Source: an uncultured Candidatus Saccharibacteria bacterium
GTDB taxonomy: Bacteria; Patescibacteriota; Minisyncoccia; Phycocordibacterales; UBA9973
Assembly: GCA_964496425.1 (NCBI GenBank)
Contig: CAZBZO010000006.1
Coordinates: 1,190-64,377, forward strand
Reading direction: 5' to 3'
Length of the DNA stretch: 63,188 bases
The position numbers and the translations under genes are program-made. Within the stretch, counting starts at the first letter, position 1. Each line of letters begins with the position of its first letter. This document shows, piece by piece, positions 1-63,188 of this stretch. The notes beneath the pieces are model-generated. The model did not search any database. It saw only the letters and a program-made list of their open reading frames with translations, and had not been told where the DNA came from.

Positions 1-52
1 CCTATTGATAATGACATAGAGCAATACTAGCATAATTTGCTATACTTTTTCC

Positions 53-445
53 ATGCTTCAAAACCTCAAAGATTTCAAGGTTGTCCGCGGATATGATGTT
101 GTGTCCTACTTCAGCGGTAAGCCAATCATGGGTGATCCAGTGATCAATACCACATACAAAGGTGGTGTGTATCAATTTGCCAATGTCGCCAACAAAAATG
201 AGTTTCTCGCTCATCCGGACCACTACATGCCCGCCTACGGCGGCTTCTGCGCCATCGCAATGACCGAAGGTTCGACTGTCGATGCGCATCCAGAAAGTTA
301 CATCATTCAAGACAGTCGTCTCCTCATGTTTTACGCTACAAAGTTTCTTGGATTTTTTCTTGTCGATACGCGCAGGCAATGGAGAGCGAAACCAGCTGAA
401 TTTTTAAAAATTGCTGACGAAATTTACACTCAGCTTTCGCAGTAA
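53..445 (+). CDS. YHS-domain protein
   Basis: GYDVVSYF...YQFANVANKNEFLAHPDHYMPAYGGFCA matches the YHS family pattern; start lies 6 nt after TGC-TATACT (38-46). Confidence 0.75.
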   Translation: MLQNLKDFKVVRGYDVVSYFSGKPIMGDPVINTTYKGGVYQFANVANKNEFLAHPDHYMPAYGGFCAIAMTEGSTVDAHPESYIIQDSRLLMFYATKFLGFFLVDTRRQWRAKPAEFLKIADEIYTQLSQ

Positions 446-1558
446 TTATTTGACCTCAAAAAGTTTTTGGTACTTCAACTCCTTCCCTTTCAACCACGAG
501 GCGATTAAGTAGCCTGAAATAAATGTTGTAAGAATGCCAGTACCACCGAAGCCATAGTTGACCCAGATCGGTGTGTTGGGGATTTTTCCAATATACGGCA
601 GCCCGTTTTCTGTCGGATAGTAGATGCCACTCCAAGCAAATTCTCGCTTATAGCTTTTTGGCAACTTCAAATTTTGTCGCGCGTATTTTTCTATACTTTT
701 GTAATAATTAGATTTTGACTTGTAATCTTTTTCATACACATCTGCTCCTCCGACCCACAGTACGTTGCCTTTAAACGAACGAATATAGTGATACGGATCT
801 TCGTTGTCCCAATACACAGCTTTGGTGTAAAAGGGATCCATGCCATGTTTTTTGTACTGCACGACGAACGCACGCTTGATTGAGGTCTTGGGCGCAATAC
901 GAGGAAGGAGTACTCGGGTACCTGTTGCCAAAATAACATTTTTTGCTATAAACGTTTTTTTATTTTTTGTCGCCACCGTTGCTATATCTTTTGTGTAAGT
1001 AATATCAACAACAGGTGTTTGCTTAACAATCTTTCCACCTAAGCGTCGCACTTCTCTCGACAAGTTTTTGAGCATCGCTTGATTGTTGGTTTGCCCTTCT
1101 TGCTCGATCTCAATATACGAATCAAAAGCCGGGTGAAGCTTGGTGCCCTCTTTGATAAATTTGCATGGAACACCAGCTTTTTTGAAAATCTGGTACTGCG
1201 CAAAAAGTTTTTTAGTTTTAGCTTTTGAATTGGAGTAGATACGCGACACCAGACGCTCGGTATTGAAATGCGGTTTAGTCGTATGAGCAAATTTGGTAAG
1301 CGCTTTGGCGGACTTTTCTCCTAGTTCCCAAATATCTTTCACTCCATTAATCCCAAACTTCTTCACTACTAGTGGCCAGTGCGCATCCGGATCATGGCTC
1401 ATAATCGCATTTGAGTGGAAGCTGGCATTGTCGAGACCTTTCCGTCCTTCGAGAACAAGTACCGAATGTTTATCTTTCAAAAGATAGTACGCACTCGAAA
1501 GACCAGCGATGCCGGCGCCGATAATTATGAAATCATATTGTTTTGTGAGTGACGGCAT
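446..1558 (-). CDS. FAD-dependent oxidoreductase (DadA/PuuB-like)
   Basis: N-terminal IIIGAGIAG Rossmann motif, VILATG, C-terminal WSG...GLPYIG...GFGGTG. Confidence 0.85.
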   Translation of the reverse strand: MPSLTKQYDFIIIGAGIAGLSSAYYLLKDKHSVLVLEGRKGLDNASFHSNAIMSHDPDAHWPLVVKKFGINGVKDIWELGEKSAKALTKFAHTTKPHFNTERLVSRIYSNSKAKTKKLFAQYQIFKKAGVPCKFIKEGTKLHPAFDSYIEIEQEGQTNNQAMLKNLSREVRRLGGKIVKQTPVVDITYTKDIATVATKNKKTFIAKNVILATGTRVLLPRIAPKTSIKRAFVVQYKKHGMDPFYTKAVYWDNEDPYHYIRSFKGNVLWVGGADVYEKDYKSKSNYYKSIEKYARQNLKLPKSYKREFAWSGIYYPTENGLPYIGKIPNTPIWVNYGFGGTGILTTFISGYLIASWLKGKELKYQKLFEVK

Positions 1559-1563
1559 TGAAA

Positions 1564-1869
1564 TTAGCGCTTCATGAAAAGTTCCATGAGAGGTGCAAGT
1601 TCTTTTTGGTACTTCGCGATCTCGCTTTTGTATTTAGTCATGACATTCATAGCCGCATAGGTGTCGTTCATCCCAGCTTTCTTTTTCTCTTCTATTTCCG
1701 CTTGCACCTTCTCAAATAGCTTCATGACCTCTTTGTTGCCCTCAAGTGCTTTCAGGTTTTCAGCCAAAGCAGGATTGTTCTCGAGTGCTTCGGAGATTTT
1801 ATCTGCCTCGTCTTTCGATACTCCCTTCATGCGCAGTGCCGTTTTTGTAATAAATTTTTTGAATCCCAT
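1564..1869 (-). CDS. hypothetical helical protein (101 aa)
   Basis: Clean ORF that abuts the next gene; extended -10 (TGA-TATAGT) 6 nt upstream. Confidence 0.7.
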   Translation of the reverse strand: MGFKKFITKTALRMKGVSKDEADKISEALENNPALAENLKALEGNKEVMKLFEKVQAEIEEKKKAGMNDTYAAMNVMTKYKSEIAKYQKELAPLMELFMKR

Positions 1870-1889
1870 ACCTCCACTATATCACAACA

Positions 1890-1916
1890 AAAAATACCCG
1901 ACTAGCGGGTATTTTT
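1890..1916 (-). terminator. intrinsic terminator
   Basis: aaaaatacccg-actag-cgggtattttt inverted repeat just past the stop of 1931..2149. Confidence 0.65.
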
Positions 1917-1930
1917 GGAGCGAATATGAG

Positions 1931-2149
1931 TTACTGCAATTCTTCTTTGAAGGCCTCCATTTCGCAGGTGCCACCATCAGCTTTGCATATTTTCCCGCAA
2001 TTTTCACAGGCACTCAAAAGTCCTTTGTGCTCACCATCGGTACACGAGCATGGAGTAAGTGGATGGTTATGTTTTGAGCAGGTTTCTGATCCACAATTTT
2101 TTGGTTCTGGGGAGACGCCACCGCAGCCTCCAGTACATACGTAGTGCAT
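1931..2149 (-). CDS. small Cys/His-rich putative metal-binding protein (72 aa)
   Basis: 10 Cys and 4 His in 72 aa; terminator follows directly. Confidence 0.65.
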   Translation of the reverse strand: MHYVCTGGCGGVSPEPKNCGSETCSKHNHPLTPCSCTDGEHKGLLSACENCGKICKADGGTCEMEAFKEELQ

Positions 2150-2150
2150 A

Positions 2151-2185
2151 TAAATAGTAAATAGTTAGTAGTAAATAGTTAGTAG
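2151..2185. repeat. heptamer-period intergenic repeat, family A (gtagtaa/atagtta)
   Basis: aaatagttagtagt x2; 2166-2185 is identical to 17526-17545. Confidence 0.7.
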
Positions 2186-2244
2186 TCGACACTCTAAGTA
2201 TATGACTAATCTAAAGGAGCTGCAAATACGATATACTGTTGTAC

Positions 2245-2820
2245 ATGCATACACAGGAAGAGCTCAAGGCTTTGCATGAAAAGTGGTCTCGCGATTGCAT
2301 CTGCGAGCTTAAAAAAACTGCTACTCAACCTGTACCAGGTGATGGCAACCCAAATGCCACTATTGTATTTGTCGGAGAAGCACCAGGAAAAAATGAAGAT
2401 ATTGAAGGCCGACCATTTGTCGGCGCAGCTGGTAAATTCTTAGCAGAAATGCTTGATACTATTGGGATGAAACGCGAGGATATTTATATTACCAACATAG
2501 TTAAATATCGTCCGCCCAACAACCGCGATCCAGAGCCTAGTGAAAAAGAAGCCTGCGCGCCCTGGCTCTACGAAGAGCTCAATCTCATTGCTCCCAAGCT
2601 CATTGTATTCTTAGGCCGTCATTCTATGAATGACTTTTTTCCGGATCTAAAAATTTCTGATACTCACGGCAAAATGATCCACAAAAAATTCAAACGAATC
2701 AATACCGAATACTTTTTACCGCTCTACCATCCTGCTGCCGCCCTCTACAATGGCGGCATGCGCGAGACGCTGATAGAGGACTTCAAAAAAATCCCTCTAG
2801 TGCTAAAGAAAATAGAATAA
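2245..2820 (+). CDS. udg: uracil-DNA glycosylase, family 4
   Basis: VFVGEAPGKNED, GRPFVGAAG, NIVKYRPPNNRDP, YHPAA motifs; ATG 2245 (7 nt after TATACT) preferred over 2239. Confidence 0.92.
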   Translation: MHTQEELKALHEKWSRDCICELKKTATQPVPGDGNPNATIVFVGEAPGKNEDIEGRPFVGAAGKFLAEMLDTIGMKREDIYITNIVKYRPPNNRDPEPSEKEACAPWLYEELNLIAPKLIVFLGRHSMNDFFPDLKISDTHGKMIHKKFKRINTEYFLPLYHPAAALYNGGMRETLIEDFKKIPLVLKKIE

Positions 2821-2826
2821 AAAAAG

Positions 2827-2856
2827 CAGCCCTTGTGTATTTTTACACAAGGGCTG
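2827..2856. terminator. terminator between convergent genes
   Basis: 13-bp perfect stem cagcccttgtgta/tacacaagggctg with adjacent A-tract. Confidence 0.8.
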
Positions 2857-2874
2857 ATGTTAAAATAAAAAATT

Positions 2875-4620
2875 CTACTTCATTAATACCTGGAGCTCCT
2901 TCAATGAAACTGTTGGCAATAGTTTTTCAGGGAAAGTAATCTCTCCGATGTTCACTGCGCCATCTTTTAGCTTCACAAGCCGGATGTCATTTTTGACAAA
3001 CATCTCCAAGAGCTTCTCCGCTGACCAGACAACTTCACCCGATGTTTTAGCTGCAAGAGCTAAACTTTTTATCAGGTTTATCATCTGTTTCGGCACCTCT
3101 GGTCCAAATAGGATTCCCAGGAGTTCCACATCCTGTTCAATGGACCGGCCTGACGACTGGACCAATTTTTCAGTTGAGTTCTCATCCGATTTTTTAGATC
3201 TAATGGACTCAGGCCTTACATCATCAATACTTATTGACTTATCCCCGAGCCTTGAGTCTATACCGATAAATCTTAGATCCTCCTGTAGTAAAACAATTTT
3301 TTCCTGCATTTTATTTGACGAAGCGAAGGTAACATAAAACCACCATGGTTTTTTCGAAGTATTTTGCCTGCGATGGATTCTGAGTTTATGTTTTTTTATT
3401 AACTCAATTATCACAGCACGGCACTCCTTGGGATTTTTTTCTCCTAAAGCAGGAGGTTCCAACTCAATAGTTGATTTTATTTTTCTCGTCTTGTAGGGTC
3501 TTCTCACAGTTCCAGTTACTGCTGAAAATTCTTCCAGAGGATTGAGGCTAACAGGCAAAACGACAGATGAATTCTTTTTTTCTTTACCTGATTTTCCTTT
3601 TGGAAGACGCACAGCCACGTATCCCGTATCAATTAATACTTTCATCACCTCTTCGGTATTTTTTGACTTGGCAATAACATAAGCAAATTTACTGCGAGGA
3701 GGAGTTAGGATATCATAAAGTTTGATTCCTTTTTTTGTGAGAATACTTCGTACCCGTTCATTCAAGTACCCTGGTGTTCCAATTTCTATAGCATCGTAAT
3801 AGCCCTTGGTTTTCTGCACGACCTGATAATTCAGGATCACCGCATCAGCACTGATGAATGAGAGGAAGAAGCCGCATCTTTCAAACTTTTCCATTGCGTC
3901 TCTACGATCTTTAATTGCTGTAGTTGTGTTGGTAAAATGAATTACAGCGCGCATCTTTCCATTAGTGAAATCTACTCTGGTATGAGCGGTTATTTCTTTC
4001 ACTATGGCCTTAATTGCTTTCTCGCGAATCAGCAAACTATCGGATGAGTGTGAAAAATGGATGGCTGACAGATCGATCGAAATCTTTCTCTCTGAGTGTT
4101 CGATCATTACGGCATCTCCATAGTAAATCACTAAACGTTCCATTTCAGCTAAAAGTTGTTTCCCCTGAGCGGTGTCATCACAAACGAACACAAATAATCC
4201 ACTCTGTGTGCTTTCTTCAACCGAAGTTTTTGGAATGTTAAAGCATAAAATAAAATCCTCCCAAAATGACTTCTCTGCAGCGGCATCAAATTGCTTTTCA
4301 TCATTATTTAGCAAAGAAACGGTGGATTCTGAAATTTCGTCTGGCAATTTCATACAACTAATTTTTACTATCGTTCTATCTCCTTTGGCTGTCTCAGCCT
4401 CACATTCTTTTGGTAGATTTTCACATACCGAAGATGCTATCCCGGCATTAAAAAATTTTAATTTAAAAACTACCGGGTCTTTCGCCAACGGCAATCGTTG
4501 GTATTCTTTAGGGAGATGAGGACTTGCTCCTATTGCTGTAAGAGTAAATTTATCCTCAATAAATTTACATACGGAGTTTATTATCACTGTACGTTTGTCT
4601 AAGGAAAGCTTTTTGCTCAT
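2875..4620 (-). CDS. large hypothetical protein (581 aa from ATG 4620)
   Basis: Long AT-rich ORF with its own consensus promoter and terminator; no family recognised. Confidence 0.75.
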   Translation of the reverse strand: MSKKLSLDKRTVIINSVCKFIEDKFTLTAIGASPHLPKEYQRLPLAKDPVVFKLKFFNAGIASSVCENLPKECEAETAKGDRTIVKISCMKLPDEISESTVSLLNNDEKQFDAAAEKSFWEDFILCFNIPKTSVEESTQSGLFVFVCDDTAQGKQLLAEMERLVIYYGDAVMIEHSERKISIDLSAIHFSHSSDSLLIREKAIKAIVKEITAHTRVDFTNGKMRAVIHFTNTTTAIKDRRDAMEKFERCGFFLSFISADAVILNYQVVQKTKGYYDAIEIGTPGYLNERVRSILTKKGIKLYDILTPPRSKFAYVIAKSKNTEEVMKVLIDTGYVAVRLPKGKSGKEKKNSSVVLPVSLNPLEEFSAVTGTVRRPYKTRKIKSTIELEPPALGEKNPKECRAVIIELIKKHKLRIHRRQNTSKKPWWFYVTFASSNKMQEKIVLLQEDLRFIGIDSRLGDKSISIDDVRPESIRSKKSDENSTEKLVQSSGRSIEQDVELLGILFGPEVPKQMINLIKSLALAAKTSGEVVWSAEKLLEMFVKNDIRLVKLKDGAVNIGEITFPEKLLPTVSLKELQVLMK

Positions 4621-4657
4621 GAGTTTAAGTTTTAAAAGGGTTAGAAAAATTTTGTTG

Positions 4658-4686
4658 ATTCTACATGGAAATCTTGAGTATGTCAA
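4658..4686 (-). promoter_or_regulatory. sigma70-type promoter TTGACA-N17-TAGAAT
   Basis: Near-consensus hexamers with 17-nt spacer, 37 nt upstream of ATG 4620. Confidence 0.75.
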
Positions 4687-4717
4687 GATAGTAAGATGGA
4701 GGATCAAACTTCAATAT

Positions 4718-4741
4718 AAAAGACGGCTTTCGCCGTCTTTT
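4718..4741. terminator. bidirectional intrinsic terminator
   Basis: aaaagacggc-tttc-gccgtctttt downstream of ndh. Confidence 0.75.
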
Positions 4742-4761
4742 CTTGCAGTACATATTTAAAT

Positions 4762-5988
4762 CTAGCTTTGTTTCTCTTCTGGCGCGCAAGTCGGGCATGA
4801 CTCACAGAGTTGGTCGCCGCTACGAAATGCGATGAGTGCTTTCTTCCACGGTAATATTGTCAGAAAGAAACGAAGATCAGCAATCTCACGTGCAACCCAA
4901 GCAAGACGGCCGAAGATTTTTACTTTTCCAATAACAAGCGCCGCCCAGCCATGCCCGACCGGAATATCGTAGGCATTTTTGACGGGAATGTATTTTTTCA
5001 TACTCTCCCCCTTGCTCATACGTAAAATATTTTTGGAAATAAATCTTCCATCTCGAAGAGCGGTTTGAGCAAGTCCAGCGTACGGCGTATCCGCAGCATC
5101 CCCTGCAATAAATATATCAGTAGCTCCCTTGGCTTCAAGATGTTCCCCAACGACGACCCGCCCATTTTTAGAAAGCTCAAGACCAGGTATTGTTTTATAA
5201 ATATGGTGAGGCTTTACTCCCGCTGTCCAAATAATAGTCTTGGATGCGAGTTCCATATCTTTGAGGCGTACACCTTCGGGTGTTTCCTCAAGAACATTTT
5301 TCCCAAGCAAAATATTCACGCCGAGCCGATCGAGCCGTCCTGATATTTTTTTTGACACAATCTCCGGCAACACTGGCAGCAGTCTCGGTGCAAGCTCAAT
5401 AATATCAAGGGTAACCAATTTTTTGGGAATCTCATGACGACGAGCAAGATCGTGAAGATAGAGCGCAAGTTCGCCCGCAAGCTCTACGCCAGTCGGACCA
5501 CCACCGACTACTACAAACTGCATTTTTGCCATAAGCTCTTCTTGCGAAAGCTGCTGATGGGAATCAAACAATGAATGAAGATGCCGTTTCAAGCGAAGAC
5601 CTTGATTTATGGATTTAAAAGTGTAGGAAAGCGTATCGAGGCCTGGCACTCCAAAAAATACTGTCTCACTCCCAAGTGCGAGGACTAAATAATCATATGC
5701 ATATTCCGAACCAGTCTCCCCTTTTGCTATTTTCTTCTCAGGATCGATCCCGACGATAGTGTCGATTTCAATTCGAACGTTTTTATCGTTGAAAATTTCT
5801 GAAAGTGGAATACAGACTTCGAGCGGACTTTTGCCTGTCACGACTTTATACAAGGTCGGATAGTATTCGAAATGGTGCTGATTGTTGATAAGGACGATTT
5901 CAAGATCACTTCCACAACGTGCGAGGTCAAGAGCGCTGCGAACACCAGCAAATCCTGCGCCGACAATGATGACTCTTTTTTTATGCAT
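4762..5988 (-). CDS. ndh: type II NADH dehydrogenase (NDH-2)
   Basis: VIIVGAGFAG, VLALGS, VVVGGGPTGVELAGEL, IWTAGV, FIAGD; C-terminal CxxCxxC. Confidence 0.88.
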   Translation of the reverse strand: MHKKRVIIVGAGFAGVRSALDLARCGSDLEIVLINNQHHFEYYPTLYKVVTGKSPLEVCIPLSEIFNDKNVRIEIDTIVGIDPEKKIAKGETGSEYAYDYLVLALGSETVFFGVPGLDTLSYTFKSINQGLRLKRHLHSLFDSHQQLSQEELMAKMQFVVVGGGPTGVELAGELALYLHDLARRHEIPKKLVTLDIIELAPRLLPVLPEIVSKKISGRLDRLGVNILLGKNVLEETPEGVRLKDMELASKTIIWTAGVKPHHIYKTIPGLELSKNGRVVVGEHLEAKGATDIFIAGDAADTPYAGLAQTALRDGRFISKNILRMSKGESMKKYIPVKNAYDIPVGHGWAALVIGKVKIFGRLAWVAREIADLRFFLTILPWKKALIAFRSGDQLCESCPTCAPEEKQS

Positions 5989-6150
5989 AGTGTTATTGTA
6001 GCAAAGTTTTTGTAGGGTTCGAAATATACTCTATCGACAGTTATACTGAAGCGTGTTCTTATTTTTTTGCTTACCCTATCTTTTCCCCTCTTTTGGGTTT
6101 TTAAGCTTTAAAAATAAAGTGAAATAAGCTATACTGCTATACCAGAATCA

Positions 6151-6179
6151 TGTAAGAAAGTCTTATGTGTTTCGTCTTA
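6151..6179 (+). promoter_or_regulatory. putative ECF-sigma autoregulatory promoter TGTAAG-N16-CGTCTTA
   Basis: Resembles the SigW/SigX-type layout and ends 4 nt before the ECF sigma start. Confidence 0.55.
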
Positions 6180-6183
6180 CCAT

Positions 6184-6687
6184 ATGGATAGCGCTCATAC
6201 TCAAAATACCTTCCTTGAAAGCTTCAGTGCTTACAACGACGCAATTTTCCGATATTGCTATTTTCAGACGTCCAACCGCGAAATAGCCCTTGATCTCACT
6301 CAGGATACCTTTATGAGAGCATGGGAATATTTACAAACAGGAAAAACAGTCGGCAATATGCGTGCGTTTCTGTATCGGATCGCCACCAATCTGATTATCG
6401 ACTATCGCCGAAAACGAAAAGCGACCTCGCTCGATACCATGATTGAAAGCGGATACGATACCAGTACGACCGGAAGAAAAGAAGTAGAGAGCATCATTGA
6501 GGGTCAAGAAATACTGAAGCTCGTTGACCAGATTGATGAAAAATATCGTGATGTAATCATTATGAGATACATCGACGATATGAGTATCAAAGAAATTGCG
6601 CTGGCTATGGGTGAACTTGAAAATACGATTTCAGTGCGGATACATCGAGGACTTGAGAAATTAAAGAAACTCTATATCACAGAATAA
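6184..6687 (+). CDS. ECF RNA polymerase sigma-70 factor
   Basis: Region 2 (ALDLTQDTFMRAW, AFLYRIATNLIIDYRR) and region 4 (MSIKEIA...TISVRIHRG). Confidence 0.92.
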   Translation: MDSAHTQNTFLESFSAYNDAIFRYCYFQTSNREIALDLTQDTFMRAWEYLQTGKTVGNMRAFLYRIATNLIIDYRRKRKATSLDTMIESGYDTSTTGRKEVESIIEGQEILKLVDQIDEKYRDVIIMRYIDDMSIKEIALAMGELENTISVRIHRGLEKLKKLYITE

Positions 6688-6695
6688 AATAAAGT

Positions 6696-8336
6696 ATGGA
6701 AAAATTATACGACATATTTAAAAAAGGTACCTCTCTCAAGATGACACTTGAGGAAAAAGCGGCCATGCGGACGCGTATTTTGGCGTACATGAACAAAGCA
6801 ACAACGCCAAGTCCATATCACGGTGTTATATCTCCATACACCCCTCGATTTTCATTTAGATTTATGCATGTAGCCAAAGTCATGGCTTTGGTGCTTATCG
6901 TCGTTCTCGTCGGTGGAGAAACTTTGGCATATGCTTCACAAGACGCTCTCCCGGGCGATGGTTTTTTATACGCGGTAAAAGTAAACGTCGCTGAGGAGAT
7001 CACGGCCACCTTCAAAGTAAGTCACGAAGAAAAAATCGCCTGGATCAGCGAACGTATGGATCGCCGCATCAACGAAGTAAAAGTACTGAAAGAAGAGAAC
7101 AACCTCACGCCTGAAAATGAAAAGATCGTGACCAGCGCATTTATGGATCACACCAAAGCACTCGACGAAGATCTTGCAAAACTTGAAGCCAGCGGCAAAA
7201 GCGAAGTTGTCGTAGCGATTGCTGACGACTTAATTCCAAAGCTTGATACATACGAAAAAGTTATTAACGGAGATGATGTCACACTGGCACTTGCTCCTTC
7301 TGTGACTCTGCCTGATGAAGACACCGACACAAAAGCTCTTTCGGTTGATAGTACTGTTTCCGAAAATATTGAAAGTACATTAGAAAATACATCTTTGTCT
7401 ACCATTGATGACACTGAGAATATCGGAGGTGTTGATACTGATGGAATACAAGATGAAGACATGGTGCCACTTGCTAAAACCCTAGAAGCAGATGAGGACA
7501 CAGTGGGTTCAGAAGTCAGCGCACCCTCAGAACTTGGAGATTTGATACGGATGCAGCGCTCCGTCCTCATAGCAAAAAAAGAAGTAGCTCTGGAAAGTAT
7601 AGACGAAGAACAGCAAATTCTTGACGATGCCAAAGCAGATACTGAAAGTGAAACATCTGAACTTATGGGAATGATTGAAGGCCATGTAACAATGGCTGGA
7701 GCAACTTTCGCATGTCTCTCGCCAGAAAATGCTCTGCCTGGCATCTCGCTCACCTGTACAAGCATTGACCCAAATCTTTTTCTCGGCCGCACCCTCACGG
7801 TTTATCAAAATGATGAAATCATAACAACGATAGATTTATCGAAGACGGGACCCAACTTTTCCCTTCCCCTCCCAGTCGGTACATACGAGATAGTCTACAG
7901 CGGCGTACCGACTGACGGCATCCAAAAAGAGAAACAAACGATAACTGTCGAAGCTGACAGTAGCGCGACATATACAAATCTCATCAAACAATCAAAAGCC
8001 ACCTCAGCAACCAATGTTGCAACCGTGTCCGGCACTGTAACAGTCGAGTTTTCATGCCCCGTGTCTGATGTATGCGTAGAGCCAGTTAAAAAACCAGGTA
8101 TCTCAATACTCATCTCAGATCCTGCTACCGCTAAAGTAATCAAAACAGTATCAGTAAAAACAGACGGGACGTTTACTACCACCATGCCAGAAGGCACGTA
8201 TACTCTATCCCTTGTTGAAATAGTTCCGTCTTCCAAAGCCAGTGCTGCTCATAGATTTACAAGCATTCCTGCGACGCTCTCACTCCACGCTTACGAAACA
8301 CAGACTATTTCATTTGCAGTGTCGATAGTCCAATAG
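6696..8336 (+). CDS. putative anti-sigma factor: TM helix, DUF5667, acidic linker, two C-terminal Ig/carboxypeptidase-regulatory-like beta domains
   Basis: ALPGDGFLYAVKVNVAEEI signature after a TM helix; 8 nt downstream of the ECF sigma. Confidence 0.7.
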   Translation: MEKLYDIFKKGTSLKMTLEEKAAMRTRILAYMNKATTPSPYHGVISPYTPRFSFRFMHVAKVMALVLIVVLVGGETLAYASQDALPGDGFLYAVKVNVAEEITATFKVSHEEKIAWISERMDRRINEVKVLKEENNLTPENEKIVTSAFMDHTKALDEDLAKLEASGKSEVVVAIADDLIPKLDTYEKVINGDDVTLALAPSVTLPDEDTDTKALSVDSTVSENIESTLENTSLSTIDDTENIGGVDTDGIQDEDMVPLAKTLEADEDTVGSEVSAPSELGDLIRMQRSVLIAKKEVALESIDEEQQILDDAKADTESETSELMGMIEGHVTMAGATFACLSPENALPGISLTCTSIDPNLFLGRTLTVYQNDEIITTIDLSKTGPNFSLPLPVGTYEIVYSGVPTDGIQKEKQTITVEADSSATYTNLIKQSKATSATNVATVSGTVTVEFSCPVSDVCVEPVKKPGISILISDPATAKVIKTVSVKTDGTFTTTMPEGTYTLSLVEIVPSSKASAAHRFTSIPATLSLHAYETQTISFAVSIVQ

Positions 8337-8351
8337 CTACAACTAAAAGTT

Positions 8352-8388
8352 AAATGTAAAATCCCCATTTGATGGGGATTTTACATTT
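8352..8388. terminator. bidirectional terminator
   Basis: 17-bp perfect inverted repeat aaatgtaaaatccccat/atggggattttacattt between convergent genes. Confidence 0.8.
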
Positions 8389-10873
8389 TCAAAATATCAT
8401 TGAGCACGTCAGCAGGTACTTCTTTGCGTTTTTTAGATGGTGTCGGTGGTGATGCTTCATCGTTTGCTTTTACAGAAGCAGCTTCAGCTTCTTTAGCGCG
8501 CATCTGTTCCTGTTTTTCTTTGGCGCGAATAGCTTCCTCCGCCTCTTCTTTGGCAGCCACCTCTTTAGCTTTAGCTTCCAGTACTCTTTTTTTCTCTTCT
8601 TCGAGCTCGACTTGTTTCTGCTCTGCTTCTTTTCGTGCTTTCTCGATGTTGTTTTTTTCTTCAAGCATTTTTCGCTCTTCTTCAAGGCGGGCAAGTTTTT
8701 GTTTTGCTTCCGCGATCGCCGCGGCTTCTGCAGCCTGACGCTCGGCCAATTCTTTTTCTTCTTGTTCTTTTTTTATTTTCTGATCTTCACCCACTTCTTT
8801 CTCTGGTACCGATGCTCGTGGATGGTCATTCCCTCCCATCGCTTTAGCAATGACATCTTTGAGAGCTGATACATGTTCGGTAGAAGCATCTTTGGTAGAA
8901 AGTGAGACTGGAGTAGATGATGGTTTCTTTAGATTGGAAAGTGACACGGCTTGCGCAGTCGGTTTTACGGAAATGACCTCTTCGTCTTTGGCTCCTCTGG
9001 CAGTAGGCACTGCACTGTGGCGCGAATAATCAGATGGTGTTTTTCCACCAGAGAGTGCTTCAGCGAGCACACTCTTGAGCCCTGCTAAGTCTGGAGCTTG
9101 GCGTTCTTTTGCAACAAATTTTTGTACTACCGGAGGCGTCTTCGGCGCAAATGAAGGAGTAGAAGATGGACTTTTGGAAACTTGAGAGGCGGGGCGGGGC
9201 GCTATTTCTGGTTGTGGTCGGCGAGCGGTAGTCGCGGTAGTCTCTGTGGTAGATGCTTTTGTTGCATCAAATTCAATACCGAGGTTTGCAAGCGGTGCGA
9301 ATGATTTTGATTCAGGGCCTCGCTTGGCTACGACTTTGAGCGGCTGAAGCTCACCGGCTTTTATTTTGGCGATACAGTCGCGACAATAGACGGGCCTGCC
9401 TGGAGCCGGCTCAAATGGTACCGTTGTTTCTTTGTTGCAGATCGAACACAATGCACGAAACTTCCCTTCAGCATTGAAGCCAGTGGATGCACCCGCGCCA
9501 GGACTTGAAGAAGAATTGGGTGTCGAGGTGGCATGCGAACCGTCGCCTGAACCCACCATCATGCCACTCCAGTCAGCAATTTCTCGCTCTACAATTTCTC
9601 TTGGCCGAGTATAGAGGCTGCGAGATGATTGGATGATCTCCTCTGCGACACTTGCTCCGCCCTCTATGACAAATGGCGCCATAGTGACCGCTGAAAACGG
9701 CCGAGAAGTTATACCGTCTACCATCAATTTCAGATAAATGTGGTAGTTGGGAATATTAACAACGTCTTGCGGAGTAAACTCAGGTTCAAATTCTTTTTCC
9801 AAAAATTCAGCATCAGCGGCGCCGACTCGAAAGACGATCATCGTACCCACGTTGCCGAAAACTGCATCACGCACACTATCTGAGCCGTTGACCGAAAGTT
9901 GGCCGATGTATTGGTGAGCAATGGTCAAGTCGAGGCGATACTTACGAGCTTCGGAGAGGATCGAAGCAAATGAATCCGTTACAAAGTTTTGAAATTCGTC
10001 GACATAGAGAAAAAAGTCTTTACGATCTTTCTCCGGGATACGGACACGCTCCATGGCTGCCAGCTGAAGCTTGGTGATCAGCATGCCACCCAAAAGTGCA
10101 GAGTTGTCTTCACCCACTCGACCCTTTGAGACGTTGACGAGGAAAATTTTTCCGGAGTTCATGACCTCAAAGAGATCAATCGTGGACTTGGCTTGTCCGA
10201 CGACGTTGCGGATGATGGAGGTCGAAAGAAATTGACCGACTTTGTTTTGAATTGGAGCGATCGCTTCATTACGAAACTGATCACGCCAGGCTTCATATTC
10301 ATGGATCCAAAAAGCTTTGACGACCGGGTCTTTCAAATTGTTGATGATCTGCTGACGGAAGTCCTTGTCGACTAAGAGACGCGGAATACCGAGAAGCGTC
10401 GAGCCCGGGGTGTCGAGAAGCGCTAAAATAGCGTTGTTCAAGATGTATTCCATTCGAGCACTCCAGGCATTGGCCCAAATCTTGGTGAAAATACCCATGA
10501 GACCTGATGCTACAAGGTGCTTATATTTTGGATCGTCGAGCTGAAGTACGTTGAAGCCAACGTGATAGTCGGTATCAGCCGGGTTGAAGTAAATAACATC
10601 TTTTATGCGGTGCGGTGGAATAGCCTCAAGGATCGATTCTACAAGCTCGCCGTGCGGATCTACCACACAGACGCCTTCCCCGGTGTAAATATTTTGAATG
10701 ACCATGTTGGTGAGCATGGCTGACTTACCGGTACCGGATTTACCAAGCACATAGACGTGCTGGCGTCGGTCTTTGCGCTTGATGCCAAAGACCTGATCTT
10801 TATTGCGAAAATTGGTTTTCGCAAGATATGTAATATCGTCGTTAAAATTGACGCCTTCGGGTAGAACTAGCAT
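8381..10873 (-). CDS. VirD4/TraD (HerA-FtsK)-like ATPase with CxxC-x17-CxxC zinc ribbon and E/K/A-rich coiled-coil tail
   Basis: Walker A GKSGTGKS, Walker B LYVDEFQN, SEARKY, AHQY; CSIC-x17-CRDC at 9374-9448. Confidence 0.85.
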   Translation of the reverse strand: MLVLPEGVNFNDDITYLAKTNFRNKDQVFGIKRKDRRQHVYVLGKSGTGKSAMLTNMVIQNIYTGEGVCVVDPHGELVESILEAIPPHRIKDVIYFNPADTDYHVGFNVLQLDDPKYKHLVASGLMGIFTKIWANAWSARMEYILNNAILALLDTPGSTLLGIPRLLVDKDFRQQIINNLKDPVVKAFWIHEYEAWRDQFRNEAIAPIQNKVGQFLSTSIIRNVVGQAKSTIDLFEVMNSGKIFLVNVSKGRVGEDNSALLGGMLITKLQLAAMERVRIPEKDRKDFFLYVDEFQNFVTDSFASILSEARKYRLDLTIAHQYIGQLSVNGSDSVRDAVFGNVGTMIVFRVGAADAEFLEKEFEPEFTPQDVVNIPNYHIYLKLMVDGITSRPFSAVTMAPFVIEGGASVAEEIIQSSRSLYTRPREIVEREIADWSGMMVGSGDGSHATSTPNSSSSPGAGASTGFNAEGKFRALCSICNKETTVPFEPAPGRPVYCRDCIAKIKAGELQPLKVVAKRGPESKSFAPLANLGIEFDATKASTTETTATTARRPQPEIAPRPASQVSKSPSSTPSFAPKTPPVVQKFVAKERQAPDLAGLKSVLAEALSGGKTPSDYSRHSAVPTARGAKDEEVISVKPTAQAVSLSNLKKPSSTPVSLSTKDASTEHVSALKDVIAKAMGGNDHPRASVPEKEVGEDQKIKKEQEEKELAERQAAEAAAIAEAKQKLARLEEERKMLEEKNNIEKARKEAEQKQVELEEEKKRVLEAKAKEVAAKEEAEEAIRAKEKQEQMRAKEAEAASVKANDEASPPTPSKKRKEVPADVLNDILKM

Positions 10874-10910
10874 AAAAAATGTTAAATACCATTAGTGGTA
10901 CTTGGGACTA

Positions 10911-12614
10911 TTATAGCACTTCTTTTTGATAACAAGCTTCGCAATATACTATTTCTGAGCGATCGGGAGCAAAAGCCGTCTCAAATGTATTAAGGCATAT
11001 ATTTTCGTGACCATGATCAGGGATGTCGCACATGCACGAGCGATGCCAGAGCTTTATCGGATTCTCCATTTTGAGACGTCTACTATTTCGACAGAAAAAG
11101 CACTCACGCGGAAGTGGCGCAGATATTCTCTGATGGAATTGAAGCTCTTCAGGAACAATTTTATAATTTCGCTCACACGTAATACAATCGAGAATCTCTT
11201 TAAGAATTTCTTCCGTTGTATTGCCAATCGCATCAGGCATGTTTTCAGCAAGCATTGTTTCTTTACCAGTCGTATGTTGAATTTCATCAAACCATGTATA
11301 CCCATTTCTCAGAGCTTCTTCTTTACTGAGTGGAAAATGTTCTTGCGCCATAGTTTCGTTATACCCAAAATATGAAAACTTGGCTGGAAAAAATTCTCCC
11401 CATTCCCTTGTCGCTCTCATATGCTCAATAATTTTTGGCACAAGCGCTTCATATTCTTCTTTCGTATATTCTTTATTTAGGATTAAATATTTTCCATGTC
11501 GTATTGCCGAACATCCAAAAAGATACTTCGATGAATGACAATTTTCCACATATGTGAGTTCCTGACTTTTTAGTGAATAAATTGAAAAGAACACTCGATA
11601 ATCATGGTCAGGCGTGAGTCCTTCATAACATTGGTCTGTCATGCCCGCCGGAGTGAGGTCGTAACTATTTTTTATTTCATTTCCACGGAAAAGAAAACGC
11701 GAATCTTCACAATCCCGAAGGAAACAGCTGTCTTTCGCATTTTTACATCCCCACAAACCGTCTCCTGTTGAATCGACACAGTTACGAATATTCGCAAACC
11801 GGCGAGGCTGTGTGGCCAAAAATTTGAAAAATTCTTTTTTCGCATACTCTGCTCCTGAATACGTATCGAGGCGGTATTCTTTCATAATTTTTTGATACTC
11901 CTCCTTTGTGAATTGTTTATTAAAAATGCAATAACTTTTCTGCCGCAGATTTACGCACATACAACAATTTGAACAACCCTTACAATCATATACAAAGACA
12001 CAGTCGGTAAGACCAGTGGAATAGTATGCATTTCGACAGTTATAACAATGCTCAAGAAATACTGAGTCGTAAATGAGTTCAGAATAATTAAAGATATCTA
12101 CGGTGTCTGTACAATAGCTCGTTTCGGGACCTGCATTATTGTAAAAATACATGCAATTCTCTGCGTACCACGTCATAGCACCCATATACATGTTCTTGGT
12201 AAACGTGGCATTGGTTGTGTATTCAGCATTTATACTTCCCACCCCGTCATCGTTAAACATTGCTGGCTGTGGAATAACATTTTGAAGATCGCGAAATTGT
12301 TCGAAAAACGGACGAGAGAAATCAAAATCGCGGCCATAGGTATGCGGATCCCAGGCATCGCTCCACCAGCATTTATTGCAATACACTACAAGTTTTTTCT
12401 TTGGCGAATGCAAAGAAATTATTTTTCTATTGCAAAGATCACATGTCCGGTTGTAAAACGAAAGGTCATTTCTCCATGCAAGACGGCGTTGGAGCCGGCA
12501 GGTCGAGCAAAATGTGGGTGCTGGCACACCAATCTTCTCATAAAACGAAAAATCATCGGGTTCGATGGTGAATTTTTGTGTGCAGTTTTGACAAATTTTT
12601 GTTTCTGGTTGCAT
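10911..12614 (-). CDS. Cys-rich multi-zinc-ribbon protein, paralog 1
   Basis: CQNC...PTFCSTCRLQRR, CxxC-x17-CxxC, WWSDAWDP, central CxxCxxC repeats, YGEFFP-like motif, C-terminal YCEACY. Confidence 0.85.
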   Translation of the reverse strand: MQPETKICQNCTQKFTIEPDDFSFYEKIGVPAPTFCSTCRLQRRLAWRNDLSFYNRTCDLCNRKIISLHSPKKKLVVYCNKCWWSDAWDPHTYGRDFDFSRPFFEQFRDLQNVIPQPAMFNDDGVGSINAEYTTNATFTKNMYMGAMTWYAENCMYFYNNAGPETSYCTDTVDIFNYSELIYDSVFLEHCYNCRNAYYSTGLTDCVFVYDCKGCSNCCMCVNLRQKSYCIFNKQFTKEEYQKIMKEYRLDTYSGAEYAKKEFFKFLATQPRRFANIRNCVDSTGDGLWGCKNAKDSCFLRDCEDSRFLFRGNEIKNSYDLTPAGMTDQCYEGLTPDHDYRVFFSIYSLKSQELTYVENCHSSKYLFGCSAIRHGKYLILNKEYTKEEYEALVPKIIEHMRATREWGEFFPAKFSYFGYNETMAQEHFPLSKEEALRNGYTWFDEIQHTTGKETMLAENMPDAIGNTTEEILKEILDCITCERNYKIVPEELQFHQRISAPLPRECFFCRNSRRLKMENPIKLWHRSCMCDIPDHGHENICLNTFETAFAPDRSEIVYCEACYQKEVL

Positions 12615-12619
12615 TTTTT

Positions 12620-12643
12620 CTACTAACTATTTCCTACTTACTA
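12620..12643. repeat. heptamer-period repeat, family A (inverted copy lacking one unit)
   Basis: Reverse complement tagtaagtagg-aaatagttagtag equals 17515-17545 minus tagtagt. Confidence 0.65.
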
Positions 12644-12645
12644 CC

Positions 12646-14340
12646 CTACAGCACTTCTCGTTGATAACATGCTTCACAATATATCACCTCTGGTCGCTCA
12701 GGCGCATACGGCGTGCGGATAGCCTTTTTACAAAAATCACAGTTTCGATCAAAAAGCCGAGTGGGTAAAAGTAGCTTTAATCTTTCAGCATGCCGCTCCT
12801 GTGGACACAAGCGTGGTAGAGGCAAACCCGCTTGACGATAAAACGCGAGCTCAGAGGGAATGATTCTATAGGCCTTGTCTGACACTTTACACTTAAGAAT
12901 CTTTTGTAAAATATCGTCACCAACGTCTTGTATGTCATCAGGGATCACATAATCAGAAAACTCGTAGTGTGTATCTGATACATACTCACTCCACGTGAAT
13001 CCTTGATCGATTACCTCTTCTTTTGTTAGTGGAAAGTTTTCAGGAGCAGTCGTTTCATTGTATCCAAATGGAGAAAGTTCCGAAGGAAAGAACTCACCGT
13101 ATGTGTATACTTTTCCTTTTTTGTCTACATACGGCATGTCGTTCATATGAGCTTTTATTTTCGGTAAAAGTGTCAAGTATTCATCTTTGGAATATCGGCG
13201 GTTTAAAATGACATATTCGCCACCACGAATCGAAACACAACCGAAACAATTGCTTGAACTCGTACTGACCGCACAATATTCCAGATTTTGCACCGTTACT
13301 TTTTTAAAAGGATCATTCGAAAGACACAGAAGTAAGAACTTCGAATTATACCCTCCACCACTACTTGAACATTCATACACGAGCTCAGCCGCTCCAAAGC
13401 ACGAACAATCGTATCCTTCCTTCACCCATCCGGTAATAAACATATGTTTGCAATTTTCAACCTTGGTTGACTCCCAGACATCATGAGCATTTTTTGATTC
13501 CGACACTGCATTACCAGTAACATCAACTGATTTAAATATTGTGTTTTCGCGATGTGGAGACTGTATCCATATCGGCATTGATTGCTCTTTCCACCACGAC
13601 GCTTCGGTATGTGAAGATACAGGATGTTCCTTTAGAAATTGCTCATATGATTCTTTGCTTTTTTGTTCATTAAAAATACAATACTGCTTGTTTCGGAGTC
13701 CTGCGCAACCAATAATATCCTTGCAGTTTCGACAATCATACGAAAAGAATGTATCAAGCGAATCATGACATTCAAGAGAATAGTGCGTATTATAATCGCG
13801 CTCGCAATGAACATTGTTACTACAGCGATCAGAATTGAGTATCCAGTAGTTATCAAAACAATTTTTGCTTTGCACGCCATATGTGCAGTAAGCTGAATCT
13901 TCGTTGTATAAACCACCAATATTTAAGTAGCAATTTTTACTGTCGGTTTCCTGATTAACCCATTCACTGTTGATACAGTTGGAATTGAAAATAGAAATAT
14001 GAGGAACGGTATAAAAAAGTTCCTTCCACTGATCAAAAAATGGTCGGGAAAAGTCATAAGCCCTGCCGTATGAATACGGATCCCATTTGTCGCTCCACCA
14101 GCAATTTGAGCAATACATTGGATACGGTTTGTCCGGTGAAATCCGGGAAACTACGCTCGTGTGGCACATATCGCAATCCCTCTTATAAAAATTACGCTCA
14201 TTACGAAATGAAAGTCTACGCTGAAATCTACAATCCGGACAAAATGTCGGCGGCGGAACACTCATCTTTTCGTAAAACGAAAAATCATCTGACTCGATGG
14301 TAAAATCTTTTTTGCAGTTTTGGCAGGTTTTTATTTCCAT
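12646..14340 (-). CDS. Cys-rich multi-zinc-ribbon protein, paralog 2
   Basis: Same architecture as paralog 1; start overlaps the stop of paralog 3 (TAATG). Confidence 0.85.
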   Translation of the reverse strand: MEIKTCQNCKKDFTIESDDFSFYEKMSVPPPTFCPDCRFQRRLSFRNERNFYKRDCDMCHTSVVSRISPDKPYPMYCSNCWWSDKWDPYSYGRAYDFSRPFFDQWKELFYTVPHISIFNSNCINSEWVNQETDSKNCYLNIGGLYNEDSAYCTYGVQSKNCFDNYWILNSDRCSNNVHCERDYNTHYSLECHDSLDTFFSYDCRNCKDIIGCAGLRNKQYCIFNEQKSKESYEQFLKEHPVSSHTEASWWKEQSMPIWIQSPHRENTIFKSVDVTGNAVSESKNAHDVWESTKVENCKHMFITGWVKEGYDCSCFGAAELVYECSSSGGGYNSKFLLLCLSNDPFKKVTVQNLEYCAVSTSSSNCFGCVSIRGGEYVILNRRYSKDEYLTLLPKIKAHMNDMPYVDKKGKVYTYGEFFPSELSPFGYNETTAPENFPLTKEEVIDQGFTWSEYVSDTHYEFSDYVIPDDIQDVGDDILQKILKCKVSDKAYRIIPSELAFYRQAGLPLPRLCPQERHAERLKLLLPTRLFDRNCDFCKKAIRTPYAPERPEVIYCEACYQREVL

Positions 14341-15992
14341 TAGCTAATATTGCTTTTATAGCAATCTTCACAAGATACATTCTCATACCCCCACGATCGT
14401 GGATAGTATCCAACAATATTTTTTGAACAATAAAAACATGAATAGTTTTCTCCTTGCGTGGGTGCAAGTAGCCGCATTCGACTCTTTGTACGTACATCAA
14501 AATGCACTCGTGGCAGGGCTATATTCTTTCTCTTAAGAAATGCGAGTTCGTCTGGCGCTATATTAAAACGCCACCCTGTTACAGGGCAAATAAGTGCCTG
14601 TTTTGAAATACTTCCTGAGATATCATGTATGCTATCAGGTAAATCATTCGTCGCGATCCCCTCTATATGATCTTCTCTGGAATCGTCCCAATATCCTCCT
14701 TGAGAGAGCACAAATTCCCTTGAGACTTCAGGAAAATAAATTTGTGCAGTTGTTAAATTATACGGACACAGTCCCATATTGTATGGGAGAAATTGTCCGT
14801 ATTCATTCCTGGCTCGCATATCGGAAATTATTGTTTCGCGAAGACTTTCATATTCTTCTTTTGTGTATTGTTTATTGAGAATGCAATATTTCTTCTTTCG
14901 TAGCCCTACACATCCAAAACAATATTCAACCTCTGCGCATTGGTCGAGGTACTCCGAATACCGACCATCAGACCACGAAGAATACTTAAGCTGATATCCA
15001 GCTGTTGCACAGCTATTTCTTCCCGAGAGCTCGATTTGCCAACAGCCTAACATATCAATACAGTCTGTGGCAGTACGGCCACGTAGGCAGTCGTAACAAT
15101 TTTCCGAATCTTCAAAGCTAAAAACATTATGACAATTATTACAGTTTGCAAGATAGGTACCTTCCGAATTATACGTATTCAAAGTAAAATTTTGTCGGTG
15201 AACAAAATCTTTTTTTAAAATCTCTTCGTATCGTTCTTTTAGTTTTTCCAAACTTTTGTTTGAACTTAGATCATATTCCTTGAGTTTTTCTACATATTCC
15301 TCTTTGGAATATTGCTTGTTCTCGATACAGTATTGCTTCCCGCGCAAATTCCAACACATGGTGCAATTGGTGCAATTACGGCAGTCATACAAAAATTGGG
15401 AATCCATACAATCCCGACAGTTACGCGAAAACAAAACATTAAAAGAATTGAAGGTATATGTACATTCGTAACAATTATCAAGGTTAAACACATGCGAAAT
15501 ATCAATCGAATCTTTTGTATCAAACGCACGATATCCATAGGAAAGATTCTCGCTACGAGCGATGGAACGAGAAAGATAACAATTTTTACATTCCCATGCA
15601 TCATCACACCAGTCAGAATTTGTATTTTGTGCACCTTGCTGATGTGGGCGCGGCACCTTTTCTTGTAGCTCTTTCAATTGGTCAAAGAAAGAGCGACTGG
15701 GGTCATACGTCAAACCAAAACTCATTGGGTCCCAAGCATCAGAAAACCACTCACTTGAAGTATAGATCGGATATCGGGCACTTGCCGGAAGTATAGTAAT
15801 GAGATTTTCTCCAGATAAATCAGACGTTCCCTTCCGAAACTTCCCAAATGGCCAAAAGGCGAAATAGTGCTTCATCCGACAGGAAAAACACTGGGTCGGA
15901 AGTGGAATCGCTACCTTCTCATACATAGAAAGCTCGTCAGGAGAAATTGTGAAACGTGTTTGGCAATGCTCGCAAACTTTTTGAGTATCCAT
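14340..15992 (-). CDS. Cys-rich multi-zinc-ribbon protein, paralog 3
   Basis: Same architecture, but second zinc site altered (SDLS...TSSE); TGG-TAGTCT 6 nt upstream. Confidence 0.85.
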   Translation of the reverse strand: MDTQKVCEHCQTRFTISPDELSMYEKVAIPLPTQCFSCRMKHYFAFWPFGKFRKGTSDLSGENLITILPASARYPIYTSSEWFSDAWDPMSFGLTYDPSRSFFDQLKELQEKVPRPHQQGAQNTNSDWCDDAWECKNCYLSRSIARSENLSYGYRAFDTKDSIDISHVFNLDNCYECTYTFNSFNVLFSRNCRDCMDSQFLYDCRNCTNCTMCWNLRGKQYCIENKQYSKEEYVEKLKEYDLSSNKSLEKLKERYEEILKKDFVHRQNFTLNTYNSEGTYLANCNNCHNVFSFEDSENCYDCLRGRTATDCIDMLGCWQIELSGRNSCATAGYQLKYSSWSDGRYSEYLDQCAEVEYCFGCVGLRKKKYCILNKQYTKEEYESLRETIISDMRARNEYGQFLPYNMGLCPYNLTTAQIYFPEVSREFVLSQGGYWDDSREDHIEGIATNDLPDSIHDISGSISKQALICPVTGWRFNIAPDELAFLKRKNIALPRVHFDVRTKSRMRLLAPTQGENYSCFYCSKNIVGYYPRSWGYENVSCEDCYKSNIS

Positions 15993-16023
15993 CTTTAGAG
16001 ACTACCATTTCTCTAATTAAATA

Positions 16024-17511
16024 CTAGATAAGGGGCTCGGCGGTCGCTTCAGCTTTGGCGGGTGCCGCTTCTTCCTCTATTTCTTCCCCACTAGCGTCAT
16101 CTTTGCGGGCTTTACGAGTAATAGCTGCTTTTTCTTGTGCGCTACGAATGATAGAGGATTCTTCTTCTTCAATGAGTTTCTTGGCAGCATCAGCGGTGAT
16201 GGCATATTTGCGGCGCGAAGCAGCAAGAATTTCTGCTTTGTATGACGGATGCGTGGCTGGCAAGACTTTCAAGGTCTCGGCAGAAAACGGATCGTAGGAT
16301 TCTCCATCGATTGTCATTTTGATATAGAACTCCGCAATACCTAAGTTGATCATATCTTTGATATCGAAGATCGGCGCAAATTCTGGCTTGAGCTCAACAG
16401 CGTCCTCGCCGCCCACACGGAAGCAAATAAGTGAGGCCACATTACCACGAACTGCTCGCTGAATCTTTTGCGACAGTTGTCCCAGGTACTGGTTGGCGAC
16501 AATAAGATTGAGGCCGTATTTACGGGCCTCAGAGAGAATGTTTTCAAATGTATCAGTGACCACGTTTTGAAACTCGTCCACGTAGAGATAAAAGTCTTGG
16601 CGGTCTTTAGGATCCATTTTTGCGCGCGCCATACCCGCCTGTTTGATTTTGGTGAGAAACATGGAACCAAAGAAGCTCGAGTTTTCTTCACCAATTTTTC
16701 CCTTAGAGAGATTGATGAGAATAATTTTTTGACTATTCATCAAGGCTTCAATATCGACTTTGTTTTCTTTTTGACCAAAAATATTTCGAAGCATCGGGTC
16801 GGAGAGAAACTGCCCGAGCTTGTTGACGAGCGGAATGATAGCGTCGGTGTCAAATTTTTCTGACCAGTCGGCAAATTCAATCGCCCAGAAGCGCTTGACC
16901 ATATCGTCTTCGATATACTCCACCACTTTCTGACGGTAGTTACGATCTGTGAGCATCGAGATCATACCGCGCATCGTGGCATGCGGATAGTCGAGGAGTG
17001 CGAGAGTCGTGAAACGAAAGACGTGCTCCAAGCGTGGCGTCCAGTTGGCCCCAAATTGTTTCTCCAACACTTCGATCAAACCCTGCGTGAGTTGGTGCTT
17101 GAAAGTGAGGTCGATATTTTGCAGTGGATTGAAAGAAGCTGGATAGTCGATATCGGACGGATCAATAATACACACATCCTCGATGCGATCTTCTGGCACG
17201 AAATTTAAAATATCATCGATAAATTCTCCGTGCGGATCGATCACACAGAGGCCATGGCCATAGGCAATATCTTGGCGCACCATCAGCTCTTGGAGTTTGG
17301 ATTTGCCGACACCAGACTTGCCGACGATGTACATATGACGTCTACGGTCAACACGCTTAATGCCGAAGATAAATTTCTTTTCTTCAAGTGCCGCTACATA
17401 GTTGGTGCGGCCAATAAAAACGATGTCAGCAGGATCCCCTTGCCCATACATCGGCAGCTCCGGTGGCGGTGGCGCATATTTGATTATTTGGATTTTATTG
17501 GCGCGTGGCAT
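16024..17511 (-). CDS. VirD4/TraD (HerA-FtsK)-like ATPase, second paralog
   Basis: Walker A GKSGVGKS, LYVDEFQN, SEARKY, ANQY; collinear with the ATPase core of 8381..10873. Confidence 0.85.
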   Translation of the reverse strand: MPRANKIQIIKYAPPPPELPMYGQGDPADIVFIGRTNYVAALEEKKFIFGIKRVDRRRHMYIVGKSGVGKSKLQELMVRQDIAYGHGLCVIDPHGEFIDDILNFVPEDRIEDVCIIDPSDIDYPASFNPLQNIDLTFKHQLTQGLIEVLEKQFGANWTPRLEHVFRFTTLALLDYPHATMRGMISMLTDRNYRQKVVEYIEDDMVKRFWAIEFADWSEKFDTDAIIPLVNKLGQFLSDPMLRNIFGQKENKVDIEALMNSQKIILINLSKGKIGEENSSFFGSMFLTKIKQAGMARAKMDPKDRQDFYLYVDEFQNVVTDTFENILSEARKYGLNLIVANQYLGQLSQKIQRAVRGNVASLICFRVGGEDAVELKPEFAPIFDIKDMINLGIAEFYIKMTIDGESYDPFSAETLKVLPATHPSYKAEILAASRRKYAITADAAKKLIEEEESSIIRSAQEKAAITRKARKDDASGEEIEEEAAPAKAEATAEPLI

Positions 17512-17514
17512 GGA

Positions 17515-17545
17515 TAGTAAGTAGGTAGTAGTAAATAGTTAGTAG
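17515..17545. repeat. heptamer-period repeat, family A
   Basis: tagtaagtaggtagtagtaaatagttagtag; first 24 nt are the exact reverse complement of 18075-18098. Confidence 0.8.
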
Positions 17546-17587
17546 ATAAAAATTCAAATTCACCAAAATAAATCCCTAAACTGATTG

Positions 17588-18010
17588 TTATTTGAGAAAA
17601 CTGCCGCGAAGCGTTTTCATGGCCAAATAGGTAGCAAAGAAAAAAAGAAGCGACAATACTTGGTTGACCCAAAAGAAAGCAATATTTTTTACATCTTCTG
17701 GAGGCAAATGCAAATATGCAAAGACTGCGAAGTATTCAAATACTGCAAACCCTATCACCGGAACAATAGTGTTTAGAGCAAGCACCCAGCGCTGCTCGGG
17801 ATTCATCAAGCCGCCGGCAACAGCGAGTAAAATGATGATAAAAAGGACAGTCGGGATCGGCAATGGTATCAAGGAAGCAAAAAAGGGAAACCCGATTAGC
17901 ATAATGACGCCGGTGAGAATAAAAATCCCTCTGATCGTATCTCCATAATAATGAGCAAGACTTTTGTCGGTAATATTTTTAGTCGCTTGCTCGGTGACTT
18001 GGTCGTTCAT
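17588..18010 (-). CDS. four-TM membrane protein of unknown function
   Basis: Four hydrophobic helices; ATG 18010 lies 6 nt after TGG-TATACT. Confidence 0.75.
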   Translation of the reverse strand: MNDQVTEQATKNITDKSLAHYYGDTIRGIFILTGVIMLIGFPFFASLIPLPIPTVLFIIILLAVAGGLMNPEQRWVLALNTIVPVIGFAVFEYFAVFAYLHLPPEDVKNIAFFWVNQVLSLLFFFATYLAMKTLRGSFLK

Positions 18011-18074
18011 GGCTACAGTATACCACTTTGAGGGCACCAATAAAAAGCACAGCTGGTAATATTTTTTACTCCGT

Positions 18075-18098
18075 CTATTTACTACTACCTACTTACTA
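18075..18098. repeat. heptamer-period repeat, family A (inverted copy overlapping the gdhA stop)
   Basis: ctatttactactacctacttacta. Confidence 0.8.
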
Positions 18099-19325
18099 GT
18101 CCTTATACCCCATTGCCTTGGCGATCCGTCCAAGCGCCACGATAAATGCCGCACGGCGTAGATCAGTTTTCAATGCAATAGATTCTTCATATATTGCCAG
18201 AGTCTCACGATCGAGCAGCTCTTTCAACTTGGCAAACACATCTGCCTCGCTCCAATGCTCGCCTTTCAAATTTTGTTCCCATTCAAATGTAGAAACTGTG
18301 ACACCGCCAGAGTTGGCCAAAATGTCAGGCACGACAGGGATACCACGGCCATAGAGTATTTCATCAGCTTCTGGCGTGATCGGACCATTGGCTAGTTCGA
18401 GAATAAACTTGGCTTGAATCTTGCCAGCATTCTCTCCAGTGATTTGATTTTCAAGTGCGGCTGGGATAAGCACATCACATGGCAATTCAAGAAGCTCTTG
18501 GTTGGTGAGGCTGCGCGAGCCAGGGAATCCAGCAAGTGTTCCGTTTACTTTTTTCCATTCTTCCAACGCTTTAATGTCCAAGCCATCTTCTTTCACAATC
18601 CCACCTTTTGAGTCTGACATTGCAATGATCTTGTATCCATTCTTTTGGAATATTTCTGCTGCATTACCGCCAACGTTGCCGAAACCTTGGATTACCACAG
18701 AGCCACCTTCTGGCACATTGTATTTGGCGCGAAGTGCATCGAAGACATAAAATCCGCCGAGACCAGTCGCTGGACCGCGACCTTCAGATCCACCAAGAGC
18801 AATCGGCTTACCGGTGAAAGTAGCATTGGTCGTATCACCAGAGATTTTTGCAAATTCATCTACCATCCAGCCCATGATCTCGGGAGTAGTGTTGACGTCT
18901 GGTGCAGGCACATCTTTTTTCGGCCCCAGCACATCTGCCATGCCCCGCACCCAGCCGCGAGAGAGACGTTCGAGTTCGCCTTTGGAAAGTTTTTTTGGAT
19001 CAACCGTGATACCGCCCTTGCCACCGCCCATCGGAATACCTGCTACTGCACACTTCAGTGCCATCCAAAACGCCAGAGCCTTCACTTCATAGATGTCTGT
19101 ATCGTGATGGTAGCGAATACCACCTTTGTATGGTCCGCGAGCATTGTTGTGCTCAACGCGATAGCCTTCAAAGACTTCGAGGCTGCCGTCGTCCATGGTG
19201 ACTGGGATTGAAATCCGCACTTCGCGGTTTGGGACTGATATTTGCTTTATAAACTTCGGATCAAAAGCTTTAACGGCATTGGCACGAGCAAGCTGCGAGA
19301 GGGCGTTTTCGAATGGGTTGGACAT
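18096..19325 (-). CDS. gdhA: Glu/Leu/Phe/Val dehydrogenase (glutamate dehydrogenase)
   Basis: RGPYKGGIRYH, GGGKGG, DVPAPDVNT, IQGFGNVG, PDILANSGGVTVS. Confidence 0.93.
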   Translation of the reverse strand: MSNPFENALSQLARANAVKAFDPKFIKQISVPNREVRISIPVTMDDGSLEVFEGYRVEHNNARGPYKGGIRYHHDTDIYEVKALAFWMALKCAVAGIPMGGGKGGITVDPKKLSKGELERLSRGWVRGMADVLGPKKDVPAPDVNTTPEIMGWMVDEFAKISGDTTNATFTGKPIALGGSEGRGPATGLGGFYVFDALRAKYNVPEGGSVVIQGFGNVGGNAAEIFQKNGYKIIAMSDSKGGIVKEDGLDIKALEEWKKVNGTLAGFPGSRSLTNQELLELPCDVLIPAALENQITGENAGKIQAKFILELANGPITPEADEILYGRGIPVVPDILANSGGVTVSTFEWEQNLKGEHWSEADVFAKLKELLDRETLAIYEESIALKTDLRRAAFIVALGRIAKAMGYKD

Positions 19326-19328
19326 AAA

Positions 19329-19363
19329 TAATTATGGGTTATGAGTTAATAATTACGAGTTGA
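19329..19363. repeat. heptamer-period repeat, family B (attatg/attacg)
   Basis: aattatg ggttatg agttaat aattacg; reverse complement resembles 46125-46157. Confidence 0.5.
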
Positions 19364-19414
19364 AAATAAGTCCCTATTATACATTCAGAGGGAGGCAAAG
19401 AAACATTGACAATA

Positions 19415-21196
19415 TTATAAACTATCTTTCAAATTTTCTTTAACAAAACCACCTGCCTGGAGATTCCACAATTTTTTATACAAACTACCGCGCTTTTTGA
19501 GCAGTTTTTCATGCGTGCCTTCTTCGATGATTTTTCCATGCTCGAGCACAATGATTCGATCCATTTTGCGAATCGTCGAGAGACGGTGAGCAATAACGAT
19601 GGTTGTCTTGCCTTTCATGAGTTCTTCCAGCGCATCTTGTATAAGCGACTCACTATGCGAATCAAGCGAGCTGGTGGCTTCGTCGAGTACCAGTATCGGC
19701 GCATTCTTCAATATTGCTCGAGCGATGGCGATCCGCTGGCGCTCACCACCGGAGAGCTTCACTCCCCGCTCGCCTACCAGAGTATCGTAGCCAAGCGGTA
19801 AATCTGAAATAAATTCATGGGCGTGGGCATGTTTTGCTGCATTAATAATTTCTTCCATCGTAGCATCTGGCTTTCCATAGGCAATATTTTCTTTCAAACT
19901 TCTATGGAAAAGTACAGGTTCTTGTGGGATATAGGATATAGTATTTCGCAAATCATCTTGCGTAATAGCGTGAATATTTTGTTTATCAATCGTGATCTCG
20001 CCACTCGTAATATCGGTAAAACGCAACAACAGTTTAGTAATAGTCGACTTTCCGGCACCCGAAGGACCAACAAGGCCTATTCGCTCACCAGGAGCAACAT
20101 CTAAATTAAAATCTGAAAGAATTTCTTTGCCTTCTGTGTAGGCGAAAGAAACGTGATCAAAAATGAGATGGCCATTTTGTATTGCAAGGGCCTCTGGGTG
20201 CACGGGGTCTTTAATATCAAGATCAGTATCAAATATTTGCACCATTTCCTGCATATCAGCGGCTGACTTCATAAAACGTGTCAATGAGTTGCCCAGATCC
20301 CACATGCGATCAAAAAGAATTACTGCATAGGTTTGCACGAGCACCACGGTACCGGTAGTGATGGTACCTGCAAGCCAGAGTTTGATCATGCTATACAATA
20401 CAATACTTTGCGTGAAAAATATTAGAATACTTTGGAGAATATCGATACGATTACTGAAAAACCATGCGGCTTTTTCTGCAGCGGCAGCCTCGATTGTAAT
20501 CTGTCGAAACATGGTAGCTTCACGGTCATGAGCAGAAAATGTTTTTACGGCGAGATTATTGCCAAACACATCTGCAAGCGCTCCACCGATTCGAGAGTCG
20601 GACTTGGCTTCTAAGATGTCGTATTTGATTTTTCTACGCACAAAAATAAGAACTATCGTGACATAGAGAATCGCCCACAAAAGAAAAAGTCCAGCAATCA
20701 ACACAGACTCGTGTGCCAAAACAAAAAGCGCACCAACAAGAACGATAAATACATTCCAGAAATTATATATGAAAATATCAAACATGAGCTCAAATGAGCC
20801 CACAAAACGTCTAGATTTCGTCACCAATGACCCAGCAAATGTATTCGCAAAAAAAGCTTGGGAATGTTGCTCTATTTTACGGAAAGTAAGATTACGAAGA
20901 TCACGAATGGCATTGATTTCAAATAAGTAATGAAAATGCTTTCCCACCCGAGCTGCGACACCTGAAAAAAGATGTAATGCAACCAAAATAGCAGCAATCC
21001 CGAAAAGAGTCTCTGCGGTCGCCATTCGGTCAAGCGGGTTACTCGAAAGCACATCAACTATTTTCTTAAAATAAATAGGTCGAATTATATCGTTTGCAAC
21101 ACGAAATCCAAAAATAATAAGGACCGCATATAAGAGCCCGGAATGTTTTTGTATTTCGGGCCAGACATAATAAAAAATTCGTTTAAATGAAAACAT
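19415..21196 (-). CDS. ABC exporter, fused permease/ATPase
   Basis: TM domain plus GPSGAGKS, LSGGERQR, LVLDEATSSLD, IAHRLS; ATG 21196 (alternative 21232). Confidence 0.92.
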   Translation of the reverse strand: MFSFKRIFYYVWPEIQKHSGLLYAVLIIFGFRVANDIIRPIYFKKIVDVLSSNPLDRMATAETLFGIAAILVALHLFSGVAARVGKHFHYLFEINAIRDLRNLTFRKIEQHSQAFFANTFAGSLVTKSRRFVGSFELMFDIFIYNFWNVFIVLVGALFVLAHESVLIAGLFLLWAILYVTIVLIFVRRKIKYDILEAKSDSRIGGALADVFGNNLAVKTFSAHDREATMFRQITIEAAAAEKAAWFFSNRIDILQSILIFFTQSIVLYSMIKLWLAGTITTGTVVLVQTYAVILFDRMWDLGNSLTRFMKSAADMQEMVQIFDTDLDIKDPVHPEALAIQNGHLIFDHVSFAYTEGKEILSDFNLDVAPGERIGLVGPSGAGKSTITKLLLRFTDITSGEITIDKQNIHAITQDDLRNTISYIPQEPVLFHRSLKENIAYGKPDATMEEIINAAKHAHAHEFISDLPLGYDTLVGERGVKLSGGERQRIAIARAILKNAPILVLDEATSSLDSHSESLIQDALEELMKGKTTIVIAHRLSTIRKMDRIIVLEHGKIIEEGTHEKLLKKRGSLYKKLWNLQAGGFVKENLKDSL

Positions 21197-21249
21197 ATAG
21201 AAAATTAACTGAGATGCTACGCATCCGTGCACATATTAAACCAAAGATA

Positions 21250-22335
21250 CTATGCGTGATGGGCTTTTTGGATATCAGTGATATCCTGTGCAGTACCGAT
21301 AACAAAGTTTGGTTCTCGATCAGGACCGCGACGCACCGTGCAGATCGAAAACATTTGTCGCTCCATGCCATTTTTGAGAATGAAGCGGTATTGAAGATTG
21401 AAAATACCTACATCACTTGAAAATGCCTGTTCTATCATATTTTTCACATATTCCATATCTTCGGCGTGAATCATGGCAGAAAAATCTTCATATTTGACCC
21501 GGCTGCCTTGGGCAATACCCGTGAGGGCATACATTTGATCTGAGAAAAGCATGATGTTGTTTTTAAGATTCCATGTAAAGCTACCGAGTTTGGCGATCGA
21601 TTCTGCCTCGCGGAGGTGTTCTGCGCCAATACTGAGTTTGGCGTTGGCTGATTTTAATTGCTCGATTGAAGAATATGATTTGCGCAAAAAGAGCATCAGG
21701 GTCAAGACCAGCAGTGAAAGCAGTACCGTGATAGCTGCGATCACTAAACGCACTGACAATATCTGCATCTGCCACGGTCGCGCAGACGCATCAAGACCGA
21801 TAATCGCTACGACTTCGTTCGTTGCAGGATCAATAATCGGCGCATAGGCCGACATCCAAGTACCCCACGCATCTGTATATGGCCCTTCGACAAAAGAGAC
21901 TGCGTTAATATAATTGTTTATTTCAAGGTCATTTGTCTCCTCGTATATTTGTCCCGGCGGTGAATAATCCGGTGATCCGGGCGACTCTGAGTCAACAAAG
22001 AAAAAAAGTTTCCCGTTCTCGTAGCCCATGAGGTAGACAAATTGAGTGTCTGGATTGATGGCGGCAAGGGCGATCATTTTATTTTTTAGATCTGTATATG
22101 CGGGATTCTCGAGATCTGCATCGGTAGCACTTAAGGACTGAATAGAAGCTGCATCAATCAGAAGCGATGCATTCTGCGCACGAAGAAGAAGTTTGTTTCG
22201 ATTGCTGCTATCAACGCGATTGCCAATAAGCACCGTCGCTATTGCGCCGCAAAAAAAGATAAGGAGAATGATGCCGGTAACGATAGTGAAAAAGAGCGTA
22301 CTGCGTGAAGGCTCCCAAATTTTTCCTGATACCAT
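21250..22335 (-). CDS. membrane sensor-like protein: TM, Cache-like domain, TM, PAS; no output domain
   Basis: GPYTDAWGTWMSAYAPI periplasmic motif; PAS_3 ending IGTAQDIT then stop; ATG 22335 6 nt after TATACT. Confidence 0.75.
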   Translation of the reverse strand: MVSGKIWEPSRSTLFFTIVTGIILLIFFCGAIATVLIGNRVDSSNRNKLLLRAQNASLLIDAASIQSLSATDADLENPAYTDLKNKMIALAAINPDTQFVYLMGYENGKLFFFVDSESPGSPDYSPPGQIYEETNDLEINNYINAVSFVEGPYTDAWGTWMSAYAPIIDPATNEVVAIIGLDASARPWQMQILSVRLVIAAITVLLSLLVLTLMLFLRKSYSSIEQLKSANAKLSIGAEHLREAESIAKLGSFTWNLKNNIMLFSDQMYALTGIAQGSRVKYEDFSAMIHAEDMEYVKNMIEQAFSSDVGIFNLQYRFILKNGMERQMFSICTVRRGPDREPNFVIGTAQDITDIQKAHHA

Positions 22336-22410
22336 GTAAATAGTATAACGCTCTTTTATTTGGAATGCCACTTTCTACCTGTTTATTACTTGCATTTCTT
22401 ATTCACCCAA

Positions 22411-22511
22411 GCCAAATTGCTCATTGAGAGAGACTTGCGGAGGCCGACGGGCCGAGCAGGAACAAAAATTCACCAGAATTTTATGTGTTCTCTCACAATG
22501 AGCAATTTGGC
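22411..22511. repeat. structured palindromic element, copy 1
   Basis: About 23-bp terminal inverted repeat (first 16 bp perfect) enclosing GA-ggcc-GACG-ggcc-GA and aaaattc-ACCA-gaatttt. Confidence 0.75.
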
Positions 22512-22515
22512 GCCC

Positions 22516-24039
22516 TTACTCCCACTCCATCGTCGCTGGAGGTTTGTGTGTGATGTCGTAGACCACACGATTGATTTCTTTGACTTCGTTGGTTATACGC
22601 GTAGAAATACGCTCGAGAATGTCGTAAGGAATTTTGGCAAAGTTGGCGGTCATGGCGTCACGTGATTCCACGATCCGAAGAACAATCGGCCGCTTATAAC
22701 TTCGTTCGTCGCCCTGCACTCCCACACTTTTTATCGGTAGCAGCACTGGAAAGCTCATCCATATATCTTTCCAGTGTTTGGTTGGGCGAAGCTCATCTTC
22801 AATGATCTTCCCTGCCTGTCGTACAATTTCAACATTCTCCGGTGTCACTTCACCAATGATCCTGATCGCAAGTCCTGGTCCCGGAAATACTTGCCGCGTT
22901 TGGATGATCGGAGACAGGCGAAGCTCGCCGCCGAGCTTGCGGACCTCGTCTTTATAGAGCTCGCGAAGCGGCTCGTAGAGCTTCAATTTTAGATTTTTCG
23001 GCAGGCCTCCTACATTGTGATGAGATTTAATAGTTGACGAATGTTTAGTAAGACCTGACTCGATACGATCAGAATAAATCGTGCCTTGAATCAAGTAGTT
23101 TGCTTTTGCAGTTTTGGCTGCTTCGTAAAACACATCAATGAACACTTTGCCGATTATTTTTCGTTTGGTTTCAGGATCAGTCACACCTTTTAATGCTTTG
23201 AAGAATCGATCTGCGGCATAGACTACTTTGAGTTTCAATTTTTCTTTTGCGAATGCTCGTTTCACTTCTTCTGTTTCTTTATAGCGCATGAGGCCAGTAT
23301 CAACATAAATCGCAGTGAGAGCAGGGCCGATCGCGCGACCCACAAGCATCGCCGCCACGGAAGAATCAATACCGCCCGAGAGCCCGATGATCGCGCGCTC
23401 GCCTCCAAGAGTCGTCTTCGCTTCAGCGATAATATTTTTGAGAAGCTGTTTTGAAGACCATGTTTTTTTCGTCTTACAAATATCGAAAATGAAAGAGGCA
23501 TAAATCGTATCACCGTGCGGAGTATGACTGACTTCGGGATGAAATTGCACGCCGTATATACAACGACGAGGATCCATATATGCTGCAATAGTGGAATGTT
23601 CGGTCGAAGCAATTGCAGTAAAACCTGATGGTACTTTTACTACCACGTCTCGATGATTCATCCATACCATTTCTTTAGGCTTAAAACGCGCAAGAACACC
23701 GGACGTTTTTTGGCTCGACAAGAGCATTTGACCGTATTCTCCTGAGGCTCCGGAAACCACCTTGCCGCCAAGGAGTTTAGCAATCAGTTGATGCCCGTAG
23801 CAGATGCCAAGTATTGGAATCCCGAGTTCTAAAATTTTCGCATCAAACTTCGGAGCATTTTTTTCATACACTGATCGAGCCCCGCCGGATAGAATAATCC
23901 CGCGAATATGAGGAGACGATAGTTTACTGCTCGGTGTATCCGAAGGCAGTACTTCCGCGAAAACTCCGAGGTCTCGGATGCGGCGAGAAATCAAATGACA
24001 ATATTGACCGCCGAAATCAAGAATAACTATAGTATCCAT
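22516..24039 (-). CDS. guaA: GMP synthase (glutamine-hydrolysing)
   Basis: DFGGQY, ILGICYGHQ, QFHPEV, SGGIDS, QGTIYSD, FPGPGLAIR, KPPATMEWE. Confidence 0.97.
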   Translation of the reverse strand: MDTIVILDFGGQYCHLISRRIRDLGVFAEVLPSDTPSSKLSSPHIRGIILSGGARSVYEKNAPKFDAKILELGIPILGICYGHQLIAKLLGGKVVSGASGEYGQMLLSSQKTSGVLARFKPKEMVWMNHRDVVVKVPSGFTAIASTEHSTIAAYMDPRRCIYGVQFHPEVSHTPHGDTIYASFIFDICKTKKTWSSKQLLKNIIAEAKTTLGGERAIIGLSGGIDSSVAAMLVGRAIGPALTAIYVDTGLMRYKETEEVKRAFAKEKLKLKVVYAADRFFKALKGVTDPETKRKIIGKVFIDVFYEAAKTAKANYLIQGTIYSDRIESGLTKHSSTIKSHHNVGGLPKNLKLKLYEPLRELYKDEVRKLGGELRLSPIIQTRQVFPGPGLAIRIIGEVTPENVEIVRQAGKIIEDELRPTKHWKDIWMSFPVLLPIKSVGVQGDERSYKRPIVLRIVESRDAMTANFAKIPYDILERISTRITNEVKEINRVVYDITHKPPATMEWE

Positions 24040-24043
24040 ATTG

Positions 24044-25060
24044 TTAACTATTCTTTTTCGCCTCAGTAATCATCGGGTAAATCTCTAGAAGTACAAAAAG
24101 ACACGAAAGCGTCAGCGGCCCGAGAAGAAATCCAAGCGGTCCATAAAACGCCAAGCCGCCAAAAACTGAAAGAAGGACTAAAAAGGGATGAATGTTGACG
24201 TCACGACTCACTAGAAATGGCCGAAGCACATTGTCTACCAGACCGACGATCACCACTCCCCAAATCAAAAGCCCAACAGCTTGCAAAATATTGCCGGCGG
24301 CAAAAAGATAAATGATTGCTGGTCCCATAACAATCGCCGTACCGACTCCGGGAATGAGTGACGCAAATACTGTCACGCCGCCCCACAGAGCCGGCGATGG
24401 GATACCGAAAATCAAAAATCCAGCACCAGCAAGTATCCCCTGCACCAAGGCCACTACGAGCGTACCACGGACAATAGAGTTGATGGCGCGTCGCAGCTTG
24501 TCGAGAATTTCTTGGTCATAGACGGTGGCAAGCGGCGAAGCCGACATCATCGTACCGACGAGTTTTTTGCCATCACGGAGAAAGAAAAACAAAGCAACAA
24601 TTCCAAGAAATACGAGGAAGAGAATGTGGAGCACACTTGAGAAAATAGTGCTGACGCTGCCGAGGACACCAGCGAGTGCTGTTTGAATGTATGTGGCGAG
24701 ATTGAAGTCTGGTGCAAATAACTGTACTTTTGCTTCCAGCACTGAAAAAGCGGCATTGTTGAGATAGCCGTTACCGCTCGTAATAGTATAGAGATCTTTC
24801 GCTTCATTGAAAATATTTACAAAGAAAAATACCAAAGGTATCATAACGATGACACCGACAAGGAGAATTGTCATAAAGGCCGACACGCCCTGCCGTTTGA
24901 GTGATGATTTGAGCTTCAAGTAAAGCGGATAAAATACTACTGCTAAAATAGCGATCACCGCCAAAAACTTAAGAAATGGAAAGAAAAGGAGAATATTAAC
25001 GATAAAGACTAGTCCGAGGAGACCGGAGAAAAAGTAGAATTGGAGGTTTTTGCTGTTCAT
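24044..25060 (-). CDS. AI-2E family transporter
   Basis: Multi-TM protein with VDNVLRP and HPFLVLLSVFGG...GFLLGP signatures. Confidence 0.88.
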   Translation of the reverse strand: MNSKNLQFYFFSGLLGLVFIVNILLFFPFLKFLAVIAILAVVFYPLYLKLKSSLKRQGVSAFMTILLVGVIVMIPLVFFFVNIFNEAKDLYTITSGNGYLNNAAFSVLEAKVQLFAPDFNLATYIQTALAGVLGSVSTIFSSVLHILFLVFLGIVALFFFLRDGKKLVGTMMSASPLATVYDQEILDKLRRAINSIVRGTLVVALVQGILAGAGFLIFGIPSPALWGGVTVFASLIPGVGTAIVMGPAIIYLFAAGNILQAVGLLIWGVVIVGLVDNVLRPFLVSRDVNIHPFLVLLSVFGGLAFYGPLGFLLGPLTLSCLFVLLEIYPMITEAKKNS

Positions 25061-25108
25061 GGTTTTAGTATACCTAGAAGACCTTATTTTTCAAAATAAA
25101 ATCCTTTG

Positions 25109-25137
25109 TTGACAACAAAAGGCGAAAGGCATAGATT
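25109..25137 (+). promoter_or_regulatory. sigma70-type promoter TTGACA-N17-TAGATT
   Basis: Near-consensus, 39 nt upstream of ATG 25177. Confidence 0.7.
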
Positions 25138-25176
25138 AACAAGGAATTCATCAGTTCACCCTCAAAATTTACTGCC

Positions 25177-25551
25177 ATGAACCCACAATTTAAGAATGCT
25201 TCGATAGCTTTTGCCTTTATGATTTTCTTAAGTATAGCAGTGTACAAATTGTATGCCACATATCAACGCAAAGATGTTACCAGGCACGGAATTTGTTTTA
25301 ATTACACGCTGGGAGGAGGAAAGCTGGTTAATGTGGATAGTCTTCCACATACGATTACCAAAGTGTGGAAAAAATATAGAAAAGTAAATGGGAAACTGAT
25401 CAACCCAGAAAAAATATTGTGGACTATTACACTTAATCCTAATGATACTGCTTGGATTAAAAACGTTGCGAATTCAGGTTCCGGTTATTATATTTCTTCT
25501 GTAGCTGATCCTGAGAAAAAATATTTTGTCGTTCCGTATGACGAAATGTGA
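25177..25551 (+). CDS. hypothetical membrane-anchored protein (124 aa)
   Basis: N-terminal TM helix, AT-rich, own promoter. Confidence 0.65.
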   Translation: MNPQFKNASIAFAFMIFLSIAVYKLYATYQRKDVTRHGICFNYTLGGGKLVNVDSLPHTITKVWKKYRKVNGKLINPEKILWTITLNPNDTAWIKNVANSGSGYYISSVADPEKKYFVVPYDEM

Positions 25552-25576
25552 AATAATAAAATATTATTTGTTTGTA

Positions 25577-25603
25577 AGGCTTGGAAATTTTATTTCCAAG
25601 CCT
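25577..25603. terminator. bidirectional terminator
   Basis: aggcttggaaat-ttt-atttccaagcct between 25177..25551 and tRNA-Ala. Confidence 0.75.
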
Positions 25604-25614
25604 CTATTTTTTTG

Positions 25615-25685
25615 TGGACCTAAGGGGAATCGGACCCCTACTTCGTCCATGCCATGGACGCGTAATACCATTTTACTATAGGCCC
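25615..25685 (-). tRNA. tRNA-Ala(GGC)
   Basis: Cloverleaf GGGCCTA...TAGGTCC-A with G3:U70; anticodon arm CGTCC-ATGGCAT-GGACG; no encoded CCA. Confidence 0.9.
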
Positions 25686-25754
25686 GAAATGAATTTAAAC
25701 GCCACTAGTATATCGCAAGATGTTATTTTACGCATCTGGGCGTATACTCTACAT

Positions 25755-26396
25755 ATGACTACCTCTTCAAAAATAATGCTCGCTCTCATACTTGTTGTGC
25801 TCGGCTACGGGATTTTTTTATTGAGTAATACCGAGCCTCAGGATCTCCCCGTCCCTTCAAATCCTCTGCCATCTGGATTTGTTTCATATACAAACAACCA
25901 ATACCACTTCTCCCTGGCCTATCCGCAAACAGGTGAAGTTATTGTCGACAAAACAGAAATGGCGAACGTGGGCTATCTACCGACATGCGACATAGAAAAT
26001 GCAATTGTGTGTATTTTTCTTCCTCCTTCACTGTATCCCACTACCAACTTTCAAGGAGCAGGCGTATCAGTAAATATATTAAGTGATACAAGTACCGAAG
26101 CCAGTTGTGTAGCTCCCCGCTCTGATCTACCTGAAGACCCTCGTGCCGAAAGTGTAATGCTCAATGATAATGCATTTACCAAATACTCCGCCGGCGATGC
26201 GGCAATGAGTCATCAATCAATGGGAGCCGACTATCGCACTTTTTACAATAATACGTGTTACGAAATCACGACGCGCACCAATACCACGACATTTGAAGTC
26301 TACGAACCGGGTAGTATCGGTCTCTTCACTGATACACAAAAAACTGAAGTAGGAAATATACTTCTACAAATCGTGCAAAGCTTTGAGTTTAATTAG
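25755..26396 (+). CDS. secreted or membrane-anchored hypothetical protein
   Basis: N-terminal TM helix, YTNNQYHFSLAYP PsbP-like start, four Cys; ATG 25755 6 nt after TATACT (ORF-track start overlaps the tRNA). Confidence 0.7.
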   Translation: MTTSSKIMLALILVVLGYGIFLLSNTEPQDLPVPSNPLPSGFVSYTNNQYHFSLAYPQTGEVIVDKTEMANVGYLPTCDIENAIVCIFLPPSLYPTTNFQGAGVSVNILSDTSTEASCVAPRSDLPEDPRAESVMLNDNAFTKYSAGDAAMSHQSMGADYRTFYNNTCYEITTRTNTTTFEVYEPGSIGLFTDTQKTEVGNILLQIVQSFEFN

Positions 26397-26411
26397 ACCG
26401 AACCGCGCTAC

Positions 26412-27578
26412 CTATCGGCAGGCTTTGATTACTTTCATGTAGTACGCGACATATTTTTCGAGCGCCTTCTGTACTCCAAAGTCACGAGTTGCACGAACGA
26501 GAGCTTGTGCACCAAGACTCTCTACCAATTCCCTATCTGCTTCAAGTTCGAGTAGTTTCTTGGCAAAATCATTCACCTGCCCTACTCCACACAAGTAGCC
26601 TGTGGTACCGTGTTGCATAAATTCTTTGATGCCGCCAGCACGAGTCGCTAGGACAGGCTTGCCGTAGCTCATCGTCTCAAGTATCGCCATACCAAAGCTC
26701 TCTTCGCCTGATGTGTAGAGACCGATATCTGCTGCATTGATATAGTTTTCTATATCCATAATGTTGCGCTTTACGATCACACGATCAGCGATACCGAGTT
26801 TTTTGACCAATGCTTCATACGGAGCGAAGTCCCCGCCGGCGAGAACAAGCAGTTTGATCCTTGGGTTCTTTTTCACTTTCGCTATGATCGAAAGAAGATC
26901 CGGGATTCGTTTCACCGGACGGAGATTGGACAAATGAATAACCAGAAAATCTGCCGCCGAAACCCCAAGGCTTTTCCGCACGACTTCTTTTGATTTTGTG
27001 ATTTTTTTAGGATTGTAGAAATTGTGTATGACTTCAATATGCTTTTTTGTTTTTAAAACCTTTTCGGTATCTTTTTTCAAGCTCTCAGATACAGCAGTGA
27101 CGCCACAGGAGGTCTCAATAGAATATTTGATGACCGGCATGACTCTTTTGTCTCGCGCCAAAAGGGTAATGTCTGTACCGTGAAGTGTCGTGACGACATT
27201 TGGAAAATGAAGTCCTTCTTCAAGGGCAATGTTTTTAGCGAGGAGTGCAGCGGTGGCATGTGGCACAGCATAATGCACATGCAAAATGTCGAGCGTATAT
27301 TTCTGGCTGATCTCCACCATTTTTACTGCCAGAGGCAGCGTATAGTCCGGATATTTGAAAAGCTCGTAGCCATTGAAATCTACTTTATGAAAAAATATTC
27401 GTGGCTGAGCGAGATCGAGCAAAAACGGTGGATCGTAGCTTATAAAATGCACACTGTGTCCCGCGCGTGCAAGCTCAGCGCCCAACTGGGTTGCAACAAT
27501 ACCCGAGCCGCCGACCGTGGGATAGCACACAATACCGATGCGGAGTTTTGGGTTGCGAGATTTTGAATTTGAGGACAT
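26412..27578 (-). CDS. bshA: N-acetyl-alpha-D-glucosaminyl L-malate synthase (bacillithiol biosynthesis)
   Basis: CYPTVGGSG, HVHYAVPHA, TTLHGTDIT, SNLRPVKR, ESFG motifs. Confidence 0.88.
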   Translation of the reverse strand: MSSNSKSRNPKLRIGIVCYPTVGGSGIVATQLGAELARAGHSVHFISYDPPFLLDLAQPRIFFHKVDFNGYELFKYPDYTLPLAVKMVEISQKYTLDILHVHYAVPHATAALLAKNIALEEGLHFPNVVTTLHGTDITLLARDKRVMPVIKYSIETSCGVTAVSESLKKDTEKVLKTKKHIEVIHNFYNPKKITKSKEVVRKSLGVSAADFLVIHLSNLRPVKRIPDLLSIIAKVKKNPRIKLLVLAGGDFAPYEALVKKLGIADRVIVKRNIMDIENYINAADIGLYTSGEESFGMAILETMSYGKPVLATRAGGIKEFMQHGTTGYLCGVGQVNDFAKKLLELEADRELVESLGAQALVRATRDFGVQKALEKYVAYYMKVIKACR

Positions 27579-27640
27579 TGAAAATATTTTAAATTAATTC
27601 TAGGTAGCGATTCGATTTTTCTAACAAGACGGATTGTGCT

Positions 27641-27725
27641 AAACATATATGAGGTATTTGGAGTGCAACGGCACGACAACGAAGGGAATTTTCTAGCAAG
27701 AAAATGACCGACCTCATATATGTTT
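27641..27725. repeat. structured palindromic element, copy 2
   Basis: Perfect 15-bp terminal inverted repeat enclosing GA-gtgc-AACG-gcac-GA and attttct-AGCA-agaaaat. Confidence 0.75.
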
Positions 27726-27739
27726 TGTACGTGTAGTTT

Positions 27740-28444
27740 CTAATAGTTCCGCGACGATCCAAGATCTCCGAGATTTTCCACTCTTATAGAATCTGAGGCC
27801 CAAAGTCCGACCGCATATTCAACGCCGATTGTAGCTCCGAAATAGCGTGCTTTACTACTCACCAAATTGAGATATTCCCGAGTTTTCATCTGACTCTTAT
27901 GGCATGACATAGCTTTGACCCAGTCTTCATAGTGAGCGGAAACATCAACAATAATATCTGGCCGTGCATCAAACTCTGCGCTTGATGGATAAAAATAAAG
28001 CGCATCAATAGCATGCACAGGAATATTTTTAATTTCTTCTAGTCCACCATAGCGGGCAAGGCGTGCAGCATCACGTACTGTTTCTGCGACCGCGCGATGG
28101 TCAGGATGTTGGTTTGCCATAAGGGATGGCGCAAGTACGATGTCGGGTTGGTATACGCGAATGATTTCCGCCAAACGAATTCTGTTCTCAGGTGTGTTTA
28201 GGATATGGCAATCCCCTCCCATGTCGATACATTCTATTTCAGCGCCGATGAATTTTGCCGCCGCTTCTGCCTCAGCTTTGCGGCTCTCTGGCGTACCGTT
28301 TGTACCTGCTTCTCCAAGCGAGCCGATGACTATTTTCACCTGGGCGCCATTCTTTATTTCCTTGATCAAAAGCCCTCCACAGCCAAATTCCACATCGTCC
28401 GGATGCGCCCCAAATGCTAGGATTTTTTTAGTTTGTTGTTTCAT
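27740..28444 (-). CDS. bshB1: bacillithiol biosynthesis deacetylase (PIG-L/LmbE family)
   Basis: AHPDDVEFG, HPDH, CHKSQ motifs; adjacent to bshA. Confidence 0.82.
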   Translation of the reverse strand: MKQQTKKILAFGAHPDDVEFGCGGLLIKEIKNGAQVKIVIGSLGEAGTNGTPESRKAEAEAAAKFIGAEIECIDMGGDCHILNTPENRIRLAEIIRVYQPDIVLAPSLMANQHPDHRAVAETVRDAARLARYGGLEEIKNIPVHAIDALYFYPSSAEFDARPDIIVDVSAHYEDWVKAMSCHKSQMKTREYLNLVSSKARYFGATIGVEYAVGLWASDSIRVENLGDLGSSRNY

Positions 28445-28481
28445 ATATTTAAGCAAAGCTAGTATAGCAGAAAATGAGATT

Positions 28482-28994
28482 TTAGGGTTTGAGGCTATTT
28501 AAAAAAGTTTTCTCTTCCCTTTCATTACGCAAAATAACAACTTTCTTATTATTGGAATACCCCAGCACTTTCTCTCTAATTTCTTTTGTTGGATACTTCC
28601 AAATAAATTTGATTAAATTCCAATGTAATTGTTCTTTGTGACTCTCTGGCATATCTGGTCGTCGTCGACGATGATATTTTATTCGTCTCCATAGCAGTCT
28701 CCAGTAAATAACTAATTTAGAAAATTCAAAATAGATTATCATGTCAGCCGCAGAAAGTCGCATATCAAAGGACTTTGATTTCATATAATTACCATCAATA
28801 ATCCATTGAGCCCCTTTCATCATTTCTTCTTGTTGTGCAATAAAATTATCTTGCGTAATACCACCTTTTTCAACCCAAAAAATCTTATCCAAATGATAGA
28901 CCGGGATATTTAAGATACTCCCTATTTTATTAGCAAGTGTAGTTTTGCCCGAACCAGGGCAGCCGACAATTGCGATTTTGCGTGGCGTAAACAT
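28482..28994 (-). CDS. P-loop kinase-like protein (DNA topology modulation/FlaR family)
   Basis: IVGCPGSGKTTLA, VYHLDKIFW, WIIDGNY; ATG 28994. Confidence 0.8.
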   Translation of the reverse strand: MFTPRKIAIVGCPGSGKTTLANKIGSILNIPVYHLDKIFWVEKGGITQDNFIAQQEEMMKGAQWIIDGNYMKSKSFDMRLSAADMIIYFEFSKLVIYWRLLWRRIKYHRRRRPDMPESHKEQLHWNLIKFIWKYPTKEIREKVLGYSNNKKVVILRNEREEKTFLNSLKP

Positions 28995-28995
28995 G

Positions 28996-29772
28996 TTAAA
29001 TAGTGGTTGGAATATAAGCGAGGTCTTGTTGATCGATCGCATCTCGCTCAACAAATGTGACGTCTGGAAACTCATCTTTTTTCAAATACCCACCTTCGCC
29101 GACACCAGATACATAATGCGTCGCATGAAGGACCGACTGCATCCAAGCAAAGCGCTCTTCACGACCGGGATTTTTTTGCCATTTTTCGATAGTCTGGGGC
29201 ATAGGAATCGTAAAATAGTTACCACCGCCTTCATGGAGTCGCAGTGCGCCTTCGTGGAGCTCCGCTCGCACGATTTCGCCTTCATAGGACACATCCGCGT
29301 AGTATTCTGTCTGCACAATGGCATTCATGCGAATATCTCTGTCGCTCGAACGTACCACTTCAATACCGTCGAGTAACCCCATTTTTTCATAGAGCGAGAG
29401 ACAAAAGTCAGCAACCGTCGTCGCTTTGACGCTTGCGAACATTTCAACTAATCTTTTATCGACATAGCGCGGGAGCTTGCGTATCATATCTTCCTGCCAG
29501 CCCGCAGCGATTTTTTTTATATACAACGGTGAATATTTTTTCTCAATTTTATTGTCTACTAGGAAATTGAGTCGGACTTCTTTTTTAGTTTCCGGATCGA
29601 TGAATGTTGTAATCGTTTCTTTGTAGTCTGCATCAGAGTCATGGTAGAAGAAAACAATTCTCCCACCGATCTCTTTTTGCAATCTTCGCGCCGTCTCTAT
29701 CTTGGCATACAAATACCGCTTCGGAAAAAATCCGTTGGGTTGTTGACCGAAAGCGATAATGGGGGAAGACAT
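28996..29772 (-). CDS. short BshC-like protein (258 aa)
   Basis: FGQQP...YAKIETARRL...IVFFYHDSDAD parallels the BshC N-terminal TGQQ...YK...FW..EDHD; C-terminal YVSGVGEGGY; located in the bsh cluster. Confidence 0.6.
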   Translation of the reverse strand: MSSPIIAFGQQPNGFFPKRYLYAKIETARRLQKEIGGRIVFFYHDSDADYKETITTFIDPETKKEVRLNFLVDNKIEKKYSPLYIKKIAAGWQEDMIRKLPRYVDKRLVEMFASVKATTVADFCLSLYEKMGLLDGIEVVRSSDRDIRMNAIVQTEYYADVSYEGEIVRAELHEGALRLHEGGGNYFTIPMPQTIEKWQKNPGREERFAWMQSVLHATHYVSGVGEGGYLKKDEFPDVTFVERDAIDQQDLAYIPTTI

Positions 29773-29826
29773 AGATTTAATAAAAATTATACACAAGATG
29801 CAATTAAACCAGAATCGTCGAGGCTG

Positions 29827-29908
29827 AGATTTTTGGGATGCTTGTGAGGCTGGCGAGCCGAGCACGAGGAATTTTTCACCAGAAAAATATCCGTCTTCCC
29901 AGAAATCT
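29827..29908. repeat. structured palindromic element, copy 3
   Basis: 12-bp terminal inverted repeat (11/12) enclosing GA-ggct-GGCG-agcc-GA and atttttc-ACCA-gaaaaat. Confidence 0.72.
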
Positions 29909-29923
29909 TTGCCGAGTAAGATC

Positions 29924-31666
29924 TTACACCCGCTCGCCGATCTGCTGACGCCACATAGCATAGTAGAGTCCTTTAGCTTCCAGAAGCTCGGCATGCGCGC
30001 CATGCTCAACAATTTTTCCTTTTTCCAGCACATAGATACGATCAGCGTGCATGATCGTCGATAGCCGGTGCGCGATCAAGACACTGACTCGAGTACTTCC
30101 CGCTGACACGTCACGGATAGTTTTGGTGATCTCTTCTTCGGTGATCGAGTCAAGTGAGCTTGTCGCTTCATCAAAAACCAAAATCGTCGGTTTGCGCAAA
30201 AGCGCCCGCGCGATCGAAAGACGTTGCTTTTCACCACCAGAAACTTTCACGCCACCTTCCCCGATCACCGTATCAAGACCTGACCCGCCGCGGGAAAGGA
30301 GATTTTGGCATTGAGCTTGTGTCAGTGCGAGCAGACATTCCTCGTCGGTTGCTTTTGGATTGACGAAAAGCAAGTTTTCACGAATGGTGCCAGCAAAGAG
30401 CTGAGTATCCTGAGTGACAAATCCAAACTGCGCACGCAGAGTATTGAGATCTAGATCTTTCATCGACACATCATTGAAAAATACTCCACCCGTAAGTGGC
30501 TCATAGAGCCCGACCAATAGCTTTACCAAGCTCGTCTTGCCCGAACCTGAGGGTCCCACAAAAGCGATCGTCTCGCCGCTTTTGGCCTCAAAACTAATAT
30601 GCTCAAGTGCATGAGTCTTTCCGCTTTTGTATCCAAAGGAGACATCGCGAAATTCAAGTTTTCCGATTTTATCCATAGGAGTAGCATTTTCCGGCGTAGG
30701 CTCGACGGGCATATGCATAATCTCTTCAAATTTTTTGAGCGCGACTTCGGCTTCGCGGTAGTTGTTGATGACGTTGCCGAGCTCTTGCAGTGGCCCAAAT
30801 ATAAAGAAGGAGTAAATATAGAGTGAGAAAAATTGTCCGAAGGTCACCGTGCGATTGAACACCAAATACAAAAGAAATGCCAAGACGAGTGTGCGCATGA
30901 GATTGATCATGGTGCCTTGTACAAAACTAATACTCCGGATATAACGGAGCTTTTTGAGTTCAAGTTTGAGAATCTTCTCCGTGGTTGCGTTTAGCCGGCT
31001 GATCTCCTGCCCCACCAGTCCGAGACTTTTCACCAGCTCAATATTGCGCAGACTTTCAGTCGTAGCTCCGGCAAGCGCAGTCGTTTCCGCCAAAATGATG
31101 TTTTGAATCCGCTTTACTTTTGAAGTCAAAAAATATGAAAGCCCGCCGATGATCGGTATGGTAAGCGCATACACGAGAGCGACGCCCCAATAAATCGTAA
31201 ACGCATAAATCGAAACAAAAATAAATCCAATGATCGACACGAAAGCCACGTTGATAAAAGCGTTGACGAAGGTCTCGCTTGATGTGCGTACTTTCTGAAG
31301 CGTGCCCAAAGTCTCCCCGCTTCGCTGATCTTCAAAGACTTCGTACGGCAAGGCCAAAGAGTGCTCGATGCCGTCGTTGTATATTTTGGCACCTGTGCGC
31401 TGAGTGACCGTGTTTAGATAATAATCCTGAAAATTCTTGGCGACGCGGGATACAAAGGCGACGCCGACTGCCATCAAAAGTAAATACGACACTCCGCGAA
31501 TAAATTCACTTAAGGTATACGTATCAAACTTCGTGGCATAGTCGTCGATGATATGACGAAAAATCAAAGGATCCAGAAGCGAAAAGGTCTGATTGATAGC
31601 AGCCAGCAAAAGGACGAGTAGGCAGAGCTTCCAATGATGTTTGAGGTATTTGAGGAGGATTTTCAT
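29924..31666 (-). CDS. ABC exporter, fused permease/ATPase
   Basis: GPSGSGKT, VSGGEKQR, LVFDEATSSLD; ATG 31666 (alternative 31684). Confidence 0.92.
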   Translation of the reverse strand: MKILLKYLKHHWKLCLLVLLLAAINQTFSLLDPLIFRHIIDDYATKFDTYTLSEFIRGVSYLLLMAVGVAFVSRVAKNFQDYYLNTVTQRTGAKIYNDGIEHSLALPYEVFEDQRSGETLGTLQKVRTSSETFVNAFINVAFVSIIGFIFVSIYAFTIYWGVALVYALTIPIIGGLSYFLTSKVKRIQNIILAETTALAGATTESLRNIELVKSLGLVGQEISRLNATTEKILKLELKKLRYIRSISFVQGTMINLMRTLVLAFLLYLVFNRTVTFGQFFSLYIYSFFIFGPLQELGNVINNYREAEVALKKFEEIMHMPVEPTPENATPMDKIGKLEFRDVSFGYKSGKTHALEHISFEAKSGETIAFVGPSGSGKTSLVKLLVGLYEPLTGGVFFNDVSMKDLDLNTLRAQFGFVTQDTQLFAGTIRENLLFVNPKATDEECLLALTQAQCQNLLSRGGSGLDTVIGEGGVKVSGGEKQRLSIARALLRKPTILVFDEATSSLDSITEEEITKTIRDVSAGSTRVSVLIAHRLSTIMHADRIYVLEKGKIVEHGAHAELLEAKGLYYAMWRQQIGERV

Positions 31667-31719
31667 AGGGTATTGAGGTGGCATTATAACACATTGCTAC
31701 CAGCTCGTTTAAATTTAAA

Positions 31720-31748
31720 TTGACAATAGGAAAAATATAAGGTATTAT
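31720..31748 (+). promoter_or_regulatory. sigma70-type promoter TTGACA-N17-TATTAT
   Basis: Near-consensus, 45 nt upstream of ATG 31794. Confidence 0.7.
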
Positions 31749-31793
31749 GAAAAAAACCTGCGCTATTGCATTCACATCTAAATAATTTCGGAA

Positions 31794-32123
31794 ATGGAAC
31801 ATACTAAGAATAATTCACATAACCAGAAAGAAAATTTTGGAACATGGGAAGATGTCCCCGACGCTCGTCTTGGTAAAATGAAACTTTCCCCTGGCGTAAT
31901 AATTAAGCGGCATGCACATAAGGGAAGAGAATATGAGATCATGAGAATGAAATATAATCATGAGCGCAAAAACTGGAAAATTTATACTATGAACCCGGAG
32001 GGAAAAGTTAAAGTATTTCTTACTTCGTGGCTTTTAAATGAAATACCAGTGGTAGAATTAATTTACCCTGACGCCGTGGAAGGTGGTGGAGAGGAATATG
32101 AAACATATGTACCTACTGAATAA
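31794..32123 (+). CDS. hypothetical protein (109 aa)
   Basis: Solo AT-rich ORF with its own promoter and terminator. Confidence 0.6.
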   Translation: MEHTKNNSHNQKENFGTWEDVPDARLGKMKLSPGVIIKRHAHKGREYEIMRMKYNHERKNWKIYTMNPEGKVKVFLTSWLLNEIPVVELIYPDAVEGGGEEYETYVPTE

Positions 32124-32151
32124 TCCAGAGTGAGAAATTTTTAAACAAACA

Positions 32152-32174
32152 GCCATTGCGATATTCGCAATGGC
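32152..32174. terminator. terminator between convergent genes
   Basis: gccattgcga-tat-tcgcaatggc. Confidence 0.65.
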
Positions 32175-32229
32175 CTTTATTTTTGAAAGTTGAAATAAAG
32201 TATTAAAGGTCTCTGTGAGATATCAACAC

Positions 32230-33900
32230 TCAGTCTAGATCAATGACCGTAATACTGTATGGCTTGAGTGTCATACCATTTTCCAAAAGCACGGTTCCTT
32301 TTTCGAGTTTGGCTGAAACTGGAGCGATAGCACCTTGCGTGGTCTTAAAATGAGAATATGCAGGAGAACTCCCGATCGATCCGTAAGGTTTTTCACTCCA
32401 TAGCGAAGTAGAATTCTTTGCTCCACTTTGAAGCTCGCCGTTCACACTTACACTTTTGATCGCCCGCTCTGGGCCATTATTGTAAATGTAGAGTCTCATC
32501 GTATCGCTTGTGACGGTGATCGCATCCAGTCCGTCAATCGTACTTCCGAGTTGGGTTTTTATAAAAAGCGGATTTGCGGAGGCAAACACTGGCTTTAGCA
32601 TTTCATACGCCACTCCTGGTACCCGTTTTACAAATGACCGCGAGCCATCAGTGCCAATAAAACTCGGATCGATCTCAAATAGTCCATCGGCTTGCTCGTA
32701 CGGGCTGACAGCGTTTTCATTGACGAGAAAAATCGCGGAATTAACGAAATTGTTGTGCGTGCTGTTGAATTTAAGAATTTCAAACAAGAAATTCCAAATC
32801 ATAACACCGTGAAGCATGGTATGGGCACCATAACCACCGCGCTGAAGACTGAGTCCATACTGGCCAAGATGCATTTTGATGCTCGGCATTTCTTTGGCAT
32901 AGGTGGAAAGTCTAGGCAACAAGGTGTCGCGAAGACTCGCCGAGAGCTGCGGACGAATTTCAGCAAAGTATTCATCTATCGAGGTCTTACTCGAGCGTCC
33001 GTCGAGCCAAGCGTACTGACTAAATTCTGCCACTCCATGATCGCGGGCCCAGGCATACACATCAGCATTGTTCCAACTCGGCGTCGAATGGTCCGCCATA
33101 TTCACCACCATAGGTGGGAGCGGTGAATAGTGGCTTTTTAAATACGCATAAAATTCATCGAGCTTGGCGATATATTGGTCTGATGTCAGGGCGCCACCGA
33201 TACCAGTCGATACTTCTTGACCAAAACGAAGCTTGTATGATCCGATGCCATGGGATTTGATCGAATCAATAAAGACTCCCATTTCTTCTGGTGTACCATG
33301 AATAATATTGGCAGTAAACACAAAGGTTTGATCGTGATTTTCTACATACTTGGCAGTTGCATCCCAAAAATCCACGCCGGTGTCATTAATCTTTTTTTGT
33401 AAATTGTATGCCCCTGAAGTGCTGTTGGTGTAATGAAAAATTTCATCGAGATTGGCACCCATGCCGACGACCGGTGCGCCAGTAGCTTTCGCCGGCCAAC
33501 CAGAAAGTGCGATCGGATGAATCCAGCGATCTTCGGCGCCTGCTGTGTAGGCCCCGCTAGTAAACCCAACCTCTTGGATCATCGTATTCCAAAGTGGATT
33601 GGCACTAAAATCATTAAAATCTTTTCCAATATTATTGAGCGCCACACCAAAGAGATCTTTGGCGATTGGTGTCTCTCCTGCAGTAATGATGTTGATGGTC
33701 ACGCCACCTGAAGTATCCATGCTCGGTGTAAGTATGGTATCGCTTCCGCCCGTGAGGTCAGTACGTGAATTGGTGTCTCCTGTACGGCTTGATCGTTCAC
33801 TTCCAGTACGAGTGGCAAATTGATACACAAAAAATCCTATTACAAGGACTGCGATGATAGCCAGAGCGAGGAGTATGTATTTTTTAGAAATAGGTGGCAT
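32230..33900 (-). CDS. membrane-anchored protein, possible glycoside-hydrolase (TIM barrel plus beta sandwich) fold
   Basis: N-terminal TM helix, S/T/G/D-rich linker, RFGQE and HLGQY at positions typical of clan GH-A catalytic motifs, C-terminal LKPYSITVI. Confidence 0.45.
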   Translation of the reverse strand: MPPISKKYILLALAIIAVLVIGFFVYQFATRTGSERSSRTGDTNSRTDLTGGSDTILTPSMDTSGGVTINIITAGETPIAKDLFGVALNNIGKDFNDFSANPLWNTMIQEVGFTSGAYTAGAEDRWIHPIALSGWPAKATGAPVVGMGANLDEIFHYTNSTSGAYNLQKKINDTGVDFWDATAKYVENHDQTFVFTANIIHGTPEEMGVFIDSIKSHGIGSYKLRFGQEVSTGIGGALTSDQYIAKLDEFYAYLKSHYSPLPPMVVNMADHSTPSWNNADVYAWARDHGVAEFSQYAWLDGRSSKTSIDEYFAEIRPQLSASLRDTLLPRLSTYAKEMPSIKMHLGQYGLSLQRGGYGAHTMLHGVMIWNFLFEILKFNSTHNNFVNSAIFLVNENAVSPYEQADGLFEIDPSFIGTDGSRSFVKRVPGVAYEMLKPVFASANPLFIKTQLGSTIDGLDAITVTSDTMRLYIYNNGPERAIKSVSVNGELQSGAKNSTSLWSEKPYGSIGSSPAYSHFKTTQGAIAPVSAKLEKGTVLLENGMTLKPYSITVIDLD

Positions 33901-34208
33901 GGAAGTACACTTCTAGTATACACCAAATTTATTATTTGAATTTCAAAACAAAAGACGCCATTTAGGCGTCGGAGTCCTATAAGGTGGACCAAATTTCTGC
34001 ACTTCCGAACTACTCCGAGATCATCATTTAATACAAGAAAGTATCTATGATTTAAAAACGTTCTTACCTCACTCTTCGGTAACAGCTATTGAGTCAAAGA
34101 CAAAGGAGAATGAACAGAAGAAAGCACTCACTGATCTTGGTGAGGATTTGCCATTTCTGGGTAGATTCCCGTCCTTATAACCACCACACCTTAACTATTT
34201 TGTTACAT

Positions 34209-34439
34209 ATGCCAATACCAAACAAATTACGAGAAGCACGGAAACTTAATAATCTTACCCAGGAAGCGGTTGCGAAAGAATTAGGGCTTACTGACACAGG
34301 TCAGATATCAAAGTGGGAGAAAGGACGAGGATATCCGCATGTGCTGACTCTTTTTAAGCTCTGTGTACTCTATGGCGTGTATCCGCATCAGGTGTATGGG
34401 GAGGTGTTAAAAAATATTAAAGAGAAAAGTAAAGAGTGA
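34209..34439 (+). CDS. Xre-family HTH protein (copy 1)
   Basis: LREARKLNNLTQEAVAKELG...ISKWEKGRGYP. Confidence 0.85.
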   Translation: MPIPNKLREARKLNNLTQEAVAKELGLTDTGQISKWEKGRGYPHVLTLFKLCVLYGVYPHQVYGEVLKNIKEKSKE

Positions 34440-34494
34440 TAGGAAAACTTAAAATCTCAATAATTCAAAAACTTTTACCTGTATATATCCACTC

Positions 34495-34523
34495 TTGCGC
34501 ATACCCCTCGGGGGGTATATACT
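34495..34523 (+). promoter_or_regulatory. csoR-copA promoter with CsoR operator
   Basis: TTGCGC-N17-TATACT; the spacer holds ATACCCC-TCGG-GGGGTAT, a CsoR-type C/G-tract inverted repeat. Confidence 0.8.
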
Positions 34524-34529
34524 CAGATT

Positions 34530-34793
34530 ATGCAAACAAATAAAGCAAAACTTACTCGGAGGTTAAAAATACTAGAGGGTCAAGTCCGAGGGATACAAAA
34601 TATGGTTGAAAAGAACGCCTATTGTATTGATATCATAACTCAAACGTCAGCTATTAAGCAAGGTCTGTCACGGGTCGAGGACGAATTGCTAGAAAGTCAT
34701 CTCGGCCACTGTCTTGTAAATCAAATTAAAAAAGGACAAACTGACAAAGCCACTAAAGAGATATTAAAAGTTTATCAGCTTAAACGAAAATAA
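34530..34793 (+). CDS. csoR: CsoR copper-sensing repressor
   Basis: RRLKILEGQVRGI, YCIDII, HLGHC ligand fingerprint. Confidence 0.9.
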   Translation: MQTNKAKLTRRLKILEGQVRGIQNMVEKNAYCIDIITQTSAIKQGLSRVEDELLESHLGHCLVNQIKKGQTDKATKEILKVYQLKRK

Positions 34794-34796
34794 TTT

Positions 34797-37091
34797 ATGC
34801 ATCACACCAAAACTTACAAAGTAAAAGGAATGCATTGTGCCTCCTGTGCAGGCATCATTGAGAAGACCTTCAAAAAGACAGAGGGGGTTCATTCTGTGGA
34901 AGTGAATTATGGAACTGAAACTGCCAAGATTGCTTTTGATGAAGCAAAAACAAATCCACATCATCTATCCGAAAAAATAGAAAAGCTCGGTTATTCTCTT
35001 GTCGTTCCTACCGCAGAAGAAATGGGGATGTCCGCTAGTGAACACGCAGGACACCTCGGGTTGAACCAATCAAAAAAAGAAAAGTTGGCAGAGATTTCTG
35101 ATATGAAGAAAAAAGTTATGTCTGTGATACCTTTAGCTGTTTTCAGTATATTTTTAATGAGCTGGGATATTTTAGCTCAATTTAATTTCGTTACTGAAGC
35201 TCCCTATGTTTGGAAGGAGTTTTTTCATCATTTGCTGCCCGTATTTGCTACTTATACTCTGTTTGTAGTAGGTAAACCTTATCTTCTTGGTATGTATCGT
35301 TTCTTCCGATATGGCAAAGCTAATATGGACACCTTGATTGGTATTGGTACTTCTGTTGCCTTTCTATATAGCTTTATTGTAACTGCTTTTGAAGAAAACC
35401 TCAGACCTTTTATTAATGTAGAGCATTCTTATTACGATGTAGCAATTGTTGTGATTGCTTTCATAACTCTAGGAAAATATCTTGAAGCTCGTTCAAAAGT
35501 AAAGACAGGAGATGCAATAGAAAAACTTCTTAACCTTCAAGCCAAGACGGCACTTGTTATTCGTGATGGAAAAGAAATTGAAGTTCCTATAACCCAAGTA
35601 GTTCACGGAGATTTAATTGTGGTAAAGCCAGCTGGTAAAATCCCTGTTGATGGAGTTATCACGGAGGGCAGTTCCTACATTGATGAAGCTATGGTTACAG
35701 GAGAGCCAATGCCTATTGAAAAGAATGTTGGAGATGCAGTAGTCGCAGGAACTATTAATACCACTGGCTCATTTACTTTCAAGGCAACAAAAGTTGGTTC
35801 TGAAACCTTTCTAGCAAATATCATTAAAATGGTTCAAGAAGCTCAAGGTAGTCGTGCTCCGATACAAGCTCTTGCCGACAAAATATCAAGCGTATTTGTC
35901 CCTATTGTTTTAGTTCTAGCAGTTCTTTCTCTTGCTATATGGCTTCTCGTTGGAACATACTATCTCGGTTTCTCACAGGCACTTTCCAATGGACTGGTCT
36001 CTTTTGTGGGTATTCTTGTTATCGCTTGCCCTTGTGCTCTAGGGCTTGCTACGCCGACCGCAATCATAGTAGGTGTTGGCAAAGGTGCTAAGGAAGGTAT
36101 TCTTATCAAAGATGCAGGAACATTGGAGAAACTTCATAAAGTAAATACTGTTGTAGTCGATAAAACAGGCACACTTACAAAAGGAAAACCAGAGTTAGTA
36201 TATATTAAAAATATTTCTGATAAAAAAGATGAGGACCTAATTGCAATCTTGGCAACATTAGAAAAGAAATCTGAACATCCTATTGCACACGCTATCGTTT
36301 CTTATGCCAATGAACATAAAATAAATCTTTTCTCCGTAGATAACTTTGAAGCAATTAAGGGTAAAGGATTAAAAGGTGTTATTTCTAATACAGAATACTA
36401 TGCTGGGAATGCGAAACTGATAACAGACCTAAAGCTATCATTAGACATTAAATCTATTGAGAAAGAAACCACTGAAGGTAATACTCCTATCATTCTAGCC
36501 ACGAAAGAAAAGATACTAGGAATAATACTTGTTGCTGATGCAATAAAGCCCGAAGCAAAAGAAGCTGTTACTAACTTACACAAGCTAGGTATTAAAGTTG
36601 TGATGCTCACTGGAGATAATAAAAATACTGCAAAGTATATCGGGGAACAGGTTGGTATTGATGAAGTGTTTGCCGAAGTTATGCCAGAAGATAAGCTAAA
36701 GAAAATTAAAGAGCTACAAGCACAAGGGAGGATAGTAGCTATGGCAGGAGATGGTGTAAATGATGCACCAGCCCTTGCTCAAGCGGATGTAGGCATAGCT
36801 ATGGCAACAGGGACAGATGTAGCTATTGAAAGTGCGGGTATCACACTACTTCACGGAGATATAAGTAAACTTGTAAAAGCGGTCCACTTATCAAAATTAA
36901 CAATGCGAGGCATTAAGCAAAACCTATTCTGGGCGTTCTTCTATAACATTGTCGGTATACCGCTTGCAGGAGGGCTCTTCTATCCGATATTCGGTTGGCT
37001 TCTCAATCCCATCTTCGCAGGTTTTGCAATGGCCCTTTCCAGCGTGTCCGTTGTCGGGAACTCGCTTCGCTTAAAAGCGAAAAAATTATAA
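34797..37091 (+). CDS. copA: Cu(I)-exporting P1B-type ATPase
   Basis: HMA GMHCASC, TGE, CPC, DKTGT, GDGVNDAP, YN and MALSS motifs. Confidence 0.95.
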   Translation: MHHTKTYKVKGMHCASCAGIIEKTFKKTEGVHSVEVNYGTETAKIAFDEAKTNPHHLSEKIEKLGYSLVVPTAEEMGMSASEHAGHLGLNQSKKEKLAEISDMKKKVMSVIPLAVFSIFLMSWDILAQFNFVTEAPYVWKEFFHHLLPVFATYTLFVVGKPYLLGMYRFFRYGKANMDTLIGIGTSVAFLYSFIVTAFEENLRPFINVEHSYYDVAIVVIAFITLGKYLEARSKVKTGDAIEKLLNLQAKTALVIRDGKEIEVPITQVVHGDLIVVKPAGKIPVDGVITEGSSYIDEAMVTGEPMPIEKNVGDAVVAGTINTTGSFTFKATKVGSETFLANIIKMVQEAQGSRAPIQALADKISSVFVPIVLVLAVLSLAIWLLVGTYYLGFSQALSNGLVSFVGILVIACPCALGLATPTAIIVGVGKGAKEGILIKDAGTLEKLHKVNTVVVDKTGTLTKGKPELVYIKNISDKKDEDLIAILATLEKKSEHPIAHAIVSYANEHKINLFSVDNFEAIKGKGLKGVISNTEYYAGNAKLITDLKLSLDIKSIEKETTEGNTPIILATKEKILGIILVADAIKPEAKEAVTNLHKLGIKVVMLTGDNKNTAKYIGEQVGIDEVFAEVMPEDKLKKIKELQAQGRIVAMAGDGVNDAPALAQADVGIAMATGTDVAIESAGITLLHGDISKLVKAVHLSKLTMRGIKQNLFWAFFYNIVGIPLAGGLFYPIFGWLLNPIFAGFAMALSSVSVVGNSLRLKAKKL

Positions 37092-37109
37092 ACAATAATA
37101 AAATAATTT

Positions 37110-37331
37110 ATGAAAATATCAAAAGTATTACATATCGTTAGTGTCGCAGTTGGTTTTATTGGGGTCATCTCATTTCTAGCATCAGTGCTGGGCGGGGCTG
37201 ATAACAGCGTGTTTGGGGTTACAAAAGTAGATGCATTGCTTTGTAGCGGTATTCTAATTCTTATAGCAACTTGGACACAAATCGGAGCCATCCATCACAT
37301 AATGCTTGAGAAAACAGGAGAAATCGTATAA
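37110..37331 (+). CDS. small two-TM membrane protein in copper operon
   Basis: Two hydrophobic helices, operonic spacing. Confidence 0.7.
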   Translation: MKISKVLHIVSVAVGFIGVISFLASVLGGADNSVFGVTKVDALLCSGILILIATWTQIGAIHHIMLEKTGEIV

Positions 37332-37343
37332 GCATTCATAACT

Positions 37344-38351
37344 ATGAAAACATACACATTCAATGTCTCAGGAACTCATTGTGCATCGTGCAAAATCTTA
37401 ATTGAAGATATTTTGAACGAGCAGGATTTTATTAAAAAATCAAAAGTGGATTTGAAGAAGGAAACCGTAGATATTGAAACTGATAGCAATGTTGATGCGA
37501 GTGAGATGGCTGGTATCCTAACTAATAAAATACAATCTCACGGCTACGTTCTTTCAACGGAGAAAATAGCAGCCCAAAAAGAAAGCGATGGGGTTATATG
37601 GAAAGCTCTGCCTATTGGTTTAGCTTTTCTGATACTCTTTTTCCTTTTGCAAAAATCTGGCATCCTTAACATTGGGCTTGGGAGCAAAACAACTCCCACG
37701 ACCAGTTTTATTATTGGGCTTATTGCTTCCGTTTCTTCTTGTCTCGCCATTGTGGGTGGACTTGTTCTATCTCTTTCCGCAAAAGTTTCAGAGGATAATG
37801 TGAGCGACAAAAAGAACTTTATACTTTTTCACATTGGGCGACTTTTCGGCTTTGCAGTGTTAGGAGGTGTATTAGGAGCCTTAGGACAAGCTATTGGTAT
37901 CAATTTTACTTTTACTGCGATATTAGGAATTATTGCATCATTAGTAATGTTGCTCTTAGGCCTTAGTTTAACAGGAGTATTTACTAAAAATCACATAACC
38001 CTACCTTCTAACATCTTCAACTTCTTCAGGAAAATAGAACACAAAACTCTTACTCCAATTTTGATTGGATTTGGAACATTCTTTCTACCGTGTGGATTTA
38101 CTCAAGCAATGCAGGTTGCATCTCTTTCTAGCGGGTCATTCCTTTCAGGTATGCTTATTATGTTTGCTTTTGCTCTAGGCACTTTACCAATGCTGGCACT
38201 TCTATCATTTGGTTCGGCATCATTTGCTCACGGAAGGCACGCTCCTTTATTTTTCAAATCTGCGGGAGTAGTAGTTATTGGGCTTGGTATGTTTGCATTA
38301 CTCTCGGGTCTAGCAGGTTTAGGTATTATCAATCCTTTATTTAATATATAA
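37344..38351 (+). CDS. HMA domain plus DsbD_2/TauE-like membrane protein
   Basis: GTHCASC, SSCLAIVGG, FHIGRL, FLPCGF, FALGT. Confidence 0.85.
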   Translation: MKTYTFNVSGTHCASCKILIEDILNEQDFIKKSKVDLKKETVDIETDSNVDASEMAGILTNKIQSHGYVLSTEKIAAQKESDGVIWKALPIGLAFLILFFLLQKSGILNIGLGSKTTPTTSFIIGLIASVSSCLAIVGGLVLSLSAKVSEDNVSDKKNFILFHIGRLFGFAVLGGVLGALGQAIGINFTFTAILGIIASLVMLLLGLSLTGVFTKNHITLPSNIFNFFRKIEHKTLTPILIGFGTFFLPCGFTQAMQVASLSSGSFLSGMLIMFAFALGTLPMLALLSFGSASFAHGRHAPLFFKSAGVVVIGLGMFALLSGLAGLGIINPLFNI

Positions 38352-38358
38352 TTACTTA

Positions 38359-38745
38359 ATGAATAAAACAGTTTCAATCGTCCTAACTCTCGGCCTAGTG
38401 ATAGCTTTAGGAATAGTATTTCTAGGGGGTGGCTTCAAATCCCAAGAAACGACACGGCAAAATGTTGAACTTAAGGATGGTGTTCAATTCATAACTATCA
38501 ATGCTAAAGGTGGATATACTCCAACAAAAAGTATCGCTAAATCTGATATTCCTACAATACTTCGATTTGATACTAATGGAACTTTTGACTGTTCCTCTTC
38601 CGTCCGTATCCCTAGTATGAATATAAGTAAAATGCTTCCTCAAAGTGGTAGCACAGACATTGATTTGGGAAATCCCAAACTCGGCACGCTTCAAGGAACT
38701 TGCGGAATGGGTATGTATTCTTTTGAGATTGAGTTTCTGAGTTAA
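38359..38745 (+). CDS. cupredoxin-domain protein
   Basis: TM anchor, GGYTP, FDCSSSVRIP, GTCGMGMY. Confidence 0.8.
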   Translation: MNKTVSIVLTLGLVIALGIVFLGGGFKSQETTRQNVELKDGVQFITINAKGGYTPTKSIAKSDIPTILRFDTNGTFDCSSSVRIPSMNISKMLPQSGSTDIDLGNPKLGTLQGTCGMGMYSFEIEFLS

Positions 38746-38923
38746 TTTAATATTAAGCATTTATTTCTTCAATAAACCTAGACACCTTAATAGCGGATTG
38801 CAACATGGGGAAAGTATAGCAAGTATTAGTATACCCAATTTGCAAAGAGGATAATCATTTATTGCCACCTATAGCAATTTCTCCTCCCTTATAATTTTTG
38901 CAAGTTCTATTTACACTTCATGA

Positions 38924-39232
38924 ATGAGCATTCCAAATGATTTAAAAAACTGCCGGAAGGCATGCGGGTTAACTCAAGTTGAAGTAGCCAAGAAGTTAGG
39001 GTTCCATAGCTCAGATCGAATTTCTAAATGGGAATACGGACAGATGTATCCGCACATGGTTAATCTGCTAAAACTTTCGATCATTTATGACAGAAGACCG
39101 GAGGAGCTGTATCCGGAGCTTCTCTGGAACTTGCGTTTAGAAATGACTCCTAAACCAGTCTATTCTCCTGTTCCCTTCTCTCCTCCACCAGATGTTTCTC
39201 CAGATCCTCTGGTAATATCCCTTCAGGAATAA
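38924..39232 (+). CDS. Xre-family HTH protein (copy 2)
   Basis: LKNCRKACGLTQVEVAKKLG...ISKWEYGQMYP; homologous to 34209..34439. Confidence 0.85.
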   Translation: MSIPNDLKNCRKACGLTQVEVAKKLGFHSSDRISKWEYGQMYPHMVNLLKLSIIYDRRPEELYPELLWNLRLEMTPKPVYSPVPFSPPPDVSPDPLVISLQE

Positions 39233-39355
39233 TACATGCTCAGATAGGCAAAGACTTAGCAACAAATGATGGCTATGGTCTGCAATTACGATTTCTATTT
39301 ACTAATAACTAACTATAGAATAAAAAGAAGATATCTGTTATTGTTTAAAATATAA

Positions 39356-42049
39356 ATGGAGACATGGCCAAGCCCAAAATCTAAACATGAACTGAAGGAG
39401 CAGATAAAAGATACTAATAAAGTTCTTGCTGTACCGATTTCTTCTGCGTCAATAAATAAAGAGTTACGGAAACTAACAACCGAAGAAATTAAAGAAAAGT
39501 ATACTGAAAGGTATGAAGTATATTTGAGAATTCTTCGTGCACAAAAGAATAATCAAGAAATATCAGAAGAAGATATACTTAACACCCAGAAATGGATTGA
39601 GTCACTAAACAATCTTGATCGATATATTGATTCTCATCAAAATAGGCAAGAAAAAAGAATATTGCGAGAAAAACAGTTTACTGTTTTTGAAAATGTAAGA
39701 AAATCATTAGAACAGGGTAAAAAGGAAGGATATATTAAACTTCCAACTGGTGTTGGGAAAACAGTACTGTTTTCCCAGATTGTTGAGTCTCTAGGCACAA
39801 AAACACTTATTTGTGTTCCATCGAAAATTCTCGTTACCCAAACTGGAGAGAAACTTGAAGAATTTACTGATGTAGAATTTGGAAAATATTTCCAGCATGA
39901 AAAAGATTTCTCAAAAGATGTTACTATAATCACATATCAGTCACTTATCAACGGAATTGAGAAGGGTATTATTAATCCCAAAGACTATGGGGCAATCATC
40001 TTGGATGAAGTGCACAAAGCCTTAGGTGGAAAAACTTCTGAGGCAATAAATAAATTTAATTGTATTAAACTCGGTTTCACCGCGACTCCACAATACACTG
40101 ATAAAAATGTAAGCGAACTCCTTGAGCACGAGATTCATAGTATGAGTATTGCAGAAGGCGTAAATGGTGGTCTCATAAATCGCTTTAAATCTATCTTTGC
40201 CCATACAGAAGTTGATCTTTCAAAAGTTAAAATCAAACAGGGTGAATATGATCAAGATGAGCTTGAAAAGGCGGTCAACATACAAGCCAGAAATCTTTCA
40301 GCAGTTCAACTCTATAAAGAAATGTTCGTGGGACAAAGTGCTATAGCTTATTGTTCAGGAGTTACTCACGCTAAAGATATGGCTGATCTTTTTAATAAAT
40401 ATGGCGTATCTGCAGCTGCAATAACTGGAACAACATCTCAAGGAGATAGAGAGATAATTCTCAAAAAATATCATGCCGGAGAAATCAAAGTTTTATGTAA
40501 TGCAAAAGTACTTATAGAGGGTTTTGACGAGCCTCACGCAAGTGTAGCTCTTAATCTCCATCCGACGCTCTCAAAGGTTAACGCAGAACAACGCGCGGGC
40601 CGTGTTTTACGTCTCGATAATGACAATCCTGAAAAATGGGCTTATGTTGTTGATTTTATTGACAAAAATGCGAGAAAACCACAAGTCACATTTCCAGAAA
40701 TTGCTGGAGCTAGTGAACTTAGTTCTGATATAGAGCCAGGTGCGGAATCTCGTGATGGAAGTAGTAGAGAACATCTCTTAGGTAACAATAAAATCCCCGA
40801 AATCCAAGGATTAAGAATAATTCTTGATACACAAGAGGTAATGCGCATGAGTGAACAAGGCGTTCTTGCTAGAGAAGCAAGCGAAAGCAAGAGGTGGGTT
40901 TTTGAAAAGCTCAAAAGAGAGGTTCAGGGAAAAGGAGTCAAGAGTCCAAAAGAATATGAAGCCCTGCGCCAAAAATATAAATGGCTTTCGTCACGAAATC
41001 TTTTACTTAGACCTGAATTTAAAGGCTGGGATGATTTTTTAGATGGCAAAAAACTTTTTCAGAACTTAAAAAAAGAGGTGCAAGAAAAAGGAATTAAAAC
41101 TTCTGGCGAATATGCTCGTAATTCGCCCAAATATCATTGGCCCTCATTAGCTACTCTTATGAGTAAATCTGAATTTAAAGGCTGGGATGATTTTTTAGAT
41201 CGTGATCTTGAGGCGAAAGCACTGCAAAAGCAGAAATATTTTGATCAGTTAAAAAAAGAGGTAAAAGAAAAAAATATTAGCTCTTCTACTCAATATGCAG
41301 CAGTTGCAAAGATTTATAAATGGCCGGCTCTAACTACACTTGCGGCCTTTCCAATGTTTAAGGATTGGGATGATTTTCTGGGAAGAGAAAAATTTAATTT
41401 TGAAAAGTTTAAATTGGAAGTACAAGCAAAAGGCATTAAATCATCTACAGAATATATAGATGTTTCGCCCGAAAACAAGTGGCCAAATTTCTCTACCCTT
41501 ATTAAAAACCCGAAATTTATCAGCTGGGATGATTTTCTAGGAAGGGAAAAGAAATTATGGACAACTTATGAAGACTTAAAAAAAATGGTGCGGGAAATGG
41601 AAGTCCAGAATCCTTACCAATATAGCAGATTGCAACCAAAGTATCGCTGGCCTTCAAAGGAAGCTCTTATAAAGAAACCGGAATTTACAAACTGGGGAGA
41701 TTTCTTGGGAATTGAAAATATGAAAGAATGGACGGTAGATGAACTAAAAAAAGTCGTTAATGAGACAAATATAAAATCTACACACCAGTATCAAAAAATA
41801 AGTTCTATAAAAAAGTGGCCTGATTTTTCAACCGTTAAAAAGATGGCTGGATTCAGAGATTGGAATGATTTTTTTGATACTGAACCAAAAAAAGCCTGGA
41901 CTCTCAGTGAATTAAAAAAAGAATTAATAGGAAAGAATGTGACCACCAAAGGAAAATACAAATTGCTCTCACCCAAATTAGGATGGCTGGATCACAGAAA
42001 AGTTGAAAAGCTTCCCGGCTTTTCAAGTTGGGATGAATTCCTCTCTTAA
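39356..42049 (+). CDS. SF2 DExH (ResIII-like) helicase with seven C-terminal tandem repeats
   Basis: LPTGVGKT, ILDEVH, GFTATP, QRAGRVLR; 7 copies of F/L..LK.EV....I....Y......W......F..W..F(L/F). Confidence 0.88.
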   Translation: METWPSPKSKHELKEQIKDTNKVLAVPISSASINKELRKLTTEEIKEKYTERYEVYLRILRAQKNNQEISEEDILNTQKWIESLNNLDRYIDSHQNRQEKRILREKQFTVFENVRKSLEQGKKEGYIKLPTGVGKTVLFSQIVESLGTKTLICVPSKILVTQTGEKLEEFTDVEFGKYFQHEKDFSKDVTIITYQSLINGIEKGIINPKDYGAIILDEVHKALGGKTSEAINKFNCIKLGFTATPQYTDKNVSELLEHEIHSMSIAEGVNGGLINRFKSIFAHTEVDLSKVKIKQGEYDQDELEKAVNIQARNLSAVQLYKEMFVGQSAIAYCSGVTHAKDMADLFNKYGVSAAAITGTTSQGDREIILKKYHAGEIKVLCNAKVLIEGFDEPHASVALNLHPTLSKVNAEQRAGRVLRLDNDNPEKWAYVVDFIDKNARKPQVTFPEIAGASELSSDIEPGAESRDGSSREHLLGNNKIPEIQGLRIILDTQEVMRMSEQGVLAREASESKRWVFEKLKREVQGKGVKSPKEYEALRQKYKWLSSRNLLLRPEFKGWDDFLDGKKLFQNLKKEVQEKGIKTSGEYARNSPKYHWPSLATLMSKSEFKGWDDFLDRDLEAKALQKQKYFDQLKKEVKEKNISSSTQYAAVAKIYKWPALTTLAAFPMFKDWDDFLGREKFNFEKFKLEVQAKGIKSSTEYIDVSPENKWPNFSTLIKNPKFISWDDFLGREKKLWTTYEDLKKMVREMEVQNPYQYSRLQPKYRWPSKEALIKKPEFTNWGDFLGIENMKEWTVDELKKVVNETNIKSTHQYQKISSIKKWPDFSTVKKMAGFRDWNDFFDTEPKKAWTLSELKKELIGKNVTTKGKYKLLSPKLGWLDHRKVEKLPGFSSWDEFLS

Positions 42050-42276
42050 GACTATCTTTAAAAATCATTATTTCGAAGGCATATCTGCTTTCGAACCCTC
42101 TATATTAACAATTGTTCAAACGACTGACTATTGCAATGTATAATCGCTATGCTCTGTAATTACGATTATTGTCACAAATAACAGGTTCGAGTCCTACTGG
42201 GTCATAAAACCTTTTTTGTGAAAAATAGAGAACAAAAAAAGCCTTGATACTAAAGGCTTTGTTATTACTACCATAG

Positions 42277-42320
42277 GTGGACCGTACAGGACTCGAACCT
42301 GCCACCCCCTCATTGCAAAT
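42277..42320 (-). repeat. att-type duplication of the 3' half of tRNA-Ala(TGC)
   Basis: 44 bp identical to 46000-46043; identity ends at the anticodon loop. Confidence 0.92.
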
Positions 42321-42530
42321 AATTCGACCGAAGTTAAATCAATGAAAAGCGTTGGAAATAAAGGTTAAAATGTGAATTTGAAAAAGAATTTGTACCCGTC
42401 TATGTGCACCTGTTTAAGAATTAAACATGCAGGAAAATCTAATACTGCAGATCGCAATAATTAAATTAATAAACTGACCGACGTAGTTAATGATATTCCT
42501 TTCAAGAAAATTATCAATACTCTATAAAAT

Positions 42531-42561
42531 AAAAGAGCCTCCGTTTGGCGGAGGCTCTTTT
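42531..42561. terminator. intrinsic terminator
   Basis: aaaagagcctccg-tttgg-cggaggctctttt. Confidence 0.8.
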
Positions 42562-42573
42562 AGACTTTTTTGT

Positions 42574-43260
42574 TTAAAGGAAAGCTATCCTTGTTGAACT
42601 ACTGTGACCATCGTTATAACCAATATCTTCACTATTGATATATAGATGGTTATGAGAAGCATCTCGAACAACTGTTGCCAGGTATAGATCATTGTGATTG
42701 CGCCAGCGTTCAATTTCGTAATACACAGATATTATTGACCTTCTTTTATCAATCTGACCCGAAAGTATTGCCGATTTAATGATTGAAAATGCCTGATACG
42801 GTGTATATATCTTCTTTATTCCGCACTTCTCAGCTTCGGCAAGAGTCATGGGGTGAGTGTAATATAAACTGTTCGGCCCCTCTCTTTCTTCTTTTGTGTT
42901 GTAAATAGAATAGAGATTTGTGTTGAATGGAAGAAAGCTTTTCATCGTGCTTCCAGAAGGAAATATGGTTCTCCAAATATGCTTTGGCGTTAAACTGAAA
43001 TCAGGTATTTCCCAACCTCGTCCCAGTTCATACTCATTTACTTCTTCCCAGAAGGCTGCCATATTTTTCTTAGTAACTTTAAGTTTTGCATTCGGGGAAG
43101 GAACTTCAAAAGTACTGGTCTTTTTAAATATCGTTGAACCTATGTCCCCTTTCTTTCGAAAGTCGGCAAGAAATTTTAGCAACTGGTTTCTTTCTGTTTC
43201 GGGGTATTCTGTGTTAGCAACGAGCTTTAGTAAGTCATTCTTCAAGTTTATTTTTTGCAT
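42574..43260 (-). CDS. hypothetical protein (island cargo)
   Basis: ORF from MQKINL; TTGACA upstream at 43370-43375; terminator downstream. Confidence 0.65.
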   Translation of the reverse strand: MQKINLKNDLLKLVANTEYPETERNQLLKFLADFRKKGDIGSTIFKKTSTFEVPSPNAKLKVTKKNMAAFWEEVNEYELGRGWEIPDFSLTPKHIWRTIFPSGSTMKSFLPFNTNLYSIYNTKEEREGPNSLYYTHPMTLAEAEKCGIKKIYTPYQAFSIIKSAILSGQIDKRRSIISVYYEIERWRNHNDLYLATVVRDASHNHLYINSEDIGYNDGHSSSTRIAFL

Positions 43261-43400
43261 GTTCTTTGTTTTTTGGTTTCTATAAAAGAGTGGGGCTAGG
43301 TCCCTACTATAGAAACCAAAAAACATCTGAAAAACTGCTTTCTGTTTATAGTAATACAAATATTTACTTTGTCAAACGCCAATTTCAATTACGCTAGTCG

Positions 43401-43739
43401 CTATTCACAACCCCAACCATCACCATCACGATCTAATCCATATTCGTCATATCCCAAAACCCGGACTTGTCCGGTATAGTTTGGACCATTTCCGGATCCA
43501 CCTGCACAGTCGTAATCACTCGCGTTGGGTAATAGGCAGCCTGAATAATTTGAATTACATTTTGGCTCTGATACTTTCTTTAGTTGAATTGGGGCCTGTT
43601 TAAGTGTCTTGGACTGAGCACTGTCTGAATCAGATAATCCGAAGACAATAATTAATACCAAAATGCCAAGAGATATGATGTATCGCTTCTTTTTATACCA
43701 AATTCGTTCTTCCTGGAGACCCTGATCTTGTTGATTCAC
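43401..43739 (-). CDS. membrane-anchored protein with Excalibur-like Ca-binding domain
   Basis: TM helix followed by CNSNYSGC...DYDC...GLDRDGDGWGCE. Confidence 0.75.
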   Translation of the reverse strand: MNQQDQGLQEERIWYKKKRYIISLGILVLIIVFGLSDSDSAQSKTLKQAPIQLKKVSEPKCNSNYSGCLLPNASDYDCAGGSGNGPNYTGQVRVLGYDEYGLDRDGDGWGCE

Positions 43740-43819
43740 TACGTCACACTACCACAAAGTATGGGAAATAAAATCGTTGCACGACCCCTCAATATGTTAT
43801 GGATTTAATAGAGGCAATC

Positions 43820-45607
43820 TTAGTCCCCAGAAACTTCTTTATCTTCAGATAAAATACTCTCAATTATCTTCATAATTGAAGAAAAATTCTTGAAATCCTC
43901 CTTATCTCCATTGTCACACAACCAATCGCAAAGATTAGTTTTTTCTTGTTTGTTCACTTCATATTTTTCCTCTTCAATCTTTTCTTCTGCTCTAATAAGT
44001 TTTTTAACTTCCGGAGTGTAGTCAATAAAAGCTTTTTTATAATCCTGAGCCTTTTTTATGGTCTTCTCAGGGAATAGATTTTCTATACCATTTTTAATTA
44101 AATTTGTAGAAACAGTTGGAATTGCTCTTTTAAAAACTTTACCTTTTTCCGCAGAGCTTTTATTTGTATCACAATCATAAAGTAACAATATTTTTTGAGG
44201 TACTATTTCAGATAATTTTGTATTATAGTGAATCCATATTTTATCCAAACCTCCATAACCATTTGCATCAAAGATCTTCACTTTTTTTAAGATACTTTGT
44301 TTACTTAAGAGCTCTGCGGCCTTATTGATATATTTAATATCATGGTCGCCCTCAACAAACAAAATAGGAATTTCAACATCTTCCGTCTTTTTTTTAATTT
44401 CTGATTCGTACTTTTCTGTTTCCTTTAAAACCTCGTAGGCTTTTTCAAACTCAGAGAATCTCTCTGTGGTAATAATACGTCCATCTGGCATACTTCTAAC
44501 TTCGAAACCTTCCTCGCCAAAGACTTTCTTCATTCCTAGTAAAAAAAGTGGGGAATGAGTTGTAAAAATAAATTGAACTTTAGGAAATAAGTTTATAAGT
44601 TCGGGTAGTACAAGGTTTTGTAAATCTGTATGTAAATGAACATCTATCTCATCTATAGCTACAATACCTTTTATTTCATTGCAGGCTTTTGGAGGGTTAT
44701 CTCCGTGACGTATTATATTTATAAAAAGATTCAATAGAACTGATTCGCCCAGAGAAAGATTATCTATACTCGGAATTAATTGTCTTATCGCTTCTCCCCG
44801 CAAATCTTGTTCGACAATGCTTACTCTATACCCTCCTCTTGGCCCAATTCCAAATCTTACATCGTCTCTCCTTTTTACCTTTCTTAATATTTCATTGAGA
44901 TTTTTCCATATCTCTTGATCGAGAGTACCTTGAGAGTTTTTAGAAGAGTTTCTAGTAAAATCCAAAACCAAATCCAATAAGTAAGATTTATTGTCTTTTG
45001 TTGCTACTATTATCTCAATATCCTTTCCTAATTGATTTGAGAATCTTCTTTTCTCTTCAAATCTCTGGTAGTCAAAAAATTGTTTATTCTTCCAAAAAGG
45101 TTCCTCGTATCTATATGCTGGCTGGTAAAAATGTACTCCTGACAACCACTCAGCTTGTAAATTTTTCTTTTGTTCTTTCTTTATTGAAGTAGTTACTTTT
45201 TGGTTTCCGTCTTTATTGTTTGGTGATAAAACAAAATCTGGAATAAGTTTTACAACATCTTCCTTTTTAACATCACCCATTATGTCGAGGTACTCTATTT
45301 TATTTTTTTCTTCGTTAATAAAAACTAAAGCAGAAAAGCCTTTATTTTTCCCTGATTGTAAGTTTAAACCACCAGACATTTTATAATAATTCTTACTTAA
45401 GCCATCTGTTTTCCCAACATCATCAAAGAGACCACTTCCAATCTCATAGAAACTGTCTATAATTTGGGATTGTAAAATAGTTTTTCCGGACCCATTTTCT
45501 CCCACAAAAATTATTGGTTTCGGGTTTCCATTTTCATCAAAAGGCAATTCAACAGAGAGCTGGTCTATAGGCCCTATGTTCTCCATGGTTATATTCTTTA
45601 AATACAT
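43820..45607 (-). CDS. ABC-type ATPase fused to TOPRIM domain (OLD-like ATP-dependent nuclease)
   Basis: GENGSGKT, LSLGE, AIDEIDVHLH, TTHSP; TOPRIM ILFVEGDHD and LYDCD. Confidence 0.78.
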   Translation of the reverse strand: MYLKNITMENIGPIDQLSVELPFDENGNPKPIIFVGENGSGKTILQSQIIDSFYEIGSGLFDDVGKTDGLSKNYYKMSGGLNLQSGKNKGFSALVFINEEKNKIEYLDIMGDVKKEDVVKLIPDFVLSPNNKDGNQKVTTSIKKEQKKNLQAEWLSGVHFYQPAYRYEEPFWKNKQFFDYQRFEEKRRFSNQLGKDIEIIVATKDNKSYLLDLVLDFTRNSSKNSQGTLDQEIWKNLNEILRKVKRRDDVRFGIGPRGGYRVSIVEQDLRGEAIRQLIPSIDNLSLGESVLLNLFINIIRHGDNPPKACNEIKGIVAIDEIDVHLHTDLQNLVLPELINLFPKVQFIFTTHSPLFLLGMKKVFGEEGFEVRSMPDGRIITTERFSEFEKAYEVLKETEKYESEIKKKTEDVEIPILFVEGDHDIKYINKAAELLSKQSILKKVKIFDANGYGGLDKIWIHYNTKLSEIVPQKILLLYDCDTNKSSAEKGKVFKRAIPTVSTNLIKNGIENLFPEKTIKKAQDYKKAFIDYTPEVKKLIRAEEKIEEEKYEVNKQEKTNLCDWLCDNGDKEDFKNFSSIMKIIESILSEDKEVSGD

Positions 45608-45939
45608 GTCCGAATAATACTACTTTCATAACCTTTGCTCAATAAGCCTTTATTTCATTCAGTTGGTTTATTAACTAAATTGGTTAAAACTTCACCCTAC
45701 AATGTCAGTGGCTCTTTTGATTGTTTCTTAAAAAGAGCGATTTCAATTGTTTAAAGATTTTTACTACCTGTTTAAGGATTATGGTGGTGGCAAAAAGTGA
45801 CAAAAAAGCAGGAATAAAATACTAAATACTCAGAAAAGCGTTGCAGCATCTACACATTTTAAAACTTTTTATTTAGAAATTATTTATAATTTAAAAATTA
45901 CCTAGACCACCTCTTTTACTATAAGGTGCTTGACGTAGC

Positions 45940-45969
45940 AAAAAAGGTGACTCGAAAGTCACCTTTTTT
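45940..45969 (-). terminator. terminator downstream of tRNA-Ala(TGC)
   Basis: aaaaaaggtgact-cgaa-agtcacctttttt. Confidence 0.8.
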
Positions 45970-46000
45970 CTATTTGAGCCTTATTTTATAAGGATACCAG

Positions 46001-46073
46001 TGGACCGTACAGGACTCGAACCTGCCACCCCCTCATTGCAAATGAGGTGCTCTACCAGATGAGCTAACGGCCC
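46001..46073 (-). tRNA. tRNA-Ala(TGC)
   Basis: GGGCCGTTAGCTCATCTGGTAGAGC-A-CCTCA-TTTGCAA-TGAGG...GGTTCGAGTCC-TGTACGGTCC-A; G3:U70. Confidence 0.96.
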
Positions 46074-46080
46074 GTTATTC

Positions 46081-46157
46081 AATTACAAATTACTAATTAA
46101 AAATTACGAATTAGAATTCTTATCCAACTCATAATTCATAACTCGTCAGTCGTAATT
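46081..46157. repeat. heptamer-period repeat, family B (forward then inverted units)
   Basis: aattaca aattact aattaaa aattacg aattaga, then tcataat tcataac tcgtcag tcgtaat. Confidence 0.6.
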
Positions 46158-46170
46158 TCCCTATATTACC

Positions 46171-47151
46171 TTATTTTTTCCCAATTGCAACTCCCACTAA
46201 ATGGTCTACGAGATGATTGATGTTTGCTCCGACGCGGGCAAGAGCATGGGAGAAATAGCCATGCTCATGGAGGTGCGGCAAAGTATCGACTTCGAGTATA
46301 TAGCGGCCTTTCGGGCTTTCCACAAGCTCAATGAGGCCATAGTGTCGCAAACCAAAGTGGCCAAAGAGCGTACGACCGATCTCCTGGAGCTCGCGCTCTG
46401 ATATGTGCGTGCCGACAGGTATGAAAGAATGTTCTCCCTTTTGCCTGGTCTCTGAGTCCCAGATTTTGCCCGGCTTTTTGATCTCGCTTGGCAAAAGATG
46501 ATAGAGCTGTTCGCCTCGAAAACCCTCGATCATCCCGATCGTAATCTCCCGTCCAGGAATATATTCTTCCACTATCATATCCCCTCCTTCCCGACTCGCT
46601 TCTGCCAGTGCGCCGACCAATTCGCCAAATGTCTGCACGTACTGGACGCCGCGGGAGCCGGTGCCTGACTTCGGTTTTATCACCCATGGCGGCGGCATCG
46701 CATCAAAAATCTTTTTAGCTGTTTGAAATAAATAATCCTTAAAATCTTCTTCTGTATCAAATGATGTCTGCGGCAAGACCAGCATATCGGGAGTTTTGAG
46801 GCCAAGCTTGGTGAATTCTTCTTTGGACAAAAGTTTGTTCATAGCCAAAGCAGATCCAAGCGCCGGAGTGCCGACATATGGCAGCCCCATATCTTCAAGC
46901 ATGCGTGAAAGCGTCCCGTCTTCTCCGATGCCATGGAGCGCATTCCAAAACACATCCACTTGGTGGAGCAAGGCATCGCGCGACAGCGGCTGACCGCGCA
47001 CGTGCCACGTCCCTGCGCGATCAATAAAAATATCTACTGGTATATATTTTTCAGGCATCGAAGAGAGCGCACGCAGAACTTCTGCGCCACTCTTAAGCGA
47101 TGTTTCATATTCCATACCTTGCCCGCCGCGAAGTACTCCGACTCGTATCAT
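46171..47151 (-). CDS. D-Ala-D-Ala ligase-like ATP-grasp protein (divergent active site)
   Basis: VGVLRGG..EYETSLKSG, LHG.GEDG, VEEYIPGRE; RID changed to LIE and EVNTxPG to EVDTLPH. Confidence 0.75.
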   Translation of the reverse strand: MIRVGVLRGGQGMEYETSLKSGAEVLRALSSMPEKYIPVDIFIDRAGTWHVRGQPLSRDALLHQVDVFWNALHGIGEDGTLSRMLEDMGLPYVGTPALGSALAMNKLLSKEEFTKLGLKTPDMLVLPQTSFDTEEDFKDYLFQTAKKIFDAMPPPWVIKPKSGTGSRGVQYVQTFGELVGALAEASREGGDMIVEEYIPGREITIGMIEGFRGEQLYHLLPSEIKKPGKIWDSETRQKGEHSFIPVGTHISERELQEIGRTLFGHFGLRHYGLIELVESPKGRYILEVDTLPHLHEHGYFSHALARVGANINHLVDHLVGVAIGKK

Positions 47152-47213
47152 GGAGTAAGTATACCGCAGAGTAAAACAAAAAACACCGCTTTGGTGTTTT
47201 TTGTTTTACTGTT

Positions 47214-47660
47214 TTATTTCTTCAAACTTTTCTTTGCCATGCTTTTGGCTTTTTTCATTGGCTTACCGGCCATCTTTTTCATAGAACCTTTTGCTTTCCC
47301 CGCCATACTTTTACCTTTCTTTTTAGCACCGGCTACAACTGTTTTGCCAGTATTTTTAAGTTCTTTGATAAAGCCTGCGAGATCAGCCGCACTGACTTCT
47401 TTCATTTCGCTGTACTTATCCCCAATAGCTTCTACAAGGGCATCATAAGCTTCCATACTTATCTCTTTACCATTTTCGAGCTGTTCCAAAAGTTCACCTT
47501 TGGCCTTGAGCATCCAGCCTTTCACCACCTTGCGGTTTTTTTCGCCACGCTTACCTGTAAGCATATAGGTGCCGATTGCTGCTGCTGATATTGCCGCTAC
47601 TCCCAAACCCATCTTCATTGCACCACTCATACCATCTTTTTTAGACATTTTTTTTGCCAT
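47214..47660 (-). CDS. YtxH-like membrane-anchored basic protein
   Basis: G/A-rich TM segment followed by helical region and K/M-rich tail. Confidence 0.6.
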   Translation of the reverse strand: MAKKMSKKDGMSGAMKMGLGVAAISAAAIGTYMLTGKRGEKNRKVVKGWMLKAKGELLEQLENGKEISMEAYDALVEAIGDKYSEMKEVSAADLAGFIKELKNTGKTVVAGAKKKGKSMAGKAKGSMKKMAGKPMKKAKSMAKKSLKK

Positions 47661-47711
47661 ATGTTTCCTCGGCTCGCCGTAGCAAATGCATAGGCGGCTT
47701 AAAATTAATTA

Positions 47712-47978
47712 TTAATCGTTTTTACGAATTTTCTTCTTCTCGCGGTGAATAATACCCATGACAGTCGCTACGATACCATCGTGTTTTACTTCCTCGGCTA
47801 CGGTATCGATCGCTCCCCCAACACTTTCTGCGCTTTCTCGGATGCGCTTCGTGACTGCGGCCACATCGCCTAAGATACGGACAACATAGACCCCGATCAC
47901 GATCGTGGCAACACCGACAATAGCGACAAAAATGGTTGCGACGAAAAAGAAAATATCTGCGTGTAATATACTCTCCAT
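47712..47978 (-). CDS. small DUF948/YtxG-like membrane protein
   Basis: TM helix plus amphipathic coiled coil; TGG-TATAGT 6 nt upstream. Confidence 0.6.
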   Translation of the reverse strand: MESILHADIFFFVATIFVAIVGVATIVIGVYVVRILGDVAAVTKRIRESAESVGGAIDTVAEEVKHDGIVATVMGIIHREKKKIRKND

Positions 47979-48042
47979 AGTTTTACTATACCACTAATTG
48001 ATAAAATTCATATTCATAGGTACTAACGTTTCGCTTTTGATT

Positions 48043-49302
48043 TTATGACAGTGGTAGATTGAGAAAACTTTTCCCGCGGCGTAGTTTATGAAATGCGATG
48101 CCATAGCGATGAGCTTCAGCGTTGGCAAGTAGTATGGCTGACTCTTTGCCTGCGATTGTTTTTTCGTCACCCAAGATATGATCCGGCTTATGACGGGCAT
48201 TTTTCACGACCGTGGCGACAGGTATTTTGTATTGATAGCGCTTCAGCACTTGCTCGGCCACTTTCTTCTGCGCTTCTGCCCCGTCTACGACGACAAGATC
48301 TGGCAATCCCCATTCGCTATGTCGAAAACGTCGGGAAAGCATTTCTTCAAGCGCACCTGTGTCGTTGGCATCGCTTTGAGTGCGGATGATGAATTTACGA
48401 TATTCTTTTTTATCAGCAATGCCGTTTTCAAGCACGGTCATCACGCCTACCATATTTTTTCCGCTCATATGGGCAATGTCGTAAGCTTCAATACGGTACT
48501 TCTTAATGCGACCTTCCTCAAGATTTTCCTCTTTAATAAGCGACACATCGCGAATGTGCTCAAGCGCAAAGATTTGCCGTTTGATCATATCGGCTTGCTC
48601 AAATTCTTGTCGCGCTGCATGCGCCATCATATCTTTTTTCAAACTGCGAATAATTTGTCGTTTCTTGCCTTCGAAGAGTAGTTTGATATTTTTTATATTT
48701 TTTGAGTAGGCACTCGCTGCCTCTATGTTGGTCACTTCTGGTGTCAGGCCCAGCTGGCGATAAAATTCATACTGATCGCGTTTGGCTGAGCTGGCATCCA
48801 CAAACGGAAAAATCCGTCTGATAATTTTCAAAGCTTCACGAAGCGCACCGCCTGAAGTAAAGGGTCCGTATGTTTTATCAAGCTTAGTATCAGACGGCAC
48901 GTGAATAGCAGCCGCATTCCCTTCTTGATATTGTTTCAGGTCATGTCCTCGCACGACAAGAATTTTTGGAAATTGCTCTTTGGTGATGCAAATATAATTC
49001 CAACTCTTATCATCTTTTTCACGAGTATTGTAGTACGGCTTATATTTTTTGATGAGACTGGCTTCGAGAATCAAGGCTTCAAGCACGCTGTCGGTCTCCT
49101 GCCATTTCAAGCCACTGGCCTTAAACACCATATCGAGAATATGCGGCCCACGAGTCGCGATGAGATCTTTGGCAAAATAGCTTCGTACTCGATCACGGAG
49201 CGAAGTGGCTTTGCCGATATAGAGCGTACTGCCTTTGCTTTGGAAATAGTATACGCCCGGCTTGTCAGGCAAATTGAATTTTTTGAGCTGTTTGGTATTC
49301 AT
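48043..49302 (-). CDS. uvrC: excinuclease ABC subunit C (short form, no HhH domain)
   Basis: GIY-YIG (GVYYF, LYIGKA), UVR motif, RNase H-like IEAYDIAH/VVVDG. Confidence 0.9.
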   Translation of the reverse strand: MNTKQLKKFNLPDKPGVYYFQSKGSTLYIGKATSLRDRVRSYFAKDLIATRGPHILDMVFKASGLKWQETDSVLEALILEASLIKKYKPYYNTREKDDKSWNYICITKEQFPKILVVRGHDLKQYQEGNAAAIHVPSDTKLDKTYGPFTSGGALREALKIIRRIFPFVDASSAKRDQYEFYRQLGLTPEVTNIEAASAYSKNIKNIKLLFEGKKRQIIRSLKKDMMAHAARQEFEQADMIKRQIFALEHIRDVSLIKEENLEEGRIKKYRIEAYDIAHMSGKNMVGVMTVLENGIADKKEYRKFIIRTQSDANDTGALEEMLSRRFRHSEWGLPDLVVVDGAEAQKKVAEQVLKRYQYKIPVATVVKNARHKPDHILGDEKTIAGKESAILLANAEAHRYGIAFHKLRRGKSFLNLPLS

Positions 49303-49354
49303 AATTCTTCACTCTTATAAGATCTGAGTATAACAAAAAGGCTCTAAAATAGTC

Positions 49355-49383
49355 TTGACTGATTAGTATTTTTAATGTATTAT
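49355..49383 (+). promoter_or_regulatory. sigma70-type promoter TTGACT-N17-TATTAT
   Basis: Near-consensus, 37 nt upstream of ATG 49421. Confidence 0.65.
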
Positions 49384-49420
49384 AGTAAAAATTTCATTCA
49401 CCTCACCTAAATTTTAACAG

Positions 49421-49729
49421 ATGAAAACAACATCGATTCTTTTGATTGTGGCTTTCGCGGCTGCGAGTTTTTATTTTTTTATTAACTCAGCAAGACACAA
49501 ATGTCCAGAGTTAGCATCACAAGTAGAAAAGCAACAAAGAAAAATAGATTCTTTGGTGAAACAGAAAGATGTTTATTTCACCCAGATCGTAGATTACCAA
49601 AAACAAATTCGGCAAAATGACTCTGCTAACGCCGAACATCAAAGACACCACGTAGCGGCACAAAACATGCTGGACCATGCTCACAAGAAAATCAAACCTC
49701 AGGTTTCGCCCTGGAATCCTGATTTATAA
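49421..49729 (+). CDS. hypothetical signal-anchored coiled-coil protein (102 aa)
   Basis: N-terminal hydrophobic helix, Q/K-rich coil, own promoter and terminator. Confidence 0.6.
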   Translation: MKTTSILLIVAFAAASFYFFINSARHKCPELASQVEKQQRKIDSLVKQKDVYFTQIVDYQKQIRQNDSANAEHQRHHVAAQNMLDHAHKKIKPQVSPWNPDL

Positions 49730-49754
49730 GAGCATAAGAGTAACTTATCGTTTT

Positions 49755-49783
49755 AAAAGTATGAGGCAAAACCTCATACTTTT
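49755..49783. terminator. bidirectional terminator
   Basis: aaaagtatgagg-caaaa-cctcatactttt. Confidence 0.75.
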
Positions 49784-49842
49784 TTATTTTCGTAACACTT
49801 TCTTTAAATACTTTCCAGTAAATGATTTTGTATTGTTTGCTA

Positions 49843-49891
49843 CCCCGGCAGGAAAATTTGTCATCGAATGCATTTCAAATTTCCTACGGGG
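49843..49891. repeat. CCCCG...ACGGGG palindromic (REP-like) element
   Basis: ccccggcaggaaaatttg ... caaatttcctacgggg imperfect inverted repeat. Confidence 0.55.
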
Positions 49892-49907
49892 CGAGACGTT
49901 ACCTATT

Positions 49908-52514
49908 TTACTTTTTTCTTAGTACCTTCTTTAGGTAGTGTCCCGTAAAGCTCTTTGATGAATTTGCAACTTCCTCCGGTGTACCACGAGCTACGATTTC
50001 TCCCCCACCAGAACCGCCTTCGGGACCGATGTCGATAATATAGTCAGCACATTTGATGATGTCGAGGTTGTGCTCGATCAATATCACGGTATTGCCCTTG
50101 CCGACGAGTTGATTGAGTACATGTAGTAGATTGGCGACGTCGTCATAGTGGAGTCCGATCGTCGGCTCATCCAGAAGATAGATCGTTTTTTCAACATGCG
50201 GACGATAGAGCTCGCTTGATATTTTCACCCGTTGCGCTTCCCCGCCCGAGAGCGTGGTAGCGCTCTGTCCAAGCTTCACATAAGCCAGTCCCACATCTGA
50301 AAGTGTTTTCAAACGATCATAGATGGCCGGAATATCCTCAAAAAATGCCAGCGCATCTTCTACTGTCATCTGGAGCACTTCATAAATATTTTTCTTTTTG
50401 TATTTGACCGTGAGTGTCTCTTTGTCAAAGCGCTTGCCGCCGCAGACGTCACAAGTGACATAGACTGTCGGTAAAAAATGCATCTCGACTGCTATCTCGC
50501 CGTTGCCTTCACACGCTTCACAACGTCCGCCTTTGACGTTGAAGGAGAAGCGATTGGCCTTCCAGCCGCGAAGCCGTGCGTCTTCAGTCGTGGCAAAGAG
50601 ATCACGGATATGCGTAAAGGTGCCGGTATAGGTCGCAATATTTGAGCGAGGTGTGCGGCCGATTGGCGACTGATCGATGAGGATGGCACGGGAGACGTAT
50701 TCGCTGCCCGTAAACGACGCACAGTTAAATGTTTGGGCACTTCGATAGGCTCGTTCGAGACGTGCCTGGAGATTTTTATAGAGGATTTCGTACATGAACG
50801 AACTTTTGCCGGAGCCTGAGACACCAGTAATGCAGACGAATTTCCCGAGTGGCACTTCGACATTCATGTTTTTGATATTAAACACTTTTCCACCAGCAAT
50901 CTTGAGCGAGCCTTTTTCCGTATCGCGACGTTTTACAGGCACTGGGATTTTTTCTTCTCCTCGCAAATACGCGAGTGTGCGGGACTTGGATGGATTGGTC
51001 TTGGCATCGAGAAGTTCTGCCAAATCACCCGAGACGACAACCTTGCCGCCATGCACGCCAGCTTTTGGGCCGATATCAATAATATAGTCCGATGCAAAAA
51101 TAGTGTCTTCGTCGTGTTCGACAACAATGATCGTATTGCCGAGATCACGTAAGTCTTCAAGGGTGCTAATCAAACGTTCATTGTCGCGCTGGTGAAGTCC
51201 GATCGTCGGCTCGTCGAGCACATAGAGTGCGCCGACGAGTCGTGAGCCAAGCTGAGAAGCCAAACGAATACGCTGACTCTCTCCACCCGAGAGCGTATTG
51301 GCTTTGCGGTTCAAAGAAAGGTAGTTGAGACCGACGTTTAACATAAATTGGAGTCGGGTCTCAATCTCTTTGATGACCACTTTAGCGATTTCTTTCTCCT
51401 GCGCAGTAAGCTTGAGGTCTATGAAAAAATCTGCCGCGTCTTCGATAGAAAGATTAGTAAGGTTGACGATATTAATTTGTTTTTTGGTCTCGTCGGATTT
51501 CAAAAATACGTTCAGTGCTTCCGGCCGCAAGCGAGCTCCGCCGCAAACTTCACAGGCATCGAGTCCGCCGAAATATTTCGTACCCAAGCCATTACATTCC
51601 GGACAGGCACCGTAGGGAGAATTGAAAGAAAAAAGTCGCGGCTCGATTTCCGGAAATGAAAATCCATCGCGCGGACAAGCAAAACGAGCAGACAAGATAG
51701 ATTCTTCATCGGAAATTTTAATGCTTACCAAGCCATCCGACTCAATGAGTGCGCGCTCTACCGCTTCAGCGAGGCGCATCCGCGCATCGGCTGGCGTATC
51801 CTTGAATTCATGCACGGCAAAACTATCAACCAAGACGTCGATATCATGTTTTTTTGTTTTTGATAGCTCGACTCGATCGCGGAGATTTTTCAGTGCGCCA
51901 TCGAGACGAACCTTGGCAAAACCTTTACCCAAAAGATCATAGAGCAGCTGATAGTATTCGCCTTTGCGTCCACGGACGATCGGAGAAAAGATTTCGATCT
52001 GGAGATCATTCCACTCTATACCCATGACAGCTTTTTTACCTTTAGTCCCCTTTGAATATACAGCGACTTTTTCCAAAATAAAGTTGATGATTTCTTCATG
52101 GGAGAGTTTTTTGATCTCATCGCCACAGAGCGGACAGTGTGGGTGCCCGATACGCGCGTAGAGCACACGGAGGTAGTCGTAGATCTCGGTAATAGTCGCC
52201 ACGGTAGAACGCGGATTGTTGGAGCGAGACTTCTGGTCGATCGAAATGGCAGGAGAAAGTCCCGTGATCTCATCGACATCAGGCTTTGGCATTTGATTTA
52301 AAAATTGCCGCGCGTAAGCAGAAAGACTCTCCACGTAGCGGCGCTGACCTTCGGCGAAGATCGTATCGAATGCAAGCGAGCTTTTGCCCGAGCCTGACAT
52401 GCCTGTGATCACCACCATTTTATTGCGTGGCATTTCCACGGTGATGTTTTTGAGGTTGTGGGTGCGTGCACCACGGACAATTATCTTTTCACTTTTCTCT
52501 GTTTTTTCTTTCAT
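49908..52514 (-). CDS. uvrA: excinuclease ABC subunit A
   Basis: [17 protein letters not shown], two LSGGE signatures, zinc fingers. Confidence 0.97.
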
Positions 52515-52531
52515 TATTGTTGGGGGGCATG

Positions 52532-52578
52532 CCCCGCATGAAACAGGCGGTAAGAACCGCCGTAGTTTTCATACGGGG
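52532..52578. repeat. CCCCG...ACGGGG palindromic (REP-like) element
   Basis: ccccgcatgaaac-a-ggcggt-aaga-accgcc-gta-gttttcatacgggg nested hairpin. Confidence 0.6.
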
Positions 52579-52625
52579 TGTCTATCTCTATGCAACTTCG
52601 TCAATTGTACCACATCAGTCAAGCA

Positions 52626-52654
52626 TTGACAAAAGATTATTTTCATTATAGATT
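52626..52654 (+). promoter_or_regulatory. sigma70-type promoter TTGACA-N17-TAGATT
   Basis: Same hexamers as 25109-25137, 41 nt upstream of ATG 52696. Confidence 0.7.
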
Positions 52655-52695
52655 CTTTATGATAAAATTTTACTTCATTCAAAAACTAATCTGCC

Positions 52696-52968
52696 ATGCT
52701 GTACCCTCTCCCCCACCTTTCCGGTTCAAATTCAAAAAGTGATACCGAGAAAAAAATAATACATATAGTAGAAAAAATCACCGGTAATAACACCACATTG
52801 ACTTCCACTCTTGCTGATCTTAGAGTTGATTACATCAATCTATTCTCTATTACCGAAGCAGTCGAGAAGGAATTCAAAACATCGATTCCGGACAATGTTT
52901 CTGATGCCTGGAGGACTATCGCAGATATTGTAAATACCGCAGATGCTTCCCAAAGGCGCAATAGGTGA
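52696..52968 (+). CDS. acyl-carrier-protein-like protein lacking the phosphopantetheine serine
   Basis: TEKKIIHIV...LADLRVDYINL...AVEKEF...IPD......TIADIV; DSL motif reads DYI. Confidence 0.65.
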   Translation: MLYPLPHLSGSNSKSDTEKKIIHIVEKITGNNTTLTSTLADLRVDYINLFSITEAVEKEFKTSIPDNVSDAWRTIADIVNTADASQRRNR

Positions 52969-52987
52969 AAATTGCCCATTTATAGCC

Positions 52988-53013
52988 GGCTTGAGATTAT
53001 AAAATCTCAAGCC
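52988..53013. terminator. terminator between convergent genes
   Basis: ggcttgagatt-ataa-aatctcaagcc. Confidence 0.7.
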
Positions 53014-53017
53014 ACTT

Positions 53018-55129
53018 TTATTTCTCCATCCGTTTTTTCAGCACCACTATTTCATCACGCAATATTGCCGCGGTTTCAAAATCGAGCTCTTTGACGGCAG
53101 TATTCATATCACGCTCTTTGAGCTTGATGATTTTTTCATACACAGCTTTTTCACGCTCTTCGTCGGAGAGCATGAGCCGTTTGATAGACTTTGATTCGGT
53201 TTTTTCTTTTTTGGTAAGCTCTTTGGCATAGACTTTTTTGAAAAGTTCGATGTCGGCCGAAAGCTCGCCAGCTACTGCTTTGTCGTGTTTGCTTTCAAGC
53301 TCTTCGGTAATATCTTTGATTCTTTTTAGAATGGTTTTCGGGGTTATACCATGCGCTTTGTTGTAGGCGACCTGCCGCTCACGGCGGCGGCTTGTTTCCC
53401 GGATGGCATACTCCATTGAGCCCGTCATTTTGTCGGCATAGAGGATCACTCGGCCTTCACTGTTACGGGCAGCGCGGCCGATGGTTTGGATGAGAGATGT
53501 TTCACTTCGGAGAAATCCTTCTTTATCGGCATCGAGTATACCAATGAGCGCCACTTCGGGAAGATCCAGTCCTTCACGGAGCAGATTGACCCCGACCAAG
53601 ACATCAAAATCCCCTTTTCGAAACTGGGTGAGGATCTGGATACGTTCGATGGTTTTAATATCGCTATGTAGATATTCGGCTTTGATTTTCTTTTCCTTCA
53701 GATAGATCGAGAGATCTTCGGCCATCTTTTTTGTAAGCGTCGTAGCAAGCACCCGAAAGCCGCGCTTAATAGTCGCCTCTGTCTCTTTTATGAAATCTTG
53801 GATTTGGCCTGGATAGCTATCCTTCTCAAGGATGGGTCGGATAACGATTTCTGGGTCCACGAGTCCGGTCGGACGAATGATCTGCTCAACTATTTGCTCA
53901 CTTTTTTCTTTTTCGTACGTAGACGGAGTAGCTGTCGTATAAATGACTTGTCCGACTCGCTCTTCAAACTCAGGATATCTGAGCGGCCTATTGTCAGCAG
54001 CACTTGGCAAGCGAAAGCCGAAATCAATTAATGTTTTTTTACGACTCTGATCACCGGCAAACATACCACCAAGTTGCGGCACAGTCACATGTGATTCATC
54101 GATCACGGTCAAAAAGTCCGGACTACCATCAGGCTTATGCGGAAAATATGAAAGCAGTGTTTCTGGTGGTTCACCGGCTTTTTTACCTGAAAGGTGGCGA
54201 GAATAATTTTCAATCCCTGAACAATAGCCAACCTCCTTGATCATAGCGAGATCGTAGGTTGTACGGCGCTTAATGCGTTCGGCTTCTAAAAGTTTGCCTT
54301 CTTTTTCAAATTTGGCGAGTTGCTCCTTAAGCTCAATCTTGATGGCCTTGATGGCTTGTTCTTTTTTTACTGGATCTGTAAGGAAATGCTTAGCGGGAAA
54401 AAGAAACATGTTGGCGACACTCTCGCGTACATGGGACGACACAGGATCAACAACAAGTATTTCTTTGACCATATCACCTTCTAAAAATATCTGGTACATA
54501 AACGTTTCCGAGACTGGCATGACATCGATCCGATTGCCAAGGACACGAAACTCACCGGAAGACAGGTCGGCATTGGTGCGCGTATAATGGATCGCCACGA
54601 GCTGTTTCATAATCTCAAGGCGTTTGGCGCTATCCCCGACTTTCAGCATGACATGTTCCTTTTCGTACTCCACCGGCGAGCCCAAACCATAAATGCAAGA
54701 CACTGAGGCCACAATGATCACGTCTTTGCGGGTCAGAAGCGCAGCAGTCGAGGCATGACGCAAGCGGTCGATCTCTTCGTTGATCTGCGCATCTTTTTCG
54801 ATATAAGTATCCGTGACTGGCATGTAGGCCTCCGGCTGGTAGAAGTCGTAGTAGGAGACGAAATAATGTACGGCAGCATCAGGAAAAAATTCTCGGTATT
54901 CTTGTGCGAGCTGAGCCGCGAGAGTTTTGTTGTGAGCGATCACCAATGTCGGCTTGTTGTGTGCAGCGATAATATTGGCAACCGTAAACGTTTTACCAGA
55001 TCCAGTCACCCCCAAAAGGGTCTGCTTTTGCATACCCTTCTCAAGTCCACTCATAAGCTGCTTGATCGCTTCCGGCTGGTCCCCTGCCGGAGCCCAATCG
55101 CTTTTTAGTTTGAATACATTACTTGCCAT
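53018..55129 (-). CDS. uvrB: excinuclease ABC subunit B
   Basis: GDQPEAI, LLGVTGSGKT, IDESH, QTIGRAARN, C-terminal UVR motif; ATG 55129. Confidence 0.97.
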   Translation of the reverse strand: MASNVFKLKSDWAPAGDQPEAIKQLMSGLEKGMQKQTLLGVTGSGKTFTVANIIAAHNKPTLVIAHNKTLAAQLAQEYREFFPDAAVHYFVSYYDFYQPEAYMPVTDTYIEKDAQINEEIDRLRHASTAALLTRKDVIIVASVSCIYGLGSPVEYEKEHVMLKVGDSAKRLEIMKQLVAIHYTRTNADLSSGEFRVLGNRIDVMPVSETFMYQIFLEGDMVKEILVVDPVSSHVRESVANMFLFPAKHFLTDPVKKEQAIKAIKIELKEQLAKFEKEGKLLEAERIKRRTTYDLAMIKEVGYCSGIENYSRHLSGKKAGEPPETLLSYFPHKPDGSPDFLTVIDESHVTVPQLGGMFAGDQSRKKTLIDFGFRLPSAADNRPLRYPEFEERVGQVIYTTATPSTYEKEKSEQIVEQIIRPTGLVDPEIVIRPILEKDSYPGQIQDFIKETEATIKRGFRVLATTLTKKMAEDLSIYLKEKKIKAEYLHSDIKTIERIQILTQFRKGDFDVLVGVNLLREGLDLPEVALIGILDADKEGFLRSETSLIQTIGRAARNSEGRVILYADKMTGSMEYAIRETSRRRERQVAYNKAHGITPKTILKRIKDITEELESKHDKAVAGELSADIELFKKVYAKELTKKEKTESKSIKRLMLSDEEREKAVYEKIIKLKERDMNTAVKELDFETAAILRDEIVVLKKRMEK

Positions 55130-55160
55130 AAGCAGCTCATTGTACGATATTTGGGATAAT

Positions 55161-55211
55161 AAAAAAAGCTTCCTTCTTTGCGTACAAATATCGTACACAA
55201 AGAAGGAAGCT
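55161..55211 (-). terminator. strong intrinsic terminator upstream of uvrB
   Basis: 14-bp perfect stem agcttccttctttg/caaagaaggaagct with 7-U tract on the minus strand. Confidence 0.75.
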
Positions 55212-55219
55212 ACTCATTT

Positions 55220-55405
55220 TCACCGGTGCCGCATTCGGTGAATAGTAGGGTTTTTAAATTTTACCCAAATTAGCAACAACACAACCGTAGTTGCTACCGT
55301 ATCCCCGAGGAAAAAGTATCTTGTAAACTCTCCTCCCGCAGCCAGATGGAAGGCGGAAATGATAAGAAAAATAACCGGCCAGGCCAGTAAAAGATTTTTT
55401 TTCAT
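55220..55405 (-). CDS. small two-TM protein (61 aa)
   Basis: MKKNLLLAW... two hydrophobic helices, followed by a terminator. Confidence 0.5.
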   Translation of the reverse strand: MKKNLLLAWPVIFLIISAFHLAAGGEFTRYFFLGDTVATTVVLLLIWVKFKNPTIHRMRHR

Positions 55406-55491
55406 AAAAAGCAGTTTCGTGAAATTTGAGTCGGATTCTACTCTTTTTACACAACAAATCAAGGACTTTCAGTATAAGACCGTACCGAAAT

Positions 55492-55806
55492 TTAGTACAT
55501 TGTATCCCGAATCTTTTCTAGTTGAGAAACAATATTTTGATCAGTAATTTTTGAAAATCGCTCGGTTTCTCCCCCATCGCGCAAAACTGGTTCCATAAAT
55601 GATGCCAGTGGCCGAGCATCCCAGTGACGCCCAGCTTTGTACACGCTCGATTCATATATCGGCCGATAGACCACCATAGCAGACTCATCGAGTCCTTCTA
55701 CTTCCGTATGATGAGCAATGTTTAAGACCTCATAGGCATAGTCATTAATCTCGCCTGCCGGATCATGTTTGTAGTGATAATAAAATCCTGGTTGTGGTAT
55801 TTGCAT
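55492..55806 (-). CDS. DUF1653-domain protein
   Basis: GFYYHYK, YEVLNIAHHTE, MVVYRPIY, RPLASF, RF; ATG 55806 7 nt after TATACT. Confidence 0.82.
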   Translation of the reverse strand: MQIPQPGFYYHYKHDPAGEINDYAYEVLNIAHHTEVEGLDESAMVVYRPIYESSVYKAGRHWDARPLASFMEPVLRDGGETERFSKITDQNIVSQLEKIRDTMY

Positions 55807-55873
55807 GGGTACTAGTATATCAAAAAAAAAGAAAGCCAAGGCTATGCCGCGGCTTTCTTGCAAATAATAAGAT

Positions 55874-56302
55874 TTAGTCTTCAAAAACTTCAACTTCGTG
55901 CTTCTTTTTTACAAATTCAGTAAATTTTCCAATATACCGAGTGGCACGAACGACGTGATTGTCGATCCAGTGATAATTACCACCACGGGGTTTCCCCATC
56001 AGCATACCGTGGTATTTGAAGCCACATTGCTTCAGCCAAGTTTCTGTAATATCACGCAAGCTTTCAGTACGAGAGGTAAAGAAATAGATCACATGGCCTT
56101 CGTCATACCATTTATTGATGATTTGCAATGCATCCGGGAATGGTTCGCAGGTCACCATTCGTTCGGGCTGCTCGTTGGGAATATCATCGGTGATGGTACC
56201 ATCGATATCAATTAAAAAATTTTTTATCTCTTCTTTCAGAACCGGACTTACCGATTCACCTTGTTGGTCTAATTGTTGCAGGAAATCGGTTGTAGGGTTC
56301 AT
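55874..56302 (-). CDS. HAD-superfamily phosphatase (capsule-phosphatase-like)
   Basis: FLIDIDGTI, FFTSR, MGKPRGG, WIDN. Confidence 0.8.
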   Translation of the reverse strand: MNPTTDFLQQLDQQGESVSPVLKEEIKNFLIDIDGTITDDIPNEQPERMVTCEPFPDALQIINKWYDEGHVIYFFTSRTESLRDITETWLKQCGFKYHGMLMGKPRGGNYHWIDNHVVRATRYIGKFTEFVKKKHEVEVFED

Positions 56303-56417
56303 ATTTTAGGGGGTTGGTTTTGAATGAAAATAAAAAATCAGCTCCGAGAAAAGGAGCTGTGCTGTCGTTTGCGTATTTTATACCATATTTAGTCCCGAAC
56401 TCACAAATATGATATTT

Positions 56418-57689
56418 CTACTTTACATATCGCGCGAGAAACTCATGTTTAAACTCAGAAAAAGTATCATCAACGATGTTCTGACGCATTTTTGCCACCA
56501 AGCCGACTATAAAATGCACATTGTGGATCGAGGCCAAAGTGCCTCCAAGCATTTCTTTACCATGAAACATATGAGCGACATATGCGCGAGTGAATCCTTT
56601 GCATGTATAGCATTCGCAATCTGCTTCTATCGGCGTGAAGTCATTTCGATATTTCGTGTTGGTAATACTGATTTTCCCTTCTTTGGTATAGATCGTGCCG
56701 TTACGGCCGAGTCGGGTCGGCACCACGCAGTCAAAAAGGTCGACGCCATTTTCTACTCCCATAAAAAGATCCTCTGGCTCACCAATACCAAGCAGATGCC
56801 GTGGCTTATCTTCCGGCAATATTTCATTCACCCACTTCACTGCTGTTTCCATATCCTCTTTGGCGAATGACCCGCCAATACCAAAGCCGTCAAAATATTT
56901 TCCGTCAATATTCATTTCGGAAATAACCTGTGCAGACTTTTTGCGAAGCACTTCTTCACGCCCACCTTGAACAATACCAAAAAGAGCTTGGGGTTCGGGA
57001 AGAACATTTTGTGAAGATCGATGATCGAGCCGAGCCTCTTCCAACTTTTTATGCTCTGATAAACACCGCCTGGCCCATGCATGCGTGCGATCGAGCGCCT
57101 CTTCTTGATAGCGCAGGTCTTCAGCCGGCGAGGTACATTCATCAAAAGCAAAAATAATATCAGCCCCAAGATTGTGCTGGATCTGGATCGATTTTTCAGG
57201 CGTAATGTAATGCATACTGCCATCGAGATGAGATTTGAAAGAGACGCCGTCAGAGCCAATGTTGGCAAGTCGCGGCGCGTCAGAGTCATCAAACCGTTCC
57301 GGAATCAAAAGTGATGGATCAGTAATTTTTACCACTTTAGAAATATCTTTGCCGTAGGCTGCCCCGAGTGAAAAGACTTGAAAACCTCCGGAATCAGTCA
57401 TCGTCGGACCGATCGTACCGTCTTTTGAGCGCCAGTTCATAAAGCGACCGAGGCCGCCGGCGTCTCGTACGATTTCATCTCCTGGTTGGAGGTATAAATG
57501 ATATGTATTTGAAAGCACGACTTCTGCGCCTTCAGCTTCCACTTGGCTCGGATTGAGTGATTTCACCGTAGCCTTGGTACCCACGGTCACAAACGCCGGC
57601 GTCTGTATGATTCCATGAGGAGTCGTAAGTACTCCTGCCCGGCCGAGCTTGCCATCCATTTTTTTTATAATATCAAAACCAAATTTCAC
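56418..57689 (-). CDS. tgt: tRNA-guanine transglycosylase
   Basis: TPAFV.VGT, NTYHL, TDSGGFQ, GIVQGG, HLLG, DLFDC, CECYTC...H; GTG start overlaps the mreC stop. Confidence 0.95.
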   Translation of the reverse strand: MKFGFDIIKKMDGKLGRAGVLTTPHGIIQTPAFVTVGTKATVKSLNPSQVEAEGAEVVLSNTYHLYLQPGDEIVRDAGGLGRFMNWRSKDGTIGPTMTDSGGFQVFSLGAAYGKDISKVVKITDPSLLIPERFDDSDAPRLANIGSDGVSFKSHLDGSMHYITPEKSIQIQHNLGADIIFAFDECTSPAEDLRYQEEALDRTHAWARRCLSEHKKLEEARLDHRSSQNVLPEPQALFGIVQGGREEVLRKKSAQVISEMNIDGKYFDGFGIGGSFAKEDMETAVKWVNEILPEDKPRHLLGIGEPEDLFMGVENGVDLFDCVVPTRLGRNGTIYTKEGKISITNTKYRNDFTPIEADCECYTCKGFTRAYVAHMFHGKEMLGGTLASIHNVHFIVGLVAKMRQNIVDDTFSEFKHEFLARYVK

Positions 57690-58486
57690 TGTGATGTTCC
57701 TTTTTTTATTTCCACAAACGAAAGCGCTTGGATGTTTGTTGGAGAAAGTAGTAATACCTTTTGGTACGGATCACGCGGATCAGAAATGACTTCCCCGACT
57801 GTCGCTACTACAGATGGAGTAAGGGCGAACGACACTATTTCATCTCCGGGCAAAAGTACCAGATCACGAGCAACGGTCACTTCAAAACTACCGCCACCGC
57901 GACCGACGAGATCCAGATCAATACCAGAGGCTGCATGACGGGCTAAAAAATGTTCCCCAGCAGTTGAATATAAAGTGGCAAGCGAACTATTTTTGTCGAC
58001 GTTTTGAATTCGCCCGAGTAAAATACTGCCAAACGCATAGACTTCATCTCCTGGAGAAACACCATCATTCTCTCCAATATCAAGCACCAGAGTATCGTAG
58101 AGCGAGCGTGGCGGTCGAACTAAGATTTTTGCAAGCACAAATACACCTTCAGGCTTGCGACCAAAAGCTTCTTTGAGGGCGGCATTCTCAATAGCAAGAA
58201 CATCGCGGTCAAATGCTCGAAGTTCAGCTTGTAAAAGATCTTCACGCAAACGCGCATTTTCTTCAGAAAGATGGGCTTTTGATTTCCACGTAACAGCAAT
58301 GCTTGAAAATCCATTCCCGATGCGATCTTCAAACCACCAGAGCGGCCGGCCAATACCGCGAGCAGTTGCTCCGAGCGATGACACAATAGTTGTGTATGCC
58401 AAAAGTATAAACAAAAAACAGCCAAGGAGTATAAGTCCAGCTTTTATTTTTCGATCGCGAGATTTTTTAATGCGGAGGTAGCTCAT
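57686..58486 (-). CDS. mreC: rod shape-determining protein MreC
   Basis: TM helix, coiled coil (LSEENARLRE, ENAALKE), LDIGENDGV, LLGRI; downstream of mreB. Confidence 0.88.
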   Translation of the reverse strand: MSYLRIKKSRDRKIKAGLILLGCFLFILLAYTTIVSSLGATARGIGRPLWWFEDRIGNGFSSIAVTWKSKAHLSEENARLREDLLQAELRAFDRDVLAIENAALKEAFGRKPEGVFVLAKILVRPPRSLYDTLVLDIGENDGVSPGDEVYAFGSILLGRIQNVDKNSSLATLYSTAGEHFLARHAASGIDLDLVGRGGGSFEVTVARDLVLLPGDEIVSFALTPSVVATVGEVISDPRDPYQKVLLLSPTNIQALSFVEIKKGTSQ

Positions 58487-59513
58487 CTTCAGTGTTAAGT
58501 AATAAGTCGCGATAATATGGCACATCATCGAGCACTACACCGGTGCCGCGTGCGACTGCAGTCAGCGGATCTTCAGCAACATAAATCGGGATTTTCAATG
58601 CTTGTGCCAGCATGCTGTCGAGTCCGCCGATCATAGCTCCGCCACCGACAAGCACAATGCCACGATGCATCACATCTGAGAGGATTTCCGGTGGTGTGGT
58701 TTCAAGTACTTCTTTGACTCCATCAACGAGATTGTTGATCGAAGGCGCTATGGCTTCACGGATATCTGAATCCGTAATAATCACTTCTCGCGGCAGTCCG
58801 GTGACGAGGTCTCGCCCGCGGACTTCTGCTTCTACATATGCTCCGGGAATCACTGAACCGATCGCTACTTTGACGTTTTCTGCAGTTTTTTCACCGATCA
58901 AGAGTTTAAATTCGTCACGCAAATATGTAATGATGTCGTTGTTGAGTCGATCTCCGGCGATTTTCAAATTGCTTGAGCGCACGATTCCACCAAGCGAGAT
59001 CACCGCCACATCAGTGGTACCGCCGCCGATATCAATAATCATTGAGCCCACAGGATCTTTGACAGGCAAACGAATACCAATCGCTGCCGCCATAGGCTCT
59101 TCGATCACGTAAACTTCCCGCGCACCTGCGGAACGAGCCGCATCGTAGACAGCGCGGATCTCAACGTTGGTCACGCCGGACGGCACGCCCACAACCACAC
59201 GCGGACGGAAAAATTTCTTGGATATTTTTTCCGTCTTGCCGATCAAATACGACAACATTTCTTCGGTGACTTCAAAATCAGAAATAACTCCTTCCACAAC
59301 CGGTCGTACTGCTTTGATATGGCCCGGAGTGCGACCAATCATTTGTTTTGCTTCCATGCCGACGGCTACGATCTGGCCGGTTTTTTGGTTGACCGCCACG
59401 ACGGACGGCTCATTGATCACAATGCCGTGGCCGCGCAAATACACCAAGGTATTTGCAGTCCCGAGGTCGATACCAATGTCATTTGAAAATAATTCGTAGA
59501 TTTTTTTGAACAT
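58467..59513 (-). CDS. mreB: rod shape-determining protein MreB
   Basis: DIGIDLGTANT, EEPMAAAIG, IDIGGGTTD, GGGA. Confidence 0.97.
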   Translation of the reverse strand: MFKKIYELFSNDIGIDLGTANTLVYLRGHGIVINEPSVVAVNQKTGQIVAVGMEAKQMIGRTPGHIKAVRPVVEGVISDFEVTEEMLSYLIGKTEKISKKFFRPRVVVGVPSGVTNVEIRAVYDAARSAGAREVYVIEEPMAAAIGIRLPVKDPVGSMIIDIGGGTTDVAVISLGGIVRSSNLKIAGDRLNNDIITYLRDEFKLLIGEKTAENVKVAIGSVIPGAYVEAEVRGRDLVTGLPREVIITDSDIREAIAPSINNLVDGVKEVLETTPPEILSDVMHRGIVLVGGGAMIGGLDSMLAQALKIPIYVAEDPLTAVARGTGVVLDDVPYYRDLLLNTEDELPPH

Positions 59514-59523
59514 ACACGGAAGT

Positions 59524-60774
59524 CTACTTCACTTCATTTAATAATTCTTCTTCGGTAACAATTTTTCCTTTTTCTTCCGCTCGCTTTTTGAGCTCATAGC
59601 CGCCATCTTTCAAACTGCGCTCTGAAACAACGACTCGATATGGCATACCCAAAAGGTCAGCATCTGCAAACTTCTCTCCTGCACTCACCTCACTCCGATC
59701 GTCAAAAAGTACTTCAATATTTTTTGAAGTGAGATTTTGATATAGCAATTCTGCTGCCTCGCGAACTTCATCTTTGTCGCCCAATGCGAGGAGATGCACT
59801 TGAAATGGAGCGATCGACTCTGGCCAAATAATACCTTTGTCATCAGAGAGTACTTCGACAACCGTGCCCATGAGCCGAGCAGGGCCAATCCCATAACAAC
59901 CCATGATAGCTTCTACTTTATCTCCGGCCTCTGTTGCGAAAGTAAGATCATGAGCCTTTGTATATCGCGTGCCAAGCGTAAAAATATTGCCGACTTCAGC
60001 CGCACGAGTTTCAACGAGTTTTTCTTTATGTAAACCAAGGCTTTCAATTACATCATCCGTATACACTTCTTTATTGACGGCGACGCCTTTTGATTCATCG
60101 ATATATATTGTGTCTTCTCCCGCACCAGTAATAGTCTGAAATTCATGAGAAAACTTTGCAAACACTCCGCCGGATGCAGTCGTCAGATAGGTGACATGCC
60201 CGATACCTACACGCTTAAAAATTTTCTTGTAGGCTTCAGTCGCTACTTCATAAAACGCATCGTGTTCACTCTGATCTTTGGAAAACGAATACATATCTTT
60301 CATCACGAATTCTCTGGTACGCATAATACCGCTTTTCGCTCGCGTTTCGTTGCGAAATTTGGTTTGAAATTGATAGAGGGCTTTCGGAAGGTCACGATAG
60401 GAGCTGACATACTCTTTAAGGATTTTTGTCACCATGCCTTCGTGCGACCATCCGAGTCCTACTTCAGTATCATTTTTTAGTTTTGTTTTAAACCAAATAT
60501 CCACCGCCTCATCACTCCATTGATCAGTCGGTTCCCACGTCGATCGTTCTTGGAGGGACGCCATAGTGATCTCTTGACCACCGATCGCATCCATTTCTTC
60601 ACGGATAATACCTATGATTTTGTTGAGCACTCGCAAGCCAAGTGGCAAATATGAGTACACACCGGCCATTTCTTTATGAATAAAACCGGCTTTAATCAAA
60701 AGCTCGGCGTTTTTGGAGACCTCGTCAGCTGGGTTCTCTTTTTTGGTTTTTGTAAAAAGTTGAGATTGTTTCAT
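59524..60774 (-). CDS. proS: prolyl-tRNA synthetase (short form, no INS editing domain)
   Basis: QFQTKFRNE, MRTREF.MKD.YSF, EVGNIF, MGCYGIG, anticodon-binding domain. Confidence 0.95.
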   Translation of the reverse strand: MKQSQLFTKTKKENPADEVSKNAELLIKAGFIHKEMAGVYSYLPLGLRVLNKIIGIIREEMDAIGGQEITMASLQERSTWEPTDQWSDEAVDIWFKTKLKNDTEVGLGWSHEGMVTKILKEYVSSYRDLPKALYQFQTKFRNETRAKSGIMRTREFVMKDMYSFSKDQSEHDAFYEVATEAYKKIFKRVGIGHVTYLTTASGGVFAKFSHEFQTITGAGEDTIYIDESKGVAVNKEVYTDDVIESLGLHKEKLVETRAAEVGNIFTLGTRYTKAHDLTFATEAGDKVEAIMGCYGIGPARLMGTVVEVLSDDKGIIWPESIAPFQVHLLALGDKDEVREAAELLYQNLTSKNIEVLFDDRSEVSAGEKFADADLLGMPYRVVVSERSLKDGGYELKKRAEEKGKIVTEEELLNEVK

Positions 60775-60821
60775 GGCGTATTGATACTAACGCAAAACGC
60801 CTTATTTTACAACTCTATTAC

Positions 60822-60850
60822 TTGCACACATCACATTTTTCTGCTATAGT
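60822..60850 (+). promoter_or_regulatory. rpsB-tsf promoter TTGCAC-N17-TATAGT (extended -10)
   Basis: 17-nt spacer, TGC extension, followed by a structured leader of about 145 nt. Confidence 0.65.
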
Positions 60851-61000
60851 GCCGAAGCATACCGTGGCCCGAAATCGAGGGCTGTAGAGTCCGTATTTCG
60901 ATATTTTATTTAAATATTGAGAGACGGAATAAAGCTGTAATGCTTAAAAACGGATTGCCTCCCGTCGAACGGAGAATAATTAATACGTAGATACATACAT

Positions 61001-61693
61001 ATGGATCCTATTATTGAAGCAATGTTTACTGCGGGCGCTCACTTTGGATATTCCAAGAGCCGCCGCCACCCATCAACCGCCAAATTTATTTTTGGTAACA
61101 AAAACAAGGTTGATATTATTGATTTAGAAAAAACCAACACACTTCTGTCCGAAGCACTCGCCTTCATACAAAACCTCGCCGCGAGTGGAAAGCAAATTCT
61201 CTTGGTAGGTGTGAAACCTGAAGCCAAGCAAGCTATTGTTCGCACTGCAGTAGCGCTTGAAATGCCATACGTCAGCGAACGATGGGTAGGCGGAATACTC
61301 ACCAACTTTTCAGAAGTCAAAAAGCGCATTACCCGATTGGAAGAGCTCCGTAAGCAAAAAGAAAACGGCGAGCTCGAAAAATACACAAAAAAGGAGCAGC
61401 TCTTGATCGATGAGGAAATCGTGCGAATGGAGAAATTTTTCGCAGGTCTTGTATCACTCAAAAAAATGCCCGATGCAGTTTTCGTCATTGATCCACGTCG
61501 CGAACATATCGCTGTTGAAGAATCAAAGAAAATGGGCATTCCAGTCATCGCACTTGGTAGCACAGACTGCAACATGAGTATCGTCGACTTCCCTATTATC
61601 GCGAACGACGGCGCGGTATCGAGTATCGATTTCTTCATGAATACCGTCAAAGACGCATACGAAGGCAGCAAGCAAACCACACCAAAAGCGTAA
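61001..61693 (+). CDS. rpsB: 30S ribosomal protein S2
   Basis: AGAHFG, IIDLEKT, VGVK, RWVGGILTN, NDGA. Confidence 0.97.
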   Translation: MDPIIEAMFTAGAHFGYSKSRRHPSTAKFIFGNKNKVDIIDLEKTNTLLSEALAFIQNLAASGKQILLVGVKPEAKQAIVRTAVALEMPYVSERWVGGILTNFSEVKKRITRLEELRKQKENGELEKYTKKEQLLIDEEIVRMEKFFAGLVSLKKMPDAVFVIDPRREHIAVEESKKMGIPVIALGSTDCNMSIVDFPIIANDGAVSSIDFFMNTVKDAYEGSKQTTPKA

Positions 61694-61729
61694 AACCTTA
61701 TTATTTTATTTAAAAATTTCATTATATAT

Positions 61730-62506
61730 ATGACTATCACAACAGAGATGATCAAGGATTTGAGAGACCAGACTGGTGTCTCAGTCATGCAATGCAAAAA
61801 GGCGCTTGAAGAAGCAGGGGGTGATATGGAAAAAGCGCTCATGATTTTGAAAAAGAAATCGAGCGAAGTTGCAGCTAAAAAATCTGACCGTGAGGTACAT
61901 GACGGACTCGTTGTCATAAAAAAGAGTCCCGGCCATGCTGCGATGCTCGTCCTTAAATGTGAAACTGACTTCGTTGCCAAGAATGCCGACTTCATTGCCC
62001 TCTCTGAAGCTCTCGCGACCACTTTGCTTGAAGATGGAGCTGATGAAACCCAAACCAAAGCTCCCGAAATGATTGGTCCAGTTATTCAGAAAATCGGAGA
62101 GAACATTGTGCTCGGTGACCTCGTACGTATCGAAGGCCAAAATCTTGGCACGTATGTCCACAACGGAAAGTCAGGCGTCATTGCAACACTCGAAGGAGGC
62201 GATGAAACTCTGGCTAAGGACATTGCAATGCATATTGCGGCCATGAAACCTGAATATCTCGATAAAAGTCAAATCGAAGGATCGAAAGTGAATCTCGCGA
62301 AAGAACTCTTCAGTGAAGAAGTAGAGAAGTCAGACAAGCCAGCTGATATTAAAGAAAAAATGCTCGCTGGAAAAATCGATTCATATTTTAAAGAGTTGAC
62401 GCTGCTCGACCAGATGTTTATCAAGGATGGCAATCTTTCGATTGGCAACCTGCTTAAAAACAAGAACGCTAAAGTACTTTCATTTGTACGCTATACGCTC
62501 GGCTAA
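61730..62506 (+). CDS. tsf: elongation factor Ts
   Basis: IKDLRDQTG..VMQCKKAL, LKCETDFVAKN, KIGENI, DIAMHIAA. Confidence 0.97.
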   Translation: MTITTEMIKDLRDQTGVSVMQCKKALEEAGGDMEKALMILKKKSSEVAAKKSDREVHDGLVVIKKSPGHAAMLVLKCETDFVAKNADFIALSEALATTLLEDGADETQTKAPEMIGPVIQKIGENIVLGDLVRIEGQNLGTYVHNGKSGVIATLEGGDETLAKDIAMHIAAMKPEYLDKSQIEGSKVNLAKELFSEEVEKSDKPADIKEKMLAGKIDSYFKELTLLDQMFIKDGNLSIGNLLKNKNAKVLSFVRYTLG

Positions 62507-62512
62507 TACTGT

Positions 62513-62911
62513 ATGTGGGTACTCATTATCTTATTCGCCATAGCGCTCATAAGTATCACAGTGATATTTATAACGGCATACTGGAAAATCAAAACGGGTA
62601 AACGCATTCCTACTGAAACAAGAAACACCTGGATAGAACTTCGACCAGACAGCATAAAAAGCGAACTCAAGGAACAAAGTCGTTTTTACATACACCGCCT
62701 CGTTCTCTTTTTGCTGAAGCTTTGGATACGATGTGCCTACTTTATCCGTAAACAAGAACAAACAGTACGTACCCGTCTGACTTCCTATCTCCACAGCAAT
62801 GCCCAAAAAATGAATGAAGGTCGCACACGGCCGGTATCAAAATTTTTGAAGCACATTAGTGACCACAAAGAAGGCACAAAAACAGAGGATACAGATGGGT
62901 TGGTGAAATAA
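62513..62911 (+). CDS. hypothetical membrane-anchored basic protein
   Basis: N-terminal TM helix, 6 nt after the tsf stop. Confidence 0.7.
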   Translation: MWVLIILFAIALISITVIFITAYWKIKTGKRIPTETRNTWIELRPDSIKSELKEQSRFYIHRLVLFLLKLWIRCAYFIRKQEQTVRTRLTSYLHSNAQKMNEGRTRPVSKFLKHISDHKEGTKTEDTDGLVK

Positions 62912-62939
62912 AAAAATATGGTAGGATAGTGTGGTAGTT

Positions 62940-62993
62940 TTGCCGCCTTAGCTGTCCCTGCCTACCGGCAGGCAGGTTGGGAGATAACAACAC
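62940..62993 (+). pseudogene. degenerate 5' half-copy of tRNA-Thr interrupted by a 20-bp palindrome
   Basis: ttgccgccttagct identical to 63001-63014; then cctgcctaccggcaggcagg; then ttgg-g-aga-taa-caacac versus ttgg-t-aga-g-caacac in the tRNA. Confidence 0.65.
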
Positions 62994-63002
62994 AATATAA
63001 TT

Positions 63003-63075
63003 GCCGCCTTAGCTCAGTTGGTAGAGCAACACTTTTGTAAAGTGAAGGTCCTCGGTTCAAGTCCGAGAGGCGGCT
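63003..63075 (+). tRNA. tRNA-Thr(TGT)
   Basis: GCCGCCT/AGGCGGC acceptor stem, loop TTTGTAA, GGTTCAAGTCC T-arm. Confidence 0.95.
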
Positions 63076-63098
63076 CAGGAATGAAGTGACGAGCGTAC

Positions 63099-63160
63099 TC
63101 AACAAGCAAACTGCTTTGCTTGTGTTCAGCTTGAACACCGGAGCGATATTTCGCAGCAGC
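63099..63160. repeat. multi-hairpin element downstream of tRNA-Thr
   Basis: acaagcaaa-ctgc-tttgcttgt, gtgttca-gct-tgaacac, tttcgc-AGCA-gcgaaa. Confidence 0.5.
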
Positions 63161-63188
63161 GAAAGACGCGAGGTGGTGCCCAGACAAA

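What the first reader, a model, noticed from the sequence alone, without database searches (positions are those of the whole stretch)
26412..29772. Bacillithiol-type thiol pathway in a CPR-like genome, with a half-length BshC
Seen: bshC-like, kinase-like gene, bshB1 and bshA are co-oriented. The BshC-like ORF is 258 aa. Known: BSH synthesis is BshA (UDP-GlcNAc + L-malate), BshB (deacetylase) and BshC (cysteine addition, about 540 aa with a long coiled-coil insertion). CPR bacteria usually lack most cofactor biosynthesis. Inference: a minimal BshC retaining only the Rossmann core, which may make BSH or a variant thiol; it could serve the nearby copper system and the many zinc-thiolate proteins.
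Basis: partly seen in the sequence, partly recalled or inferred. Interest (0 to 1): 0.7.

Follow-up and report, generated by a model that had tools for sequence, protein, structure and literature searches.

The report
Short BshC-like enzyme in bacillithiol operon
A 258-residue unannotated protein, always encoded just upstream of the first two bacillithiol-synthesis genes, looks like a stripped-down relative of the third enzyme (BshC), which would give CPR bacteria, Verrucomicrobia and Melainabacteria a protective small thiol that nobody has predicted for them.

Summary
On the minus strand lie a 258-aa ORF (29772-28996), a P-loop kinase-like gene, a PIG-L deacetylase (best model BshB1) and a GT4 glycosyltransferase that passes NCBI's BshA equivalog cutoff.

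No Pfam, NCBIfam or PDB sequence search recognises the 258-aa protein. It belongs to a tight family: more than 4000 protein clusters, in at least 569 species genomes. The family is not CPR-specific. It also occurs in Verrucomicrobiota, Melainabacteria and Baltobacteraceae.

In 78 of 81 related loci bshB and/or bshA lie directly downstream of it; 66 show the full order fam-bshB-bshA. The kinase gene occurs only in this window.

Profile-profile comparison with a diverse BshC alignment gives score 36.2 and P=6e-4. No column shuffle out of 200 reached that score (z=7). The alignment is colinear with BshC residues 80-400. Seventeen near-invariant BshC residues are identical in the family, and predicted secondary structure agrees at 71% of aligned positions.

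Against this, Foldseek did not place BshC (4WBD) among the model's top 50 matches.

Best reading: a truncated BshC homologue, lacking the N-terminal domain and the coiled coil, that adds cysteine to GlcN-malate. Function is inferred, not shown.

The parts
28996..29772 (-). 258-aa protein of an unannotated family: a putative truncated BshC (cysteine-adding step).
   Evidence: No Pfam, NCBIfam or PDB sequence hit. More than 4000 homologous clusters, about 255-265 aa each. hhalign against BshC gives score 36.2 and P=6e-4; 0 of 200 shuffles reach it. Shared invariant residues. AF2 model has pLDDT 88. Secondary-structure agreement with BshC is 71%.
28482..28994 (-). P-loop NTPase/kinase-like gene (FlaR/'DNA topology modulation' type). 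A window-specific insertion in the operon.
   Evidence: PRK08118 160 bits, below the 215 cutoff; Pfam AAA_17. Absent from all 83 related loci. Its ATG lies 1 nt after the upstream stop codon.
27740..28456 (-). PIG-L family deacetylase, BshB1-like (GlcNAc-malate to GlcN-malate).
   Evidence: PF02585 83.6 bits. TIGR04001 165 bits against a cutoff of 182.5. AHPDD and HPDH motifs are visible in the translation. Directly downstream of the family gene in 73 of 81 loci.
26412..27578 (-). GT4 glycosyltransferase BshA (UDP-GlcNAc + L-malate to GlcNAc-malate).
   Evidence: TIGR03999 equivalog 419 bits against a cutoff of 273.7. The syntenic orthologues in Verrucomicrobiota, Melainabacteria and Baltobacteraceae also pass at 405-409 bits.

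Best explanation
The stretch is an operon for a bacillithiol-type low-molecular-weight thiol.

Proposed steps:
1. BshA joins UDP-GlcNAc to L-malate.
2. The PIG-L enzyme removes the acetyl group.
3. The 258-aa protein carries out the third step, adding cysteine to the free amine of GlcN-malate.

The 258-aa protein is a remote, truncated homologue of BshC. It retains the class-I-aaRS-like nucleotide-binding core with these motifs:
- the GQQ-x-G...K loop after strand 1
- the D-x-D-x-x-E motif after strand 2
- a beta-hairpin subdomain
- the R...Q...T...G-x-G-E-x-x-Y block

It lacks BshC's N-terminal ~80 residues, a ~45-residue helical insert and the C-terminal coiled-coil dimerisation domain.

Shown here: gene order, family memberships of BshA and BshB, remote similarity to BshC, conservation and distribution.

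Inferred: the catalytic role, the substrate (cysteine), and the product (BSH or a close derivative).
For: BshA passes the equivalog cutoff.

BshB1 is the best model for the deacetylase, and its metal-binding motifs are present.

Gene order in 81 non-redundant loci from at least four phyla:
- 66 have fam-bshB-bshA.
- 5 have fam-bshA.
- 7 have fam-bshB; 6 of these are cut off by a contig end.

Across phyla the family protein is the best conserved of the three: median identity to the window protein is 54%, against 45% for BshB and 49% for BshA.

Profile-profile comparison (hhalign), family (116 sequences) against BshC (32 sequences from Bacillaceae, Staphylococcus, Paenibacillus and Deinococcus):
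- Score 36.2, P=6e-4, colinear over family residues 1-258 and BshC residues 80-~400.
- Column-shuffled controls have mean 16.6, sd 2.8 and maximum 26.1; 0 of 200 reach the real score.
- The score rose from 25.5 to 36.2 when both profiles were made more diverse.
- Four non-overlapping pieces of the family each find their best match at the colinear place in BshC (P = 0.027, 0.044, 0.042, 0.0041).

Seventeen of 31 co-conserved columns carry the same residue. Family/BshC numbering: G9/G90, Q10/Q91, Q11/Q92, G14/G94, K24/K105, A28/A113, D47/D134, D49/D136, E52/E139, G136/G226, R207/R334, Q212/Q338, T218/T344, G223/G350, E226/E353, Y229/Y356, P236/P376.

Secondary structure of the two AF2 models agrees at 71% of positions along the sequence-only alignment, against 25-50% when the alignment is shifted. 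The elements correspond one to one.

Both models have class I aminoacyl-tRNA synthetase catalytic domains as their nearest solved folds.

One of 35 family members hits Pfam PF10079 (BshC Rossmann-like domain) at E=0.015.

No canonical BshC is encoded in the window or in the flanks of the 83 loci.

Hiras et al. [quoted passage not shown] This is consistent with a missed third enzyme.
Against: - No curated BshC model (Pfam PF10079, NCBIfam) or PDB sequence search recognises the window protein. An HMM of BshC barely separates real from shuffled family sequences.
- The hhalign probability is only 28.7% (no secondary-structure term), well below the usual confidence level.
- Foldseek of the AF2 model did not list BshC (4WBD) in the top 50. 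The library does hold it. All Foldseek matches were weak (best E 3e-3, TM about 0.3).
- The coiled-coil dimerisation domain of BshC is absent.
- BshC's own cysteine-ligase activity has never been reconstituted in vitro (PMC4360819), so homology transfers a genetic role, not a proven chemistry.
- I could not check whole genomes for a canonical bshC elsewhere.
- BshB scores below its equivalog cutoff.
Confidence: 0.65

Rival explanations
1. The 258-aa protein is a nucleotide-binding (HUP/class-I-aaRS-like) ligase or transferase that acts on GlcN-malate but attaches something other than cysteine, or modifies it differently. The operon would then make a BSH-related but chemically different compound, a variant thiol or a non-thiol.
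For: The conserved operon with bshA/bshB shows a shared pathway but not the chemistry. Several strictly conserved family motifs have no BshC counterpart: H44-D45-S46, S81-P82-L83-Y84, C124, and L-H-E-G-G-G at 179-184. Foldseek found no close match to BshC.
Against: The positions that are near-invariant across BshC from Bacillota and Deinococcota are largely the same residues in the family. That argues for the same core chemistry. BshA passes the malate-specific equivalog model.
Confidence: 0.2
2. The protein is an accessory or regulatory partner, for example a scaffold or a nucleotide-sensing subunit. The cysteine-adding enzyme would then be a canonical BshC or an unrelated ligase encoded elsewhere.
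For: Whole genomes could not be searched. BshC itself has resisted in vitro reconstitution, which hints at a missing partner or cofactor (PMC4360819).
Against: The putative active-site motifs of BshC are conserved, and the family protein is the most conserved of the three genes. No canonical BshC lies in any of the 83 flanks. Verrucomicrobia were reported to lack a predicted LMW-thiol pathway when searched with bshA, bshB and bshC queries (PMC6282198).
Confidence: 0.08
3. The resemblance to BshC is chance or convergent. The family would be an unrelated fold whose role next to the GT4 and PIG-L genes concerns a glycoconjugate unrelated to thiols, such as a cell-envelope sugar or a compatible solute.
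For: There are no HMM-level hits. The hhalign probability is 28.7%. The Foldseek result is negative.
Against: The shuffle control gives z=7. Four independent pieces align colinearly. Secondary structure agrees at 71%. BshA passes its equivalog model in three other phyla.
Confidence: 0.07

Closest known systems
BshC, bacillithiol biosynthesis cysteine-adding enzyme (Pfam PF10079 + PF24850; PDB 4WBD, B. subtilis YllA).
   Same: The core motif set is shared: GQQ-x-G...K, D-x-D-x-x-E, and R...Q...T...G-x-G-E-x-x-Y. The order of strands and helices matches BshC residues 80-400. Both have a class-I-aaRS-like nucleotide-binding fold. Both are genetically associated with bshA and bshB.
   Different: The protein is half the length (258 against about 540 aa). 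It has no N-terminal ~80-residue domain, no helical insert (BshC 240-285) and no coiled-coil dimerisation domain. It is invisible to the Pfam and NCBIfam BshC models. Here it is the first gene of a bshC'-bshB-bshA operon, whereas B. subtilis bshC sits in a separate operon (PMC4360819). It has extra family-specific invariant motifs (HDSD, SPLY, ADFC, LHEGGG).
MshC, the mycothiol cysteine ligase (a CysRS paralogue), and class I aminoacyl-tRNA synthetase catalytic domains.
   Same: These are the nearest solved folds by Foldseek for both the family model (GluRS, TyrRS, GlnRS, TrpRS) and BshC (LysRS-I, ArgRS, CysRS, GluRS, MetRS). MshC has an analogous pathway position: an amino-sugar ligase that follows a GT4 and a PIG-L deacetylase.
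   Different: There is no sequence similarity. No HIGH or KMSKS signature is visible in the family alignment; the GQQ loop and the G-x-G-E loop occupy those positions by topology, which is an inference. Foldseek scores are weak (TM about 0.3).
Canonical bshA-bshB1 gene pair of Bacillota.
   Same: BshA passes the equivalog model. The deacetylase's best model is BshB1. The two genes are adjacent and co-oriented.
   Different: BshB scores below its cutoff (121-165 bits against 182.5). The pair is preceded by the short BshC-like gene.

Membership tests
BshC (PF10079 / NCBIfam BshC) | Match to the curated family model above its threshold. | tested here: not met
   No Pfam or NCBIfam hit for the window protein even at E<=1. 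Only 1 of 35 family members touches PF10079, at E=0.015.
BshC (PF10079 / NCBIfam BshC) | Significant profile-level similarity, colinear with the Rossmann-like core. | tested here: met
   hhalign score 36.2, P=6e-4, covering family 1-258 and BshC 80-~400. Zero of 200 column shuffles reach it, z=7. Four separate pieces map colinearly. The probability value is only 28.7%.
BshC (PF10079 / NCBIfam BshC) | The near-invariant core residues of BshC are conserved. | tested here: met
   Seventeen identical near-invariant positions, including G90, Q91, Q92, G94, K105, D134, D136, E139, R334, Q338, T344, G350, E353 and Y356. BshC H104, H135, P99, R292 and R377 are not matched at the aligned column.
BshC (PF10079 / NCBIfam BshC) | Same fold as the solved structure 4WBD. 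| tested here: inconclusive
   Secondary-structure elements of the AF2 models correspond one to one, with 71% agreement. However, Foldseek did not list 4WBD in the top 50 matches of the family model, although the library holds it.
BshC (PF10079 / NCBIfam BshC) | C-terminal alpha-helical coiled-coil dimerisation domain (PF24850). | tested here: not met
   The protein ends at the position equivalent to BshC ~400. Nothing corresponds to residues 400-539.
BshC (PF10079 / NCBIfam BshC) | Required for conversion of GlcN-malate to bacillithiol. | not testable with these tools
   This needs genetics and thiol analysis. Only genomic linkage to bshB/bshA is available.
BshA (TIGR03999) | Score above the equivalog cutoff. 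| tested here: met
   419 bits against 273.7. Syntenic orthologues in three other phyla score 405-409 bits.
BshB1 (TIGR04001) / PIG-L | Score above the equivalog cutoff; PIG-L domain with metal-binding motifs. | tested here: inconclusive
   165 bits against 182.5, which is below the cutoff but far above the next model (BshB2, 41 bits). PF02585 passes at 83.6 bits against 28.2. AHPDD and HPDH motifs are present.
DNA topology modulation protein FlaR-type P-loop kinase (PRK08118) | Score above the cutoff. | tested here: not met
   160 bits against 215. A Walker A motif GCPGSGKT is present.

The most novel reading that the evidence does not exclude
This family is the unrecognised third enzyme of bacillithiol-type thiol synthesis in Patescibacteria, Verrucomicrobiota, Melainabacteria and other phyla, so these lineages do have a major low-molecular-weight thiol. 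Verrucomicrobia were explicitly said to have no documented or predicted one. As a 258-residue core without the coiled coil, the protein would also be a minimal model for solving the still unknown catalytic mechanism of BshC.
Probability: 0.5. Interest if true: 0.8.

Novelty: new variant of a known kind. Interest (0 to 1): 0.72.

Why it matters
Bacillithiol-type thiols protect cells from oxidants, electrophiles and metals.

Current surveys look for full-length bshC, so they score these phyla as lacking a pathway. Hiras et al. 2018 (PMC6282198) name Verrucomicrobia among lineages with no predicted LMW thiol.

A conserved bshC'-bshB-bshA operon in at least 569 species genomes would change that picture. 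It would add a redox buffer to the very reduced metabolism of CPR bacteria. It would also correct 'hypothetical protein' annotations on thousands of genes.

BshC's chemistry has never been reconstituted in vitro (PMC4360819). A naturally minimal version shows which parts are dispensable and gives a simpler protein to assay and crystallise.

Cultured carriers exist (Horticoccus, in the Opitutaceae lineage), so the prediction can be tested directly.

Tried and rejected
Searches that found nothing:
- Direct sequence searches of the 258-aa protein and of a 35-sequence profile against PDB found no BshC.
- A profile search of 1.84 billion representative proteins returned only the family itself and fragments. 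No full-length BshC appeared among the 150 listed.
- hhalign against a single BshC sequence aligned only the C-terminal motif. Against Bacillaceae-only BshC it was marginal (P=0.021; 1-3 of 150 shuffles reached it). The signal became convincing only after adding S. aureus, Paenibacillus and Deinococcus BshC, recovered from mislabelled 'plasmid' records and a third protein search.
- A BshC HMM against family sequences, with shuffled decoys, did not discriminate usefully.
- tblastn of BshC against the window and the 83 loci found nothing.
- tblastn of the family protein against the plasmid collection found nothing.

Other items that led nowhere:
- Foldseek of the family model against PDB did not list 4WBD in its top 50.
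- The BshC structure paper (PMC4303302) is not held, so I could not map the shared residues onto the published active site.
- The consensus promoter/terminator scan gave nothing informative.
- Literature searches for bacillithiol together with CPR, Patescibacteria, Verrucomicrobia or Melainabacteria found no description of this family.

Ideas considered and dropped:
- The kinase as part of the pathway: it is absent from every related locus.
- Recent horizontal transfer into this CPR genome: all 24 Patescibacteria sequences form one bipartition in the family tree.
Full report
**Observation**

Four co-oriented minus-strand genes occupy 26412-29772:
- A 258-aa ORF at 29772-28996.
- A P-loop protein. 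Its longest ORF starts at 29075. The likely start is the ATG at 28994, one base after the upstream TAA stop.
- A PIG-L deacetylase at 28456-27740.
- A GT4 glycosyltransferase at 27578-26412.

The longest ORF of the first gene begins at 30033 and overlaps the upstream ABC-transporter gene. All homologues begin at the residue encoded at 29772, so 258 aa is the right length.

**The two known enzymes**

The glycosyltransferase scores 419 bits on NCBIfam TIGR03999 (BshA, equivalog, cutoff 273.7). The next model scores 86 bits.

The deacetylase scores 165 bits on TIGR04001 (BshB1, cutoff 182.5). The next model, BshB2, scores 41 bits. It passes Pfam PIG-L, and its AHPDD and HPDH motifs are visible in the translation.

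The P-loop protein is closest to the 'DNA topology modulation'/FlaR model PRK08118, at 160 bits against a cutoff of 215.

**The 258-aa protein as a family**

It has no Pfam or NCBIfam hit at E<=1 and no PDB hit, either as a single sequence or as a profile.

It has 4053 homologous 90%-identity clusters. The best 120 are all about 255-265 aa, all named 'hypothetical', and all without Pfam domains.

The best 80 loci come from:
- Patescibacteria (records titled Nomurabacteria, Paceibacterota, Doudnabacteria, Peribacteria and Wirthbacteria, plus some labelled Saccharibacteria).
- Verrucomicrobiota (Opitutaceae, Lacunisphaera, Pedosphaera, Chthoniobacterales, and the RefSeq record Horticoccus sp. 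23ND18S-11).
- Melainabacteria/Obscuribacterales.
- Baltobacteraceae.

So the family is not CPR-specific.

In a neighbour-joining tree all 24 Patescibacteria sequences form one bipartition, and all 8 Melainabacteria form one clade. That argues against a recent transfer into this genome.

**Genomic linkage**

In 81 non-redundant related loci, tblastn with the window's proteins gives these gene orders (gene calls):
- 66 loci: family gene, then bshB, then bshA, on one strand with short gaps.
- 5 loci: family gene, then bshA.
- 7 loci: family gene, then bshB. In 6 of these the contig ends before bshA could appear.
- 3 loci: a different neighbourhood.

The syntenic glycosyltransferases of Verrucomicrobiota, Melainabacteria and Baltobacteraceae also pass the BshA equivalog cutoff, at 405-409 bits.

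Across phyla the family protein is the best conserved of the three. Median identity to the window protein is 54%, against 45% for BshB and 49% for BshA.

The P-loop gene occurs in none of the other loci. It is an insertion specific to this genome.

**Is it a BshC relative?**

I verified the B. subtilis BshC sequence against PDB 4WBD. I collected Bacillaceae BshC. I then added divergent, annotated BshC genes from S. aureus, Paenibacillus, another Bacillus and Deinococcus.

With narrow profiles the hhalign signal was marginal: score 25.5, P=0.021, and 1-3 of 150 shuffles reached it.

With 116 family sequences and 32 diverse BshC sequences the score rose to 36.2. P was 6e-4 and probability 28.7%, without a secondary-structure term. 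The alignment is colinear over family residues 1-258 and BshC residues 80 to about 400.

Column-shuffled BshC profiles gave mean 16.6, sd 2.8 and maximum 26.1. None of 200 reached 36.2, so z=7. Reversed profiles gave 18-20.

Four non-overlapping pieces of the family were each aligned alone to full-length BshC. All found their best match at the expected colinear place, with P = 0.027, 0.044, 0.042 and 0.0041.

In 31 columns both families are at least 80% conserved. In 17 of these the residue is identical. The identical positions cover:
- The G-Q-Q-x-G...K loop after strand 1.
- D-x-D-x-x-E after strand 2.
- A glycine before strand 3.
- The R...Q...T...G-x-G-E-x-x-Y block.

**Structure**

The AF2 model of the window protein is confident (pLDDT 88, pTM 0.86).

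An AF2 model of BshC reproduces 4WBD (TM 0.99).

The two DSSP strings agree at 71% of 249 positions along the sequence-only hhalign alignment. Agreement is 25-50% when the alignment is shifted by 3-100 residues. The strands and helices correspond one to one.

BshC has these extra parts:
- An N-terminal helical region (residues 1-80).
- A longer helical pair (235-268).
- One extra helix (313-322).
- Everything beyond about residue 400, including the coiled coil.

Foldseek puts class I aminoacyl-tRNA synthetase catalytic domains nearest to both models.

It did not list 4WBD among the top 50 matches of the family model. All of those matches are weak (best E 3e-3, TM about 0.3). This is the main evidence against the reading. 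I could not run a direct superposition.

**Mechanism proposed**

1. BshA makes GlcNAc-malate.
2. The PIG-L enzyme deacetylates it.
3. The short BshC-like protein adds cysteine to give bacillithiol or a close derivative.

Steps 1 and 2 rest on family membership. Step 3 rests on remote homology plus operon linkage.

By topology, the GQQ loop sits where class I synthetases carry HIGH, and the G-x-G-E-x-x-Y loop sits where they carry KMSKS. This is an inference from the models.

BshC's own activity has never been shown in vitro (PMC4360819). The chemistry transferred by homology is therefore a genetic role, not a proven reaction.

**Context in the literature**

Hiras et al. 2018 searched finished genomes with bshA, bshB and bshC queries, requiring similar length. 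[quoted passage not shown]

My searches found no paper describing this family or bacillithiol genes in CPR, Verrucomicrobia or Melainabacteria.

**Surroundings**

- A copper P-type ATPase lies at 34797-37091. It passes TIGR01511.
- An HMA-DsbD_2 protein lies at 37344-38351. The two genes are 5-8 kb from the operon. The same pair lies within 6 kb of the operon in six other Patescibacteria loci.
- An MsbA-like ABC exporter directly upstream is conserved in eight loci.
- In other loci the operon neighbours G6PD/6PGD and MsrA/MsrB.

These associations fit a redox and metal-buffering role but do not prove one.

**Verdict**

- The family spans several phyla.
- The kinase is not part of the module.
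- The direct Foldseek test was negative.
- The product is unverified.

I rate this a new variant of a known kind, with interest 0.72.

Noticed in passing
window 28482-28994 (-): A FlaR/adenylate-kinase-like P-loop gene is wedged between the BshC-like gene and bshB. It is translationally coupled: its ATG lies 1 nt after the upstream stop codon. It is absent from all 83 related loci, so it is a lineage-specific insertion of unknown role.
   Followed up: partly
window 34797-38351 (+); loci L001, L016, L020, L027, L031, L043: A CopA-type copper ATPase and an HMA-DsbD_2 membrane protein lie 5-8 kb from the operon. The same pair lies within 6 kb of the operon in six other Patescibacteria loci. In L001 a CsoR-type repressor is also present.
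   Followed up: partly
window 29924-31684 (-); loci L004-L007, L009, L021, L024, L073: An MsbA/CydDC-like ABC exporter sits directly upstream of the BshC-like gene and is conserved in eight related loci. It could be a thiol or conjugate exporter. It is below every NCBIfam cutoff.
   Followed up: partly
L001 12549-16362; L003 3166-6247 and 10087-12510: In other CPR genomes the operon is flanked by glucose-6-phosphate dehydrogenase and 6-phosphogluconate dehydrogenase (an NADPH supply), and by methionine sulfoxide reductases MsrA and MsrB.
   Followed up: no
window 4762-5988 (-): A 408-aa pyridine-nucleotide-disulfide oxidoreductase. Its best match is TIGR03169 at 112 bits, far below the cutoff. 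It is a possible disulfide reductase for the thiol, but nothing links it to the operon.
   Followed up: no
window 8381-17511 (-): A run of large genes. Two are TrwB/VirD4- and HerA/DUF87-like coupling ATPases, one of them with a treble-clef zinc finger. Three are ~550-aa proteins with no Pfam match. This may be a secretion or DNA-transfer apparatus.
   Followed up: no
window 38000-46000: A low-GC stretch (0.32-0.38, against about 0.43 elsewhere). It carries a ResIII/DEAD helicase (39356-42049) and an AAA_21 ATPase (43820-45607). It may be an acquired or defence island.
   Followed up: no
loci L029, L048, L024, L044: A few family members lack an adjacent bshA. L029 and L048 also lack bshB, and they form their own branch in the tree. 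L024 has a PIG-L gene on the opposite strand. L044 keeps bshB but shows no bshA, although the contig has room. These may mark a split operon or a different role.
   Followed up: no
family alignment A1/A4, window residues 44-47, 81-84, 122-124, 179-184: Strictly conserved family-specific motifs (H-D-S-D, S-P-L-Y, A-D-F-C, L-H-E-G-G-G) have no conserved counterpart in BshC. The otherwise near-invariant Cys7 is Ala in the window protein.
   Followed up: partly
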